Source: Candidatus Acidiferrales bacterium (GTDB lineage Bacteria; Acidobacteriota; Terriglobia; Acidiferrales; UBA7541). From it: DNA of 64,000 nucleotides. The translations under genes and the position numbers were made by a program. The DNA lies in assembly GCA_965197305.1 (NCBI GenBank), contig CBDAMS010000013.1:1199121-1263120 (forward strand). Reading direction: 5' to 3'. Below are positions 1-64,000 of the stretch, piece after piece (positions within the stretch are counted from its first letter, which is position 1; the number at the start of each line of letters is the position of its first letter). The notes below the pieces were generated by a model, which was not told the DNA's origin, made no database searches, and worked only from the letters and a program-made list of their open reading frames with translations.

Positions 1-905
1 CAAGACGCATACTGTCCAGAAACCGAAATGTGAATTGAACCGGGGACGTGCCCCGCGCCAAATTCCACAGACAAACGGGTGTCCAGGACCATGGTCGCGG
101 TACTTCGATCAGCGATCAGCCGCTCGACCTCCTCCACAGAAAGGGCCGGCAGCGGCGGCAACGCCGCGAGTTCGGCGGCCCCAGCGCGATTGATTTCAAC
201 ATCCAGTGCAAAATAATCCGGGCGCGCCGACAACTCCGCGGTCAGCATGCGGACGAACTCCTCGCGGCTCATCGGTTGCAGCGCGTAATTAAGCGTCCGC
301 TCCTTGCCGATCGTTGAGCGCCGCTCGGAGCTGATGTTGCGTCCGCAAAGGGAACCAGCGCCGTGTGCCGGAAATACCTCGACGCCGTCTGGCAGCTTCA
401 GCAGTTTTTCGTGCAGGCTGTCATAAAGCATGCCGGCCAGTTGCTGCGGCGAAAACTCCGGGGAGAGATCTGGGCGCCCAACGTCGCCAATGAACAAGGT
501 ATCGCCTGTGAGAACGGCCCAAGGATCAGGGGAACGGTCGAGGTCAATCACCAGAACGCAGATGCTCTCTGGTGTGTGACCGGGAGTCTCCAAAAAACGC
601 AATCGGCAGCGACCCAGCCGTATCTCGTCGCCCTCCACAACCCCGTGATGCGCAAATTGTGCACCGCCAGGTTTGCCGATGTGAATGGTAGCGCCGGTGC
701 GCGCGGCCAGTTCGCGATGGCCGGAGACGAAATCGGCATGCAGATGGGTCTCCACGACGTGCGCAATCTGCAAGCCGTGCTGCGCTGCTTCTTCGATATA
801 GATATCGACATCGCGCTGCGGATCTACTACCGCGGCAATTCCTTCGGAGCCGAGCATGTACGAAGCATGCGCCAAGCATGCCAGATAAGATTGGTTGAAG
901 TACAT
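1..905 (-). CDS. MBL-fold metallo-hydrolase fused to a rhodanese-like domain (3' end runs off the left window edge)
   Basis: Not in the ORF track because there is no stop inside the window. My own minus-strand translation from the ATG at 905-903 gives MYFNQSYLACLAHASYMLGSEG... It has the metal motif ETHLHADFVSGH, then PGHTPES, and later VLDTRLSVEFGAGHVPGSIHI, which is typical of rhodanese modules. The + ORFs 48-317 and 363-1127 are antisense shadows. Confidence 0.8.
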   Translation of the reverse strand, partial: MYFNQSYLACLAHASYMLGSEGIAAVVDPQRDVDIYIEEAAQHGLQIAHVVETHLHADFVSGHRELAARTGATIHIGKPGGAQFAHHGVVEGDEIRLGRCRLRFLETPGHTPESICVLVIDLDRSPDPWAVLTGDTLFIGDVGRPDLSPEFSPQQLAGMLYDSLHEKLLKLPDGVEVFPAHGAGSLCGRNISSERRSTIGKERTLNYALQPMSREEFVRMLTAELSARPDYFALDVEINRAGAAELAALPPLPALSVEEVERLIADRSTATMVLDTRLSVEFGAGHVPGSIHISVSGQYAS

Positions 906-1048
906 GAAAGGCTTCCGCGGACAGCTTGCATCAATTCCAATCTAACACAACCAGTTCCTGCGTGTAGTCTGCCTTGTCACTCCATGAGGGATTGCGTAGA
1001 ATCGCGTTCTCTTTCGCGGTTCAGCTGGCAATGGACGAGGAACCGAAA

Positions 1049-2047
1049 ATGGGCAAGCGCATTGCTGCCAAGATTACTGGAGTCGCCGGGTATGTGCCAC
1101 CGCGCGTACTCACCAATGCCGACCTAGAAAAAATGGTGGATACCAGCGACCCATGGATCCAGGAGCGGACCGGTATCCGCGAACGGCACATCGTTGAAAA
1201 AGGCGTGGCGTCCTCGCATTTAGCGACGGCGGCGGCCCAAGCACTTCTGGAGCGGACCCACACCCGACCAGAAGATCTCGATATCATCGTGGTTGCGACC
1301 GTTACCCCCGACATGATGTTTCCGTCCACTGCGTGCCTAGTGCAGAGCCGCATCGGCGCCTCGCGTGCATGGGGCTTTGACCTTTCTGCCGCGTGCGCCG
1401 GATTCGTTTATGCCTTGACGGTCGGGGCACAGTTTGTCGGCGCGGGCACCCACCGTAAGGGGCTGGTCATCGGTAGCGATGTAATGACGTCGATCGTCAA
1501 TTTTGCAGACCGCAACACCTGCGTGCTCTTTGGCGATGGGGCCGGTGCCGTAATCGTTGAACCGGCGGAGTCGGCTGCCGAGGGGATTCTGGATTTTCAC
1601 AACGACATTGACGGATCCGGGGGGGAATTTCTGTTTATGCCAGCAGGCGGATCTCTCCACCCGCCATCCCACGAAACGGTGGACAGCAAGATGCATTACG
1701 TCCATCAAGCAGGCTCTCAGGTATTCAAATATGCGGTACGGAGGATGGCCGAAGTGGCGAGTCATCTTCTGGAACGGAATGGCTATTCGAGCCGAGACCT
1801 GGCGCTGGTGATACCTCATCAGGCGAATCTGCGGATTATTCGCGCCATGCAGGAGCGGCTCGGTATTGAAGACTCGAAGGTCCTGGTGAATATCGACCGT
1901 TTCGGAAACACTACAAGCGGCACTGTCCCTTTGGGGCTACATGAAGCGCTGGCGCAAGGACGCCTCCATAAGGGAGACTTGGTTCTGCTGATTGCCGTCG
2001 GGGCTGGGTACACCACCGGCGGCATACTCATGCGATGGGCTTATTAG
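1049..2047 (+). CDS. fabH: beta-ketoacyl-ACP synthase III (FabH)
   Basis: ORF 974-2047. The sequence KITGVAGYVPPRVLTNADLEKMVDTSDPWIQERTGIRERHI, ...SAACAGFVYAL..., ...IPHQANLRII... and GNTTSGTVPL are FabH hallmarks. I chose the ATG at 1049, preceded by GAGGA, rather than the ORF-track start. Confidence 0.9.
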   Translation: MGKRIAAKITGVAGYVPPRVLTNADLEKMVDTSDPWIQERTGIRERHIVEKGVASSHLATAAAQALLERTHTRPEDLDIIVVATVTPDMMFPSTACLVQSRIGASRAWGFDLSAACAGFVYALTVGAQFVGAGTHRKGLVIGSDVMTSIVNFADRNTCVLFGDGAGAVIVEPAESAAEGILDFHNDIDGSGGEFLFMPAGGSLHPPSHETVDSKMHYVHQAGSQVFKYAVRRMAEVASHLLERNGYSSRDLALVIPHQANLRIIRAMQERLGIEDSKVLVNIDRFGNTTSGTVPLGLHEALAQGRLHKGDLVLLIAVGAGYTTGGILMRWAY

Positions 2048-2049
2048 AT

Positions 2050-2724
2050 TTACGGTCGCACTTCTTGCAATGAGAATGTTGGCCCATCCTGCGCGCGTCG
2101 CGGCTGCGCGGGAAATCCGAGCCAAGCGTTCGCAATTCCGAGCCATTCACGAACGACATCGAGTGCGTCTCGCGTGTTCCGCCACCAGTGTCCGGCGTCA
2201 AATTTATCGTCCCTGACATATCGGATGATGAGCTGCGGGGCCTCGCCGACGAGCCGATGCCAGACAAGGCGCACGCGGCGCGTGTGCGGTTTCGAGGTTA
2301 CGACGATGATCTTGCGGGCCTGGTCGCGGCGGCTATCGCGCACAATGGCCTGCACTTCTTCCTCGGTATTGGCTGAGGGTCCTTGAACCAGGCGGATGGC
2401 GTCGGAGGGCACGCCTTGGGCCATCAAAACTCGCTGATTGTAAAAATCTTCGCCCACGAAAGCGATATTCATCTGTGCCATCTCAACGGCCGGGCTGACA
2501 GGCTGCGAGACCCAGACCTGCGCTGCGGCGTTCTGATGATAGAGGCGGGCTGCTTCGAGGGCGTGATCCGGCATGCCACCGCTGAGTACGACAATCGCGT
2601 GCGCCGTCATCAGCGGATCCTCAACTACGAGCCATTCGCCCAATTGCAAAAAGACCCAAGCCCCTGCGCCTACGAAAAGTGCCAGGATACTGAGATAGAC
2701 AATCCATCGTCGTCCCCTGCTCAT
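2050..2724 (-). CDS. DUF218 (YdcF/ElyC-like) membrane-anchored protein
   Basis: N-terminal TM helix (WIVYLSILALFVGAGAWVFL), then VVLSGGMPDHALEAARLY...TEEEV...IIVVTSKPHTRR, typical of the DUF218/YdcF fold. Convergent with fabH, 2 bp apart. Confidence 0.7.
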   Translation of the reverse strand: MSRGRRWIVYLSILALFVGAGAWVFLQLGEWLVVEDPLMTAHAIVVLSGGMPDHALEAARLYHQNAAAQVWVSQPVSPAVEMAQMNIAFVGEDFYNQRVLMAQGVPSDAIRLVQGPSANTEEEVQAIVRDSRRDQARKIIVVTSKPHTRRVRLVWHRLVGEAPQLIIRYVRDDKFDAGHWWRNTRDALDVVREWLGIANAWLGFPAQPRRAQDGPTFSLQEVRP

Positions 2725-3051
2725 TGTTCTCTCAGGTGCTCCTTTTTTGATGTGGTGAAAGTCGGATCTCGCTGATGAGAACGTCGAGTTTCACCGCGAC
2801 GGTGGAGCAAGCAACGACAGATCAGGTAGTGGCGAGTGTCTCCCATCACGCGAGCGTCGAAATGCTAACCCGTGGCCGGCCATGGGTCAATCAGCTGTAC
2901 TCGATAGATTAGAAACACCCGGTTTAATTACGTCTAGCCAGTTGCCGTCGTGTGCGGTGTTAGAGACGGGTTCTCAGGCTTGCAGTCCCTGGTTGAGCGA
3001 GGATTGACTGCCAAGGGCGCGGCGGGACTTCTTGACATAACGACGCAACGG

Positions 3052-3699
3052 TTAACGACGGCGGCGACCTGTTGGGCGCACGAAGTCGCGGTCTCCAGCC
3101 GCGGAATTCCGACGAATGATGATCGCATCCGCCTCCGCATCCGTGGTCCCGCGATTGATCTCCGCGAGGAGTTGGTTCTGGGTGAGGCTAGCGTTTTGCA
3201 ATGCAGCAAGCTTGGGGCCCGAAAGGCTCGACTGGCCCGCGGCACGGCGTCGAGCAACGGCCAGGATCACCTGATCGGATAGGCGTGCCAAACGCATCGC
3301 CTGGGCCTCACCAGCCCGAAGACCGAGCTGGTTCAGGCGCGCTAGCTCAATCACCGAAGCTTCCTGCATGCCGGCACCGACCAGACCGGCGACAGCCTGG
3401 CCATCTGTAAACTGCCCGTGACGTCCACGCGAAATACGAATCGGTTCAATGCAAGCCTCGTCGCTTACTCCCGTCTGTCGCACGGAAACCAGTTGCTCGA
3501 CTTCAGCATCTGTGACGTCGAGTTCGCGAAGCTTCTCGATGTTGTTGAACCACACGCCCGCTCGGTCGAGCGGCGTCATGTCCGTGCTGCGAAACTTATT
3601 GCAGCCGCTCAAGATCGCGACGGTGATCAGTGCTAGCAACAGCGGCACCGCAGACCGCCGGGAAGGAAACAGATTCAAGGCACTACCCACGGCTCCCAT
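3052..3699 (-). CDS. hypothetical lipoprotein with short helical repeats
   Basis: ATG at 3699. Signal peptide plus lipobox (LLLALITVAILSGC). No family recognised. About four repeats of an L..(V/L)....G(V/M/L)S(D/E) helix-like motif. Confidence 0.5.
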   Translation of the reverse strand: MGAVGSALNLFPSRRSAVPLLLALITVAILSGCNKFRSTDMTPLDRAGVWFNNIEKLRELDVTDAEVEQLVSVRQTGVSDEACIEPIRISRGRHGQFTDGQAVAGLVGAGMQEASVIELARLNQLGLRAGEAQAMRLARLSDQVILAVARRRAAGQSSLSGPKLAALQNASLTQNQLLAEINRGTTDAEADAIIIRRNSAAGDRDFVRPTGRRRR

Positions 3700-3790
3700 T
3701 GTAGCCCGGGGGGCAAGAACCCATGTGCAGGGTGTGCCGCGAGAATCAACGTACTAACGTACTAACGGCCAGGCAGGCCAGGGCTAGCCG

Positions 3791-6022
3791 CTAAACGTGG
3801 AACACCCGTTCGATATCGGAAACACCGGATATGCGTTTAATACTCTTTAGGATACGTTCGAGTTGATCGCGGTCGGTGATGTCCAGGGTTGCTTCGATGC
3901 GCGCTTGCAGATCATCGGGCCTGCTTTCCAGCGACTGAATATTCGCTCCGGTGTCGCTGATGGCACTCGTGATGCTGGCGAGCACACCCGGCCGATCTTT
4001 GGCGCGAACCAGAAGCATCACCGGATAGGTGTCATGCACCGCACCACTCCACTGAACGGCAATGCGCCGCTCCGACTGGTAAAGCAGGTTCTGTACATTG
4101 GGGCAAACGGTATTATGAACGGCCACGCCCCGCCCTCGCGTAACGTATCCAATAATCGGGTCGCCAGGTATGGGATTGCAACACTTGGCCCGATACACCA
4201 TCAAATCGTCCTGGCCCAGTACCAGGATGGCTGGGTCGCGCATCCCGAGCATGCGCTTGACTGTGGAGACCAATGGCGCCGGCTGTTTGTCAGCCTCTCC
4301 AGGTTTGTCCTCAGCAACTCGCCCGGTCAGCTTCGTTAGAAATTGTCGCGCAGAATACTTGCCGTAGCCCAAATCCGCGTACAGGTCTTCGACCCTCGAA
4401 CGACCGTAATCGGCCGCCACGCGCAGGAAATCCTCATCTGAGAATTTCTTCAGGCTCATGCCCAAATGCCGCGCTTCTTTTTCGACCAGCCGCCGGCCGA
4501 CCGCGGTGGCTTGTTCGCGTTCATTGAAGTTGATCCACTGCCGAATCTTTATGCGGGCACGGGACGTCCGGACGAAACTGAGCCAGTCGCGGCTAGGGCC
4601 GTGCCCTTTTTGCGTGAGAATCTCTACCACGTCGCCATTTGACAGCGGACGGCGCAGCGGAACTATTTGCCCATTTACTTTGGCCCCCACACATTGGTGT
4701 CCGACTTCGGTGTGGATGGAATAGGCGAAATCAATCGGCGTGGCGCCGCGGGGCAGCGCCAATACTTTCCCCTTGGGTGTAAACGTATAGACTTCCTCGG
4801 GGTAGAGGTCTACCTTCAACGTCGAAAGAAAGTCCGACGGCTCCTGCATCTCCTGAGCCCACTCGACCAACTGTCGCATCCAGACGATCCGCTGGTCATC
4901 TTCGTCGGAAATTCTGGTGCCATCCTTATACCTCCAGTGCGCGGCCACGCCTTGCTCAGTGATGCGATGCATCTGCTGCGTCCGGATCTGCACCTCAAAC
5001 GGTTGGCCCGCATGGATCACGGTGGTGTGTAGCGATCGGTACAGGTTTGGACGAGGCATGGCGATGTAGTCTTTGAACCGCCCGGGCACGGGACGCCAGA
5101 GCTGATGAATCACACCGAGAGCAGTGTAGCAATTGCGCACCGAGTCGGTGATGATGCGCACGGCAAGCAAATCGTAGACCTGTTCCAGAGTGCGCTTCTG
5201 CCGTTTAGCCTTTTGGTGAATCGAGTAGAGTCGCTTAATGCGCCCTTCGACCCCAGCGGAAAGACCATTTTCCGCCAGGCTCTTGCGAATGGTTTCCTGC
5301 ACCTCCGCCAGGAATTTCTCAAACTCTTTTCTGTGCTCTGCGACGGTTGTCTCCAACTCGTGATAGGCCGTCGGCTCCAAGTGCTTGAAGGCCAGATCTT
5401 CGAGGTCGCCCCGGATCAAGCCCATCCCAAGGCGATGGGCGATGGGCGCGTAGATGTCGAGAGTCTCTCGCGCGATACGTTCCTGTTTTTCCGGAGGCAG
5501 AAAATCGAGCGTACGCATGTTGTGTAGCCGGTCGGCAAGCTTTATCAAAACGACGCGCACATCGTTCACCATCGCCAGAAGCATCTTTCGGACGCTTTCC
5601 ACCTGGCGAACTTCAGGGGAAACCAGCTCGAGGCGGCTGATCTTGGTCACGCCCTCGACCAGGCGAGCGATGTCCGGTCCGAAGCGCGTGGTCATTACCG
5701 CAAGCGGGATGCGCGTGTCTTCGACGACGTCGTGAAGTAACGCGGCACAAAGCGCGGTTACGTCGAGCCGGAGGTCGGCGAGAATGTGCGCAACCTCGAG
5801 CGGGTGCGACAGATACGGCTCGCCAGATTCACGAATCTGCAATTGATGCTGCTCGGCAGCAAATTCGAATGCGCGCCGAAGCAGATCAATGTCCTCGGGG
5901 TGGCTCTGCCCAACCCGTTCCAGCAAGCTTGCAAACCGCGCCTGGAGGCCCCGGTCAGCCCTCGCAGCCTTGCCCACTGCCACCAAGCGCGGCAGAGCAC
6001 TCGATTTCGTCAAATCTGCCAT
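3791..6022 (-). CDS. rel: bifunctional (p)ppGpp synthetase/hydrolase (RelA/SpoT homologue)
   Basis: 743 aa. HD hydrolase motif (HPLEVAHILADL...HDVVEDT), a RelA_SpoT synthetase core (YRSLHTTV...EVQIRT), a TGS region and a C-terminal ACT-like domain. Confidence 0.95.
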   Translation of the reverse strand: MADLTKSSALPRLVAVGKAARADRGLQARFASLLERVGQSHPEDIDLLRRAFEFAAEQHQLQIRESGEPYLSHPLEVAHILADLRLDVTALCAALLHDVVEDTRIPLAVMTTRFGPDIARLVEGVTKISRLELVSPEVRQVESVRKMLLAMVNDVRVVLIKLADRLHNMRTLDFLPPEKQERIARETLDIYAPIAHRLGMGLIRGDLEDLAFKHLEPTAYHELETTVAEHRKEFEKFLAEVQETIRKSLAENGLSAGVEGRIKRLYSIHQKAKRQKRTLEQVYDLLAVRIITDSVRNCYTALGVIHQLWRPVPGRFKDYIAMPRPNLYRSLHTTVIHAGQPFEVQIRTQQMHRITEQGVAAHWRYKDGTRISDEDDQRIVWMRQLVEWAQEMQEPSDFLSTLKVDLYPEEVYTFTPKGKVLALPRGATPIDFAYSIHTEVGHQCVGAKVNGQIVPLRRPLSNGDVVEILTQKGHGPSRDWLSFVRTSRARIKIRQWINFNEREQATAVGRRLVEKEARHLGMSLKKFSDEDFLRVAADYGRSRVEDLYADLGYGKYSARQFLTKLTGRVAEDKPGEADKQPAPLVSTVKRMLGMRDPAILVLGQDDLMVYRAKCCNPIPGDPIIGYVTRGRGVAVHNTVCPNVQNLLYQSERRIAVQWSGAVHDTYPVMLLVRAKDRPGVLASITSAISDTGANIQSLESRPDDLQARIEATLDITDRDQLERILKSIKRISGVSDIERVFHV

Positions 6023-6137
6023 GCTTTAATTGTAGGCCTTAGACGAGGGGGGGGCACCAGCCCGCCGGCTCCGGCGGTAACTGATAAAGCAGATCGCCTA
6101 GTCTGGTGCGCAGAGCCTCTGGATCGATCATAAACGT

Positions 6138-6166
6138 CAGCGCCCCAGAGTGATTCTGGGGCGCTG
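6138..6166 (-). terminator. possible terminator hairpin downstream of the TPR lipoprotein gene
   Basis: Perfect 12-bp stem (CAGCGCCCCAGA / TCTGGGGCGCTG) with a 5-nt loop, 25 nt after the stop at 6191. Only a weak T-tract (TTTAT) follows on the minus strand. Confidence 0.3.
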
Positions 6167-6190
6167 GAATCACAGCCCTGGAAACCCGGA

Positions 6191-7039
6191 TCAGAACTCG
6201 GGCTGTTGTTCGAGGGCTCTCTGCTTGATTTCCTTAACCTGATCTAGCAGATCGTCAGCCTGCTTCTCAATCGACGGACGCATGGCATCGTCGACCATGT
6301 CTGCCTTCTGCCGAAAGAGAAGGCTTTGGTAGGCCATAGCGTCCGCATAATCGAGACGCAGCTGGACAGCCTTCTCGAGCATACTGAGGCCCTCATCGGT
6401 TAATTGACCGTATCGCTCGACAAATTCCCCGCGAAGACTTTCAGGAAGCGGGTCCGTTTCCTTCAACTGTCCGCGCGGATTCTCCGTATTGTATAGCTGT
6501 CGCATCTCTGCGTTTCCGCGATAGGCCAGAGTCCAATTCACGACACCGATCCAGTAATACGGCTCCGGGTCATCGGGCACGAAGCTGATATGTCTCTGGT
6601 GGTATTGCTTCGATTCCTGGAACTTATCCGGATCAAATGGCGTCCCGGCCATCTGGAAAAGAATTGACCCCACTCCGTCAATCGCCGCCAAACTGCTGGG
6701 ATCTCGGGAGAGCACGTCCTGGAACTCGGCAATGGCCTGCTCTCCCTTCCGAATATTCTCATCGGAAGGCGCGCCCGGAATGTATTCCGTAGCGTATGCG
6801 GTCGCCAAGTACAGCCGCGCATTCAGCAGCTCGGGATCTAATTCCTTGGCCTGTTTAAAAGCTTCGATGCTGGCGTCGTATTGGCCATCACTAAATGCGG
6901 CCACGCCCTTATTCAGGAGGTCGCGCGCCTTGAGCTTATTGCAACCGGTCGCGCCAAACAGAACGATCAGCAGACCAAGAAAGGTAATCGTCTTCAAAAA
7001 CCTGCTGTGTGTTTTACAAGTGTGTGCATATACGTTCAT
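6191..7039 (-). CDS. TPR-repeat lipoprotein (last gene of the Ton cluster)
   Basis: Lipobox LFGATGC and TPR-like repeats (GQYDASIEAFKQAKELDPELLNARLYLATAY...). The ORF-track start at 7057 is TTG; I prefer the ATG at 7039. Confidence 0.7.
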   Translation of the reverse strand: MNVYAHTCKTHSRFLKTITFLGLLIVLFGATGCNKLKARDLLNKGVAAFSDGQYDASIEAFKQAKELDPELLNARLYLATAYATEYIPGAPSDENIRKGEQAIAEFQDVLSRDPSSLAAIDGVGSILFQMAGTPFDPDKFQESKQYHQRHISFVPDDPEPYYWIGVVNWTLAYRGNAEMRQLYNTENPRGQLKETDPLPESLRGEFVERYGQLTDEGLSMLEKAVQLRLDYADAMAYQSLLFRQKADMVDDAMRPSIEKQADDLLDQVKEIKQRALEQQPEF

Positions 7040-7129
7040 CGGACATTCCCATCCCAAGCTAAGTTTTCAAGTCTCCCCCGGATAAGGGATTGAGACTCGT
7101 TCTGGCCGTGCCGTGCTGCCTGACCTGCG

Positions 7130-7528
7130 CTATTGTCCGGCTTCGAGATTGGCCGTAATCAGGCCAACATTCTCGACTCCGGAGGCGCGCATAATATCAA
7201 TGGCCTGCGCAACCTGAGCGAAAATAACGGTATCCTCGCCCTTAACAAAGGCCACCTTTTCAGCGCGCAATTTGAAGATATCATTTAGTCGCGTGCCGAG
7301 CGTGTCCCAAGTGGCATCCTCTTCGTTGATCTTCACTTCGTTGTTCTCCAACACCTGGACCACAACGGTCTTAATATCGAGAGCCTCCTGGGTCTGCTGC
7401 TGATCGGGAGGCGATGGTTGCGGCACCAGCGCTTCGAGCCCTTTCGGCGTCAGAGGCGTGATCACCATGAAGATGATGATCAACACCAACAGAATATCGA
7501 TCAGCGGAACGACATTCATGTCCGCCAT
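7130..7528 (-). CDS. exbD: biopolymer transport protein ExbD/TolR
   Basis: MADMNVVPLIDILLVLIIIFMVITP is the canonical ExbD N-terminus. The ATG at 7528 is preceded by GGAGGA 5 nt upstream, so the ORF-track start at 7615 is probably too long. Confidence 0.85.
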   Translation of the reverse strand: MADMNVVPLIDILLVLIIIFMVITPLTPKGLEALVPQPSPPDQQQTQEALDIKTVVVQVLENNEVKINEEDATWDTLGTRLNDIFKLRAEKVAFVKGEDTVIFAQVAQAIDIMRASGVENVGLITANLEAGQ

Positions 7529-7653
7529 CGATCCTCCAGTGTTCCCGCTAACTTGCATTTTGCATTCCCATGTTCGTTCACTCCTTGTGTGTGAGCGCGC
7601 TGTTCTGCCCAACACTTCACTGGGCAGGTGCCGCTCCCGCGAGCACCGCGCGC

Positions 7654-8097
<444 letters not shown>

Positions 8098-8099
8098 GG

Positions 8100-8819
8100 T
8101 TATTTCTTTCCGCTCCGGCGCGTGATGAAGTAATTAACCAACTCCATCGAGGAGTTCTCCATCTCGACGTCGAAAGCTTCAACCTTGTTTATGAAATAGT
8201 TAAAGGCCCAGACTGCCGGTATGGCCACGAGCAAACCAAGCGCTGTGGCCACCAAGGCTTCGGATATGCCGCCGGCTACCGCGGAAAGCCCGGTCGCCTT
8301 CTCGGCTTCAATCCCCTTAAACGCATTGATGATACCGATCACCGTGCCAAACAGACCTACGAAGGGCGCCGTCGAGCCGACCGTCGCAAGACCGCTCAGG
8401 CCGCGTTTCATGTCGGCATGAACGATGGCGATGGAGCGGTCCAGACCGCGCTTGGCCGCTTCCACGATCTCGGCCTCGGTAACTTGAGCGGAAGCCGACT
8501 GAAATTCGGAGAGGCCCGTGGCGACGACTTTAGCAATGTGACTCTTCTTATTGCGCTCGGCGATGGAAATGGCTTCGTCGAGCTTGCCTTCCCGCAGCGC
8601 TCCAGCCACCTGTTGCACGAAGACCCGCGACTGTTTCCGGGCGGCGCTGTACATCAATACCCGGTCGATCATGACTCCCAAAGACCATGCGGACATGATA
8701 AACAGAATTACCACCACCGCCTTGGCAATGAAGCCCATGGCCCCCCACATCGTCCGCAAATCCCACTGTCCCTGCAGCGCCAGGAGATTCAATGCAAACA
8801 CCGCTACGTTCGCAACCAT
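8100..8819 (-). CDS. exbB: MotA/TolQ/ExbB proton-channel protein
   Basis: 239 aa with three TM segments and the conserved C-terminal block GLSGLATVGSTAPFVGLFGTVIGIINAF...ALVATALGLLVAIPA. Confidence 0.85.
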   Translation of the reverse strand: MVANVAVFALNLLALQGQWDLRTMWGAMGFIAKAVVVILFIMSAWSLGVMIDRVLMYSAARKQSRVFVQQVAGALREGKLDEAISIAERNKKSHIAKVVATGLSEFQSASAQVTEAEIVEAAKRGLDRSIAIVHADMKRGLSGLATVGSTAPFVGLFGTVIGIINAFKGIEAEKATGLSAVAGGISEALVATALGLLVAIPAVWAFNYFINKVEAFDVEMENSSMELVNYFITRRSGKK

Positions 8820-8907
8820 AAGGTTTGCTCCTTTTCGCTATTCACACAGTTTCCAGCCGGAGCCTTCCCGCGGTCAACTCCGATCAGATATTCTGCGCCC
8901 AACCGAA

Positions 8908-9636
8908 TCAGCCCAGTACAAAGTTGACGGTGATCGTGGTGTCAACCTCAACAGGCTCACCATTCAGCAGTGTGGGCTGATAGCGCCACCGCCGTACCGC
9001 TGAGAGCGCGGATTGCACCAGCAGCGGGTGACCAGTGACGACCTCCAACTGAGTCACAGTCCCGTCCTTAGCGATGATCGCATGCAACACCACATTCCCC
9101 TGGATACGCGCCTGGCGTGCAAGAGCAGGATAGGAGGGACTCGGCCGGGCGACGATCTTGGCTTCCTGAACGTTTCCACCCAGCTTGATGCGCTGGGGCG
9201 TTGGCGGAGGCGGAGGCGGAGGGGGCGCACCTGTTGCGCCAGCTCCAAGACCACCAAGAATATCCCCGCCCAGGCCGCCGAATATGCCTCCGGCTGGCGC
9301 CGGGGGCTCGGGTGGCAGAGGGGCTTCCTCAAATATGGTAACACTCTTCGGAATGGCACGCGGTTGCGTAAGTACGCCCTGCGTGATCAGGCGCGGCGGC
9401 TGCTTGATTACCACCTGTTCCGGGATTACCTCCGGTGGAGGAGGTGGTGGCGGTGGTGGCGGCGGTGCAATCAAGAGAGTGCTCAGCATCGCCCTCGGCA
9501 ATGCTTGTGTGTAGATCAGCGGAATCAAGACCAAAATCATCAGGACTACAACCTGAAAAATGGTGGAAACGACAACGGCCCAGCCGGTATTGGTCTTCCT
9601 CCCGCCTGCAGTCGATTCCAAAAGCTCGTCAAACAT
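8908..9636 (-). CDS. tonB: TonB-family energy transducer
   Basis: N-terminal TM anchor, two poly-Pro tracts (PPPPPPPPPPPP, PPPPPPPP) and a C-terminal TonB domain (YPALARQARIQGNVVLHAIIAKDGTV...NGEPVEV). Confidence 0.8.
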   Translation of the reverse strand: MFDELLESTAGGRKTNTGWAVVVSTIFQVVVLMILVLIPLIYTQALPRAMLSTLLIAPPPPPPPPPPPEVIPEQVVIKQPPRLITQGVLTQPRAIPKSVTIFEEAPLPPEPPAPAGGIFGGLGGDILGGLGAGATGAPPPPPPPPTPQRIKLGGNVQEAKIVARPSPSYPALARQARIQGNVVLHAIIAKDGTVTQLEVVTGHPLLVQSALSAVRRWRYQPTLLNGEPVEVDTTITVNFVLG

Positions 9637-9642
9637 AATGAA

Positions 9643-10896
9643 CTACCTCCTGCCGGCGGGAGCTAAGCGCTGTCGCGCTTCCTCCGCCTGAACTTTGGTC
9701 CTGGCTGCGACCCCGGAACCTGTACCCGGCACAGCACCGTGGCCCCTCCAACGACTCCAAGCTACGACCAGGGGTGCCGCAACTCCGAAACTGGAGTATG
9801 TTCCTATCAGAATTCCGACCACCAAGGAAAATGAAAAACTGCGCAGCACCTGTCCACCAATCAAGAAAAGTACCAGGACGGTTAGGAAGGTCAATCCGCT
9901 GGTCAGGATGGTTCGCGACAGCGTCTGATTGATGGATCGGTTCACGATGGCCACAAAGGGTTCGCGCCGCATGAGCCGCAGGTTCTCGCGGATCCGGTCG
10001 AAGATCACAATCGTGTCATTCATGGAATAGCCCACCAGCGCCAACAGCGCCGCAATCACCGTCAGCGAAATCTCGAAACCCAGCAGTGAAAATAGCCCCA
10101 GCGTAATCAGGACATCATGAAAGACGGCCAGGACAGCCGCAGCACCGTACACCCACTCGAACCGAAAGGCAACATAAATTAGCATGCCGCCCAAAGCATA
10201 CAGAGTCACCAGGACCGCCTGGCGACGCAGTTGGGCGCCCACCTTCGGCCCAACAATCTCCACATTGACGATGGCGAAGGGGGTTGCGTCAAAGGAGCCG
10301 CGCAATGCGGCGATCACTGCCGGTGTGACGCCGGCCTGACGCAGTTCGTCTAAATTCGCGACCACGCCGTGTGCTTGACGATCACGATAATCGATCAACT
10401 GCCTCGCCAGTTGCTGGTACCGATCGGCCGCGTTGACACCCAGTCCCAGCGGATCCTCACGCAGCAGTGTCTCGGCCACAGTCCTCGGCGCCGCCGCATT
10501 GAAATCCTGCTTGCCGCCTTCGTCGAGTCCCAGCGTCACGTTTAGAGCGTTCAGGATCTCGGTCTTCCCGGCATCGAGCGCTTCCTCGCCCTCCCCGCGC
10601 TGCTGCAAATAGATCAGAACTTCGTTCACGTTCGGATTGGCAATGTCGCTGGTCTGCTGAATCACACTGTCGCCCAACCCCTGTTGGGCCAATCCCCGGC
10701 GGATCTCATCGATCGGGGGCGTATTCGCGAAACGCACGTATACAAGTGTTCCGCCCTTGAAATCAATGCCGTACGCAAGACCGCCCTTTTGAACCCACGA
10801 GGCAGCCCCCACGAGCAGCAAGAGGAGAGACAAACCAAGGAAATACTTGGCTTTGCCCATCCAGTCGACATTTATGTTGTGGCGGAAAAACTCCAT
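9643..10896 (-). CDS. secF: protein translocase subunit SecF
   Basis: MEFFRHNINVDWMGKAKYF..., ...GYSMNDTIVIFDRIREN...; placed directly after secD. Confidence 0.9.
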   Translation of the reverse strand: MEFFRHNINVDWMGKAKYFLGLSLLLLLVGAASWVQKGGLAYGIDFKGGTLVYVRFANTPPIDEIRRGLAQQGLGDSVIQQTSDIANPNVNEVLIYLQQRGEGEEALDAGKTEILNALNVTLGLDEGGKQDFNAAAPRTVAETLLREDPLGLGVNAADRYQQLARQLIDYRDRQAHGVVANLDELRQAGVTPAVIAALRGSFDATPFAIVNVEIVGPKVGAQLRRQAVLVTLYALGGMLIYVAFRFEWVYGAAAVLAVFHDVLITLGLFSLLGFEISLTVIAALLALVGYSMNDTIVIFDRIRENLRLMRREPFVAIVNRSINQTLSRTILTSGLTFLTVLVLFLIGGQVLRSFSFSLVVGILIGTYSSFGVAAPLVVAWSRWRGHGAVPGTGSGVAARTKVQAEEARQRLAPAGRR

Positions 10897-10962
10897 ACTG
10901 TGTTCTCTATATCGAATTATACACCGTACAGCTCCCGTTTGTGCCCAACCTGCGCATTTCGC

Positions 10963-12576
10963 TCAGATGCTGAGCTGCGCCTGGCGCGGCATCCTGCCCA
11001 GGTGCCACTCGAAGATCACACGCGACACATAGATCGCCGTGAACAGGTTCGCCATCAGACCGAGCGTCAGCGTCACCGCGAAACCTCGAACTGGCCCGGT
11101 CCCGAAAAGAAACAGAAAAATCGCCGCCACCACGGTGGTCACGTGTGTATCCACAATCGTGAGGAGCGCGCGCTTGAAGCCAAGATCGACGGCTGAAACA
11201 GCAGCCTTGCCCGCGCGCAACTCTTCGCGAATACGCTCAAAGATCAAGACATTCGAATCCACACCCATGCCAATGGTCAGGATCACTCCGGCAATACCGG
11301 GCAGCGTCAGCACCGCGCCCAAATATGCCAGCGCCGCCAGCAAAATCACCAGGTTCAGAAGTAAAGCCACCACCGCGTTCACGCCCGACAGCCGATAATA
11401 AAACACCAGGAAGACCAGCACCGCGAACAAACTTATCATCGAGGCCCGAAATCCTTGACGGATCGAATCGGCGCCTAGAGACGGCCCCACCGTTCGCTCT
11501 TCCAAGTAATTGATTGAGGCCGGGAGGCCCCCCGCTTCCAACACCAGCGCCAGGTCAGCGGATTCCTGCTGGCCGAACTGGCCGGTAATGCGCCCGGAAT
11601 CCTCAATCCGACTCTGAATGACAGGAGCTGACTTGACCGTGTCGTCTAGCACGATGGCCATCGGACGGCCGATGTTTTGCTCCGTGAAGGGACCAAAGCG
11701 ACGGGCAGCCTCAATCGACAGCGTGAAAGCCACTTCATAGGCACCGGGGGCATCCGTGCTGGGCAAAGCCGTGGCGCTGCGCAGGTCGCGACCGGTAATG
11801 ATCGGTATACGATCCACCAAGTACACGCCTCTTTGACCTGCTGCGTCCGTAGTATTCGTCGCAATCAGTTCGGTCCCCGGCGGCAGCACGCCTCCGTGCA
11901 CGGCAAGCGCAGCGACCTCAGATGGGTAGACGGTTGTATCCGTGACCCTCCGCAACTCCAGTTGGCCACCGACCTGAATCACAGCCTTGGCTCGGGTTGG
12001 GTCACCCTCACCGGGCAGCTCCACAATGATCTGGTTATCGCCCCGACCATAGGCCGCAACGTACGGCTCCGTAAGCCCGAGTGCATCAATCCGCCGTCGG
12101 ATCGTGTCCTCCGTCTGCAACAGGGCCTGCTGCTGAATGGCAGCAACTGTGGAAGGTCTCATCCTGAGCACCCAGCCGGATGCTTCGCCTGGAGCTGGCG
12201 CAATGCTCCATTCGGGGAAATTTATGGCCACCAAGTCTCGGAAAGTAGCTGTGGATTCCACCGGGAGGTTGCGGACCAGAATCTGCGTATCACTCAACTT
12301 GCGAATTTCGTCGTACCGAACGGCCTGATCGCGGAGTTGCGTTCCAAGCCGGTCCACCGTCCGGTCGCTCTGCAGGCTTACGGCCTCGTTCACCTGCACC
12401 TGCAAAACAAGGTGCGTTCCGCCTTGCAAGTCCAGACCGAGCTTGATGCGTTGGGCAAAATTATCACGAAGCTGTGCCGCGGAAGTCGGCAATCCAGGCA
12501 AACCAAACAGACCGTACAAGCACAATAGAACGACAAGGACGATAAAAAGGGCCTTCCACTTGAGAGCTGGAATCAT
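10963..12576 (-). CDS. secD: protein translocase subunit SecD
   Basis: 537 aa. LGLDLQGGTHLVLQV..., ...GMGVDSNVLIFERIREE... are SecD hallmarks. Confidence 0.9.
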   Translation of the reverse strand: MIPALKWKALFIVLVVLLCLYGLFGLPGLPTSAAQLRDNFAQRIKLGLDLQGGTHLVLQVQVNEAVSLQSDRTVDRLGTQLRDQAVRYDEIRKLSDTQILVRNLPVESTATFRDLVAINFPEWSIAPAPGEASGWVLRMRPSTVAAIQQQALLQTEDTIRRRIDALGLTEPYVAAYGRGDNQIIVELPGEGDPTRAKAVIQVGGQLELRRVTDTTVYPSEVAALAVHGGVLPPGTELIATNTTDAAGQRGVYLVDRIPIITGRDLRSATALPSTDAPGAYEVAFTLSIEAARRFGPFTEQNIGRPMAIVLDDTVKSAPVIQSRIEDSGRITGQFGQQESADLALVLEAGGLPASINYLEERTVGPSLGADSIRQGFRASMISLFAVLVFLVFYYRLSGVNAVVALLLNLVILLAALAYLGAVLTLPGIAGVILTIGMGVDSNVLIFERIREELRAGKAAVSAVDLGFKRALLTIVDTHVTTVVAAIFLFLFGTGPVRGFAVTLTLGLMANLFTAIYVSRVIFEWHLGRMPRQAQLSI

Positions 12577-12649
12577 AGATCTGCGTTCTAGTGTGCCCCA
12601 CGAAGCCGGGAAAGGCCCGGCATCAATTATACATACAGATTATACCGCT

Positions 12650-12973
12650 TTACTCCTCTTTGGTTTCCGATTGCACGCTGGCGATGGCCGAGCGCGCCAC
12701 CTTAACCTTGACTTGGTCTGCCACGCGCAATTGCACTGCCTCACCATCCAATCCGAGGATGGTGCCGTATAGCCCGCCGGTCGTCACTACCTTGTCGCCA
12801 GTCTTAAGAGCGCTCAACATGGCCTGAGTCTTCTTCTGGCGGCGTTGCGCAGGGAGAATCAGAAGCACGTAGAAAATAACCATGATGAGGACCAGGGGCA
12901 TGAACGAAATCAGCCCGCCCCCCGTTTCACCTTGGGCGAAAAATACCGTGGTGGCGATGATACACAGATTCAC
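12650..12973 (-). CDS. yajC: preprotein translocase subunit YajC
   Basis: 107 aa with one TM segment, then ...LLILPAQRRQKKTQAMLSALKTGDKVVTTGGLYGTI... (YajC signature). GTG start. Same order as E. coli tgt-yajC-secD-secF. Confidence 0.8.
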   Translation of the reverse strand: MNLCIIATTVFFAQGETGGGLISFMPLVLIMVIFYVLLILPAQRRQKKTQAMLSALKTGDKVVTTGGLYGTILGLDGEAVQLRVADQVKVKVARSAIASVQSETKEE

Positions 12974-13109
12974 GCGCGACCCTCCCTAAAAATTCCGTGT
13001 CTCATGTCCGAGCTACCCGGAGAAACAAAACCCTGCCTGACTCGCTGGCAGGGAATTACTCCCTTTCCCGCTTTCTTACCGCTCTGAAATTTCCTCCGGA
13101 CCGAAACTG

Positions 13110-14291
<1,182 letters not shown>

Positions 14292-14478
14292 CTATTTCCC
14301 GGCGCGAATCAGGCTCCCAAAGGGGCATTCGCTAGGTATCACTCTCTCAACCGCTTGTGGGCGACGCCAACATCGGGGCGTGCGCGAGCGCTCTCTGCTC
14401 TGCCGGCGCGAGAGACTGCCACGTGGGTACGGCTCGCACAGCTTCAGTCGGGAGCAACCCGAGACACTGCAGGAGTGG

Positions 14479-16203
<1,725 letters not shown>

Positions 16204-16499
16204 AGCCAAAGAACGAGTCCTCCGCGCCTCGGTAGCGACGCTACACCGTACTTAGGATTCGTAACTTGGAAACAGAGATTTGGGCGGAGTTTGCCCGCAT
16301 GAACGCCCGCAAAAACGAAAAAAGAACAATGTGAGGTAGCCGCACGGCCTCGCTACTTTTGATATTGCAGATCAGTCTGCCCCCGTCGCCCCCCCGGGGT
16401 TCACACCATACCCGGCAAATCCACCGCCAAACTGTATCAAGCTACATGGCCACAGGGAACGGCGTCAAATGGATTATGACGGACGAGTCCCCTCGAACC

Positions 16500-18269
16500 C
16501 TAACCCGGCAGCTCCGCCAGCCGGCGGCGCAACTCCTGTTTGCGAATGAGCAGCCGCCGCAATTCTTCGCTCGCACCTGAGTTTCCCGCCGGCTGCTCTT
16601 CAATCTCAAGTTGCACGCTGGCCAGCTCCTCCTCCGCTTTCCGGCGGCGTAACACGCTCAGGCAGCTTTCGGCCTCGTCCCAATGGGCCTCGGGTGAACC
16701 CTCAAATGCAATCTCGTAAAACAGCTGGCGATTTCTTTCGTCCAATTCCTGAGCCAAAACGGCCATGTCGGCATGATGTCCCGCAGCGCAAGCCTCCACC
16801 AGCGCGACAAGGATTTTCTCCGTCTCCAACCCGCGGTAGAGTTCGCCAGCGCGGAGTTCCTCTGCCAGCCGGGTGCGGATTTCGTCCGCTTCCAACAGCA
16901 TCTGCACCAGCCGGCGCTCGGCAGGTTTGCCTGGACGGCCCCCCAGTGCCGGTTGTGTCTTGACTTCGCTGCGGCGCTCGGCTGCGGCGCGGCGCAGCGC
17001 CTCGCGGAACACCGGCTCCTCCACGCGCAACTGCTGCGCAATCCGCGAAGCCCACTCCGAACGCAGCAATCCGTTGGGGATGCGCTGCACGAAAGGGAGC
17101 AGCAAATTCACGGCGCGCAGCTTCTCTTCAGCGGACGCCATGCCCAACGGACGCGCGCGACCGATGAGATAATCGAGATAAGACGGGGCTGCGGCGAGAA
17201 GCTTACGATAGGTCTCGGCGCCCTCGTCGCGGATGAAAGCGTCCGGATCCTTGCGCGCGGGCAGGGCCAGTACACGGACGTCACTGTTCTGTTCGAGCAA
17301 AATCGCAAGCGAGCGCTCGGTCGCCGCCTGACCCGCTGTATCCGGATCATAATTGACGATCACGCGCCGCGTGAAGCGGCTAAGTAACTTGACTTGCGTC
17401 TCTGTGAGGCTCGTGCCGCAACTAGCGACCACGTTGCCGATCCCCGCGCGCACCACGGCGATCGTATCCATGTAGCCTTCGACCAGGACCACGGCATCGG
17501 TTTGCCGGATGGCTTCCTTAGCGCGATCTAGATTGTAAAGAACATGGCTCTTCGTGTAGATCAGCGTTTCGGGCGAGTTCAAGTATTTTGGCAGGTCATC
17601 ACCCAGCGCCCGCCCTCCAAACGCGATCACTTTTCCCGATTCGCTCCGAATCGGGAACACGATGCGGCGCCGGAAACGGTCATACAGCCGCCCGCCGGGA
17701 TCGCGGCCCACCAGGCCCGAAGATTGCAGCAACTTGTCCGGATATTTCGCCTTTAGATGGCGCAGCAGCGCATCCCCGGACGAAGGCGCATAGCCCAAGC
17801 CGAACCGGGCGATCGCCTCGTCGTCCATGCTGCGATCCGCCAGATACGCTCGCGCGGCTTTCCCTTCGAACGTGCTTCCCAGTTGCCGGGCGAAGAAGGC
17901 CGACGCTTCGCGATGCATCTCGACCAGTGCCGTGCGTTGTTGCAGCTCGCGTCGCTCTTCCGGAGAGCGTTCACGCGACTGCGGCACGGCGATGCCGCAT
18001 TTCTCGGCCACGGCGCGCACCGCTTCGGGGAACTCGCATTTGTCCATCTCCATGACGAACTTATAGATGTCGCCGCCGGTGCCGCAACCGAAGCAGTGAT
18101 AGATCTGCTTGACCGGATGCACGGCAAACGAAGGCGTCTTTTCGGAGTGGAACGGGCACAGGCCGGTGAAGTTCTGCCCGCTCTTTTTCAGGCGTACATA
18201 TTCGCCAATGACGCGGACGATGTCCGCCCGCTGCTTCACGCGATCAGCGAATGACCCGGCTTCCGCCAT
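16500..18269 (-). CDS. dnaG: DNA primase DnaG
   Basis: Zn-ribbon CPFHSEKTPSFAVHPVKQIYHCFGCG and TOPRIM (VLVEGYMD...). Lies upstream of rpoD, as in the macromolecular-synthesis operon. Confidence 0.95.
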   Translation of the reverse strand: MAEAGSFADRVKQRADIVRVIGEYVRLKKSGQNFTGLCPFHSEKTPSFAVHPVKQIYHCFGCGTGGDIYKFVMEMDKCEFPEAVRAVAEKCGIAVPQSRERSPEERRELQQRTALVEMHREASAFFARQLGSTFEGKAARAYLADRSMDDEAIARFGLGYAPSSGDALLRHLKAKYPDKLLQSSGLVGRDPGGRLYDRFRRRIVFPIRSESGKVIAFGGRALGDDLPKYLNSPETLIYTKSHVLYNLDRAKEAIRQTDAVVLVEGYMDTIAVVRAGIGNVVASCGTSLTETQVKLLSRFTRRVIVNYDPDTAGQAATERSLAILLEQNSDVRVLALPARKDPDAFIRDEGAETYRKLLAAAPSYLDYLIGRARPLGMASAEEKLRAVNLLLPFVQRIPNGLLRSEWASRIAQQLRVEEPVFREALRRAAAERRSEVKTQPALGGRPGKPAERRLVQMLLEADEIRTRLAEELRAGELYRGLETEKILVALVEACAAGHHADMAVLAQELDERNRQLFYEIAFEGSPEAHWDEAESCLSVLRRRKAEEELASVQLEIEEQPAGNSGASEELRRLLIRKQELRRRLAELPG

Positions 18270-18420
18270 GGAGTTTAAGTCCTCAAGATCTCGACAGTCT
18301 TCTAGACGCGCTCTCGCTGTTCAAGGGCTAGCCTTACATTGTCGGAGCAGCAGGGAAGATATTCAATTCCTTGCGACATTTCGCGAACCATATCACGGAA
18401 ACCAGAAATCTCGATCCATC

Positions 18421-18450
18421 CGTACTTGTGCGGGCCGTACTTGTGCGGGC
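18421..18450. repeat. perfect tandem duplication, 2 x 15 bp (CGTACTTGTGCGGGC)
   Basis: Read directly in the mutS2/dnaG intergenic region, upstream of dnaG. Confidence 0.9.
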
Positions 18451-18553
18451 GCGTCCAGCAAAGTATTTTGCAGCGGTCTGCCGGTCTTCAACTGCATTCT
18501 CCAGTCCGTCCAACCGAAAGGTAAGGCGTGTCCATGCGATGGATCCACACATG

Positions 18554-20998
18554 CTAGGACTTCAATTCCACGATGGTGACGGCGGTGCCGCCGCGCTTTT
18601 CAGCCTCCGCGTGGATGCACTCCACCAGTGGGTGGCTGGCAAAAAAATCCGCGAGGCCACGGCGCAGCGCCCCAGTCCCGTGGCCATGGATTACGCGCAC
18701 CTGCGGTTTCCCTGCCAGCGCCGCTGTATCAAGGAACTTGTCCACCCGCCGCGTCGCTTCCTCCACCGTGCAGCCGATCACGTTGATTTCGTCGGCCTGG
18801 CCCGATTCCGCGGCAGGCGCGGCGTGTACGGTAACGCTGCCCGAAGCGGCGCGGACCGCCGGCTGGCCGGTCTTTTTGGGCTCGTCGGCCACGATGGCCG
18901 TGATTTCCGCGAGCGGCACCTTCATGCGCAGCGGTCCGGCCTCGACCTCGGCACTGGAATCATCGCGCCGCCGCAGCACCAGAGTCGCGGGAAACCCGCG
19001 GATGCGCACGCGAACACCAGGGACGAGCTCAGCCGGGGAAGGAGGCCGTTGCAGGTCCGCGACTGTGCCTAGGTCGGGTTGGGATTCCGAAAGATGCGCG
19101 ACCACGGCGGCATCTACTTCGTCGCGGGCCTCTGCCCGCGCTTTCCCAACCTGGCGGCGCGATTGCTTCTCGAGCCGTGCGCGCAGTTCGCTCTCGCGGA
19201 CCGCTTCGAGCACCCGCGCCATTTCCCGTTCGTGCTTCGCCAGCGCGCCGGCAAACTGCTTCTCAAGTTCGGCGATACGCTTTCGCTGCCGCTCCACCCA
19301 TTCCTCGCGCAGCGCGCGCCGTTCCCGGTCGAGACGTTGCAACTGCTCAGCCGCTTCGCGCTGCATCTGTTCGAGTGCATCGCGGCTGCGGTGCAGGTAG
19401 GCGATCAAATCGGCGGCCTCGCGCGTTTCCGGAGCCATGAGCGCCCTGGCGCGCTCGACAATCCCTGCGAAAAGCCCCAGGCGCTGGGCAATCGCGATGC
19501 CGCTCGAACCGCCAGGCACGCCCACGCGCAACCTGTAGGTGGGCGCGAGGCGCACCTCGTCGAATTCGACGGCGGCATTCACCACCCCGGGCGTCGTCGA
19601 AGCGTAGACCTTCAGCCGGTCGTGGTGCGTAGTGCCCAGCACTAGGCAGCGGCGCGCGCGGAATTCATCCAGCAAGGCGACCGCCAGCGCCGCTCCTTCC
19701 TCCGGCGCCGTGCCCGTGCCCATTTCGTCCACCAGCACCAGCGAGCGCGCAGTGAGCGAGGTCAGCATGGACTTCAGATTGAGCATGTGGGCCGAGAACG
19801 TGGAGAGGTCGGCCACGATGGACTGCTCATCGCCGATGTCCGCAAGCACGCGATCAAACACACCCAAGCGCGCCGATTGCGCCGCGACGGGAATGCCCGA
19901 CTGGGCCGCGAGCACCGCCAGGCCGACGGTCTTGAGCGCGACGGTCTTGCCTCCGGTGTTGGGCCCGCTGATGACCAGCACGGTCTCGTCGCCGCCGAGC
20001 GAAAGCGTGAGTGGCACGACCGTGCGGCCCTGCGGCCGCAACGTATTCTCCAGCACCGGATGGCGGGCGGCTTCGAGTGAGAGGGCCACCCCATCGCTGA
20101 AAACCGGCACGCAAGCGTCGAACTCGTGCGCGAAGCGCGCCCGGGCAAACAGCGAGTCGAACCCCGCGATGGTCATGGCGGCGTGAGAGAGTGGCGCCTG
20201 TTCCGTGGCAAGGCGTTGGGTCAGCTCCTCCAGGATGCGTGCGATTTCCGCGGCTTCTTTCTCCTGAAGCTGCACCAGGCGATTGTTCCCCTCGATGGTT
20301 TCGAGAGGCTCGACGAAGACCGTCTGGCCCGTTGCGCTAGCGGCATGGACGACGCCTTGGACCGCGCGCTGCTCGGAGGTGCGCACGGGGATAACGAATC
20401 GATCGTTGCGCCGCGTAATGTAGTCCTCCCCGTGCGACTCGCTCCGGGCGCGACCCCGGCCATGAAGAATGCGCTCAAGAGTTTTCTGAATCGTCTCCCG
20501 AGTGCGCGCGATGCCGCCGCGGATGCGGCGCAGTTCGGGCGAGGCTTCATCGCTGACCTCGCCATTCGGCAGGATGGCGCGCCGAATGGCGGCCGCCAGC
20601 GGACGAAAATCACCCAGAGAGCCTGCCCGTCCGGCGAGCAGGGGGAATTTGCCGGCCGTGTCGTGCTCCGTTTCGCAAAAACTTTCGCGCAACCATGCGA
20701 CCGTATCGAACAGCGACACAGCATCCAGTAGCTCCCGTGGTGCCAGCACAGTACCGGGAAGCACCAACCGCCCCAGCCAGAGTTCCGGGTCCGCCAGGGC
20801 GCCAAAACCCAGATCGTGGCCCGTGCGAAGATAGGCGATGGCCTCGGTTACCTCCGAGAACTCTCGTTCGAACCAAGCTCGGTCGGATCGAAACCCCAGC
20901 GAATCCACCGCGCGGAGGCCCGGCGCGGATGTGGTACGGCTGCGCAGCAAATCACGCAACCGGTCAAATTCAAGGAGTTCTTCGGTGGGGCGCGACAC
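18554..20998 (-). CDS. mutS2: endonuclease MutS2 (MutS ATPase + C-terminal Smr domain)
   Basis: 814 aa. Walker A GPNTGGKT, ...DEMGTGT..., a long coiled-coil, and a C-terminal Smr domain (VIHGHGTGALRRGLADFF). GTG start. Confidence 0.9.
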   Translation of the reverse strand: MSRPTEELLEFDRLRDLLRSRTTSAPGLRAVDSLGFRSDRAWFEREFSEVTEAIAYLRTGHDLGFGALADPELWLGRLVLPGTVLAPRELLDAVSLFDTVAWLRESFCETEHDTAGKFPLLAGRAGSLGDFRPLAAAIRRAILPNGEVSDEASPELRRIRGGIARTRETIQKTLERILHGRGRARSESHGEDYITRRNDRFVIPVRTSEQRAVQGVVHAASATGQTVFVEPLETIEGNNRLVQLQEKEAAEIARILEELTQRLATEQAPLSHAAMTIAGFDSLFARARFAHEFDACVPVFSDGVALSLEAARHPVLENTLRPQGRTVVPLTLSLGGDETVLVISGPNTGGKTVALKTVGLAVLAAQSGIPVAAQSARLGVFDRVLADIGDEQSIVADLSTFSAHMLNLKSMLTSLTARSLVLVDEMGTGTAPEEGAALAVALLDEFRARRCLVLGTTHHDRLKVYASTTPGVVNAAVEFDEVRLAPTYRLRVGVPGGSSGIAIAQRLGLFAGIVERARALMAPETREAADLIAYLHRSRDALEQMQREAAEQLQRLDRERRALREEWVERQRKRIAELEKQFAGALAKHEREMARVLEAVRESELRARLEKQSRRQVGKARAEARDEVDAAVVAHLSESQPDLGTVADLQRPPSPAELVPGVRVRIRGFPATLVLRRRDDSSAEVEAGPLRMKVPLAEITAIVADEPKKTGQPAVRAASGSVTVHAAPAAESGQADEINVIGCTVEEATRRVDKFLDTAALAGKPQVRVIHGHGTGALRRGLADFFASHPLVECIHAEAEKRGGTAVTIVELKS

Positions 20999-21010
20999 AG
21001 TCGGGAAACC

Positions 21011-21631
21011 TCAGCGGGGCCAGGGCCCTGCCAGTGCTCCTGCAAGAAACTCGGCAGCATCGAACGGGGTCGGCGCGTGATGTATGAGGCGCACTTTGGC
21101 TTCACTCCAGGGCGAGTGGTGATCAAATTCAACCTGGCGCACGCGATCCAGGATGGGGACCCAGAAGTCGCCCAACACGACGAATGGCCTCGCAGTAAGG
21201 AAACCTTTGTTCAACATCTCCCAAACTACGGCCAGTTCCGCCAGCGTGCCCGTGCCGCCTTTGCAGGCCACGTAGCCGTGGGCGCAGCGAATCAGCTCGA
21301 ACAGCCGCTCCTCCCAGGTGCCGACGCTGCGCTCCTCATCCGCCCAGGCGTTGGCCCGCGAGTGGAAAACGGCAGCAGTGACCGCCAAGGTGCGACCGTT
21401 GACTTCTTTTGCGCCGCGCGACGCCGCTTCCATCACGCCGCCGTATCCGCCGCTGCACACCACGAAACCGCGATCCGCAAGCGCGCAGCCGAGCGAGCGC
21501 GCCTCATCGTAGTCGGGCTCTCCCGGCTTGGGGCGAGAGCTGCCAAATACCGCGATGGTCCTATTCTGATCGGGCACGCCGAAAGGTATTGTACCGGGAG
21601 ATGCCCGGCACCGCTTGTCTTCGGGTCCCAT
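21011..21631 (-). CDS. LOG-family / TIGR00730-type Rossmann-fold nucleotide-binding protein
   Basis: IAVFGSSR...ARSLGCALADRGFVVCSGGYGGVMEAASRGA... and ...KGGTGTLAEL... match the LOG family (PGGxGTxxE-type motif). Confidence 0.75.
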   Translation of the reverse strand: MGPEDKRCRASPGTIPFGVPDQNRTIAVFGSSRPKPGEPDYDEARSLGCALADRGFVVCSGGYGGVMEAASRGAKEVNGRTLAVTAAVFHSRANAWADEERSVGTWEERLFELIRCAHGYVACKGGTGTLAELAVVWEMLNKGFLTARPFVVLGDFWVPILDRVRQVEFDHHSPWSEAKVRLIHHAPTPFDAAEFLAGALAGPWPR

Positions 21632-21634
21632 GCT

Positions 21635-23293
21635 CTATGGCAAGGACCGATTTTCCGGGGAGATTGGCGGCGTGGCAGGCGCGGGGCCCAACTCCTCCAC
21701 CATGGCCACACAGATGGCATCCATGGTGGCGTTGGCGCTCCGGCTGCCCGTGCCGTTATTGTTGCTGAACATGGAGAAAATCAGGCGCGCCTCGCGCAGC
21801 GAAGTCGCATAACCGGAAAGCGCCCCCGCGTGATCGACCAGTCCCGTCTTGGCCTGCACGCGGCCGGCTGCAGCCGTGCCTTTCATGCGGCTTTCGAGAG
21901 TGCCGTCTTCTCCTGCCACCGGCAATGTCGCGCGGAAGTCGGCGCCCCAAGCCTGCCCGGCCGCCCATGCCAGCCATTGTACGACCGCCTGCGGGGTTAC
22001 CAGATTGTTTCGCGAAAGACCGGAACCGTCCGTGAGCAGCACATCGGCGGGCTCGAGGCCAACACTCTGGCGGAATTGCTCCGCGAATTCCAACGCATCG
22101 TCGGGAGTCAGCGCTCCAGCCTTTTCCCTGGCAGCTACGCGCAACATGAGCTCCGCGTGCAGATTCAAGCTGATCTTGTTCGTCAGCCGCACGTCTTCAA
22201 GCAACGGAGGCGAGACGTTCTCGGCCAACACCAGCGCCTCGCTGTCTCCGGGAGCGGGCGCAAGCGCGGTTTCGCCGGAATGCCGTGCGCGGCTGCGGCC
22301 TTCGATGCGCACGCCGCCCGCTTCGAGGAGCCGCGCCAGCAGCGCAGCGGCATGTTCGGCCGGCTCCTGGACGGCAACCACCAGCGGGCGCGGCGGCGCG
22401 TCCAGCGGAAGAGTACCGCGCAAGTAAAAAACGCGCGACTCTGGTTCGCGCGAAAGCTCCAGCTGCGCCTCCGACCCCGCGGCGCTGGTCACGGCCTGGG
22501 TGCGTACCTCATAGAGACCGGACCACGGCTCGAGCGAGACACGTAGCGGCGCGCCCACCGCCGGACCGGGCCGCACCTCCAAAGTCACTGTGTTGTCGTT
22601 CACCGCGATAGCCGACACAGCCGCGCCGTAGCCCCAAACCGTATCGTCCACCGTCCAACCCGACGGGAACCTGCCCCGCTCGAAGTAGCTGTCGTCCGCG
22701 ACAATGTCTCCCTCGATCTGCTTCACGCCTTGCGCGACCACTTGGTCGGCCAGCTCGGCCAGGATTTTCTCCGGTGGTCCGTCGCGCTCAACTTCTTTCA
22801 CATAGGGTTTCACATAGGGGAACACGCGATTCGACAGATTCGCGTTGCCCGCCCCCAAGAGCACGAGGTTGCCACGCAGACGGCCCGATTCCAGAGCGCC
22901 CATGCCCAGAACTCTGGTGTACATGCGGAAATCCGCACCTAGAGTGGCCAGAGCCATAGCCGTGGTAAAAAGTTTGGCATTTGAACCCGGCACAAAGTGT
23001 CGAGCCGGGTTGTGCACGTAGAGAATTTCACCTGTCCCGGCGTCGGCAACGAGCACACCCCAAAAACTCCGCTCATTCTCAGGCTCCGCGAGTATGGCGT
23101 CGACGCGCTGCCGAAATCTGGCGACATCCTCCCGCTCCGTCCCAGGCACGCCAGATGGATGTTCCGCGGACACACCGGGCGTTGGAACGGGTCGCGAAGC
23201 TTCCCCGCCGGGCTCTTGCGCCCTCGCAGCCCATGCAACGGCGATAAGCGCGAGCAGTAAAAGAGCGTGCCGGCCATTTGGCCACTGTCTCAT
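21635..23293 (-). CDS. dacB: D-alanyl-D-alanine carboxypeptidase/endopeptidase (PBP4, peptidase S13)
   Basis: Signal peptide, an SxxK motif in the context FVPGSNAKLFTTAMAL, and a C-terminal KTG motif (VQAKTGLVDH). Confidence 0.8.
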   Translation of the reverse strand: MRQWPNGRHALLLLALIAVAWAARAQEPGGEASRPVPTPGVSAEHPSGVPGTEREDVARFRQRVDAILAEPENERSFWGVLVADAGTGEILYVHNPARHFVPGSNAKLFTTAMALATLGADFRMYTRVLGMGALESGRLRGNLVLLGAGNANLSNRVFPYVKPYVKEVERDGPPEKILAELADQVVAQGVKQIEGDIVADDSYFERGRFPSGWTVDDTVWGYGAAVSAIAVNDNTVTLEVRPGPAVGAPLRVSLEPWSGLYEVRTQAVTSAAGSEAQLELSREPESRVFYLRGTLPLDAPPRPLVVAVQEPAEHAAALLARLLEAGGVRIEGRSRARHSGETALAPAPGDSEALVLAENVSPPLLEDVRLTNKISLNLHAELMLRVAAREKAGALTPDDALEFAEQFRQSVGLEPADVLLTDGSGLSRNNLVTPQAVVQWLAWAAGQAWGADFRATLPVAGEDGTLESRMKGTAAAGRVQAKTGLVDHAGALSGYATSLREARLIFSMFSNNNGTGSRSANATMDAICVAMVEELGPAPATPPISPENRSLP

Positions 23294-23462
23294 GGAGGTT
23301 GCTCCTTCTGCCGCACGGTCCTGGAATTATAGAGTATAGCGCCTCATAAATGTGCGCCACGGTTGCCCACATACCAATCGCGCGTTTGTCACAAACGGTG
23401 ATTGCGCGACCTCGCAAGACCACCTATCATGAGTCACGTACTCCAGCCCCAGGAGGAAGAGG

Positions 23463-24179
23463 ATGCAAAGAGCACTGTCAACACTCGTGGCCCTTGCGCT
23501 CACTGCATGGCCGCTCGCGAATGCCAAGGCCGATACCAAGGAACAGGAACGCTTGCAGAATTGCGGCGCGGTGCTGGAAGATATTCTCTACGTTCCGGAT
23601 AACATTCCAATGGATCTGATGGACAAGGCCGAATGCGTCATCATCATTCCGTCGGTCATCAAGGCTGCTTTCGGAATCGGGGGCAGCTACGGCCGAGGCG
23701 CTATGACCTGCCGCAATGCCCCCAATTTCACCGGGCCGTGGGGCGCGCCGACGATGATTGCGCTGGAAGGCGGCAGCTTCGGCTTCCAAATCGGCGGCCA
23801 GGCGACGGATTTCATCGTTTTGGTGATGAACCCGCGCGGAGCCAACGCCATTCTGAGCAGCAAGGTGAAATTGGGCGCCGACGCCTCAGTCGCGGCCGGA
23901 CCCAAGGGCCGCACCGCTGAAGTTGCCACCGACTTGACCCTGCGCGCGGAGATGCTCGCTTACTCTCGCTCGCGCGGACTCTTCGCCGGCGTATCGCTGG
24001 AAGGCTCCACGCTGCGCCCGGATCACAGCGCCAATGAAGAAATCTATGGCGAGAAGTTGGATCCCAAGGACATCATTCAGAATGGCTCAGTCCCTGTGCC
24101 GGAATCCGCGCAAAAGATGGTTTCCATACTGAATAAACAATCGCCGAGGAATTTTTCTGACCCGGCTTCGTTACAGTAA
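23463..24179 (+). CDS. SYLF (Ysc84-like, DUF500) lipid-binding domain protein, secreted
   Basis: Signal peptide, then ...AECVIIIPSVIKAAFGIGGSYGRGAM...EGGSFGFQIGGQATDFIVLVMN...KVKLGADASVAAGPKGR... is typical of SYLF. A strong AGGAGG SD precedes the ATG. Confidence 0.7.
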   Translation: MQRALSTLVALALTAWPLANAKADTKEQERLQNCGAVLEDILYVPDNIPMDLMDKAECVIIIPSVIKAAFGIGGSYGRGAMTCRNAPNFTGPWGAPTMIALEGGSFGFQIGGQATDFIVLVMNPRGANAILSSKVKLGADASVAAGPKGRTAEVATDLTLRAEMLAYSRSRGLFAGVSLEGSTLRPDHSANEEIYGEKLDPKDIIQNGSVPVPESAQKMVSILNKQSPRNFSDPASLQ

Positions 24180-24285
24180 CCTCGCTCGCAGCTTGCCCTG
24201 AGCGAAGGGCGTCGTCGCGGCGCAATCGAAGCATCTTGCCCAAAGGAACCGTGTATGCGGTTCGGGGCACCAGGAGCGCCCCTGT

Positions 24286-24954
24286 TTGCCAAGATCCCTC
24301 TCGACGGCCGAACGCCCCAACTGTCCCATCTGCGCGAAGCGTAGGCCTGAGCGCTTCTGCCCAGCCAAAGGCGAAAGGATTTGCGCAATTTGCTGCGGCA
24401 CGGAGCGTGAGGTCACGCTCGATTGTCCCACCGATTGCACCTACCTCATCTCCGCGCACCGCTACGAGCAGGAACACCGCAAGTCTCTCTCCGAAAACGA
24501 GGTCCCTTTCCGCGAAACCCAGTTTTCACCCGACCTGCTCTACGACCAGCAACATTTGCTCTCCGGATTGAGTTACGCCATTATGAAGTTTTCGCGCGAG
24601 CGGCGCGATCTGATCGATCGCGATGTCCTCACTTCCCTTACGGCGCTCGCCGAGACCTACCGGACCCTGACGTCGGGAATTTATTACCAAAAGCCGCCGA
24701 GCGCGCGTCTCGCCAACGCTTTGTACGCCGCGCTGGATGACTTCATCCAGGATTACCGCAAGCAAGAGACCGAGCGCACCGGATCTCCCACACTGAAAGA
24801 TGTGGAGATTTTTCACTCGCTGGTGTTTCTGGCGCGCGTTTGCCGGACCCGCACCAACGAGCGCCCTCGTGCGCGCATCTTCCTGGAATTCCTCCGGGCG
24901 CAATTCCCTGCGGCGGAAGAACAGCCCGAACCCTCGCGCATCATTACTCCCTAA
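24286..24954 (+). CDS. hypothetical Cys-rich protein
   Basis: TTG start 9 nt after AGGAG. The N-terminus, CPICAKRRPERFCPAKGERICAICCGTEREVTLDCPTDC, has 9 Cys in 40 aa; the rest looks helical. No family recognised. Confidence 0.45.
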   Translation: MPRSLSTAERPNCPICAKRRPERFCPAKGERICAICCGTEREVTLDCPTDCTYLISAHRYEQEHRKSLSENEVPFRETQFSPDLLYDQQHLLSGLSYAIMKFSRERRDLIDRDVLTSLTALAETYRTLTSGIYYQKPPSARLANALYAALDDFIQDYRKQETERTGSPTLKDVEIFHSLVFLARVCRTRTNERPRARIFLEFLRAQFPAAEEQPEPSRIITP

Positions 24955-25409
24955 ACGCAGCCGCAGATCCGTCCACAAGCTTCAACTGCTTTGCCCCCCC
25001 CGAGTCGTTGGCGGCGGATTCCACAATCGCAGCGATTCACAATCGAGCGAGCCGGCAACAGAAAATATTCAACGTCGCGCTTGGCATCGGCTAGAGGAGA
25101 GAGGGCGGCGAGGCACGTGATGCCCTACTCGGTCGGCAGTCCGCTCCGGTGGCGTCGGAGCCGGTTGCGCGGTGTCCCGGTGGCACGGGACGGTGGGAGA
25201 GAGGGAGGGTGTGGGAAGTGTGACCATCGTGTGCCTCGCCGCTGTCGCACGTATGTTCGCTATTTGTTCGTCTCATGTCAAGAACAATCCGCATGGGCGG
25301 TGCAAAAGCGAGCTGAACCTCGTAGCGCGGCGATGTGAACTCCTTTATCGGCAGTCAATTGCCACACTTCGAGGGTGCCACGCTTCGAGTGGCGGTAACT
25401 GAGGACTTA

Positions 25410-26390
25410 TCAGTGCGTTCCGGGGGCCGCGTCAACACCAAAGGTCCAGACGAAACCTGCCAGGCCTTCCTCTGTCGTTTCGGCCAGTGCATATTCCCCC
25501 GGCTGGAGCACCTCCTCCACGGTGAAGCGATATACGCCGCGCGCGGCATCCCAGACTAGAAGAGGAACCTCATCAGCCTCACGACTCTGGATTCCGGCGG
25601 CATTCGTGCTTATCGTCAGCAGCGCTCTCTTCTTACCCTTAACCTCGGCGCGCACCAGGGAGATCCGAGGTTCACGACCACCGTAAGGGCGAAAATAGAA
25701 CTCCGGCTCACCGGAGTGGATGCGCAGTTTGGCGTGTTTTCCTTCCACCTCGATGTGGTGCTTGGTGGATATAAGCGGAATTCCGGTCAAGATTCGCGCC
25801 AAGGCGCGGCCCTTACTGACATGCGAGCTGATTTCCTCCTGCTCCATGGCAACGACTCGGTCGCCATCGACCACAAAAAGACCTTCGTCGTCGGGAAGGA
25901 AGATGCCGGGCCGGACTGGAAGGCTTTTGTCCACGTCCAGCGAGGCAGAAAGCGCAGCAGCCGCAACAGCCCTGCTCTTCTCGACGAGGGCCTTCTGTTG
26001 CGCCTCCTGTTCCGCCTCGGCTTTCTGCGTGGCCTGCCAATCCACCAGTGAAACGGGGATTTCCTCCCAGGCTGATCGCTCCACGCTGTAGTAGCGTACG
26101 CGATCGCCCTCACGGTGATATGCACGCACCAGCTGGAACGTGCCATTCGTCAGCACCAGTTTCTTGCCCCTCGGCAGTGCAGTCGGAGCGCTGGTCTGCT
26201 CCTCGTTCGGCGCCCTTGCGGCTGAATCACTTTGTACCGCATCTTGATCTTGCTGTGGCTGTGGATTTGGCCGTGGATTTGCAGGAACCTGCGCGTGCAG
26301 AAGGGCGTGACCCGCGAGAATCACCGTCACGGCCGCCACTAGAAATGGGTATTCAAAAAACCGGCGTAGTTGCGATTTGCTGCACGCCAT
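25410..26390 (-). CDS. hypothetical secreted protein
   Basis: I chose the internal ATG at 26390 (MACSKSQLRRFFEYPFLVAAVTVILAGHALLHAQ is signal-peptide-like). A Pro/Gln-rich linker is followed by a globular part. No family recognised. Confidence 0.5.
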   Translation of the reverse strand: MACSKSQLRRFFEYPFLVAAVTVILAGHALLHAQVPANPRPNPQPQQDQDAVQSDSAARAPNEEQTSAPTALPRGKKLVLTNGTFQLVRAYHREGDRVRYYSVERSAWEEIPVSLVDWQATQKAEAEQEAQQKALVEKSRAVAAAALSASLDVDKSLPVRPGIFLPDDEGLFVVDGDRVVAMEQEEISSHVSKGRALARILTGIPLISTKHHIEVEGKHAKLRIHSGEPEFYFRPYGGREPRISLVRAEVKGKKRALLTISTNAAGIQSREADEVPLLVWDAARGVYRFTVEEVLQPGEYALAETTEEGLAGFVWTFGVDAAPGTH

Positions 26391-26624
26391 GTGGTAAGCC
26401 CCAGGCCAGCGCACCGAAATACGGATCATCCAGTGCCATGCCCGACCCTGTAAGCAGTAATGCCTCGCTCCTAAGCATAGCTCTGTCCCCCAGGCTAGCG
26501 CAATCATCAGGGCCAGCCGCGCTCTGGCGAACACGGGGCGGGCCCGACAGTATGGCGAATACGAGGAATCGTCAGGCCGAAAAGTCAACCGTAAGGGACG
26601 GCGACACCGAGTAAGTCGATTGGT

Positions 26625-26846
26625 TCAGTGTTCGCAGCGGGGGCGGAGCGCAGCCACTACCATTAAGTCGGAATCGGTAAAGAGCCACTTCTCTGCATCT
26701 TTCGCAATCTTGGTGGCACTGTTTAGAAATCCGAGATGCCTGCTCTGCGCCAGATTTCGCAGGTGCTTCAGGCAGATCCCCGTTAGCCGGGAAACCTCAT
26801 CTTCGGTGAAAATCTTCTGGCTCGACCGGATGGTGCCAATACTCAT
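26625..26846 (-). CDS. small hypothetical protein, possible HTH
   Basis: The ATG at 26846 has GGAG 6 nt upstream. FTEDEVSRLTGICLKHLRNLAQ resembles a helix-turn-helix. Weak call. Confidence 0.35.
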   Translation of the reverse strand: MSIGTIRSSQKIFTEDEVSRLTGICLKHLRNLAQSRHLGFLNSATKIAKDAEKWLFTDSDLMVVAALRPRCEH

Positions 26847-27122
26847 CGTAACTCCAAGCCAACATCGTAGCTCCAAGCCGACTCCCATATCCTGAATTAA
26901 TACCCACCGTCGAGCAATAGTCCTTCCGTTCTAGTGTTTCGTTACAATCATATCTTCATCCTGCAACTATCTAGTTGGCATAACAGGGATTTAGTGTTTC
27001 ATGGCTTTTGCCTGGATGCTGGATGAGTGAATCTGGAAGGCGAAGACTCCATGGAATACAGGAGTATGTGCATGGCTTGTGGAATTTTTTCGCGATGGAA
27101 ACAGCTGTGCAGTGAATAGGGC

Positions 27123-28586
27123 TCAGACGTGCGCCCCTCCAGCCTGCTCGAAAGCGTGCGCCAGTTGAAGCAAGCGCGCCTCGCCGAACGCGGGACCGAA
27201 GATCTGCAAACCTATGGGCAACCCCTCCGGCGTCTTGCCGGAAGGGACCGAGATGCCCGGAACGCCGGCGAGCGAGCCGGTCACGGTGTAGATGTCGGCA
27301 AGGTACATGGATAGCGGGTCTGCGATCCGCTCGCCCAGCCGGAAGGGGGGAACAGGGGATGTGGGGGTGACGATCACGTCGGCCTGCTCGAACGCCCGCG
27401 CAAAATCAGAAGCGATCAGTGCCCGCACCTTCTGCGCTTTCAGATAATACGCGTCATAATATCCCGCCGAAAGCGCGTAGGTACCCAGCATGATGCGTCT
27501 CTTCACCTCGGCCCCAAACCCGCGACCCCGCGTCTGGCGGTACATCTCCATGAGCGTCGCGCCGGGCACGCGCAGTCCGTAGCGCACGCCGTCGTACCGG
27601 GCCAGGTTGGAACTGGCCTCGGCAGTGGCGATCAGGTAGTACGTGGCCACGGCGTATTCGGTGTGCGGCATGCGCAGAGGCACGCGCCGGCAGCCCAGCC
27701 GCTCAAGCAAGGCGATGCCGGCTTCGATCTTCTGCCGCACCGCGGATTCCAGTCCTTCGCCGAAGTAGTCCGTCGGAACGCCAATGCGCAGGCCATGCAC
27801 AGGTTCATCGAGTGTTTTGAGGTAGTCGCTGACCGGCACCTCGGCCGAAGTCGAGTCCATCACATCGCGGCCGGCAATGACTGCGAGTATCGCGGCGGTG
27901 TCACGCACGGTGCGTGCAAGCGGCCCGATGCGGTCGAGCGAAGAGGCGAAGGCGATCAGGCCGTACCGCGAGACGCGCCCGTAGGTGGGCATCATGCCCG
28001 GAATGCCGCAGAACGATCCCGGCTGGCGAATCGACCCGCCGGTATCGGTGCCCAGTGCCGCCACTGCCAGCCCGCCTGCAACCGCGGCAGCCGAACCTCC
28101 ACTGGAACCTCCCGGCACGCGGTCCATGGCCACTGGATTGCGAACCGGACCATAGGCGGAGTTTTCGTTCGATCCGCCCATGGCAAACTCGTCGCAGTTG
28201 GTCTTGCCCAACGTCACGGCGCCAGCGCGTTCGAGGCGCTCGACCGTCGTTGCGTCGTAGGGCGGCCGGTAACCCTCCAGAATGCGCGAAGCGCAAGTGG
28301 TGGGTACGCCACCGGTGCTCAGGACGTCCTTCACCGCCAGCGGCAGCCCGGCAAGAGCAGGCAACGGCTCGCCGCGGACTATGGCGGCGTCGAGTCGGCT
28401 GGCCTGCGCATAGGCCCGCTCGGGGCAGAGCGTCAGAAAGGCGTTCAGCTCGGGGTTGCGCGCTTCAATGCGCGCGTAAAACTCGGCCACCAGCTCCCGC
28501 GTGGAAATGCGCTTCGCGGCCAGCGCCTCACGCACAGAGGCGACGGTCCAGCGATTCCCATCTTCGCGGTTATTTTCAGGCGGCAT
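27123..28586 (-). CDS. gatA: Asp-tRNA(Asn)/Glu-tRNA(Gln) amidotransferase subunit A
   Basis: Amidase signature [12 protein letters not shown]..., ...LAVKDV..., 487 aa, directly downstream of gatC. Confidence 0.95.
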
Positions 28587-28625
28587 CGGATGGGTTCCTA
28601 TCGGCCCCCTGCCCAGGGATTCGGT

Positions 28626-28943
28626 TCATCGGTCGATTACCTTCGGCACGCGGAAGTAGGGAGCGTTGGCGCCGGGTGCGCGGCCGAGCACCTCATCCGC
28701 CACGTGGCAGGGAGAGGGAGTGTCCTCTCGCAGCGGCGTGCCGGCCGAGTGGCCTTTCGCTGCGGCGTCCGGCGGCAGAACTTGCGCCATGGGTTCGACG
28801 GCGCTGGTGTCCAACTCATTCAGCTTGTCAATGTAGGCAAGAATGGAGTCCAACTGGCGCGAAAACGTCTTGATCTCAGCTTCGCTGAGATCAAGATAGG
28901 CCAGTTCAGCAACGCGCAACACATCTTCCCTTGTGATCTTCAT
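28626..28943 (-). CDS. gatC: Asp-tRNA(Asn)/Glu-tRNA(Gln) amidotransferase subunit C
   Basis: MKITREDVLRVAELAYLDLSEAEIKTFSRQLDSILAYIDKLNELDT is a canonical GatC sequence. Confidence 0.85.
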   Translation of the reverse strand: MKITREDVLRVAELAYLDLSEAEIKTFSRQLDSILAYIDKLNELDTSAVEPMAQVLPPDAAAKGHSAGTPLREDTPSPCHVADEVLGRAPGANAPYFRVPKVIDR

Positions 28944-29140
28944 GGTAGAAACTCAGCTGCAAATTCTAACACGGGCCGCGAGACCGTCCCGACGCAGACG
29001 GTATTTCTCTTTTGTATTTAATTCTACAGGTACTTAAGCCCGTAAGCTTGTCCGTGGTGAGGAATCGAGAAGAGTCGAGAGGTGTCTAGTAATTGAGTGT
29101 GTTTTTTTCGAAGGGCAGGCAAAACGATTCGGACCCTGAA

Positions 29141-29180
29141 GCCGAAAAAGCCCCATCCCTGGCAGGCCAGGGGTGGGGCG
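29141..29180 (-). terminator. rho-independent terminator of the prohibitin gene
   Basis: On the minus strand: GCCCCACCCCTGG-CCTG-CCAGGGATGGGGC hairpin (29150-29179) followed by TTTTT (29145-29149). Confidence 0.6.
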
Positions 29181-29289
29181 GTCTCGTAAGCATTCACAGT
29201 GCTATTCTCTCGCCGAGGTACCCGATGTAGATGTAAGTTAAGATTGGAGCACCAAGGCCAAGGTCAAGGTGCGCCACCCTCCATCCGTG

Positions 29290-30132
29290 CTATGGCCTGA
29301 ACACGTCCAACATGGGCACCGGTCCTCCGCTGGTGACCACCGAGGGCATTACTCCATTCCATTTCTCCACAGCGATTCTCTGAACTTCGAGTTGCCGCAA
29401 TTGAATCAAATCCGGCGTGATCTGCGCTTTTTGGAGCTCCAGTCCGCGGGCCTCGGCCTCCGCCAGGGTGATTTGCTGTTGCGCCTCGAACTGCACCCTC
29501 TCCAGGGCGTTCTGTGCTTCGAGAGCTTGTTGGACCGCCGTTACCTTCGCCTCGATGGCCGCCTGGAAGGCTGCCGAAAATTGGAAGTCGGTGATGGAAA
29601 GTTGTACCACGCCGATCCCACGTGCGGTCAGCCTGTCCCTCATCTCGTCCTCCAGCGCGCTTCTCACCGCCGGTCTCTGGGTGATCAGCTCTTCAGCGTC
29701 GTAGTTCGCTGTGGTCGATTTGACAGCCTCCTGGATGAACGGCTGAATGACCCGGTTTTCATAGTCTTGCCGCATCGTGCGATAAATCTCGCCCACCTCG
29801 CCGGCCACCAGCTGATAGTTCAACGTGACTTCCGTGCTAACCACCTGTAAGTCCTTACTGGAAGAGGTGGCAGGAGCGGTATATTTCTGGATCTGCGTTG
29901 ACATCAGAACGACCTGATCCACAAACGGAATCTTGAAGTGCAGACCTTCATCGAAACTTGTTCCGGTCACGGCTCCAAACCGCAGTAAGACCCCTCGTTG
30001 TCCTGCGCCAACGATGACAGCGCTTCCCGCAATCACAATGATGACGAGAATTGCGATTGCACCCATGGAGATCCACTTCATCATCCCCTTGGGGATTTGA
30101 CTTCGGAATTCATCGAATTCGGACATGGCCAT
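29290..30132 (-). CDS. prohibitin/SPFH (band-7) family membrane protein
   Basis: N-terminal TM segment, an SPFH core (GQRGVLLRFGAVTG...GLHFKIPFVDQV...) and a C-terminal coiled-coil (AAIEAKVTAVQQALEAQNALERVQFEAQQ). Confidence 0.85.
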   Translation of the reverse strand: MAMSEFDEFRSQIPKGMMKWISMGAIAILVIIVIAGSAVIVGAGQRGVLLRFGAVTGTSFDEGLHFKIPFVDQVVLMSTQIQKYTAPATSSSKDLQVVSTEVTLNYQLVAGEVGEIYRTMRQDYENRVIQPFIQEAVKSTTANYDAEELITQRPAVRSALEDEMRDRLTARGIGVVQLSITDFQFSAAFQAAIEAKVTAVQQALEAQNALERVQFEAQQQITLAEAEARGLELQKAQITPDLIQLRQLEVQRIAVEKWNGVMPSVVTSGGPVPMLDVFRP

Positions 30133-30712
30133 TGCTGCCTCCTATTCCTTGACGCTTGACAAGCGTTCTCTCAGGTTGTTTCGGCTCGGCACCCTTTCGC
30201 TGCCACACTCACAAGAGCGGTGAGTCCTGGGTTTCAAGCCGCAGTGCAGAATACTTCCTGCCATGCGCTCTTGTACACTGTTTCCGTGTCAAGTCACTGG
30301 CACGCCAAACAGGATGCCCGCCTCATTCTACCAACTTTAGATGCCCACTGCCTAATTCCGCTGTGGATTGGGTGATGTCGGGCTGTCTGTGCAAAGTTGA
30401 AAGGTATCGATCTTCCATCCCCGGTTCAAGCATCCCCAGTTCAAGCATCCCAAAGGCGAGCAGCTCACGATCTGATTAGACCGGTCGGGCAAGCTTCCCA
30501 TGGAAAGTACTGTTGCAAAAGTTTTCATATCGAAAGAATATCGAAGGCTGCTCCGCACCTAAATCCCTGTATTGTGAGGGGTATACGAAAAGAACCAGCT
30601 CGGCATTCTCCATTGACAAGCCGACCAGCTTGTCAGTACGCTTCAGGATGCCAGTACGCTACGGTCGCCCTGACCTGCCTGATTTTTTAGTCCAGGAACA
30701 GTGAGAGGGTTT

Positions 30713-31588
30713 TTATATCACAGCCATGGGCTGTGAAGATGGATTTGCTCCCCAGTGGCTACAGGCCGCCGGGGCAGGCGGCCTGTAGCCCAACGCGCTG
30801 TGCGGGCGAACTCTGTTATACCCCCGCCGCCATCCCTCAATCAACACCTTCGCTTCCCGCAAGGTGTAAAAGATCTCTCCATTCAGAAACTCGTCTCGAA
30901 ACTTCCCGTTAAACGATTCCACATACCCGTTTTCCCAGGGGCTCGCAGGCTCGATGAACAGGGGTTTTACCCCGACCCGTTCCAGCCAGTCCCGTACCAA
31001 CCGAGCGGTGAACTCGGACCCATTATCCGAGCGAAGGTAATCGGGAACTCCCCGCTCCACAAACAAGGCTGCTAGCCGTTCCAAAACACTCATCGAACCG
31101 ACTCGCCGTTCTACGTCGATCGCCAAACACTCTCGCGTGTATTCATCCACCACCGTCAAGATCTTCAGTGGACGACCATCGTGGGTTCGATCTGCCACAA
31201 AATCGTACACCCAGACATGATCCTGCCAGCACGGTCTTAACCGAAGGCACGACCCATCGTTCAACCACAGCCGGCCTCTGCGGGGCTGTTTCTTCGGCAC
31301 TTTCAGTTCCTCCTGCCGCCAGATTCTCTCTACCCGCTTGTGGTTCACCCGCCACCCCTCCCGGCGCAACAGCGCCGTGATCCGCCGATAGCCATAACGG
31401 CCGTACTCGCCGGCTAACTGCAGCGTCCGAGTTACCAGGCTCGGTTCATCCTGTGGCGCCAAGGTTCGATGCCGTTGCGTGGATCGATTCTGTCCTACTA
31501 CCCGACACGCCCGCCGCTCCGACACCCCCATGGCTTGGCAGACATGCTTCACTGCCTGCCGCCGTCGGGGCGGGTTCAGAAGTTTCCC
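30713..31588 (-). CDS. IS3-family transposase OrfB (rve/DDE), expressed as an OrfAB fusion by -1 frameshifting
   Basis: ...YGYRRITALLRREGWRVNHKRVERIWR..., ...HVWVYDFV..., ...DNGSEFTA..., ...PWENGYVESFNGKFRDE... The long ORF 30713-31870 is the orfB frame, which happens to stay open upstream. Confidence 0.8.
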   Translation of the reverse strand, partial: GKLLNPPRRRQAVKHVCQAMGVSERRACRVVGQNRSTQRHRTLAPQDEPSLVTRTLQLAGEYGRYGYRRITALLRREGWRVNHKRVERIWRQEELKVPKKQPRRGRLWLNDGSCLRLRPCWQDHVWVYDFVADRTHDGRPLKILTVVDEYTRECLAIDVERRVGSMSVLERLAALFVERGVPDYLRSDNGSEFTARLVRDWLERVGVKPLFIEPASPWENGYVESFNGKFRDEFLNGEIFYTLREAKVLIEGWRRGYNRVRPHSALGYRPPAPAACSHWGANPSSQPMAVI

Positions 31589-31854
31589 GATGATGTCTCC
31601 TTCAGAATCGCAAGGTCCAACGCCTGATCTGCTACCAACTTCTTCAGTCGGCCATTCTCCCGTTCCAGTTCCTTCAGACGCCTCACCTGATCCACTCGTA
31701 AGCTCCCGTACTCCTTCCGCCATCGGTAATAGGTCTGCTCCGTAATTCCCAACTTCCGACAGACCCCTCCCCTTGTCTGGCCCTTGGCCAGCTCCACTTC
31801 CGCCTCTCGTAGATGTCGGATGATTTGTTCGGCTGGATATCGCTTCTTCGGCAT
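31576..31854 (-). CDS. IS3-family transposase OrfA (HTH)
   Basis: MPKKRYPAEQIIRHLREAEVELAKGQT...GITEQTYYRWRKEYG...LKELERENGRLKKLVADQALD. Confidence 0.85.
   Translation of the reverse strand: MPKKRYPAEQIIRHLREAEVELAKGQTRGGVCRKLGITEQTYYRWRKEYGSLRVDQVRRLKELERENGRLKKLVADQALDLAILKETSSGNF
31582..31588 (-). promoter_or_regulatory. putative -1 programmed ribosomal frameshift heptamer G GGA AAC
   Basis: The X XXY YYZ pattern sits exactly where the orfA (…SSGNF*) and orfB (…GKLLNP…) frames overlap. The same heptamer is at 50707-50713 in copy IS3-2. Confidence 0.5.
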
Positions 31855-31937
31855 TCCTCCCCCCTTCCATGTCCAGTCCGTACCCTAACCTCTAACTTAT
31901 CAACTGGACCGATTTAAGGGGGGCAGGTCAAGACAGG

Positions 31938-32912
31938 GTGGGCCGTTACAATCGCGGAGACCGGACGGGCGCCGGGATCACAAGTGAGGGAGAAACGGGC
32001 AAGCCGTGGCGCGGCATTGATGTAACGGCAAAGGGTAGGCATTGGGCGCACAAACATGACGAGCTAGAACGTCTCAACCGCGAGGGGAAGATTCATTGGC
32101 CGAAAAAGAAAGAAGGGATGCCACGCCTTAAGCAGTATGAAAGTGAGTCCAAGGGAGTACCGTTGCAAGACGTTTGGACAGATATCAAACCCATCCACAA
32201 TCTCTCACCAGACAGGCTCGGCTATCCCACGCAGAAGCCCCGCGATCTACTGGGGCGCATAATCAACGCGAGCAGCAACCCAGGGGATGTGGTCTTTGAC
32301 CCATTTTGCGGTTGTGGGACTACCATCTACGCAGCTGAACCGAGTAACCGAAACTGGATCGGCTGCGACATAGCAATCTTAGCTATCAAGCTGGTGCGGG
32401 ACGTCCTGAAAGAGCGGCACAACCTCACAGAAGATCATGACTTCGAGATAAACGGCGTACCAGTAAGCACGGAGCAGGCCGTTGACCTGTTCAAGCGCGA
32501 CCCGTTCCAGTTCCAGCATTGGGCGATAGAGCGAGCAGGGGGATTCCCAAGCCAGAAGAAGGTAGCCGACAAAGGCATTGACGGCCACATTTTCTTCGAG
32601 ACCGCACGAGGGCAAGAGTCAATGGTCCCTTCGGTGAAGGGTGGGACCATCCGGCCAACTGATATCCGCGACCTTCGCGGTGTCCTGGAGCGTGAAGCGT
32701 CCGTCATGACTGGCTTCATCTCTCTAAGGGAGCCGAGTACGTCCATGCAGCGGGAAGCTGCGACTGCTGGCTACTACCGATACGCCGACCAGACCTACCC
32801 GAGAATCCAACTGCTCACCATCGCAGAGATTCTGGATCAGAAACGGGGATTCGAGACACCGACCAAGATCGGCTCCAAGATCGTGAAGGGGCAGGTTTCA
32901 TTCAAGTGGTGA
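31938..32912 (+). pseudogene. 5'-truncated N4/N6 DNA methyltransferase with a C-terminal restriction-endonuclease-like domain
   Basis: Carries the AdoMet motif region GYPTQKPRDLLGRIINASSNPGDVVFDPFCGCGTTIYAAE, but the catalytic (D/S)PP(Y/F) block that precedes it in beta-class MTases is absent. The reading frame begins 7 bp from the IS3-1 end. The C-terminus has GIDGHIFF...VPSVKGG (D...xK nuclease-like). Confidence 0.7.
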
Positions 32913-33049
32913 GATGAAGAAAGAACTACCGTGCTATCTCTTTGTTGAAACGGGCGATGTAGTCCAAAAGCGTACTATTGCCGCTAGCTGGTCGAAGCGT
33001 GGGCGGAATTACATCGAGATGAATTGAAGGAAGATTGGGGCATATTGTA

Positions 33050-33130
33050 CGACTCTCCTGGCGGCAGCTCTACCGGCAGTTCGGGGTGGACGAGGCGAAG
33101 GCGAGCGATAATGTCACCGCCCAAAACTTC
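33050..33130 (+). pseudogene. short fragment of a plasmid RepA-like gene
   Basis: RLSWRQLYRQFGVDEAKASDNVTAQNF aligns with RLTWKHLYRQFGAHPAKASDNNTVQAF of ORF 44521-45225. Confidence 0.45.
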
Positions 33131-33375
33131 CCCATGCCACAGAACACCCTCAAGACGGCCGGAACCCTCAGCGCGCGGGCGAGCAAGAGCCTTGACGCCA
33201 TGCGCACGCACGTCACGCGCCGCGTTCCGACGCCGCGCACCAGGCACGAGCCGCCAAAGTCGTCGACGCCGCCACGACTGTTTGCGCCCGCCAGGAAGCG
33301 CGGATCTCTGAACCTATGTCGAGACCCAGATGTTGTGGCCACGCAGGACACCGTCGGTCCCTACATCCTAACCGT

Positions 33376-33602
33376 GTGCTCGACGACTACTCGCGCTACA
33401 TCCTGGCCTGGACGCTGCGGCCGACGATGCAAGCGACCGATGTGATGGAGACGTTGGACCTCGCGCGGGCGTCGATCGGGCCCCGGTCGTCCATCGACCG
33501 CGAGCCGGCCTAGGCGTGGGCATGCTGTTGGCCTGCCAAGTCCAGCGCCGACTGTTTGGGGTCGTCGAGAGCTTCTTCGGGGCGCGCTGGGTCAAGGGCC
33601 GG
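33376..33602 (+). repeat. 227-bp fragment of an IS3-type transposase gene (rve region), duplicate of 41021-41235
   Basis: Near-identical DNA (three substitutions and one 12-nt indel) encoding VLDDYSRYILAWTL...ATDVMETLDLA. Both copies end at the same nucleotide. Confidence 0.8.
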
Positions 33603-33630
33603 CGTGGGCGCGGCGCCTACGGCATGGAGA

Positions 33631-35025
33631 CTAGAACTGGCGCACGAAGCGCAACTCGACGCCGGTGCGCTTGTAGTCGTAGAGCTGCGCGTTGGTGGTC
33701 CGCACCTCGTTGACCAGCACGAGTTGCGGGCTGAAGCCTCGTATCGTGAAAGCGCGGTTGTAGACCGAGGCGCGCAGGCTGCGGGTGCGGTCCGCGCGCG
33801 AGACGCCGGCCGGCGTGTGCGGGAACCAGTTGCCCTGGTAGGCCATCCAGCGCAGCTGGCCGCTGGCGCCCACGGTGAAGCCCCACGGCAGGGCGACCGT
33901 GACCCCGGTGTGCACCCAGCGGCGGGCATGGCGCCATCTCTCCGTTTCAGGACTCTCCCGTCCGTATCCTACCGCCGCATCGGCCCGCACGGTCGGGGTT
34001 ATCATCCGGGCCCCGCCCAGCGCGAAATCCATGACCGGCCCGTCCAGGAACTTCAGTGTCCGGTACCCGCGGTCGTGCCAGGACGCCCGGGCGTTCGCCG
34101 TCACCAGCGGGGTGAACCTGTGTCTGGCTTCGGCGCGTACGCCGAGATCAAGATGATCGAATCCTCTGCCGCTCCAGCGGCGCCCGGCATTGGCCAGCAG
34201 GCTCACCTCGGTGTTCTCGCCCGCCAGCCAGCGCGGCCCGGCATGGCCCGACACGAACAGCTGATCGAACTCTCCCCCCGCATAGTCCCGCCGCGAGAGG
34301 TCGCCACCGATGCGCAGCCGCAGCCGGTCATCCAGCCGATGCTGATATTCCCCGCCCGTCCACATCGAGACGCCCACGCCCGATGTCGTCAGATCGTCCA
34401 CGTCGCGTCGAAACGGCAGGCCCTGGATATAGATGATCTCCTCGTCCGAGGTGAAGCCGATGTTGGTGTCCGGCGCCAGCGAAGCGCCGAGATACATGTT
34501 CCAGCGCCGGCGCGCCCGGCGCGCCCAGATCTCCGACAAGAAGCGCACGACATTGGCGGCGACCGCCGGCGGCGGCTTGCTCGCCAGGACCTGCTCGAAA
34601 GAACGGCGCGCCAGGCTGTCCGCGCCCTTAAGGAAGAACGACCGCGCCAGCTCCAGGCGGACGCGAAGCAGCCCGGGGTGCTCGACCAGCATGCTGTGGA
34701 AGGAGGCGATGGCCTCGTCCAGCAGCGCATCCCGCTTCGCCTCCGAAACATTCGGCTCTTGCGATGCCCCGATCGCCGCCAGGCCGATGAGGAAAACCAC
34801 GTCCGCCTGGACCGTCCGGCCCCGCGCCAGCGGCCGCAGCACGGCCAGGGCCTCGTCGAACCGGTCCGTCCGCATCAACGTCCGGGCCTCGGCGATGCCT
34901 GTTTCGGCAGACTGGCTAGAGGTCCCCGGAGATTGCGGCGCTTGCCCGGCGCTCCACGCAGGGGTGGAGAGGAAAAGGACGGCGGCGGCCGCCAGGACGC
35001 GAAGGAGAGGGCTGATGGCCATCAT
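33631..35025 (-). CDS. surface lipoprotein assembly modifier (Slam; DUF560 outer-membrane barrel, type XI secretion)
   Basis: Signal peptide (LAAAAVLFLSTPAWSA), a TPR-like N-terminal third, then the DUF560-type barrel: ...GASLAPDTNIGFTSDEEIIYIQGLPFRRDVDDLTTSGVGVS..., alternating beta-strand pattern, terminal ...YKRTGVELRFVRQF. Confidence 0.8.
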   Translation of the reverse strand: MMAISPLLRVLAAAAVLFLSTPAWSAGQAPQSPGTSSQSAETGIAEARTLMRTDRFDEALAVLRPLARGRTVQADVVFLIGLAAIGASQEPNVSEAKRDALLDEAIASFHSMLVEHPGLLRVRLELARSFFLKGADSLARRSFEQVLASKPPPAVAANVVRFLSEIWARRARRRWNMYLGASLAPDTNIGFTSDEEIIYIQGLPFRRDVDDLTTSGVGVSMWTGGEYQHRLDDRLRLRIGGDLSRRDYAGGEFDQLFVSGHAGPRWLAGENTEVSLLANAGRRWSGRGFDHLDLGVRAEARHRFTPLVTANARASWHDRGYRTLKFLDGPVMDFALGGARMITPTVRADAAVGYGRESPETERWRHARRWVHTGVTVALPWGFTVGASGQLRWMAYQGNWFPHTPAGVSRADRTRSLRASVYNRAFTIRGFSPQLVLVNEVRTTNAQLYDYKRTGVELRFVRQF

Positions 35026-35236
35026 CGAAGGTTCACCATGAACTCATCGGCGTACCGCGCTATGGGGTGTGTCACCTTTGACATCGTGGCTGCGACATTC
35101 CTTCCGGAAACGGAAGTCGAGGCGACAAGGCCTCGTGAAGGGTACAAGACCAGACCCGCGAGGGGTCGGGGGGTGCAGTTTTCTCAACACGACTTGGGAA
35201 CGCCGGGAGCGGGGTGCAGGTCTTTCCTCACGCCGC

Positions 35237-35268
35237 ACAAAAAAGAGGGCGGCCAGAGGGCCGCCCTC
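35237..35268 (-). terminator. strong rho-independent terminator between the lipoprotein gene and the Slam gene
   Basis: On the minus strand: GAGGGCGGCC-CTCT-GGCCGCCCTC (10-bp perfect stem, 35245-35268) followed by TTTTTT (35239-35244), 21 nt after the stop at 35289. Confidence 0.7.
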
Positions 35269-35288
35269 CCAGTCTTCCCGTTTAGCTA

Positions 35289-37496
35289 CTACTTCCGGTG
35301 CGCGCCGAAAGCGCCCACATAGCTCTCGGTGACGGTGTCATCTTCCATACCCGTAGTGTTGGTAACGCCGAAGGTGCCGGCGACGGAACCGGGGTGGTCG
35401 GTCGTCTTCTCGCCGTTGCCGAAGAAACCGCCGCTCCAGGTGCCATTAAAGGTGTGGGTCGCCAGACCCGGCCCCTCTTGCTGGCCCATTACGGCACTAC
35501 CGTCGAAGGTGTTTTCGCCAGTGGTAAGATTGGTCTTTACCAGATGGATAGGCTCCTCCATGGGGTCGCCGCCACCCACGGAGATGTTATCGATCGCTCC
35601 CTCGATGGTTCCAGCAGTATCAGCGTCGCCGAACTCGGCGGTCAGATTGGCGTCGCCATCGAAAGACGACACCCCGCTACCCGTCTTATGATGGGCCCCG
35701 ACTGCGGGACCGCTATACTTCGCTGTACCTTCGAGAGCTTCCACGTTGTTCGCGGTGAACGGCTGTCCACCCGTCGCGATGGCCCCGAAGGTATCGGCGC
35801 CAGCATCTGTTTCATCCAACCAGACACCGAAGAGGAGGTAGTCGGCCTTCGCAGCAGCTTCCACCTCCGTAACGCCTTCCCTTCTTCCGGAAAACGTGTA
35901 GCCGGTCGCGGCCGTGACCATGACATTGTCCCCGCTGCCCGTATAAGACAGTGAACAGGGGCTATCAGCACACGTGAACGTTCCCTTAATCGCGGGAGTA
36001 TTGTCCTGACCATCATGGTCGAAGCTACCCGGGAAGCTTGTCTCAGCATCAGTGAACTCACCCACAGACGCAATTGTTTCCGCCGTGACTGCAGCGTTCA
36101 CGACGGTCACCGCCGTTACCGCCACAACCTCTGGCGTCTCCTGCTCCTTGTCGGTGAAGACCAGCACACGCGCGCCTTCACTCGAAATGTCGAACATGTG
36201 CGGGAAATCGCCACCGACGTTGGTCTGCTTGGCATTGGGTTTGACAGCGGGATCGACGTCGGCATCGCCCACTGTGTCGGAGGTGATGTCGTTCTCGGCA
36301 CCGCCACCACTAACACCGGACCGGAACGTAATCTCCAGCAGGCTGGCCATCGCCTCGTCAACGTCGGCTGTATTGGGGTTATCTGGCGTGTCTACAGCCC
36401 ACGCAGCAGCAGCGGCGGCATCGCCGTCTTGATTGCCAGCTGCCATTGCAGCCGCTGCAGCGATAGCCGCCCCTACACTTGCCACCTCTACCTTCGCGTC
36501 GTCCTCGTCTTTGACGTCGGACGCATTCGCCGACGTGAACAAGCCGAGGACGTGCGTGCCGGCGGCCGTCTCCGCGGCTGCTGCCGCATCCATGGCGGTC
36601 ATATAGTTCATGCCCGCGCCCGTAGCCTGCTCTTCCGCGGTGGTCTTCGCGGCGTCCGCGACCCCCTGATACATCTGGGCGTCTGCGAGGGTGGTCGCAT
36701 CCATCGCACTCATGGATGCGGCATCCGCGGCGGCCACAGCCGTCCACGCGTCAGCCCGCGCCATTTCGGCCGCGGTCGCAGCCGTTTCGGCCGCCGTTGC
36801 CTGCGTGTCCGCCTCGCCGGAATCCGTCCGCGCGCGCACGGCACGGTCCGCTGCGTCCCGTGCTTCGACCGCCTTCGCTCTGGCGTCCTTCGACTTTTGG
36901 TCCGCCGAGTTGAAGTGGACTAGTGCTGCCGCCGCCGCCGCTTTCGCCATCTCCTGCGCAGCGGCGATGTCTCTCTCTTGTCGCAGCTGACCAGCCACAG
37001 CCGACGCCAATTCCGACTCACGCTGCAATTCCTGCGCTATCTCAAGTTGGTCGTCCGCATTCCCCTGCTCAGTCTCGGCGGTCGTCTGCTCGCCCTCCGC
37101 ATCGGCGGACATCGTGTCCGCCTCCGCCCGCTCAGAGGCCTCTTCGGCAGCAGTTGCGGCCGCATCGGCCGCATCGGCGGCTTCCTGAGCCGCCATCGCC
37201 TGCGCGGACTCATCGCCCGTGAGGTCAGCGACCGTGTCCGCCGCCTCCTGGGCGGCGCCAGCCGCCGTCCGAGCGTCCATGGCGGCCGTCATGGCCGCCT
37301 CTTTCGCGTCGGACAGTTTCCCCGCTTCGATAGAGGGATCAGGCGCAGGAGTGACAGCCGGCGGTGGTGCCGGTGCGATGACCGGCGCTACTACGGTTTC
37401 GCTGCCGCACGCGGCAAGGCCGAGCGCCAGCACGGCCGCGCAACAGATCTTCGCAATCTTCATCATCATCATCATCGGGTTCTTGTGTTTAAACAT
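35289..37496 (-). CDS. surface lipoprotein with a TbpB-like C-terminal handle/beta-barrel (candidate Slam cargo) and an Ala/Glu/Asp-rich N-terminal half
   Basis: Lipobox LALGLAAC (Cys30), a Pro/Ala linker, then about 270 aa dominated by A/E/D/T/Q. The C-terminal part has DYLLFGVW..., AKYSGPAVGAH..., FNGTWSGGFFGNG...SVAGTFG... and ends YVGAFGAHRK, the signature of TbpB/HpuA/fHbp-type barrels. Confidence 0.7.
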   Translation of the reverse strand: MFKHKNPMMMMMKIAKICCAAVLALGLAACGSETVVAPVIAPAPPPAVTPAPDPSIEAGKLSDAKEAAMTAAMDARTAAGAAQEAADTVADLTGDESAQAMAAQEAADAADAAATAAEEASERAEADTMSADAEGEQTTAETEQGNADDQLEIAQELQRESELASAVAGQLRQERDIAAAQEMAKAAAAAALVHFNSADQKSKDARAKAVEARDAADRAVRARTDSGEADTQATAAETAATAAEMARADAWTAVAAADAASMSAMDATTLADAQMYQGVADAAKTTAEEQATGAGMNYMTAMDAAAAAETAAGTHVLGLFTSANASDVKDEDDAKVEVASVGAAIAAAAAMAAGNQDGDAAAAAAWAVDTPDNPNTADVDEAMASLLEITFRSGVSGGGAENDITSDTVGDADVDPAVKPNAKQTNVGGDFPHMFDISSEGARVLVFTDKEQETPEVVAVTAVTVVNAAVTAETIASVGEFTDAETSFPGSFDHDGQDNTPAIKGTFTCADSPCSLSYTGSGDNVMVTAATGYTFSGRREGVTEVEAAAKADYLLFGVWLDETDAGADTFGAIATGGQPFTANNVEALEGTAKYSGPAVGAHHKTGSGVSSFDGDANLTAEFGDADTAGTIEGAIDNISVGGGDPMEEPIHLVKTNLTTGENTFDGSAVMGQQEGPGLATHTFNGTWSGGFFGNGEKTTDHPGSVAGTFGVTNTTGMEDDTVTESYVGAFGAHRK

Positions 37497-38133
37497 AGTT
37501 CACCGGCTCTCCTCAATAGAGTTCAAGAGTGAGTTCAAGAGGCGACCTCGAGACGAGGCCTCGCTCCTCCATCGTAAGCGTACAGCGTGGAACACACGTC
37601 TGTCAAGCTTTAATTAACGATCCGCGCCGTGTCGATACAGGCAATCCATATCCCCATCCCCGCGGTATCCCCGCGCGGATTCGGTCGGCGAAGGGAAACT
37701 TTGCATGTTGAGCGCCGCCCCCACAATCCGCCTTCAGGTCCGAATAGGCGATTCCCGCCTGAAAGACACCGAACCACACGGATTCTCCTAGCCTGCACCC
37801 TGTCTCCTCAAGGATCAGGTTGGTGGACGTTACCACACCGTTTCCGGGGAATGCAAGCGCCAAGTTCCAGAAAAATCTCAACCGGTTACCAACCGGCGGT
37901 GACAGGATTCCCGCCCCGAGACTCCTCTCGATCTCCCGGCAGCTTGAGAGCCGGGCCGAGAGAGGATGCTCCAACCGGAGATCCCGGGCGGGATCTCCGG
38001 TTCAGAGATCTACCGGCAGACGCAACCCGCCCAGACCAGCTGAGAATCGATCCGGCGGGCGCGAAGCGGCGCAACCGTTTGGGACCGGGCCGCTCTCCGC
38101 GTGCCGATTCGCCGCGGACATCCGAATCAGGCC

Positions 38134-38375
38134 TCAACGCTGAACTGTCACGCCGACATCCGTCCCGGAGCCTCCGGGCAGTATATCAGCTCCGATACTG
38201 GCGGCGACCCGGGCCGCGGATTCCTTCACCGAGTCCCGCGCGAGATGGGCGTAGCGGGCCGTCGTCTGGATCTTGCTGTGCCCGAGCAACTTGTCGATCA
38301 TCGGAAGGACCATACCGGACGCCAATGGCGGGTCTGTGATGCCCGAAGTGTAGCCGGTACGGCTCAGCCGTTGAA
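38134..38375 (-). pseudogene. C-terminal stub of a tyrosine recombinase/integrase
   Basis: ...LPMIDKLLGHSKIQTTARYAHLARD... contains the catalytic-Tyr box. Everything N-terminal of the (degenerate) RHT box is missing. Confidence 0.6.
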
Positions 38376-38386
38376 ATGGTAGCGCA

Positions 38387-38827
38387 TTGTCAGGTCGGGG
38401 GCCGTTCGGCTTGCGCCATCGTGTTTTCCGGGTCCGCCTCCACGTCGCCATCGTCTATGACCCAAATCAGCGTAAGAAGAAGGTTGAACAATACTATTTC
38501 GACAGCCGTCGTGGATGGAACGCTCAATCGCTGGACATTGGTTTTGCCCCGGACAGTCTGAAGATGACAACGATGGCTTACCCTGCTGTCGAGTTTCTCT
38601 GCCTCGTTGGACTTCAGCGTTTTCGGCCTGCCTCGACGACACATCGCCGCGTGTTTGTTTACCACGCGTGGCTCGACCCGCTGCCAGTGAGTACCGCCGC
38701 GGTTGCCGCGAGCGGCATGCTGTGGACGCGAGAGTCACAGGCTTATCGGTTCGAGAACGCGTTCCGAACCGTCCAGAAGAAGCACAAGTCCTTTCTTCTC
38801 GCAACGCCGATTGAAGATTCATCATGA
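38387..38827 (+). pseudogene. 3' remnant of the gene preceding cas7 (presumed large subunit Csx17/Cas8u)
   Basis: The ORF ends in an ATGA overlap with the cas7 start (38824-38827), which indicates translational coupling. In type I-U/I-G operons this position is the large subunit. The sequence itself was not recognised, and the N-terminal bulk is absent. Confidence 0.35.
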
Positions 38828-39879
38828 GCAACACACTGAACAAGTACGACAGCTGGTTGACCGGCGATGACAGCCCCGCGGCGCTTGTCATTCGGGAACA
38901 TGTGATGCCAGTCGAGGGACACGATGGTGCGCTGTTCCCGCCAACGTTTGCCGCCGGTGACGGTTCCCCCGGCGGGTACAATATCGACACATTCGGCGAT
39001 GAGAAGGATGGGAAGAACGTCTGCTTGATCGACAGCGTGGGATCGCAGGCGAATCGGATCGAGCCGATCTTTGCCGAGGAAAAGTACGCGGGATTGATCC
39101 CGCAGATCGTCGTGAAGGCCGGAGAGAAGGAGATCAACATCACCGAGGCGGGCCATCGCGCCGGCGACGCATCGATGCGATGTTCTGAATTGCAGGAGGA
39201 GTTACATGACGCGTTCCGGGCCGTGCTCAGCGGGGACTCCGAACCGCTGGCGAAAATCGCGCCCACGTCGCTGGTGTTCGGCGTCTGGGATTCTCGCGAC
39301 ACGCAGGCGAAGTTACCTCGGCTAGTGTCGTCTACGATCAGGGCGTTCGATGTACGGAAGATGACGCGAGGGGCCGCCTACATTCCACCGGTCGATTACT
39401 CCGACCTCGATGTTTTCAGCGAAACCGAAAAGGCCAAGACGGAAGGAAGCTCAAAGAGCCCGCTTGCACAGCGCGGGTTCGTGCACAATCTCGCATCCGC
39501 CTCCCACGGCGGCGTGATCGCGACCGGCGGCATCCGCCGAGATGCAACGCTCAGTCTTGCCGCTCTTCGTCTGCTCAAGGCTGGCGACGATGAGGGCACG
39601 CTTGCGCTGCGCCGCTACGTCTTCGGCCTGGCGCTGGTCGCGTTGACGGCCAACACGTCGATCTACCTTCGCCAGGGCTGCAACCTGGTCATCGATTCGG
39701 ACAAACCCCGCGAGTTCCACAAGGTGTACCGCGACGGTCGGCGAGAGCCGGCAACTATCTCGCATCCCGAGGCGATCGAGTTCGCCTCGGCCGCCGCCGA
39801 GACGTTCGGTAAGGGTGACAGTCGCACGGTTGCGTTCGACAAGCAGAAGGCCAAGGCGGACGTGAAGAAAAAGGATTGA
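38824..39879 (+). CDS. cas7: type I-U/I-G CRISPR-associated Cas7 (Csb1, GSU0053 family), full length
   Basis: 351 aa. ...ALFPPTFAAG...GGYNID...VCLIDSVGSQANRIEPIF..., ...SLVFGVWDSRDTQAKLPRLV..., ...GGIRRDATLSLAALRLL... match my recollection of conserved Csb1/Cas7u blocks. Followed by a csb2 stub. Confidence 0.7.
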   Translation: MSNTLNKYDSWLTGDDSPAALVIREHVMPVEGHDGALFPPTFAAGDGSPGGYNIDTFGDEKDGKNVCLIDSVGSQANRIEPIFAEEKYAGLIPQIVVKAGEKEINITEAGHRAGDASMRCSELQEELHDAFRAVLSGDSEPLAKIAPTSLVFGVWDSRDTQAKLPRLVSSTIRAFDVRKMTRGAAYIPPVDYSDLDVFSETEKAKTEGSSKSPLAQRGFVHNLASASHGGVIATGGIRRDATLSLAALRLLKAGDDEGTLALRRYVFGLALVALTANTSIYLRQGCNLVIDSDKPREFHKVYRDGRREPATISHPEAIEFASAAAETFGKGDSRTVAFDKQKAKADVKKKD

Positions 39880-39894
39880 CGATCGGAGCATCCC

Positions 39895-40110
39895 ATGTCG
39901 GATTACCTCTGTATCGCTGCGACGTTTCTGGATCCGCGTTTTCACGGACGGGGTGACGGCGGCGAACCCGAATGACCACCCTCACCGTTGCGGCTCTTGC
40001 AGGCGATCGTCGCCGCGAACGCCGATGACATCGGTAACATGGATGGAGACCTCGATCGGGCCTTGACGTGGCTTGAACTGCAGGGGCCGCCCCTTCTCCT
40101 GGCGCTGTAG
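39895..40110 (+). pseudogene. csb2: 5' stub of type I-U/I-G csb2 (Cas5/Cas6 fusion) with an in-frame TGA and truncation
   Basis: MSDYLCIAATFLDPRFHGRGDGGEPE-[TGA at 39973-39975]-PPSPLRLLQAIVAAN...ALTWLELQGPP. Csb2 proteins carry E-W-PPSP-RLFQALVAA here, so TGG became TGA. Only about 70 codons remain before the next IS. Confidence 0.65.
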
Positions 40111-41235
40111 GGGTTCAGACCCTTTTGGACCATTGAGCCGGCGAAAATAAGAGACACTTCCTGGCCAGGGTAGGAGGCACCCCATGCGCAAGGAAGCGTC
40201 ACCGGAGAAGGTCGTTCAAGAGATCCGGCGGAAGACCTGCCGACGGTTTTCGGCCGAAGAGAAGATTCGGATCGTGCTGGAGGGCCTGCGGGGCGAAGCA
40301 AGCATCGCCACGCTGTGCCGCAAGGAGAGCTTGGCACCAAATCTGTACTATCGGTAGGAGCAAGGAGTTTCTCGAAGCCGGCAAGAAGCGGTTGGTCGGC
40401 GACACGACCCGCGAGGCGACGTCGACGGAAGTCACCGATCTCCGCAAGGAAAATACTCACCTGAAGCAGCTCGTCGCGGAGATGGTGCTCGAAAACCTGC
40501 TGCTCAAAAAAACCGTGACGGCCTCCGGCTCGGAGGACGACACGTGCGACTGACGGCGGCGAAGAAGCAGGAGATGATCCGCCTGGTGGAAGGGTCGGAC
40601 CTGCCGGTCCGCCACACGCTGCGCGAGCTGCAGGTGCCGCGGTCGACCTTCTACACGTGGTATCGCCGGTATGCCGAGGGTGGGCTGAACGGACTCACCC
40701 CGCGCCCGTCGGGCGCCCGGCGCTATTGGAACCAGATTCCCCCACGCGTGCGGCACCGTGTGGTCGACGCCGCGCTGGCCGCGCCCGAACGCACGCCGCG
40801 TGAGCTGGCGTGGGCCTTCACGGACCGGGAGGGGCCTTTTCTCTCGGAACCAAGCGTGTATCGCATCTTGAAGGCGTACGACTTGATCACCAGTCCGGCC
40901 TTCGTCGTGCTCTCGGCGGTGAAAACGTTTGCCTATCCCACGCACCGCCCCAACGAGCTCTGGCAGACCGACTTCACATATCTCCATGTCGTCGGGTGGG
41001 GCTGGTATTACCTCTCGATGGTGCTCGACGACTACTCGCGCTATATCCTGGCCTGGACGCTGCAAGCGACCGATGTGATGGAGACGTTGGACCTCGCGCG
41101 GGCGTCGATCGGGCCCCGGTCGTCCATCGACCGCGAGCCGGCCGAGGCGTGGGCATGCTGTTGGCCTGCGAAGTCCAGCGCCGACTGTTTGGGGTCGTCG
41201 AGAGCTTCTTCGGGGCGCGCTGGGTCAAGGGCCGG
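40106..41235 (+). mobile_element. degenerate IS3-type element (HTH orfA with a 1-nt insertion; orfB cut inside the rve domain)
   Basis: orfA starts at ATG 40184 (AGGAGG SD) and reads MRKEASPEKVV...NLYYR, then TAG at 40355-40357. Removing one A restores ...YYRWSKEFLEAGKKRL... orfB (40544-) reads ...HRPNELWQTDFTYL...YYLSMVLDDYSRYILAWTL..., then homology is lost. The left boundary is approximate. Confidence 0.6.
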
Positions 41236-42233
41236 GGCTTGCCCCGTTTCAGTGGACAGTTTCTCGTTTGAGTTTTGCAACTAGTCACAGTAGGCGTTGC
41301 GGGAACTGTGGGAGCCGCGTAGCGGCTTCCAAGAGGCTGTGGGAATCGCGCAGCGATTTCCAGGGCTTGGTCAGTTTCCACAACGGCTGACGCCCGATCG
41401 TACCTCCTTTCGTAGCTTGGTGGGGAGTGGTTCTCCAGAGACGAATGCCGACGGTGGGGGTTGTAGAAACCCTCCACGAAGTCGAAGACAGCCATCCGGG
41501 CCTCGATGGGAGTGCGAAACGAAGACCGCTCCAAGAGTTCACACTCCAGCGTGGCGAAGAAGCTCTCGCACAAGGCGTTGTCGTAACAGTCGCCCCGGGA
41601 GCCCATGGATAGGCTCACTCCAGCCTTCCGGCAGTGCTTGCCGAATTCGATGGACGTGTACTGCGATCCCTGGTCCGAAGGGTGAATGACCCCTTCAGGC
41701 CGACGTCGCCAGATCGCCATGTTCAGGGCATCGATCACCAACTCGGTCCTCAAGTGAGTTGCCATCGCCCAGCCCACCACGCGGCGGCTGAAGGCATCGA
41801 CCACTACGGCCAGATACAAAACCCCCGCCCAGGTCCCGATGTAGGTGATATCGGCTACCCAGAGCTGATCCGGCCGGTGGGCCGTAACGTTGCGATCCAC
41901 CCGATCCGGGGCTCGGCGAGACCCAGGCTCCCGATGCGTCGTCCGAGTTCGCCTGCGTCGGCTCACTCCTTGCACTCCCGCCTCTTTCATCAGACGCGCC
42001 ACTCGCTTGCGAGAAACACGTTGGCCCTCATCCGCCAGTTCGGCTCGGATCCTCGGCGCTCCATAGGTGCCTCGACTCCAGCCATGTATCCTCTCGATCC
42101 GGGATCTCAACTGCGCATCCTCCTCAGCTCGAGCCGAGGGCGGACGCTGGCGCCACGCATGGTACCCACTGGGGGAAACGCCCAGCACTAGGCACATCGT
42201 GACGATGGGATAGCTCTCCTGGTACTCGCTCAC
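41236..42233 (-). CDS. IS3-family transposase OrfB (rve/DDE)
   Basis: ...LWVADITYIGTWAGVLYLAVVVDAFSRRVVGW..., ...HPSDQGSQYTS..., ...CYDNALCESFFATLECE... No stop codon occurs before the element end, so the ORF reads on to 40974 in flanking DNA. Confidence 0.75.
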
Positions 42234-42544
42234 GAGCTCGAAGACTTTCCGGGCACCGAGCCGGTCTCCCTAGCGAACCAGGCCGTTGCTTTTGCCAGGA
42301 TTTCCCGCTCCAGCTTCAGCTGCCGGTTCTCTCGCCGCAGCCGGCACAGCTCCTCTCGCTCTGTACTCGTCAACCCGTCTGCTCGCCGTCCCTCATCCAG
42401 GTTCGCCTGATTGACCCAGCTGCGTATCGACTGCGCTGTCGGCTCGAACTCTCGGCCCAGTTCCTCCGGTGTCCTCCCGGCCCGGACCAGTTCCACCATC
42501 CGTGCCCGATACTCAGGCGGGTACGAGTATTGATTCCTTCCCAT
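42230..42544 (-). CDS. IS3-family transposase OrfA
   Basis: MGRNQYSYPPEYRARMVELVRAGRTPEELGREFEPTAQSIRSWVNQ...LRRENRQLKLEREILAKATAWFA. Confidence 0.8.
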   Translation of the reverse strand: MGRNQYSYPPEYRARMVELVRAGRTPEELGREFEPTAQSIRSWVNQANLDEGRRADGLTSTEREELCRLRRENRQLKLEREILAKATAWFARETGSVPGKSSSS

Positions 42545-42736
42545 TGTGGACTCCTTTCTCCCAAATTCTTAGGTGTCCACCAAATCGGGGCAACTCCACC
42601 TTCCGGTGTGCGAGACTCCATTGGTTTGCTGGCAGGCCTTTCCTGACAGGAGTTCGTTCAGGAGCGAGCCGCACTTGGGCGCCGCGCACCTTACGGCTTG
42701 AGGGCCTTCCTGCACTGGAAAAGGAGGCAAGCACCC

Positions 42737-43738
42737 ATGCAACTTCGCATTCTCGCGCTGGCAGCAGCGCTCATCGGGGCGGTGTCCGTCCCGCCTGCGT
42801 CCGCACAGAACCAGGGAAAGCGGGACCTGAAGGCCCAGCAGAAGGTGGAAGAAGAGGCGGAAAAGCGCCAGGAACTCCTGGAGGAGGTCCAGCCCATGGC
42901 GGACCGGTTCGCCGAGGCGATGGTGACCCGCAAGTACTCGGACTCCCTCGTCCAGGGCTACGTCAGCTCCCTAGGCCAGAGTTTGGTCCCGCCGGATTAC
43001 CCAGCATCCACTACGTTCTCGTTCCGGGTCGTGCAGGACATCTATCCGAACGCGTCCGCCCTTCCTGATGGGAGGATCTACCTCACAACCGGCATGCTCG
43101 CGCATGTCGAGAACGAGGCCCAGTTGGCCATGGTGCTAGGCCATGAGATTGGCCACGTGATTGAGGAGCACGCCCTGGAATCGCTGCGAAGGCGGCGCTC
43201 GGGGCAGCGCCGCAACAAGATAATCGGCGCCGCCGCCGGCGCGGCACTCGGTGGTCTCTTCGGCAGGAAGAAGGGCGGCAAGACCTCCGCGGTGTCGGGT
43301 GCCGCGGTAGGGGCCGCCGTCGGCGCTCTTGCTGCGACCGTGATCAATTCCGTGATCCGCTCAAGATATAGCAAGGAGCATGAGAAGGAGGCCGACCGGA
43401 TCGGCACCGAGCTCGCCCTGGCACGGGGATTCGACCCCCAGGAGGCGGTCCGGTTCTGGGAACGGCAGCACGAGCGGTTCGGGAAGAGAAGCCTCAGCCC
43501 GAAGATCGGAAACTCGCTCTTCGGCTCCCATCCGCGGGACCGCGTCCGGGCCGAGAACCTCAGGGCGCTGCTCGCTGCGGACCTGAAGTCCGCGATCGAC
43601 GACAAGCGGACTGGTGGTGGACTGGTTACGGGCACCCCGCGCTTCGGCAACGGCACTGTCACGTTAATCGTGTTGGGCCGCAATGGCCCGCATGGATTCC
43701 CTTTCAGGCGGCCGCACTCGCACTTTCCCATACATTGA
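42737..43738 (+). CDS. M48-family zinc metallopeptidase, secreted; native C-terminus replaced by IS6 sequence
   Basis: ATG at 42737 after AAGGAGG, a signal peptide, HExxH (LGHEIGHVIEEH), the third-ligand region EKEADRIG, and a terminal SHPRDRVRAENL motif. From 43652 onward the ORF runs inside the IS6 inverted repeat. Confidence 0.65.
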   Translation: MQLRILALAAALIGAVSVPPASAQNQGKRDLKAQQKVEEEAEKRQELLEEVQPMADRFAEAMVTRKYSDSLVQGYVSSLGQSLVPPDYPASTTFSFRVVQDIYPNASALPDGRIYLTTGMLAHVENEAQLAMVLGHEIGHVIEEHALESLRRRRSGQRRNKIIGAAAGAALGGLFGRKKGGKTSAVSGAAVGAAVGALAATVINSVIRSRYSKEHEKEADRIGTELALARGFDPQEAVRFWERQHERFGKRSLSPKIGNSLFGSHPRDRVRAENLRALLAADLKSAIDDKRTGGGLVTGTPRFGNGTVTLIVLGRNGPHGFPFRRPHSHFPIH

Positions 43739-44458
43739 ATGCGTCTTTTCGAAATCGTTTGAATGTGAGTCTGTTGCGTAAATGCCGCTGGACATAAAAG
43801 GTGTTGTAAACGGCGGATTGAATGTTCAGAAAGCGTTGGGCCGAACCCGGTGATTTGAAACGCTGCTGTTTTCGTTCTCGACGCCGGACGGGGTGATGCG
43901 AATTCTCGGCACGATTATTCGCACGCCTATCGTCGATGTGTTGAGCCGTTAGGCCGAGGGTTCGAATGGCGACGTAATAGGACCTGAGTTTATCGGTTGT
44001 AATCCGGGTGGGTGGCCAGCCTTGTTTCTTCAGCGGCTTGCGCATCAACTTCAACGCTGCTTGGGCGTTCCGCTTCGATTGCACGAGGAAATCCAGGACC
44101 TCGCCTTCATTGTCGACCCCGCGCCATAACCAATAACGCCGTCCGCGAATCACGATGACCATCTCATCAAGATGCCAATAGCCGTTGGGAATGGGTCGCG
44201 TGTGGCGCAGGTTTCGGGCAATCGGCGCACCAAACTTGAGGAACCAGCGCCGTACGCTCTCGTAGGAAATATCCAAACCCCGCTCCGCAAGGAGATCCTC
44301 CACATCCCGATAGCTCAGAGCGAACCTGGCATAGAGCCAAACGGCGCGTCGAATGATTTCCGGTGGAAAGCGGTGACGTTTGAAGGAGATGGTGTCCATC
44401 CCAAAAGGCCACACCGAAATCACCAGATCGAGATTAGAGCACTTAACGTGACAATGCC
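43652..44458 (-). mobile_element. IS6-family insertion sequence (807 bp)
   Basis: Terminal inverted repeats GGCACTGTCACGTTAA (43652-43667) and TTAACGTGACAATGCC (44443-44458), flanking a single transposase gene. Confidence 0.85.
43704..44399 (-). CDS. IS6-family (IS26-like) DDE transposase
   Basis: MDTISFKRHRFPPEIIRRAVWLYARFALSYRDVEDLLAERGLDISYESVRRWFLKFG...WHLDEMVI...TTDKLRSY... I chose the ATG at 44399. Confidence 0.9.
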   Translation of the reverse strand: MDTISFKRHRFPPEIIRRAVWLYARFALSYRDVEDLLAERGLDISYESVRRWFLKFGAPIARNLRHTRPIPNGYWHLDEMVIVIRGRRYWLWRGVDNEGEVLDFLVQSKRNAQAALKLMRKPLKKQGWPPTRITTDKLRSYYVAIRTLGLTAQHIDDRRANNRAENSHHPVRRRERKQQRFKSPGSAQRFLNIQSAVYNTFYVQRHLRNRLTFKRFRKDAFNVWESASAAA

Positions 44459-44460
44459 CG

Positions 44461-45225
44461 CGCACCAACCCGGGCAACCGCAAAGAGTACAAGCGCGTCA
44501 ACGGCCCGTTCACGCTCATCATGTTCTCAAGCAGCGCGAGCAAGCTCCCTTTCGGCAATCTGCCGCGCCTCTTGCTGGCCTGGCTGTGTACCGAAGCGGT
44601 ACGGACCCAAAGCCGTGTGCTGATCCTGGGGTCATCGCTTTCCGATTTCATGGATAAGCTCGGCATGGCTCCCGTCGGCGGCGCTCGGACGCGGCTCCGC
44701 AACCAGATGGACCGCCTGTACAACGCTCATGTCTCGCTGATCTACGAGGATGAGTGCGGCAAGGCCACCGTAAACTCGCTAATCGCCGATAGCACTGCGT
44801 TCTGGTGGAATCCGCGACGGCCCGACCAGCCTTCACTCTGGGACAGCAAGATCGAACTCAGCGAGAAGTTTTTCAACGAGATCATCCGCCACCCCGTACC
44901 GCTCGACATGAACATCCTCACGGCCCTCAAACGCTCCACGTTGGGCCTAGACCTGTATCTCTGGCTGACCTACCGCACCTTCGCGCTCCGTGCTCCGCTA
45001 CGCCTCACTTGGAAGCACCTGTACCGCCAGTTCGGCGCACACCCGGCCAAGGCCAGCGACAACAACACCGTTCAAGCCTTCCGTTACAAGGTTCTCCGCG
45101 AGTTGAAGAAGATCAAGTTGGCCTGGAAGGACTTGAACTACTCGACGGCTCCGGGGGTCTTGATCTTGCATCCCTCGACTCCTGCCATCCCTCCGGCTTC
45201 GGGGCATCCCGAATTAGTCAGCTAA
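44461..45225 (+). pseudogene. plasmid-type replication initiator (RepA-like), 5'-truncated at the IS6 boundary
   Basis: The frame is open from the IS6 end: ...KEYKRVNGPFTLIMFSSSASKLPFGNLPRLLLAWLCTEAVRTQSRVLILGSSLSDFMDKLGM...GGARTRLRNQMDRLYNA...LDLYLWLTYR... matches my recollection of the 'plasmid-encoded RepA' family. Confidence 0.55.
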
Positions 45226-45339
45226 GGCCCGTTGCGGCCCTAGAGATAGCCTCTAACGGCCCTGTTGCGGAGCGAGAGACTTTCTAGCAGTGCCCCGACC
45301 GGCTGAAAGCCGCTCCTGGGGCGTCCTAAGCGATTTGCC

Positions 45340-45610
45340 GCCGTGAGGCTTATCCACAGGTGCCGGTGATTCGAGAGAGTTATCCAGTACCAAACGGGTA
45401 ACACACCCCCCCCCGATTCGTGGACCAAACGGGTAACACATACAAGTAGTTAAAGAACTAGTAGTACAGAACAAGTAGTAGGAGCAACTACGGCTGTGGA
45501 TAACTTGCTGAAGAGAAAACACCCAAGAGGGGGCGCGCCCCTCCCGAAAAACCAAAACCCTCCTTATAGGTAAATAACTGAAATAAAAATAACTTACAGC
45601 AAACCGCAGC
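45340..45610. other. oriV-like region: DnaA boxes, iterons and an AT-rich stretch
   Basis: Perfect DnaA boxes TTATCCACA (45350-45358) and TGTGGATAA (45495-45503), plus a near-box TTATCCAGT (45380-45388). Two 17-bp direct repeats ACCAAACGGGTAACACA (45389-45405, 45424-45440). Three A(C/A)(A/T)AGTAGT 9-mers at 45442-45479. An A/T-rich run at about 45560-45600 (GTAAATAACTGAAATAAAAATAACTTA). Sits immediately downstream of the repA remnant. Confidence 0.45.
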
Positions 45611-46005
45611 GGAACGGGGGAAACTGGACGACAACAAAATCCAACCCAAAACCCCGGATAGCCTCCGCCAAGGGGCGAGTCAAGCCGCTGGCGCGGCTCC
45701 TACGCTGCGCTACGGCCCTGCGGGTGACAGCGCCCCTCGGCTACGGCTCAGATGGCTGGTATGGCCGAAAGGTTCCCTTCGGCCCGTCCACACGGCCCGA
45801 AATCCCCCTTTTCCCTCGTGAACAGCGCGTCTCTCCAGATCGACCCGGAGCGGTCCAGGGCGCGAAGCGGCGCAGCGAACCCTTGACGGCGAGGACCGAT
45901 CTGGAATCATGCGCGACGAGGGAAAGGGGATTCAAGAGCGAGGGGGAAGGGCCGGTAGAGGAAGCCCCAGTCGGGGCTTGCGCAGACGCCCGTGGAGACA
46001 CTCTG

Positions 46006-46303
46006 TTAGTTGAGTTGCGAGCGCTCCTGCATATCCATCCGCACCCCCAGAACTCGAAGCGCCTCCATCTTCGCTTTCACCTCGGAAGGGCCGATCACGC
46101 GGAGCGTGTCAAATAAACTCGCGCAGGCTCTCCGGTCCCAACCCACAAACGTGAAGAGCATCGGCGACCTGGGCGCAGTCGGGGCAGAGTGTCTGTCCAG
46201 TCCCGATGTCTTCACCCTCGACGCCGCACAGCGTGATCGACTCGCTGCAGGACTCGCCCACCCAGTCCACGCGCAAGTGGCGATAACGTCCTTGGTTCTT
46301 CAT
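46006..46303 (-). pseudogene. small Cys-containing gene apparently split by a frameshift
   Basis: ORF 46109-46303 (…CSESITLCGVEGEDIGTGQTLCPDC…) and the 3' part of ORF 46006-46215 (…LFDTLRVIGPSEVKAKMEALRVLGVRMD…) overlap in different frames. A 10-bp imperfect palindrome lies upstream at 46388-46413. Function unknown. Confidence 0.25.
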
Positions 46304-46510
46304 GGCCTTTAGAGATGACCTCAGTTGCGCTTGCCGTTTTTCTCTCGTTGGGCAGGGGTCGGGGAGGATTTCTCTGCTCTAAAATCCCCTATGATAATGC
46401 TTCTTATCGTAGGCTAATAGACACGCCCTCCCGGCCCGGTCCGTCGTCCCGTGTCTGTTAGCCAGGGTACTAGCTTGATATCGATTGATTTTCAAGTCAA
46501 AAGCGCCAAC

Positions 46511-46816
46511 CTAGCGAGTCTCTGCGACGACCAGACCGGCCCGTTTGCGCGCTCTCATTCGCGCGTTCGCCAAATCGTAACTGGCTTGGTACCGCATCCA
46601 GAAATCGGCATTCGACCAGCCGGCTGCCTCGAATCGCAAGGCCATATCGGCCGAGATTCCGCCCCGACCGTTGAGCACGCGGTCCAGCGTCGTGCGGGCC
46701 ACGCCCAACTTCTCGGCCGCACTAGTCACCGTCAACCCTTCGACCTTCAGACAATCTTCCCGCAATGCCTCGCCGGGGTGGATGTTGGCCACGATCTCAT
46801 CGCCCATCATGCGCAT
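46511..46816 (-). CDS. higA: HigA-family antitoxin (XRE-type HTH)
   Basis: ...IHPGEALREDCLKVEGLTVTSAAEKLGVARTTLDRVLNGRGGISADMALRFEAAGWSNADFWMRYQASYDL is a classic HigA sequence. Confidence 0.8.
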   Translation of the reverse strand: MRMMGDEIVANIHPGEALREDCLKVEGLTVTSAAEKLGVARTTLDRVLNGRGGISADMALRFEAAGWSNADFWMRYQASYDLANARMRARKRAGLVVAETR

Positions 46817-46833
46817 GTTGTTCCTCCTAATGG

Positions 46834-47109
46834 TTAGTGGTAATCGGTCAAGTCAACGTCGAACACGTCGCCGTCCTCCATGCGGAACAGAATTCGCCAG
46901 TTCGCCGACACCCGCACTGACCAATAGCCGACAAGCTCGCCCTTCAGCGCGTGCAGCCGGTAACCAGGCAAGGCCATGTCGCGGGGAGTGATGGCGATGT
47001 CCAGTTCCCTCAAGATGCGCACGATCCGCGCCGCGTGTTCCGGCGGAAGGCGGCTGCGGTCACCGCGAACCGCTCGCTTCAACGCTTGATGTCGCACCGA
47101 TTTGAGCAC
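46834..47109 (-). CDS. higB: HigB-family toxin (RelE/ParE superfamily 'killer protein')
   Basis: (V)LKSVRHQALKR...PGYRLHALKGELVGYWSVRVSANWRILFRMEDGDVFDVDLTDYH. GTG start; lies 17 nt upstream of higA. Confidence 0.8.
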   Translation of the reverse strand: MLKSVRHQALKRAVRGDRSRLPPEHAARIVRILRELDIAITPRDMALPGYRLHALKGELVGYWSVRVSANWRILFRMEDGDVFDVDLTDYH

Positions 47110-47189
47110 GGAAACACTGTCGCATGGTGCGCGTCATGCGTCAACCCGGCCGCGAGATCTCATACTGGTCGAAGAACGGCCCGACCTGG

Positions 47190-47925
47190 TCAGTGAGCAA
47201 ATCCGCAGCGGTGATCGGTGTCTTCTGGTCGTGGGTTGAGACTCAGCGCACTGCTTATGCGCCTATTGAATATCGCAATCCAACTCTCATGTTCGTCTTT
47301 TAAACCAGCGACCAACTCTTCGACAAGAGAGTCGTCAATAGCCTCAGGGTGACCGTGTACAAAGTTGTTTCGACGCTCCTGTACGCGCTCAAGGAGATGC
47401 GAAACCTTGGAGTACCCAAGGTCGTTGAGGTCTGCCCAGTACGTCGTGGAGAAGATAACCTTAGTAGAGCCTATCCAGCCGGGAACCGATTGAAGAGTAG
47501 CGGCGAAGAAGGTCTTCCGTCACCGCCTCGGGTAGAGCCGCCATCGTTTCTCGAAAAAGTCTTTCGATACGCGTTTCGAAGTAAGTCCAAAATACAAGGA
47601 TGACGATCGCTCGAGGAGAGGGGCGGCACCGCTCGGAGATTGAGAGAAATCGGTCTGCGTCGGTGATGGGCCTGAGCCATTCTCGTTCTAGCATTTTGAG
47701 GTAGACCCAATCCTCATACTTACCTTCTCCGCCCATGAAAGCGGGCGCCACTCTGTGTTCTGTCCCGTCGGAATCTTGGAACACCGTCCACTCCATATTT
47801 TGCAAGAGCTCGCCACAGGACGGGCAATGACCCTTCGTAGTGCGGATTCCTCCGCAAGCGCAACGAACATACCCACTCCATAGTGAGGTCCAAGACCGGT
47901 CGTTTGGAAGTGATTCGAACCACAT
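47190..47925 (-). pseudogene. Zn-ribbon protein with a C-terminal Rx4H (HEPN-like) motif, interrupted by a 1-nt frameshift
   Basis: ORF 47461-47925 (CACGG...CPSCG) ends ...RLDRLY-TAA. The +1 frame then stays open for about 90 codons with no start: (K)VIFSTTYWADLNDLGYSKVSHLLERVQERRNNFVHGHPEAIDD..., ending at TGA 47190-47192. Confidence 0.45.
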
Positions 47926-48745
47926 GGGAACATGGCTGGAACCTGATGGAGTGGACGTATCGTTACGCGATTGCCTGAATGCGGCTAGGGAACCGAATTC
48001 TTAATGCGCCGCCCGTGCCCCGCCCGGATAGCCTATCTACCGCAGTCGACCCCAGGCAAGCCCCAGAAGTAGTTAGCGGGTACTGCGAGCGACAGCCACG
48101 CGGCAAGCCCAACCGGCCACAGCGTACCACGAACCAGCGCCACGGCGGCATATTGGCCGGCAGCCACGGCAGCGAAAGCACGCCGAACGAAAGCCGGCGT
48201 CATAGCCGAGCGGCCCTCCGAAGGGTACCGACCAGATTTGTGTTGAAATACACGCTAAGGCTCGCGCATCTTGAGCTTGGCGGGGTCGATCTTGATCTCG
48301 CCGTAGAGCAGTTGACCATACGTACGGGAATGTGCATTCAACCTGTGGATAACTCTGGATCGTATACTCGGCCACGATGGAACGGTTTTCCGGGGCGATC
48401 CAGAGCGCATACGAAGAGCACGAGTGTCCGCCGCGCATTCACGAAGCGCTTGGACGGCTGATCGAAAGGAAGGTGCCGGAGATCGACGGGTATCTACTCT
48501 CGCCCGTCTCGAGCCTGCCGTCGAAAGTCGCCGATGTCCTACAGCTCGGGACGCGGCGGACGATCGATCTTACTGAGTCGTCGATACGGGAGATAAACCG
48601 GGAGCAGGTGATCAGCTCGTGCCTTCTCGTTCGGGGAGCGCTCGAGACGGCGTGCCTGATGTGGGATCTCACGCGCCGGGTGACGAAGGACGTGCGCGCT
48701 GGCACTGACCTAACCGACCTCATCACGACGGCCACGGGGGATTTC

Positions 48746-48856
48746 AAGCTCCCCTACGGGAACCTGCCGCGCCTGATCCTCGCGTGGCTTTGCACCGAAG
48801 CGGTACAGACCCAAAGCCGCGAGCTAGCTCTAGGCCGGTCGCTCTCCGACTGCATT
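48746..48856 (+). pseudogene. third RepA-like fragment
   Basis: KLPYGNLPRLILAWLCTEAVQTQSRELALGRSLSDCI compares with KLPFGNLPRLLLAWLCTEAVRTQSRVLILGSSLSDFM at 44.5 kb. It is embedded in the chimeric ORF 48377-49018. Confidence 0.5.
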
Positions 48857-48886
48857 CGGAACGCGGTGCCATCGAACGACAGGTTG

Positions 48887-49795
48887 TCAGAAGTGGTATT
48901 TCAGGCTCAGGTTGAAACCGAACAGCTTCATGTCGTCTGCCATGATGGTGCCCGATACCGATTCGCTCCCGTCCCTGCGCAGATTCGGCACGTGGCTGCG
49001 CAACGGAATCCATTCTAAACGCTCGCTATGGAAGGATGAGAAGTTGATCCAGTGGCCCTTCACCCCTATGGACAGAGACTCCGTGATTTCGTAGTCCACT
49101 CCGAACAGCACCTGATAACCGAACAGGGTGTCGGAAAGTGCCTTCTGGGCGACACTGGTCGTTCCGGCAAGGTTCCGGCGGATCTGCTCGACGTTGGGCA
49201 GCCCCTCTCCGGTGGAGATCGCGGTGGGGTCGGCGTTCCTGGCCCACAGACTGGTGTATTCCATTTTGGCAGAACCGATACCCATGCCCAGCCCGGCATA
49301 GGGGGTAAACCGGGTGCTGTTGGTGAAGTCCAGATACAGGTTCCCGAACAGATTGTGCCCGGCGAGGGTGCCTATGCGGTCCGTCGCCACCTGAATTTCC
49401 TGACGAATCTTGTCGCCGGAGGCTCCGGTGGCGAAGGGAATATCGGCGGTCTGGTCATATCGGGAGGCCCGGTAGAAGTATTCGAACTCTGGCCTAAGGC
49501 GGACCCGCATCCCGTCCGGGTCGTTCTTTCCTGTTCGATACCCCAGCACGAATCCGGACAGAAAGCCACCGGCGCTGTCAAACCTGTTGTTCCAGTCGTC
49601 ACCTAACCCGCGATGCGAACCCGTGCAGTTGTAGTCTTCATACCCGGCAGTTTGTGTCACGGTCGTGTACAGCGGGTTGATATACTCGTCACACACGCTG
49701 GCCCGGTCGTCGCTGTCTCCTGTGGTATTCATTCCCGGGACGAAGTTCTGGCCCATCTCGAAGCCGAGATATATTTCCTGACCATGCGCCGCCCC
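48887..49795 (-). pseudogene. beta-barrel outer-membrane protein gene (copy 1), body separated from its 5' end by IS3-2
   Basis: The frame is open up to the IS boundary (…GAAHGQEIYLGFEMGQNF…), there is no signal peptide, and the C-terminus reads ...FGFNLSLKYHF. Paralogous to 52630-53570. Confidence 0.7.
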
Positions 49796-49837
49796 TGACC
49801 TGCCTGATTTTTTAGTCCAGGAACAGTGAGAGGGTTT

Positions 49838-50713
49838 TTATATCACAGCCATGGGCTGTGAAGATGGATTTGCTCCCCAGTGGCTACAGGCCGCCGGGGC
49901 AGGCGGCCTGTAGCCGAGCGCCGAGTGCGGCCTCTTAGTGTTGTATTCCACGCGCCACATTTCGATCACCACCTGCGCCTCCTTCAGCGAGTAGAAAATC
50001 TCTCCATTCAGGCATTCATCCCGCAGCTTCCCGTTGAAACTCTCACAGTACCCGTTCTCCCAGGGACTGCCCGGTTCGATGTACAGCGTTCCTGTCCCCA
50101 CACTCGCCAGCCACTTCCGCAGTTTCTTCGATACGAATTCCGGGCCATTATCGGAACGAATATGCTCCGGAATTCCCCGCCACAGCATCACGTCGGCCAG
50201 CGCCTCAATCACCTCATAACTCCCCAACCGTCGTGCCACCCGGATCGCCAGGCACTCCCGCGTGTATTCATCCATCAGCGTCAGCATCCGCAACGTTCTC
50301 CCGTCGTGCGTCTTCCCGCTTACGAAGTCATAGCTCCACACATGATTGGCTCGCTCCGGCCTCAGTCGAAGGCACGACCCGTCGTTCAGCCACAGCCGCC
50401 CTCGGGGCCGCTGTTTCTGTGGTACTTTCAACCCCTCGCGTCGCCAGATGCGCTGCACCCGATCCTTACCCACCTGCCAGCCAGCACCTTGCAGCAGCGC
50501 TGTAATCCGCCGGTAGCCATAGCGCCCATATTCACTGGCCAGCGCAACCATCGCTTCGGTCAGCGCATCTTCGTCGATCCTCTGGATCGCGGCGTAGCGT
50601 TGTGTCCTTCGCCACTGCCCCAGCAGCCGACAGGCATGCCGCTCACTTACTTCGTACTTCTCTCGCGCATGCTCCACCGCACAACGTCGCCGCTCAGGGT
50701 TCAGAAGTTTCCC
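49838..50713 (-). CDS. IS3-family transposase OrfB (rve/DDE)
   Basis: ...YGYRRITALLQGAGWQVGKDRVQRIWR...HVWSYDFV...DNGPEFVS...PWENGYCESFNGKLRDE... GGGAAAC heptamer at 50707-50713. Confidence 0.8.
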   Translation of the reverse strand, partial: GKLLNPERRRCAVEHAREKYEVSERHACRLLGQWRRTQRYAAIQRIDEDALTEAMVALASEYGRYGYRRITALLQGAGWQVGKDRVQRIWRREGLKVPQKQRPRGRLWLNDGSCLRLRPERANHVWSYDFVSGKTHDGRTLRMLTLMDEYTRECLAIRVARRLGSYEVIEALADVMLWRGIPEHIRSDNGPEFVSKKLRKWLASVGTGTLYIEPGSPWENGYCESFNGKLRDECLNGEIFYSLKEAQVVIEMWRVEYNTKRPHSALGYRPPAPAACSHWGANPSSQPMAVI

Positions 50714-50979
50714 GAGGCCACATCCTTCAGAATTTGCTTCTCCAGAGACAGTTCCGCCACCAAACGCTTCAGCTTCGCGTTCTCCCGCTCCAGCTCCTTC
50801 ATTCGTTTCGCTTGATCCAGCTTCAGGCCGCCGAACTCTTTCCTCCAGCGGTAGTACGTCTGCTGAGTGATCTAAACTTCCTTGCAGGCTTGCGGGGTGG
50901 GCTTTCCGTTCGCAATTCCTACTTCAATCTGACGCAGCAATGTCACGATCTGCTCTGCTTTGTATCTCTTCATCGGCAT
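50701..50979 (-). pseudogene. IS3-family OrfA with an in-frame TAG at codon 36
   Basis: My own translation: MPMKRYKAEQIVTLLRQIEVGIANGKPTPQACKEV-[TAG, 50872-50874]-ITQQTYYRWRKEFGGLKLDQAKRMKELERENAKLKRLVAELSLEKQILKDVASGNF. Confidence 0.75.
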
Positions 50980-51045
50980 GTCCAGCTCTCCTTGAGAGTG
51001 ATTCTCTCTCACTCCCGCTGGACTAATTCAAGCCGATCAGGTCAG

Positions 51046-51105
51046 TCCCGGAACGAAAACCCCAAGCGCAACTAGAAAGCTCCACAATCGATGCATACGT
51101 TTCAT
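51046..51105 (-). pseudogene. orphaned 5' end (signal peptide) of the IS-split OMP gene
   Basis: GGAGG (51111-51115, minus strand), then ATG at 51105: MKRMHRLWSFLVALGVFVPG, running straight into the IS3-2 end. Confidence 0.6.
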
Positions 51106-51637
51106 GGCATCCTCCCGGTTTTGTCATGTTTCGGGGCGCTGGGGGCGGACTCTTCTGCCTATGGGGATGGAACCACGTGGGGCATGCCAACGTGTCCGCA
51201 CCCCAGGTTCCCGACTCCGGGAATAAGATACTACGGAACGGGTGTTGTGTCACCTCACGAAATTGAGGATAGTGCCGGGGGTGTGAATATGCAGATCCCA
51301 CCGCCGCCAAGTCGAGCCTATCGAGAGCATCGCACACTCCCTGCGGACATCCCGGGTTCGATCCCTGGTTTTCGCTGTTGCCATCGTACCGAGCTAATGA
51401 TACGCGGTTTGATGCGGCGAACAAGCTCGGTACGGCCCGGGGAGGGCCGCTGATTTCGCTCTCCGGGCCTTCTGCGAAGTCGGCAACCTCGCTGCCCGGG
51501 ACTCGTGGACTACGTGTCCTCACCATTCCTGGCAAGAGCTGCCGTATACCATTACACGTTTCTGCTTGCTACCCTAGTCCGGTTCCCTATTTTGGGTGCG
51601 CCGCATATGTGTTATAAGGTGTGTGGAGAGTAACACA

Positions 51638-51838
51638 ATGGCAACGAACCTTGCGATAGATCCGGATCTACTGGACAAGGCATTGGCGATCGGTGGCGAG
51701 AAGACCAAGAAGGCCACCGTCAACCTCGCCTTGCGGGAATTCATCGCACGTCGGGGGCAGGAACGGCTGCTCGATCTATTCGGAAAACTGGATTGGGACG
51801 GCGATTACGACTACAAACGAGATCGGACCCGCAAGTGA
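51638..51838 (+). CDS. vapB: VapB-family antitoxin
   Basis: MATNLAIDPDLLDKALAIGGEKTKKATVNLALREFIARRGQERLLDLFGKLDWDGDYDYK. The ATG at 51638 follows GGAGAG. Confidence 0.75.
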   Translation: MATNLAIDPDLLDKALAIGGEKTKKATVNLALREFIARRGQERLLDLFGKLDWDGDYDYKRDRTRK

Positions 51839-52242
51839 GTCTGTTCGTGGATACCAGCGTCTGGTCTCTGGCGCTCAGGCGGGAGGCGCCGCCGGAAGGC
51901 TCCGAGGTGCAGCGACTGCGGGAGGCGCTCGGCGGCAGCGATACGGTCTACACGACCGGCTTGGTACTTCAGGAATTATTGCAGGGCTGCCGCGGTCCGC
52001 GCACTGGGGCGCGGATCATCGACCGCTTCGCGGCCATCGCCATGATTGTGCCAACGCGTGGCGACCATATCGCCGCGGCCCGCCTGCGCAACGAATGCCG
52101 CCGACACGGCATCCAGGTCGGAACCATCGATGCGCTACTCGCCCAGCTTTGCATCGGCCACAAACTTGTCATGCTGTCAACCGACCGAGATTTCAGCCAC
52201 ATCGCGGATTGCACATCGCTTCAGCTTTGGTGCGCACCATGA
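51835..52242 (+). CDS. vapC: VapC-family PIN-domain toxin
   Basis: The GTG start overlaps the vapB stop (GTGA). (V)SLFVDTSVWSLAL...QELLQG...DALLAQLCIGHKLVMLSTDRDF contains the PIN acidic residues. Confidence 0.8.
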   Translation: MSLFVDTSVWSLALRREAPPEGSEVQRLREALGGSDTVYTTGLVLQELLQGCRGPRTGARIIDRFAAIAMIVPTRGDHIAAARLRNECRRHGIQVGTIDALLAQLCIGHKLVMLSTDRDFSHIADCTSLQLWCAP

Positions 52243-52629
52243 CCTTGCGGCTTCAGACCCGAACGGGGTAAGGAGACAACGAGGATGGCACAAGGGCTGA
52301 AACTTTCCGACGCGGTCTTTAATGCCTTGTACCGCGGTCGCATGCGGATTCCGCGTCACTACCTCAAGCGGGTCGACCTCATCGGTAGAAATAGAGAGAA
52401 AAAGATTCCAATTGCCAGTTCGGTAGCTATCCCGGCAATGCACCAGAACACATCCCACCGGGGCCTGATTACTTGTCCACCAACTGCCGAACCGCCTCGG
52501 CATGCTTGGGGTTGTTCAGGTCAGCTTCGAGAATTTCGAGATTCATCGTTTTTTGAAGTCCTGCCCCGCCGCATTCTCCGACTGGGTCGCCGCCGCAAGC
52601 CTGAACGTCCACCGCCGTGCGATACCGGC

Positions 52630-53570
52630 TCAGAACCGGTACTTCAGTTTGACGGTCACTGCCATGTAGCGGAGGTCGCCGAACTCAAGGTTGGAGTCAA
52701 ACGGGGTGACGCCGTCCGCCTGGACCGGGGCGTGGCTGCGGATGAGGTTCCACGTCGCGTCATGGCTGAGGGTGTCGAACGCGGCCCAGCGCGCCTTCGC
52801 ACCAATCGACACACGCTTCGTCAAGGCGTAGTCAACGCCGGCCATCAACTGGAAGCCGAAGACGTTCTTGCTCGCCGCCGTATCGATGTAGCTGACCGTG
52901 CCGGCGGCAGCGCGCTTGGCCGCCTCGGGCCAGTCGGGGTCGAAGGCGATCTGCAGGTACTCCGCATCCGGCTTTCGAACGAACCCGTTGAAGTAGCGAA
53001 GGCTTGTTCTGGCCCAGCCGAGGCCGACGCCTGCGTAGGGCGTCCAGGGTGAATCGTTCACGAAGTCGTAGTACGCGTTGGCGAAGACCTGGTGGGCCTT
53101 GTAGTCTCTAATCCCCTCGCGCGGCGGATCGTCGTTGCTCCACTCGGTGTTCTTGCCCTGGAGCGACACATTGGAGGTCGCACCGAGCGCCGCAGTGTCA
53201 TTTCCGTGGTACCGGTTGAGGTATTCCACTTCGAAGCGCGGCTTGCCAGCCATGTATCCGAAGCTGAGGCTGCTCACGAACCAGGCGCCCGCTTCGAACT
53301 CGTTGGACGTGAGCTGCTGCGCGATGTTGTTGACGCAGGCCGGGTCGCTGGTGGGCGGGGAAACCGACGCCGGATAGAGGAGACGGTCGCATCGCGTCGG
53401 GTGGTTGACGCCGCTCAGGCTAAAGGTGACGGTGGATGCGATCGACACCCCCGTCTCGATGCCTACGTAGAAGCCGTGCCGGTCGTCCTGGGCGCTCGCG
53501 GAGCCCGTAGCGCCCAGCATCGCGAGGCACAGCACCACCGAGAGCCGACCGGACAGTCGGAAACGACGTA
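52630..53570 (-). pseudogene. beta-barrel outer-membrane protein gene (copy 2), start codon removed by IS21
   Basis: The frame is open to the IS21 end: ...RRFRLSGRLSVVLCLAMLGATGSASAQDDRHGFYVGIETG... with no usable start upstream. The C-terminus reads ...MAVTVKLKYRF. Confidence 0.65.
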
Positions 53571-53701
53571 TGTACGCGCCGGAGAGAAACTAGGCCAGGA
53601 ACGCCGCGAGAGCGGCGGACCCTGGCGGAGCAAAAACAGACCGCCGGAAATCTGTCTCAGGAAACGGTCCCAGGAGGAGTGTTTCGTGGGATACCGGAGG
53701 G

Positions 53702-55210
53702 ATGTACACAGTGGAGCTATATGCACGCGTTCGGCGAGAGGTTGATGTTGAGGGGAAGAGCGAACGGCAGGTAGCCCGGGAGTATGGGCTGGCGCGGGAA
53801 ACCGTTCGGAAGATGTTGCGGTATTCGGCGCCGCCGGGCTACCGGCGGCAGCAGCCGGCCAAGCGGCCGAAGCTGGATCCGTGGGTGGGAGTGATTGAGG
53901 CGATCTTGGAGGAAGATCGGAGACGGCCCCGGAAACAGCGCCACACAGCAAAAAGAATCCATCAACGATTGCGAGAGGAGCAGGGCTTTGGTGGTGGGTA
54001 CACCATCGTGAAGGATTACGTGCGTCTGCGGAGGCTGAGCCAAAGGGAGATGTTCGTACCGCTGGTGCACCCTGCGGGAGACGCCCAGGCAGACTTCGGG
54101 GAAGCGTTGGTGGTGATCGGCGGAGAGGAGCAGAAGGCACACTATCTGGTGATCGATCTGCCGCAGTCGGACGACTGTTTCGTGATGGCATTCCCGGCCG
54201 AAACGACGGAAGCGTTTCTGGAGGGGCACAATCAGGCGTTTGCATACTTCGGCGGAGTGCCGCGGACCATTCTGTACGACAACACGAAGCTGGCGGTGGT
54301 GCGGATCCTGGGAGACGGGACGCGGAAGAAGACGCAGGCGTTTTCTGAGTTGCAGAGCCACTACCTGTTCCAGGAGCGGTTTGGGAGGCCCAGCAAGGGA
54401 AACGACAAGGGGAAGGTGGAGGGACTGGTCGGATATGCACGACGGAACTTCCTGGTGCCGGTGCCGCGGTGCGCGAGCTGGGAAGAGCTGAACACACACT
54501 TGCGGGAACAGTGCCGGAAGAGGCGCCAGCAGCGGTTGCGAGGGCACGAGCAGACCATCGGAGAGCGGTTCGAGAAGGACCGGACAGCGCTGTTGCCGCT
54601 GCCAGCGACGCCGTACGAAGCCTGCGACAAACGAACAGGGCGAGTGAGTTCTCTCTCTCTGGTGCGGTATCGCGGCAACGATTATTCGGCACCGGTGTGC
54701 TGGGGGCACCGCGAGGTTCTGGTCAAAGGCTACGTCCACGAGGTGGTGATCTCGTGCGGCGCGGAAGTGATTGCGCGGCACTCCAGAAGCTATGAGCGGG
54801 AGGACATGATTTTCGACCCGCTGCACTATCTGGCGCTGCTGGAGCAGAAGACGAATGCGCTCGATCAGGCGGCGCCGCTGGTGGGCTGGGAGTTGCCGGA
54901 AGAGTTCACCGAACTGCGCCGACTGCTGGAAGCACGGCTGTCGAAACGAGGTAAACGGGAGTACGTGCAGGTGCTGCGGCTGCTGGAGACCTTCTCGATG
55001 GCGGAGGTCACCAAAGCGGTGGAAGATGCACTGCGGCTGAGAGCGATCTCCTTCGATGCGGTGAAACATCTTTTACTGTGCCGGATCGAGCAACGGCCGC
55101 CGCGGCTGGATCTGCAGAACTATCCGTACCTGCCGATGGCACAGGTGGCCACCACGGCGGCCGCCGACTACCTGGCGCTACTGACTCCCGTGCAGGAAGG
55201 AGTCCTCTGA
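53702..55210 (+). CDS. istA: IS21-family transposase IstA
   Basis: 502 aa. N-terminal HTH (GKSERQVAREYGLARETVRKML), ...RHTAKRIHQRL..., and a DDE core. Confidence 0.9.
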   Translation: MYTVELYARVRREVDVEGKSERQVAREYGLARETVRKMLRYSAPPGYRRQQPAKRPKLDPWVGVIEAILEEDRRRPRKQRHTAKRIHQRLREEQGFGGGYTIVKDYVRLRRLSQREMFVPLVHPAGDAQADFGEALVVIGGEEQKAHYLVIDLPQSDDCFVMAFPAETTEAFLEGHNQAFAYFGGVPRTILYDNTKLAVVRILGDGTRKKTQAFSELQSHYLFQERFGRPSKGNDKGKVEGLVGYARRNFLVPVPRCASWEELNTHLREQCRKRRQQRLRGHEQTIGERFEKDRTALLPLPATPYEACDKRTGRVSSLSLVRYRGNDYSAPVCWGHREVLVKGYVHEVVISCGAEVIARHSRSYEREDMIFDPLHYLALLEQKTNALDQAAPLVGWELPEEFTELRRLLEARLSKRGKREYVQVLRLLETFSMAEVTKAVEDALRLRAISFDAVKHLLLCRIEQRPPRLDLQNYPYLPMAQVATTAAADYLALLTPVQEGVL

Positions 55211-55977
55211 TGGAGACTCCTCAAGTTTTGCTGGAGCATCACCTGAAGGCGCTAAGACTGCCGACCTTCCTGCGCGAGTACGACAAGGTGGCGCAGCAGT
55301 GCGCCGCCGAAGGGGTGGACTATCCCCGCTACTTGCTGCGGTTGTCGGAGCAAGAACTGCTGGACCGGGAGCGGCGGGCGACGGAGCGGCGCATTCAGCA
55401 GGCGCGGTTCCGGGTCGTGAAGAGCCTGGACAGTTTCGACTTTCTGGCGATTCCGTCGCTGAACAAAGCGCTGGTTCTGGAGCTGGCCCGCAGTGAGTTC
55501 ATCGACCGCAAGGAGAACGTGCTGGCCTTGGGAAACTCGGGCACAGGCAAGACGCACATCGCCCTGGCGCTGGGACTGGCGGCCTGTCAGAAGGGCTACC
55601 GGGTGCGGTTCACCACCGCGGCGGCGCTGGTGCATGAACTGATGGAGGCCAAGGACGAGAAACGGCTGCTGCGCTTACAGAAACTGCTGGCCAGTTACGA
55701 ACTGCTGATCATCGATGAACTGGGGTTTGTCCCGCTGTCGAAAACGGGGGCCGAGATGCTGTTCGAGATCTTCAGTCTCCGTTACGAGCGCGGCGCCACC
55801 CTAGTCACCAGCAACCTGCCCTTCCACGAATGGACCGAGGTGCTGGGCTCGGAGCGCCTCACCGGTGCCCTGTTGGACCGGCTCACCCATCACGTCCACA
55901 TCCTGGAGATGAACGGGGAAAGCTACCGGCTGAAAGAGAGCAAACGAAAGCGGTCAGCGAAGCCTGCCAGCCGATAA
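55210..55977 (+). CDS. istB: IS21-family helper ATPase IstB
   Basis: The ATGA overlap joins it to istA. Walker A GNSGTGKTHIALALG, Walker B LLIIDELG, ...TSNLPFHEWTEV... Confidence 0.9.
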   Translation: METPQVLLEHHLKALRLPTFLREYDKVAQQCAAEGVDYPRYLLRLSEQELLDRERRATERRIQQARFRVVKSLDSFDFLAIPSLNKALVLELARSEFIDRKENVLALGNSGTGKTHIALALGLAACQKGYRVRFTTAAALVHELMEAKDEKRLLRLQKLLASYELLIIDELGFVPLSKTGAEMLFEIFSLRYERGATLVTSNLPFHEWTEVLGSERLTGALLDRLTHHVHILEMNGESYRLKESKRKRSAKPASR

Positions 55978-56179
55978 CGATTCCACCCTAACCCTCCCCA
56001 CACGTCGCCACGATCGGGCTGGGGTGGCTTCCGCTCCGGCCTAACCGCGCCGCCTGAACGGAGGCGCAGGCCTCCGCTCCAGCCACCCCAGCCCGATCCA
56101 GCAAATCAACCCCTTCCCTCACCGGGAGTGATCTATTTTTCCTCCGCCCCTCTGGCCTAGTTTTTCTCCGCCCTTGACA

Positions 56180-57522
56180 GCAGTGGAGGAAGTGCAGAAG
56201 TTGAGTCAGGTGATCCAGATTGATGAGGGCAAGATACAGGCGCACCTGGGGGAAGTGGTACGGAGCACGGTGGAGGAGACGCTGAACGCTTTGCTGGATG
56301 CAGAGGCGGACCGTCTCTGTCGTGCCGAGTGCTACGAACGCACGGAAGCCCACCAGGACACGCGAGCAGGTTCCTACCAGCGGCAGTTACACACCCAGGC
56401 CGGGGAAGTCAGGTTGAAGGTTCCGAAGCTGCGAAGCTTGCCATTCGAGACGGCCATCATCGAGCGCTACCGCCGACGCGAAAGTTCGGTGGAAGAAGCC
56501 CTGGTGGAGATGTATGTGGCCGGGGTGAGCGTACGGCGCGTGGAAGATATCACCGAAGCGTTGTGGGGCACGCGGGTCAGTCCGAGCACCGTCAGTGAGC
56601 TGAACCAGAAGATCTACGGGCAGATTGAGGCCTGGCGTAACCGGCCGATCGCGGGTCGCTATCCGTATGTGTTTCTAGACGGTCTGTGGCTGAAGCGGAG
56701 CTGGGGCGGTGAAGTGCGGAGCGTGTCCATTCTGGTGGCCATCGCTGTGAACGAGGAAGGGTTCCGCGAAGTGCTGGCGGTAGCGGAAGGGTCGAAGGAA
56801 GATAAGCCAGTTGGACAGCCTTTCTGCGGCACCTGAAAGAGCGTGGGTTAGCAGGGGTGCGGCTGTTCATTTCCGACAAGTGCCTGGGGCTGGTGGAGAG
56901 CCTCGGAGAGTTTTATCCGGAAGCGCTCTGGCAGCGGTGCGCGGTGCATTTTTATCGCAACGTGTGGACGGCCGTACCCACCAGCAAGGTGAAAGCAGTG
57001 GCGGCCATGCTCAAGGCCATTCACGCGCATGAGGATCGTGCCGCAGCGCGGCTGAAGGCCGAGCAGGTGGTGGCCAAGCTCCGGGAGATGAAGCTGGCCG
57101 ATGCCGCCGAGGTGGTGCGGACCAGGATCGAAGAGACACTGTACTACTACATGTTTCCGCGGCAGCACTGGCGGAGCCTGCGCACGAACAACCCGCCGGA
57201 GCGCATCCTGCGCGATGTGCGGCTAAGAACGCGAGTGGTCGGAGCCTTCCCGGATGGCAAGTCAGCGCTGATGCTGGCCGCGTCCAATCTGCGTCACGTC
57301 GCCGGCACCAAGTGGGGCACGAGGCGGCATGAACGCACGCACAACAACTTTCGGCTCCCCCTCGGGGGAGCCGAATACCGTGACCACCAGACCTATGCCT
57401 CAGACAATGTGCGAAAAACGCTGGACACTACCTCAGCCCCCCCCGTAACTCCAGATCCTCCGATGCGCGTTTATCCTCCCTTCGATTGCCTAACGCCTCC
57501 CCCCAGTCTCTTAACATTCTAG
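56180..57522 (+). mobile_element. IS256-family element remnant (transposase frameshifted; 5' end abutted by IS21)
   Basis: ORFs 56174-56836 and 56857-57522 together give ...LNALLDAEADRLC...YERTEA...RESSVEEALVEMYVAGVSVRRVEDIT...YVFLDGLWLK... / ...LRHLKERGLAGVRLFISDKCLGLVES...WQRCAVHFYRNV... A missing base near 56800 (…EDK[A]SWTAFLRHL…) splits the gene. The right boundary is unresolved (about 57.43-57.54 kb). Confidence 0.7.
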
Positions 57523-57574
57523 TATCGCGGCGGCCTTGACCGTTAAGGGACTCGGCCAGGCCGCCGCGCACCGT

Positions 57575-60500
57575 TTAGAAGCTTAAGCGAAGGCCAAACT
57601 GCATCTGCCGCGCGCCAAAGAGGTTAGAGCTAGTCGTCCTCGCGTTTTGGAAAGAGGACCGCGCAGCCATACACGTGTTGCTGTGGGATACCGATGGACA
57701 TGTGGATGACGTCGCGCTGGGCTGCACATACGTGAACGCGCTGTCGAATACTCTTTGTACGAGTGTGGTGTTAAGTATATTAAAGGCCTCCGCGCGAACT
57801 TCGAACGCGACACCCTCGGTAATCGCGAATTGTTTTGCCAATCGCACGTCAAAATTTACAATCTTCGGCTGTGTAAATGAGTTGCGAGGCAACCAAGCGG
57901 CCCGCCCGCCCATGGGATTGCCCGAACTTGAGATCAGGATGCCTGTCATTCCGCCCAGCAACCCGCGACTGTCATCCGGACAGCTCCCTGTCGGCCCCAG
58001 ACACTGGATGCGGCTGCTGCCGATTAGAGCAGAGTAACGCGTTCCGCCGGAAATCGTAGCAGTATTAGAAATACTCCAGCCGCTTAGTACGCCCCGTACG
58101 AAAGCATTGGAAACGTTACTGCCGAAGCCGGGCTGCCACACGAGGCTAGAGGTAAAACGGTGGCGAACATCGTTAGTCGAATAGCCTTCTTCCCCGAAAG
58201 GCAACAGCGGCGTGCTGCCTCGGTTGAAGGGATCAAGGAAGCCGTGAGTGGTGTAGAAGCCCTCGCCTCCGGTTAATACTCCCGCCTGTCCACCATCTCT
58301 GGACCTGCTCAAGGTGTAATTCGCCACTACTTCGAGCCCGTAACTAGTAGGAGCTTTCCGCACCGTCAGTATAAGGCCATTGTAGCGTTGCGAGATGCCG
58401 CTGTAGTTGGTGTAAATGGCACCGGTGGGGGTGTCAATTCGCGTGGTAAAAAACGGCACCGTCGAGGTCAGTTGGGTGACACCCGAGCTGTTGACAACGT
58501 CGTAGGTCTTGGTTGCCGTCGAAGGCGCGACGTTGACATCCGAATTATACGGGAGATGCAAACCACGGACAAAATGGTAACTGGCCGACGCGCTGATACT
58601 CCCCGGCAGTTCATGCTCGATCGCCACTTGAGCTTGGTAGGCCCGCGGCCGCTGCTGGGTTGGATCCATTGCGCGAGTGTTGCAGGGGCACACGTTTTGG
58701 CCTTCGGGAAAGTCCAACCCACGACCGGCCACCGGCTGTTCCGACTCACTGAGAGTTGAGGAAGTGAAAGGCCTACCCGGATGAACGTCCTGCAGGTCAA
58801 AAACTATATTCGGGAATGTAAACCCAGGGGTGTACTCAGGACTGATACAATCGGTTGGAATGCAATTAATCTGCGGGTTGTCGCCACCATTGGAAAACGT
58901 CTTAAAGGTGCTTGCGTTGCTCTTCGAGTAGTAGAGGCCTCCGCCTACTCGGAGGACCGTATTGTCCGCGAAATTCCACGCAACGCCTATGCGCGGCTGA
59001 ACGGCTTTCTTTTCAGATGGCCACTTTTCAGTGTAGATAGCCAGAAGGGGAGTACTTGTATTATGGGTGTGTGGCCGAGGGAAGACTTGAAGGTCATACC
59101 GCACGCCAATATCGATGGTCAAGTTCGCACGTGCTTTCCAGGTATCCTGGAAATACCATGCATATTCTGTGCTGTAGAAATTCTCTATATAGGTATCCGG
59201 GGCAACAAATCCCTGGGGTTTAGCAAACCCCGGAGCAAATTCCACGGTACCTCCGGATGAATCTCCGGCATGGTTATAGTTAGCCCAGTGTTTTCCCGTT
59301 AATCCATCGCCAACATCGACCCCATAAAGATCAAGCAGCCAGCCGCAAAAAGTTGTGTTCGCGCGTTGGGCACTCGAGCCGAGGAAACTGGGGCCTAAAT
59401 CGCAGCCGCCGGCATCGGTCACAATTGCAGGAAGATTGATTGCGCTGCTGTATCTATACTCGCCCGCCGAGTTAGCGGCACTTCTAGCATCGTACCTGAT
59501 TCGATTCCAATCAAAACCGGTCTTGAAGGTGTGAACGCCTTTAGTGAACGAGAAATTGTCGCTAATCTGATGGCGTCGCTCGTTGGTGCGTGTGGAGCCA
59601 TTGTCTGAGCCATAAGTAAACAGGCCCGGAAGGATGACCCCCGGATTGCCCCCGATGTTCGCCGGCGGCCTAAATGTGAGGTCTTTGCCCCATTGATAGC
59701 GAAACTGATTGACTTTGTCTACGCCAATCACCGTCGTCCAATTCCCGATTACAAATCGGTTCTGATTGAAGGTCACCTGGGCTCCCAGAATACTGCTGCC
59801 GGATCCCGCCCTCGGCTCTTTCCAATCTCTATTATTGACGACCACGCTGAGAGTATTGGCCTGATCCACCGTGTAGTCGAGTTTAATCAATGACACGTCC
59901 TGTCGCAGGTTTCGCGGGAAAGTGCCGATGACTTCGGTCGTAACAAAATTTTTGGCGGCTGCGCACTGTGCTTCGGAGAGGCCGGACGCAGGATTAGGGC
60001 AGGCCAAATTGCTTATAGACGGGTTTAGTTGCCGGGTCTCCACAGCAATCGGGTTTCTCTTGCGATATCCATCATAGTTTGCGAAGAAAAATAGTCGGTC
60101 TCTAGCAATCGGGCCGCCCACAGCGAATCCATACTGGTTCTGCTGACGAACCAGCTTTATCGGCTCCTGATTAATTGCTTCCGAGTTCTTTTTGGCGACC
60201 GGGTCGAGGGCGTTGAAGATGGGGTTGCGTAAATTCCAGAAGAGCTCGCCATGAAAAGTGTTGGTGCCTGACTTCGTGACGGCATTGACCAGGCCGCCCG
60301 CCGCCTGCCCAAGTTCCGCAGTGAAAGCGCCCGATGAGACCTGGAATTCCCGAATGGCAGCTCCGCTGTAGACGTACCCGTCGTCACCCGGGCGTCCGCG
60401 CGCCGTCCCATAATAGGAACTGTTATTGTTTGCGCCGTCGACCGAATTGTTGTTGTACAGCCCGTTGAGTCCGTGGAACGACATTTGACCACTGGTTCCA

Positions 60501-61036
60501 TCCGGAGTTACACCAGGGGTGAGCAACACAAATTGCTCCCACCGACGTGAAGTCGTTGGTAGGTTGTCGACCAAATTCTCAGTGACGTTTTGCGACAGCT
60601 GAGTTTTCTCCGTCTCAAGGACAGGTGCTTCCGTGGTGACGGTCACCAATGCTTGCTGCGCGGCCACCGGCATCTCCACGTCTATCTTGAGCGTCTGCCC
60701 CACCCCCAACTGCACGCCCTGGCGCGTGACAGTCGCAAAACCCGTCTGGCTCGCCGTCACGTTATAGGTGCCCGGCGGCAACAATAGCATGACATACAAA
60801 CCCACATTGTTCGACGTGGTTGATTTTTCCACCCCGGTGTCGATGTTGCGAATCACGACGTTCGCCCCGGCCATGGCCGCGCCCTGCGCATCGGTCAACG
60901 TTCCAGTGAATGCTCCGGTCGCCAATTGACCGAATGCGGAACTTACAAAGCCGGCCAATAACACCACCACGGCCAACCCCACCACTCGAACGCGCCGAAG
61001 CTGCCTAGACCCCAAAAACCCCTCTAGTACACGCAT
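57575..61036 (-). CDS. TonB-dependent outer-membrane receptor with an N-terminal carboxypeptidase-regulatory-like domain
   Basis: The ATG at 61036 follows AAGGAGG. Signal peptide, a CarboxypepD_reg-like module (…ANVVIRNIDTGVEKSTTSNNVGLYVMLLLPPGTYNVTASQTGF…), a large barrel, terminal ...MQFGLRLSF. Confidence 0.85.
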   Translation of the reverse strand: MRVLEGFLGSRQLRRVRVVGLAVVVLLAGFVSSAFGQLATGAFTGTLTDAQGAAMAGANVVIRNIDTGVEKSTTSNNVGLYVMLLLPPGTYNVTASQTGFATVTRQGVQLGVGQTLKIDVEMPVAAQQALVTVTTEAPVLETEKTQLSQNVTENLVDNLPTTSRRWEQFVLLTPGVTPDGTSGQMSFHGLNGLYNNNSVDGANNNSSYYGTARGRPGDDGYVYSGAAIREFQVSSGAFTAELGQAAGGLVNAVTKSGTNTFHGELFWNLRNPIFNALDPVAKKNSEAINQEPIKLVRQQNQYGFAVGGPIARDRLFFFANYDGYRKRNPIAVETRQLNPSISNLACPNPASGLSEAQCAAAKNFVTTEVIGTFPRNLRQDVSLIKLDYTVDQANTLSVVVNNRDWKEPRAGSGSSILGAQVTFNQNRFVIGNWTTVIGVDKVNQFRYQWGKDLTFRPPANIGGNPGVILPGLFTYGSDNGSTRTNERRHQISDNFSFTKGVHTFKTGFDWNRIRYDARSAANSAGEYRYSSAINLPAIVTDAGGCDLGPSFLGSSAQRANTTFCGWLLDLYGVDVGDGLTGKHWANYNHAGDSSGGTVEFAPGFAKPQGFVAPDTYIENFYSTEYAWYFQDTWKARANLTIDIGVRYDLQVFPRPHTHNTSTPLLAIYTEKWPSEKKAVQPRIGVAWNFADNTVLRVGGGLYYSKSNASTFKTFSNGGDNPQINCIPTDCISPEYTPGFTFPNIVFDLQDVHPGRPFTSSTLSESEQPVAGRGLDFPEGQNVCPCNTRAMDPTQQRPRAYQAQVAIEHELPGSISASASYHFVRGLHLPYNSDVNVAPSTATKTYDVVNSSGVTQLTSTVPFFTTRIDTPTGAIYTNYSGISQRYNGLILTVRKAPTSYGLEVVANYTLSRSRDGGQAGVLTGGEGFYTTHGFLDPFNRGSTPLLPFGEEGYSTNDVRHRFTSSLVWQPGFGSNVSNAFVRGVLSGWSISNTATISGGTRYSALIGSSRIQCLGPTGSCPDDSRGLLGGMTGILISSSGNPMGGRAAWLPRNSFTQPKIVNFDVRLAKQFAITEGVAFEVRAEAFNILNTTLVQRVFDSAFTYVQPSATSSTCPSVSHSNTCMAARSSFQNARTTSSNLFGARQMQFGLRLSF

Positions 61037-61429
61037 TGCTCTTCCTCCTTCGATAATCTTAAGAGTATCCGCGAATTGGTGCAACCGCGGAATACACTAC
61101 CTTCCTCTTCCCATGAGTATGCTGGACATTATGCTGGACCCCAATTTATAGAAGGGTTCCCCTAGCAGAAGAGACACAAGATGTGCACCGAACTCTGACA
61201 TAAGGCCTTCATACAGCTTCGCTCATGACGTTCCAGGCGAATTCTAAGGATTTTGCCCACCAGCAGGTACTGTATTGCAGCGACTGGTAACAATTTGATG
61301 CCCGAATGCTAAAAGCGCACACCGAATGGAGTGGCCGGATGCTCCCTGGCGGGTTCACCCGTATTTAATTCTGAGGCATTGGTGCATGAATCGGCGTAAG
61401 CGGGCACGCTAGCATCGGCGGAGGGTTCC

Positions 61430-62438
61430 GGTCCATCATGGAGATCAAGGGGGCAACGTCATGGCCGCAGAGAAGTCGAGCCGAATCAACCGCCAGTACA
61501 AGACGAAGTACAGAATCCGGAACTGGAGGGAGTACGAGCGTGGCCTCAGGAGCCGCGGGGACGTCACGATCTGGCTGAGCGAGGATGCGATTGCCGCGTG
61601 GATACCACCGAAGAACGGTCTCCGCGGAGGGCAGCGTCGATACTCGAACCTCGCGATCCGGACCGCGTTGACGCTGCGGGTCGTCTTCGGCCTACCGCTT
61701 CGCCAGACGGAGGGGTTTCTGGACTCGCTGCTCAGCTTGATGAGCCGCGACCTCAAGGCCCCGGACCACACCACCCTCTAGCGCCGGAACCAAATCGTTG
61801 TGGTGCCGCCCCTGACCCGAGCCCACGACGGCCCGATCGACCTGATCGTTGATTCCACAGGGCTCAAGATTCTGGGTCGCGGCGAATGGAACGCGCACAA
61901 GCACAAGGCATCGAAGAAACGCCGGGATTGGCGGAAGCTGCACATCGGAGTAGATGCCAAGGGGTTCATTGTGGCGGCCGAACTCACAGCGAGCAGCCGG
62001 GACGACGCCTCCACACTCCCTGATCTTCTCGCCCCGCTCGAAGTTCCCATCCGGCGTTTCACGGCGGACGGGGCCTACGACCACAGATCGGTCTACGATC
62101 GGGCCAGCGCGGCCGGTACAGAGAACGTCGTGGTTGTGATCCCCCCTCGTCGCTCTGCGCTGTCGGCGGGGCCCACCGACGGCCCCTGGGCGCAGCGTGA
62201 AGCGTCTCTTCAGAGGATTCGCAAGGTCGGGCGACGGGAGTGGCAGAAGGAGTCGGGCTACCGACAGCAGGCGCGCGTTGAGAACAGCTTCTTCCGATAC
62301 AAGTCCGTGTTCGGAGGCGACCTGAAGGCGAGGCACAGCAAGGCGCAACGCAGAGAAGCCGCGATCGGGTGTCACATCCTCAACCGGATGGCCGAGCTCG
62401 GTAGGCCATCGTCGTACGCTCTTGGTAGGTGATGGACC
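61430..62438 (+). mobile_element. IS5-family insertion sequence (about 1 kb)
   Basis: Terminal inverted repeats GGTCCATCA..ATCAAG (61430-) and CTTGGT..TGATGGACC (-62438), flanking one transposase reading frame. No matching target duplication seen. Confidence 0.65.
61461..62432 (+). pseudogene. IS5-family DDE transposase with a single in-frame TAG
   Basis: ORFs 61461-61781 and 61800-62432 are in the same frame: ...KAPDHTTL-[TAG 61779-61781]-RRNQIVV...IDLIVDSTGLKILGRGEWNAHKH...RRDWRKLHIGVD... Confidence 0.75.
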
Positions 62439-62443
62439 TGTGA

Positions 62444-62803
62444 GTCGGGTTCGTTGCGGGCCAGTTCCGATTCATGCACCAACGCCACGTTCTGGCGAAT
62501 GTCGCCTACGCCCTGCCACCGCTCACTCGCGAGGAGCGGGCCACCCGAGCTAAAGTAGCGATTCATGCCCACTTCAACAGCAAGCAGCAAGCGTTCCTGG
62601 AGTTTGTACTCGCTCAGTACGTGAAAGTTGGCGTGCAGGAATTGGATCAGCAGAAGTTGTCACCCTTGCTGAAGCTCAGATACAACAACGCCATCGCCGA
62701 CGCGGTGGCAGACTTGGGCAGGCCGGAAGAGATTGGACAGGTTTTCTTCGGGTTCCAGAAATACCTTTACCAGCCAAGCGTGATAAATCAACCCTATGCT
62801 TAG
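62444..62803 (+). pseudogene. C-terminal stub of a type I restriction enzyme R subunit (EcoEI_R_C-like domain)
   Basis: ...LANVAYALPPLTREERA...QQAFLEFVLAQYVKVGVQELDQQKLSPLLKLRYNNAIADAVADLGRPEEIGQVFFGFQKYLY. The frame opens immediately after the IS5 end. Confidence 0.6.
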
Positions 62804-63224
62804 AACTAAAGCCGAGCAAGCCGCCATCTGCCGCCCCATCCGGAATTTTTGTTTGACCTGCCCCCGTTTGTTAGATGGATAACAGCCTTGCAGGAGCACG
62901 GTTAGCCGCTCGACAAACAGGAGAAGGCGAGGCAGACGGTGCTCGAACCAACGGAGGTGCTGTCTGCCGGTTGGGTGACTTGACCCCGGATCAATGGACG
63001 CAGTCGGCGCGTATTGGAATGGCTTGATGCTTACCCGCCGACGCTCAATCGGCAACACGACACCAGCCGTTGTAAGGAGGCTGACCTTACGGGACGGAGC
63101 AACGGCCTGGATACCTCCCGTCATTCACCGATCTGACTGTATCCGAAATTGTATATGTGTGAAGTTGGTAAATTTACAAGTTGCTTCATATAAATAACTT
63201 AACAAGCCATTCGATATACGGAGC

Positions 63225-63630
63225 TATGACTTCCTCAGCGCCCGGACTCATGATGGAAGGCTGCTGCGGATACTCCCGCTGATCGACGAGTATACGCGGG
63301 AATGCCTGGCACTACGGGTAGCACGGAGGCTGAACTCGCAGGATATGATCGAGACGCTGTCGGATGTAATGCTGTGGCGGGGGATTCCGAAGCATATCCG
63401 CTCCGACAATGGACCGGAGTTTGTTGCCCGGCAGTTGATGGAGTGGCTCCGGGGACTGGGAACCAGGCCGCTATATTATATATCGAGCCTGGCAGTCCGT
63501 AGGAGAACGGGGCCTGCGAGAGCTGTAATGGGAAGTTGAGGGAGGAATGCCTGAATGGGAAGATCTTCTACTCGTTGCAGGGCTTCCTACCACATCGGTG
63601 TTCCCCTGTCGCTCTGGGATGGCTTGCTTG
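63225..63630 (+). pseudogene. decayed fragment of an IS3-family orfB
   Basis: YDFLSARTHDGRLLRILPLIDEYTRECLALRVARRL...MLWRGIPKHIRSDNGPEFVARQL..., then a frameshift, then IEPGSP-[TAG]-ENGACESCNGKLREECLNGKIFYSL. Related to IS3-2 orfB. Confidence 0.6.
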
Positions 63631-63734
63631 AGGTGTGCGAGTGGGCATTACTGCAGGACGACTGGAAAGACCTCTCCGCCGGTGCCTGCCCTTGCCTGCC
63701 GTCCCTCGATGTTGGCGCCGTGGACGTGTCCTTA

Positions 63735-64000
63735 TCAGTTGCTTGCCAGGACGCGTCCCAGCGCTTTTTTCACCGCTTCGCCATCTCGTCTCGACAACGT
63801 CCCGAGCTTACGGACAACCAGAGCGTCATCGAGGGTGAAGAGCTTAAAACGGACCTTGCAGGGAACGTTGAGACCAGCTTCCCGCCAGCCCTGAATCGCT
63901 ACGTCGCTCGGCCAATCGCTTCCGGCAGAGGTGATCATAGCCAGGATCGATTGTTCATGAGCTCGATTGAAGTTTGCCGATGAGATGATCAAGGCCGGTC
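63735..64000 (-). CDS. PemK/MazF-family toxin (5' end beyond the right window edge)
   Basis: (RP)ALIISSANFNRAHEQSILAMITSAGSDWPSDVAI...VPCKVRFKLFTLDDALVVRKLGTLSRRDGEAVKKAL. The frame is still open at position 64000. Confidence 0.6.
   Translation of the reverse strand, partial: PALIISSANFNRAHEQSILAMITSAGSDWPSDVAIQGWREAGLNVPCKVRFKLFTLDDALVVRKLGTLSRRDGEAVKKALGRVLASN

Follow-up and report, generated by a model that had tools for sequence, protein, structure and literature searches.

A probable type XI secretion module with a diversifying lipoprotein in mobile DNA of a Terriglobia acidobacterium

The type XI secretion system (T11SS) is described as predominantly proteobacterial in two previous studies (PMC12282271, PMC8406197), and this locus raises the question of what a pair of genes resembling it does in a genome of another phylum and how the pair came to be there. 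The window, as we call the whole 64,000-nucleotide stretch that was analysed, contains core genes for RelA, SecDF, RpoD, DnaG and MutS2. On the basis of RpoD and two sister MAGs, the host is placed among the acidobacteria (Acidobacteriota/Terriglobia), in agreement with the non-proteobacterial look of the core in the first-pass annotation. RpoD has matches at 97-99%, and named matches at 89% belong to Acidobacteria or Ca. Acidoferrales, and the two 'Terriglobia bacterium' MAGs match the window at 96-99% identity across 12-14 kb. The probable Slam module would be chromosomal in this Terriglobia acidobacterium. The host sequences come from metagenome assemblies, and the acidobacterium is an uncultured one from soil.

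Both ORFs previously proposed as translocator and cargo are present, on the same strand and with the cargo gene directly upstream of the translocator gene, and every motif quoted from them was found:

33631..35025, minus strand: predicted Slam-type (T11SS, DUF560/SlipAM) outer-membrane translocator, 464 aa (Pfam and AF2)
35289..37496, minus strand: predicted cargo lipoprotein, 735 aa, lipobox LAAC

Judging from profile and model, the first ORF is a canonical Slam/DUF560 translocator. Pfam SlipAM is matched across the whole profile (1-288/288 at residues 175-464) at 60.4 bits (cutoff 22), with E 2.7e-16, and TPR_19 at 28.5 bits (cutoff 25). In the AF2 model (mean pLDDT 84), a signal helix is followed by 7 TPR-like helices and 14 long strands; the predicted layout starts with a signal peptide (by eye, MMAISPLLRVLAAAAVLFLSTPAWS/A), continues with 7 TPR-like helices at aa 37-170 and a 14-strand barrel at aa 174-463, and ends in a C-terminal Phe (...RFVRQF). 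The three-part organization and the fold anticipated for this protein are therefore supported. Its Foldseek matches are OmpG, CymA and FadL, which are 14-stranded barrels, plus the TPR-barrel exporters BcsC and PelB.

The cargo gene and its flanks can be divided as follows:

37503..37560, minus strand: cargo leader with hairpin GGCCTCGTCTCGAGGTC, duplicated TTGAACTC motif and RBS GGAGAG (DNA alignment)
37407..37496, minus strand: signal peptide and lipobox, MFKHKNPMMMMMKIAKICCAAVLALGLAAC30 (read from the sequence)
36210..37406, minus strand: residues 31-429, Ala/Asp/Glu/Thr-rich low-complexity region and linker (from the translation)
35763..36209, minus strand: residues 430-578, predicted beta-rich handle with 11 predicted strands and the conserved DYLLFGVW motif (AF2)
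35292..35762, minus strand: residues 579-735, predicted 8-strand beta-barrel, TbpB_B_D/FHBP_C-like (AF2)
35243..35270, minus strand: terminator-like hairpin, 12-bp stem with 9 G-C pairs and a T-run (terminator scan)

The L-A-A-C30 lipobox bears out the earlier description of the cargo as a lipoprotein. Residues 31-429, with weak profile matches of the coiled-coil type only, presumably form a helical stalk. The C-terminal AF2 model (pLDDT 88.6) comprises the handle followed, at model residues 161-305, by eight long strands, as expected from the TbpB-type barrel that had been proposed, and its top Foldseek matches are to TbpB (3pqu_A, 9clt_B and 9pa8_B; prob 0.99-1.0, E 2e-3 to 6e-3), with a weak TMq of ~0.36 and similar scores for PsbO barrels. 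The window protein itself matched none of the curated Pfam/NCBIfam models, in Pfam not even at E<=10, and the TbpB signature is undetectable by a curated model on this protein alone; the family profile found nothing significant among PDB sequences. Relatives from this family, which comprises 4,471 clusters at 50% identity, matched TbpB_B_D in 12/43 cases in one set and 15/61 in another (best E 5e-7) and FHBP_C in 11/43, the matches in these 12-15 relatives being graded as sub-threshold, and one or other of these models was the sole recurrent Pfam match. The link of the predicted barrel to TbpB, drawn from weak Foldseek matches and sub-threshold matches of relatives, has moderate support, and residues 579-735 are presumed to be the Slam recognition domain. 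The hairpin, located after the cargo stop codon and ahead of the translocator start, may act as a terminator. The leader, which contains a TRF repeat at 37519-37541, is the 'type 1' upstream sequence that adjoins integrase 3' ends at related loci, and the signal-peptide segment can be aligned to the inverted-repeat arms that encode signal peptides at such loci.

The two genes probably constitute a Slam module for type XI secretion. If they work like the homologous Slam1/TbpB of Neisseria (PMC9090332, PMC5449769), the 735-aa cargo would be exported by Sec, lipidated at Cys30 and held unfolded in the periplasm, where the adjacent translocator, with its TPR domain and 14-strand barrel, would recognise it by the C-terminal 8-strand barrel domain. 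Threaded through the outer membrane and folding outside, the cargo would then be lipid-anchored at the cell surface, where it would display a long stalk rich in Ala and a head of handle plus barrel; by this analogy, we infer that it is surface exposed. As noted previously, no TonB-dependent receptor is adjacent to the pair, the nearest in the window being at 57575-61084. The lack of a receptor partner close by makes a role as coat, adhesin or decoy-type surface protein likelier for the cargo than one as nutrient-uptake co-receptor.

The Slam1-TbpB, Slam2-HpuA and Slam-fHbp systems of Neisseria/Moraxella (Pfam SlipAM PF04575; cargo TbpB_B_D PF01298 or FHBP_C PF08794) share with the window pair a translocator predicted to consist of signal peptide, periplasmic TPR domain and 14-strand DUF560 barrel, a lipoprotein cargo with handle and C-terminal 8-strand barrel, adjoining genes, and a highly variable cargo with a conserved translocator. 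Unlike them, the pair belongs to an uncultured acidobacterium known from metagenomes and not to a proteobacterium of animal mucosa, has neither a TonB-dependent receptor partner nor a recognisable ligand-binding lobe, and has a cargo that is unrecognised by curated barrel models and in which an Ala-rich N-terminal half replaces the N-lobe. Predicted T11SS cargo of Proteobacteria in the 'Pls-like' and 'disordered N-terminus' classes, as presented in the available part of a recent study (Microb Genom 2025, PMC12282271), also have a lipoprotein signal, long alpha-helical or low-complexity repeats, a handle and an 8-strand barrel, and lie beside a DUF560 gene. They differ from it in phylum and in their EEARKA-type repeats, which were not found in the window cargo gene, where TRF gave short weak repeats only. 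That part of the study contains neither a tyrosine-integrase link nor evidence of diversifying selection.

What is new here is the contrast in rate between translocator and cargo across six copies (window, L001, L002, L005a, L005b and L006), with a cargo dN/dS of 1.4-3.7. The translocator is full length with a C-terminal Phe in every copy and its protein identity across the five sister copies is 95.3-96.6%, while the cargo HSPs of the same five are mostly at 64-83%, with one frameshifted L001 HSP at 46%. At the DNA level, the C-terminal half of the cargo gene is 78-91% identical and the flanks 97-100%. Nei-Gojobori omega for the cargo, computed after dropping linker and indel-adjacent codons, was in this range in 15/15 allele pairs (p<0.05 for omega>1 in each), the tests being pairwise, non-independent and made by a simple counting method on long-read metagenome consensus sequences. 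For the translocator, dN was 0.011-0.019 and dN/dS ~0.8-1.0, at shallow divergence and from few substitutions. Among 14 alleles, the predicted barrel strands are nearly invariant and the loops variable (entropy 0.79 in loops vs 0.32 in strands, p=3e-9). Our results show that the cargo diversifies, with dN/dS >1 and changes mostly in predicted loops, while the translocator stays conserved. The driver of this diversification would be selection from outside, exerted for example by phages, predators or competitors.

It seems unlikely that the pair is a relic decaying among dead IS elements, with both genes freed from functional constraint and cargo divergence reflecting relaxed selection, recombination and assembly noise. 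The cargo frame is interrupted in 5/5 sister copies, within codons ~350-420 (linker), an integrase next to the pair is reduced to a stub, cas genes are fragmentary and the translocator omega is close to 1. In addition, the handle region (residues 430-578), the most divergent part of the cargo among sister alleles, has a raised dS (0.075-0.114), which suggests imported sequence. Some sister cargo copies may therefore be pseudogenes, and these would push omega towards 1, though not above. However, both window ORFs are intact, omega exceeds 1 significantly in every pair even with the linker removed, the translocator is kept whole, and substitutions avoid the predicted strands, which is unexpected under neutral decay. 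The frame breaks, moreover, differ in each copy and all lie in long-read metagenome consensus sequences, in which strain mixtures lead to indels.

The first-pass annotation had read the block as a foreign acquired patch, and its mobile surroundings are real:

33376..33602, plus strand: left boundary of a 7.6-kb unit, 227-bp fragment of a truncated rve-type transposase gene, direct repeat with 41021-41235
41021..41235, plus strand: right end of the unit, where the 227-bp transposase-fragment repeat recurs

The left boundary is the IS debris reported earlier, now seen as one copy of a direct repeat (families D1/D2 of the repeat search, 92-98% identity, spacing 7633-7645 bp), and blastn to L001, L002 and L011 places the transposase fragment at both unit ends. 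The pair lies inside this IS-bounded unit, itself within a ~27-kb IS-rich region holding a RepA_C gene. The unit is tandemly duplicated in one sister genome and has plasmid-gene neighbours on another contig, and in L006 the module has RepA_C/ParA/TraG/VirB11-like genes around it, while in L008 it is close to TrwC/SSB. Together with the mainly proteobacterial literature on T11SS, this setting would fit a recent patch of ultimately proteobacterial origin placed in an unrelated genome by mobile elements, as would the translocator GC3 of 0.862, the highest in the window, and the patch GC of 0.653 vs a core mean of 0.599. Such an origin is nevertheless quite improbable. The cargo GC3 (0.709) is ordinary, within the range of other genes (0.56-0.80), and the near-exclusive use of G/C-ending codons attributed to the block holds for the translocator but not for the cargo. 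The supposed G+C enrichment falls inside the core range (0.565-0.659), the patch-core tetranucleotide correlation of 0.89 is within the core's own spread (0.87-0.97), and patch tetranucleotides are no more deviant than the remainder of 28-64 kb. Patch composition is at most mildly deviant.

The translocator has >2,000 relatives, the 120 listed being 55-94% identical and often several per contig, and the best-matching proteobacterial Slams from plasmids share only 24-29% identity with it; recent cross-phylum transfer is therefore unsupported, and movement of the module within the lineage is supported. Sister genomes carry the block holding the pair at 96-99% identity, and a translocator of at least 90% identity and a 97% RpoD each lie on a contig of 2,773,464 bp. 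Close homologues are common in the host lineage, most relatives being taxon-unlabelled. A cargo-like gene is immediately upstream of the SlipAM gene in L003 (twice), L004, L005 (twice), L006, L008 and L011, and an IS lies between the two in L010; most of the related loci examined keep the two genes adjacent. The module probably belongs to a family established in this lineage, rather than having recently arrived from Proteobacteria. As a pair the two genes are ordinary, and what stands out is their occurrence outside Proteobacteria and in mobile DNA, and a lipoprotein that evolves far faster than the translocator.

That the barrel belongs to a TPR-barrel exporter of another substrate, e.g. polysaccharide as in PgaA/BcsC/PelB, with an incidental lipoprotein neighbour, is hardly credible: the best Foldseek matches do include BcsC, PelB and PgaA-type structures, but the Pfam match is specifically to the whole SlipAM profile, the model has 14 strands against 16 in BcsC/PgaA barrels, polysaccharide-synthesis genes were not found nearby, and the lipoprotein-then-SlipAM order recurs where translocators are just 50-71% identical to that of the window.

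The probable T11SS module is accompanied by one further trace of mobile DNA:

38134..38451, minus strand: stub of the tyrosine integrase on the cargo side, its last ~60 residues with ...LLGHSKIQTTARYAHL

This stub is real, and longer than the 38134-38375 first given for it. It matches positions 143-169/172 of Pfam Phage_integrase (the last ~27) with E 9.4e-4, below cutoff, aligns by tblastn with the C-termini of intact integrases at 75% (L003), 82% (L004) and 63% (L007), and is 94-100% identical to the corresponding stub in L001, L002, L005 and L006. The window retains the stub only; more distant loci have pairs of integrases flanked by inverted repeats that consist of lipoprotein 5' ends, and the segment between the repeats occurs in both orientations, which suggests an inversion switch. 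Recombinase-driven surface-lipoprotein switches are described in Mollicutes, as M. agalactiae vpma/Xer1 and M. pulmonis vsa/HvsR (PMC2268961). Like these, the related loci (not the window) pair tyrosine recombinase genes with variable surface-lipoprotein genes whose conserved 5' ends are set as inverted repeats, and the intervening segment is seen in both orientations; the likeness comes from locus sequences in which no promoter was located, and inversion is a candidate process. The related loci differ from the Mollicutes systems in having paired recombinases of an unrelated kind (P4-type, with an Arm-DNA-binding domain) and just two lipoprotein genes each; their candidate invertible segment carries the recombinase genes themselves, and each cargo would need an outer-membrane translocator.

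Another gene travels within the 7.6-kb unit:

38824..39879, plus strand: orphan cas7-type gene (Pfam Cas_GSU0053, 1.9e-41)

The same Cas_GSU0053 cas7-type gene also lies next to the cargo and translocator genes twice in L005 and again in L011.

Two intact open reading frames lie on the minus strand at 33631-35025 (464 aa) and 35289-37496 (735 aa), where the first-pass annotation had placed a Slam/DUF560 translocator and its lipoprotein cargo, and every motif quoted there was found in the two translations. The family assignment of the translocator was borne out by profile search, since the Pfam model SlipAM (PF04575) matches residues 175-464 along its whole length (positions 1-288 of 288) at 60.4 bits (E 2.7e-16), above the curated cutoff of 22. 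The N-terminal part scored above the cutoff with TPR_19 (28.5 bits, cutoff 25) and under it with TPR_Slam (18.9 bits, cutoff 35.2), and a Sec signal peptide was assigned from the sequence alone. An AlphaFold2 model built with 42 homologues (mean pLDDT 84, barrel blocks mostly 85-97) opens with a signal helix, followed by seven helices (residues 37-170) and 14 long strands (174-463), besides one short internal hairpin, showing both the TPR part and the 14-strand barrel expected of the translocator. Its best barrel-only Foldseek neighbours were CymA, FadL and OmpG (the last with a target-normalised TM of 0.72), all 14-stranded barrels, and the TPR-plus-barrel exporters BcsC and PelB also scored high; the PDB copy used for this comparison contains no Slam structure. 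Searches of PDB sequences with the translocator, the cargo or the family profiles returned nothing useful, and relatives of the translocator were not found in the viral contigs searched.

The cargo gene stops 263 bp upstream of the translocator on the same strand. This cargo-then-translocator order is repeated in L003-L006, L008 and L011, loci from other contigs that carry related modules, and likewise in L010, where an IS lies between the two genes. As read from its translation, the cargo begins with a lipoprotein signal (...ALGLAAC30GSE, lipobox Cys30), the lipobox region being kept across related loci, and continues with a stretch of about 400 residues enriched in Ala, Asp, Glu and Thr before an all-beta C-terminal part. 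Neither whole nor as fragments did it match any Pfam or NCBIfam model, even at E<=10; the C-terminal domain gave no match to TbpB_B_D (PF01298) or FHBP_C (PF08794) at that threshold, and no relatives were found among PDB sequences. In the AlphaFold2 model of residues 430-735 (pLDDT 88.6), which span a putative handle (430-578) and a putative barrel (579-735), eleven strands and a short helix are followed by exactly eight long strands. The four best bacterial Foldseek matches of this model in the PDB were TbpB chains (3pqu_A, 9clt_B, 9pa8_B and 4o3w_A) with probabilities of 0.98-1.0, but with E-values of 2e-3 to 2e-2, a TMq of about 0.36 and a large rmsd, because a multi-domain model was aligned globally; PsbO barrels scored similarly to TbpB. 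TbpB_B_D was matched by 12 of 43 close cargo relatives and FHBP_C by 11 of the same 43, with no other Pfam family recurring, and 15 of 61 wider relatives matched TbpB_B_D (best E 5e-7). The C-terminal domain, as modelled, is likely a TbpB-type barrel, the fold test being no more than moderately strong. The proposal of a TbpB-type handle-plus-barrel cargo draws moderate support from the predicted eight strands and from the TbpB chains heading the Foldseek matches, but the cargo itself finds no curated model.

The handle-barrel module belongs to a large family, with 4,471 clusters at 50% identity in an exhaustive profile search and up to seven barrel copies per protein. In its domain order, with a lipid anchor first, then a long region of low complexity or helix, then handle and barrel, the window's cargo agrees with cargo classes predicted earlier for Proteobacteria (PMC12282271). 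Long in-frame tandem repeats were seen in the N-terminal halves of cargo-like genes in two of the more distant loci (L004 695-1771 and 5319-6262, L007 5828-6241), with units of 45 nt (x18), 90 and 42 nt, and 12-21 nt coding for Ala/Asp; repeats in the window's cargo gene are weak and short only.

The host of this pair is not proteobacterial, in line with the first-pass suspicion, given its housekeeping core, the relatives of its RpoD and its sister genomes. The left 30 kb of the window encodes RelA/SpoT, SecD, SecF, RpoD, DnaG, MutS2 and other housekeeping proteins. RpoD has relatives at 99% and 97% identity, and the named ones, at 89%, are from an 'Acidobacteria bacterium' and a 'Candidatus Acidoferrales bacterium', the latter lineage belonging to the class Terriglobia of the Acidobacteriota. 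In a near-exact peptide-word scan of GTDB representatives, which detects close relatives only, a near-identical translocator was found only in two 'Terriglobia bacterium' MAGs, and these are 96-99% identical to the window over 12-14 kb. The core interpretation holds: outside Proteobacteria, a T11SS translocator is paired with a lipoprotein cargo of TbpB type.

Type XI secretion has been studied almost wholly in Proteobacteria, mainly in pathogens and symbionts, with vaccine antigens and nutrient scavengers as cargo. No report of T11SS or DUF560 proteins in Acidobacteriota was found in the literature searched; one published survey table does include DUF560 proteins of Nitrospira. The window adds a canonical translocator-cargo pair in Acidobacteriota, part of a clade whose metagenomic relatives number in the thousands and escape the curated cargo models, so that surveys confined to Proteobacteria or based on TbpB_B_D under-count the system.

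By homology to Slam1 and TbpB (PMC9090332, PMC5449769), the lipoprotein would be exported, lipidated and kept unfolded, the translocator would recognise it by its C-terminal barrel region, and the cargo would then be threaded through the translocator and fold outside. By the same analogy, the translocator would expose the cargo on the cell surface. Two features of the window bear on expression and role:

35243-35270, minus strand: strong terminator-like hairpin between the cargo stop and the translocator start, with a 12-bp stem, 9 G-C pairs and a T-run
57575-61084, minus strand: the TonB-dependent receptor nearest to the module, 1,169 aa, composed of a CarboxypepD_reg domain at the N-terminus and a barrel of the OMP_b-brl_4 type

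The hairpin would suit high expression of the cargo and low expression of the translocator. The receptor is not evidently linked to the module, and its architecture is typical of Acidobacteriota; no TonB-dependent receptor lies within 20 kb of the module, in agreement with the first-pass annotation. TbpB, LbpB and HpuA are adjoined by a partner receptor, whereas fHbp, like the window's cargo, has none. Since the cargo lacks both an adjacent receptor and a recognisable ligand-binding lobe, a role as coat, adhesin or decoy is more plausible than one in nutrient capture.

What is new here is that the cargo is hypervariable although its transporter is conserved, together with an architecture of integrases and inverted repeats in related loci. 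Across six copies of the module (the window, L001, L002, two in L005 and one in L006), translocator proteins are 95.3-96.6% identical, whereas adjacent cargo HSPs mostly reach 64-83%, with one frameshifted HSP from L001 at 46%. In nucleotide sequence, identity is 97-100% over the translocator and flanks but falls to 78-91% over the handle-barrel half of the cargo, in a mosaic pattern. The translocator has a dN of 0.011-0.019 and a dS of 0.014-0.025 (Nei-Gojobori, in the window's frame). For the cargo, with linker and indel-adjacent codons left out, the same method gave a dN/dS of 1.4-3.7 across the 15 allele pairs; one-sided binomial tests placed every pair significantly above 1, the pairs being non-independent. 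Among 14 close alleles, entropy was 0.79 outside predicted strands and 0.32 within them (p=3e-9), the barrel strands being almost invariant. Judged from these alleles, the variation is of the kind that diversifying selection would produce on a functional, exposed protein, and it does not fit neutral decay; the raised dS in the handle region points to a contribution of imported sequence there as well. Mutagenesis of the DGR type was rejected, as the variation extends over more than 1 kb, the substitution spectrum is without a pronounced adenine bias, and no reverse transcriptase gene was seen around the unit in the window.

The cargo frame is intact in the window, whereas in all five sister copies (L001, L002, L005 twice, L006) it is broken within codons ~350-420 (window ~36237-36449), in the linker between the Ala-rich half and the handle, with an indel pattern of its own in each copy. 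Homopolymer slippage does not account for these breaks, since there is no tract at the break site and the indels differ per copy. The sister sequences are long-read metagenome consensus, and the breaks may reflect misassembly where strains vary, genuine decay or split genes. A transporter that stays constant beside a rapidly changing cargo parallels the antigenic diversity known from TbpB and fHbp. As no vertebrate immune system is involved in this setting, the selection is more likely to come from phages, predators or competitors.

The pair lies within a unit of 7.6 kb that also contains an orphan cas7-type gene, an integrase stub and an IS fragment, in a stretch of about 27 kb with transposases of the IS3, IS6, IS21 and IS256 types together with genes for a methylase and RepA_C:

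33376-33602 and 41021-41235: boundaries of the unit, direct repeats (227 bp) derived from a truncated transposase gene
44521-45225, plus strand: RepA_C plasmid replication initiator, about 7 kb from the module

Two tandem copies of the unit, with different cargo alleles and a period of about 7.66 kb, are found in L005 (4260-17368), which suggests that the unit expands and contracts by recombination between the direct repeats. In L001 and L011 the block is kept and the neighbours differ past the IS elements. The pair in L006 sits among RepA_C, ParA, TraG and VirB11-like genes, with HigB too. This setting suggests that the module once rode, or still rides, on a plasmid or an integrative conjugative element. 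RepA_C was also seen near the module in L006 (12479-13447) and L011 (947-1651). The window has no tRNA genes and Rfam gave no match in 30-46 kb, hence no tRNA-type att site or known leader RNA was recognised in these ranges.

The first-pass annotation had further described the pair as a G/C-rich foreign patch. Of the composition argument, only the GC3 of the translocator (0.862, the maximum of the window) stood; the cargo is ordinary (0.709), the GC of the patch (0.653) is within the core range of 0.565-0.659, and its tetranucleotide correlation with the core (0.89) lies inside the core's own spread and is no worse than for the rest of 28-64 kb. Import from another phylum is also disfavoured because the translocator has more than 2,000 relatives, most of them without a taxon label and often several per contig, the 120 listed being 55-94% identical to it, whereas the best plasmid-borne proteobacterial Slams reach 24-29%. 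In addition, a translocator at >=90% identity is encoded on a contig of 2,773,464 bp, and the RpoD at 97% lies on a contig of equal length. The module moves within its lineage and is probably not a recent proteobacterial acquisition. An acquired patch is in accord with the IS and plasmid-gene setting but gains little from composition and runs against the in-lineage relatives, and as a claim of foreign origin it is only weakly supported.

The integrase stub of the window (38134-38451, minus strand) is a C-terminal remnant of about 60 residues, and the window holds no intact integrase. It corresponds to the C-termini of intact integrases that adjoin cargo genes in loci whose translocators are 67-71% identical to the window's. 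Intact integrase pairs are present in L003, L004, L008 and apparently L007, and the pair in L010 is partly fragmented. In three of these loci a P4-type integrase gene pair lies inside inverted repeats of 101-117 nt that are 84-91% complementary and 3.0-3.3 kb apart:

L003, 2712-2812 and 5840-5940: inverted-repeat arms
L004, 1739-1848 and 5167-5276: inverted-repeat arms
L007, 2357-2473 and 5695-5811: inverted-repeat arms

The arms span the RBS, start codon and signal peptide up to the lipobox Cys of outward-facing lipoprotein genes. Gene calls exist for both of them in L003 and L004, whereas L007 has one arm at a called gene start and the other at the start of a probable miscalled cargo gene. 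Arms within one locus are more alike than arms across loci, and inverted repeats of lipoprotein 5' ends are absent from the window. The integrase pair is reversed in L003 relative to L004 and L008 when the translocator aligns forward, these being different genomes and not one population.

The geometry of these three loci recalls the vpma/Xer1 and vsa lipoprotein switches (PMC2268961), and it is conceivable, if rather doubtful, that site-specific inversion switches cargo expression or identity in the acidobacterial T11SS clade. The ~3-kb segment would then flip and swap the upstream control regions between two outward-facing cargo genes. If true, this and the cargo dN/dS above 1 would mean that a free-living soil bacterium subjects a Slam-exported surface protein to variation of the antigenic type, and the window would be a derivative 'locked' by decay of its recombinase. 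In a rival explanation, the two integrase genes would form a mobile element of their own, comparable to Tn554-type pairs or RIT trios (PMC3414803). A second repeat arm was not found in L008 and L010. The L004 integrase segment (1827-5255) is 92% identical to that of L008 (4481-7942) and their translocators are 76% identical, so the segment has been exchanged independently of the flanking genes. BIM was discarded as a model of a two-integrase element, since its source paper describes one recombinase and an unrelated protein. Under inversion or mobility, the integrase pairs with their lipoprotein 5'-end repeats offer a testable lead on how surface proteins vary or move.

The intergenic region on the integrase-start side contains the motif GCGCATTGGAGCGCAC in two copies about 100 nt apart, and ACGTATGTCGTAGAA is a conserved block just upstream of the lipoprotein RBS. 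These blocks may serve as arm-type sites bound by the integrases or as parts of promoters. Scans for the sigma-70 consensus, which covered the surroundings of the cargo and of the integrase segments in L003, L004 and L008, gave results no higher than background. The conserved intergenic blocks on this side are located as follows:

L003, 2834-3030
L004, 4951-5181
L008, 7636-8078

Other genes in and around the unit were recorded in the window:

31938-32912, plus strand: ORF that joins a C-terminal portion of an N6/N4 DNA methylase domain to NA-iREase1
38824-39879, plus strand: orphan cas7-type gene, intact (Cas_GSU0053, E 1.9e-41)
about 39884-40099: Cas_GSU0054 fragment, placed by colinearity with L011
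56174-57522, plus strand: IS256-family (Transposase_mut) gene split in two ORFs (profile positions 4-208 and 227-365)

The cas7-type gene, near which no further cas genes were seen, accompanies the cargo-translocator unit in L005 (twice) and in L011. NA-iREase1 is a NACHT-associated inactive restriction endonuclease domain, and the ORF that carries it sits between an IS3 transposase and the unit. The IS256-family gene is probably a frameshifted transposase.
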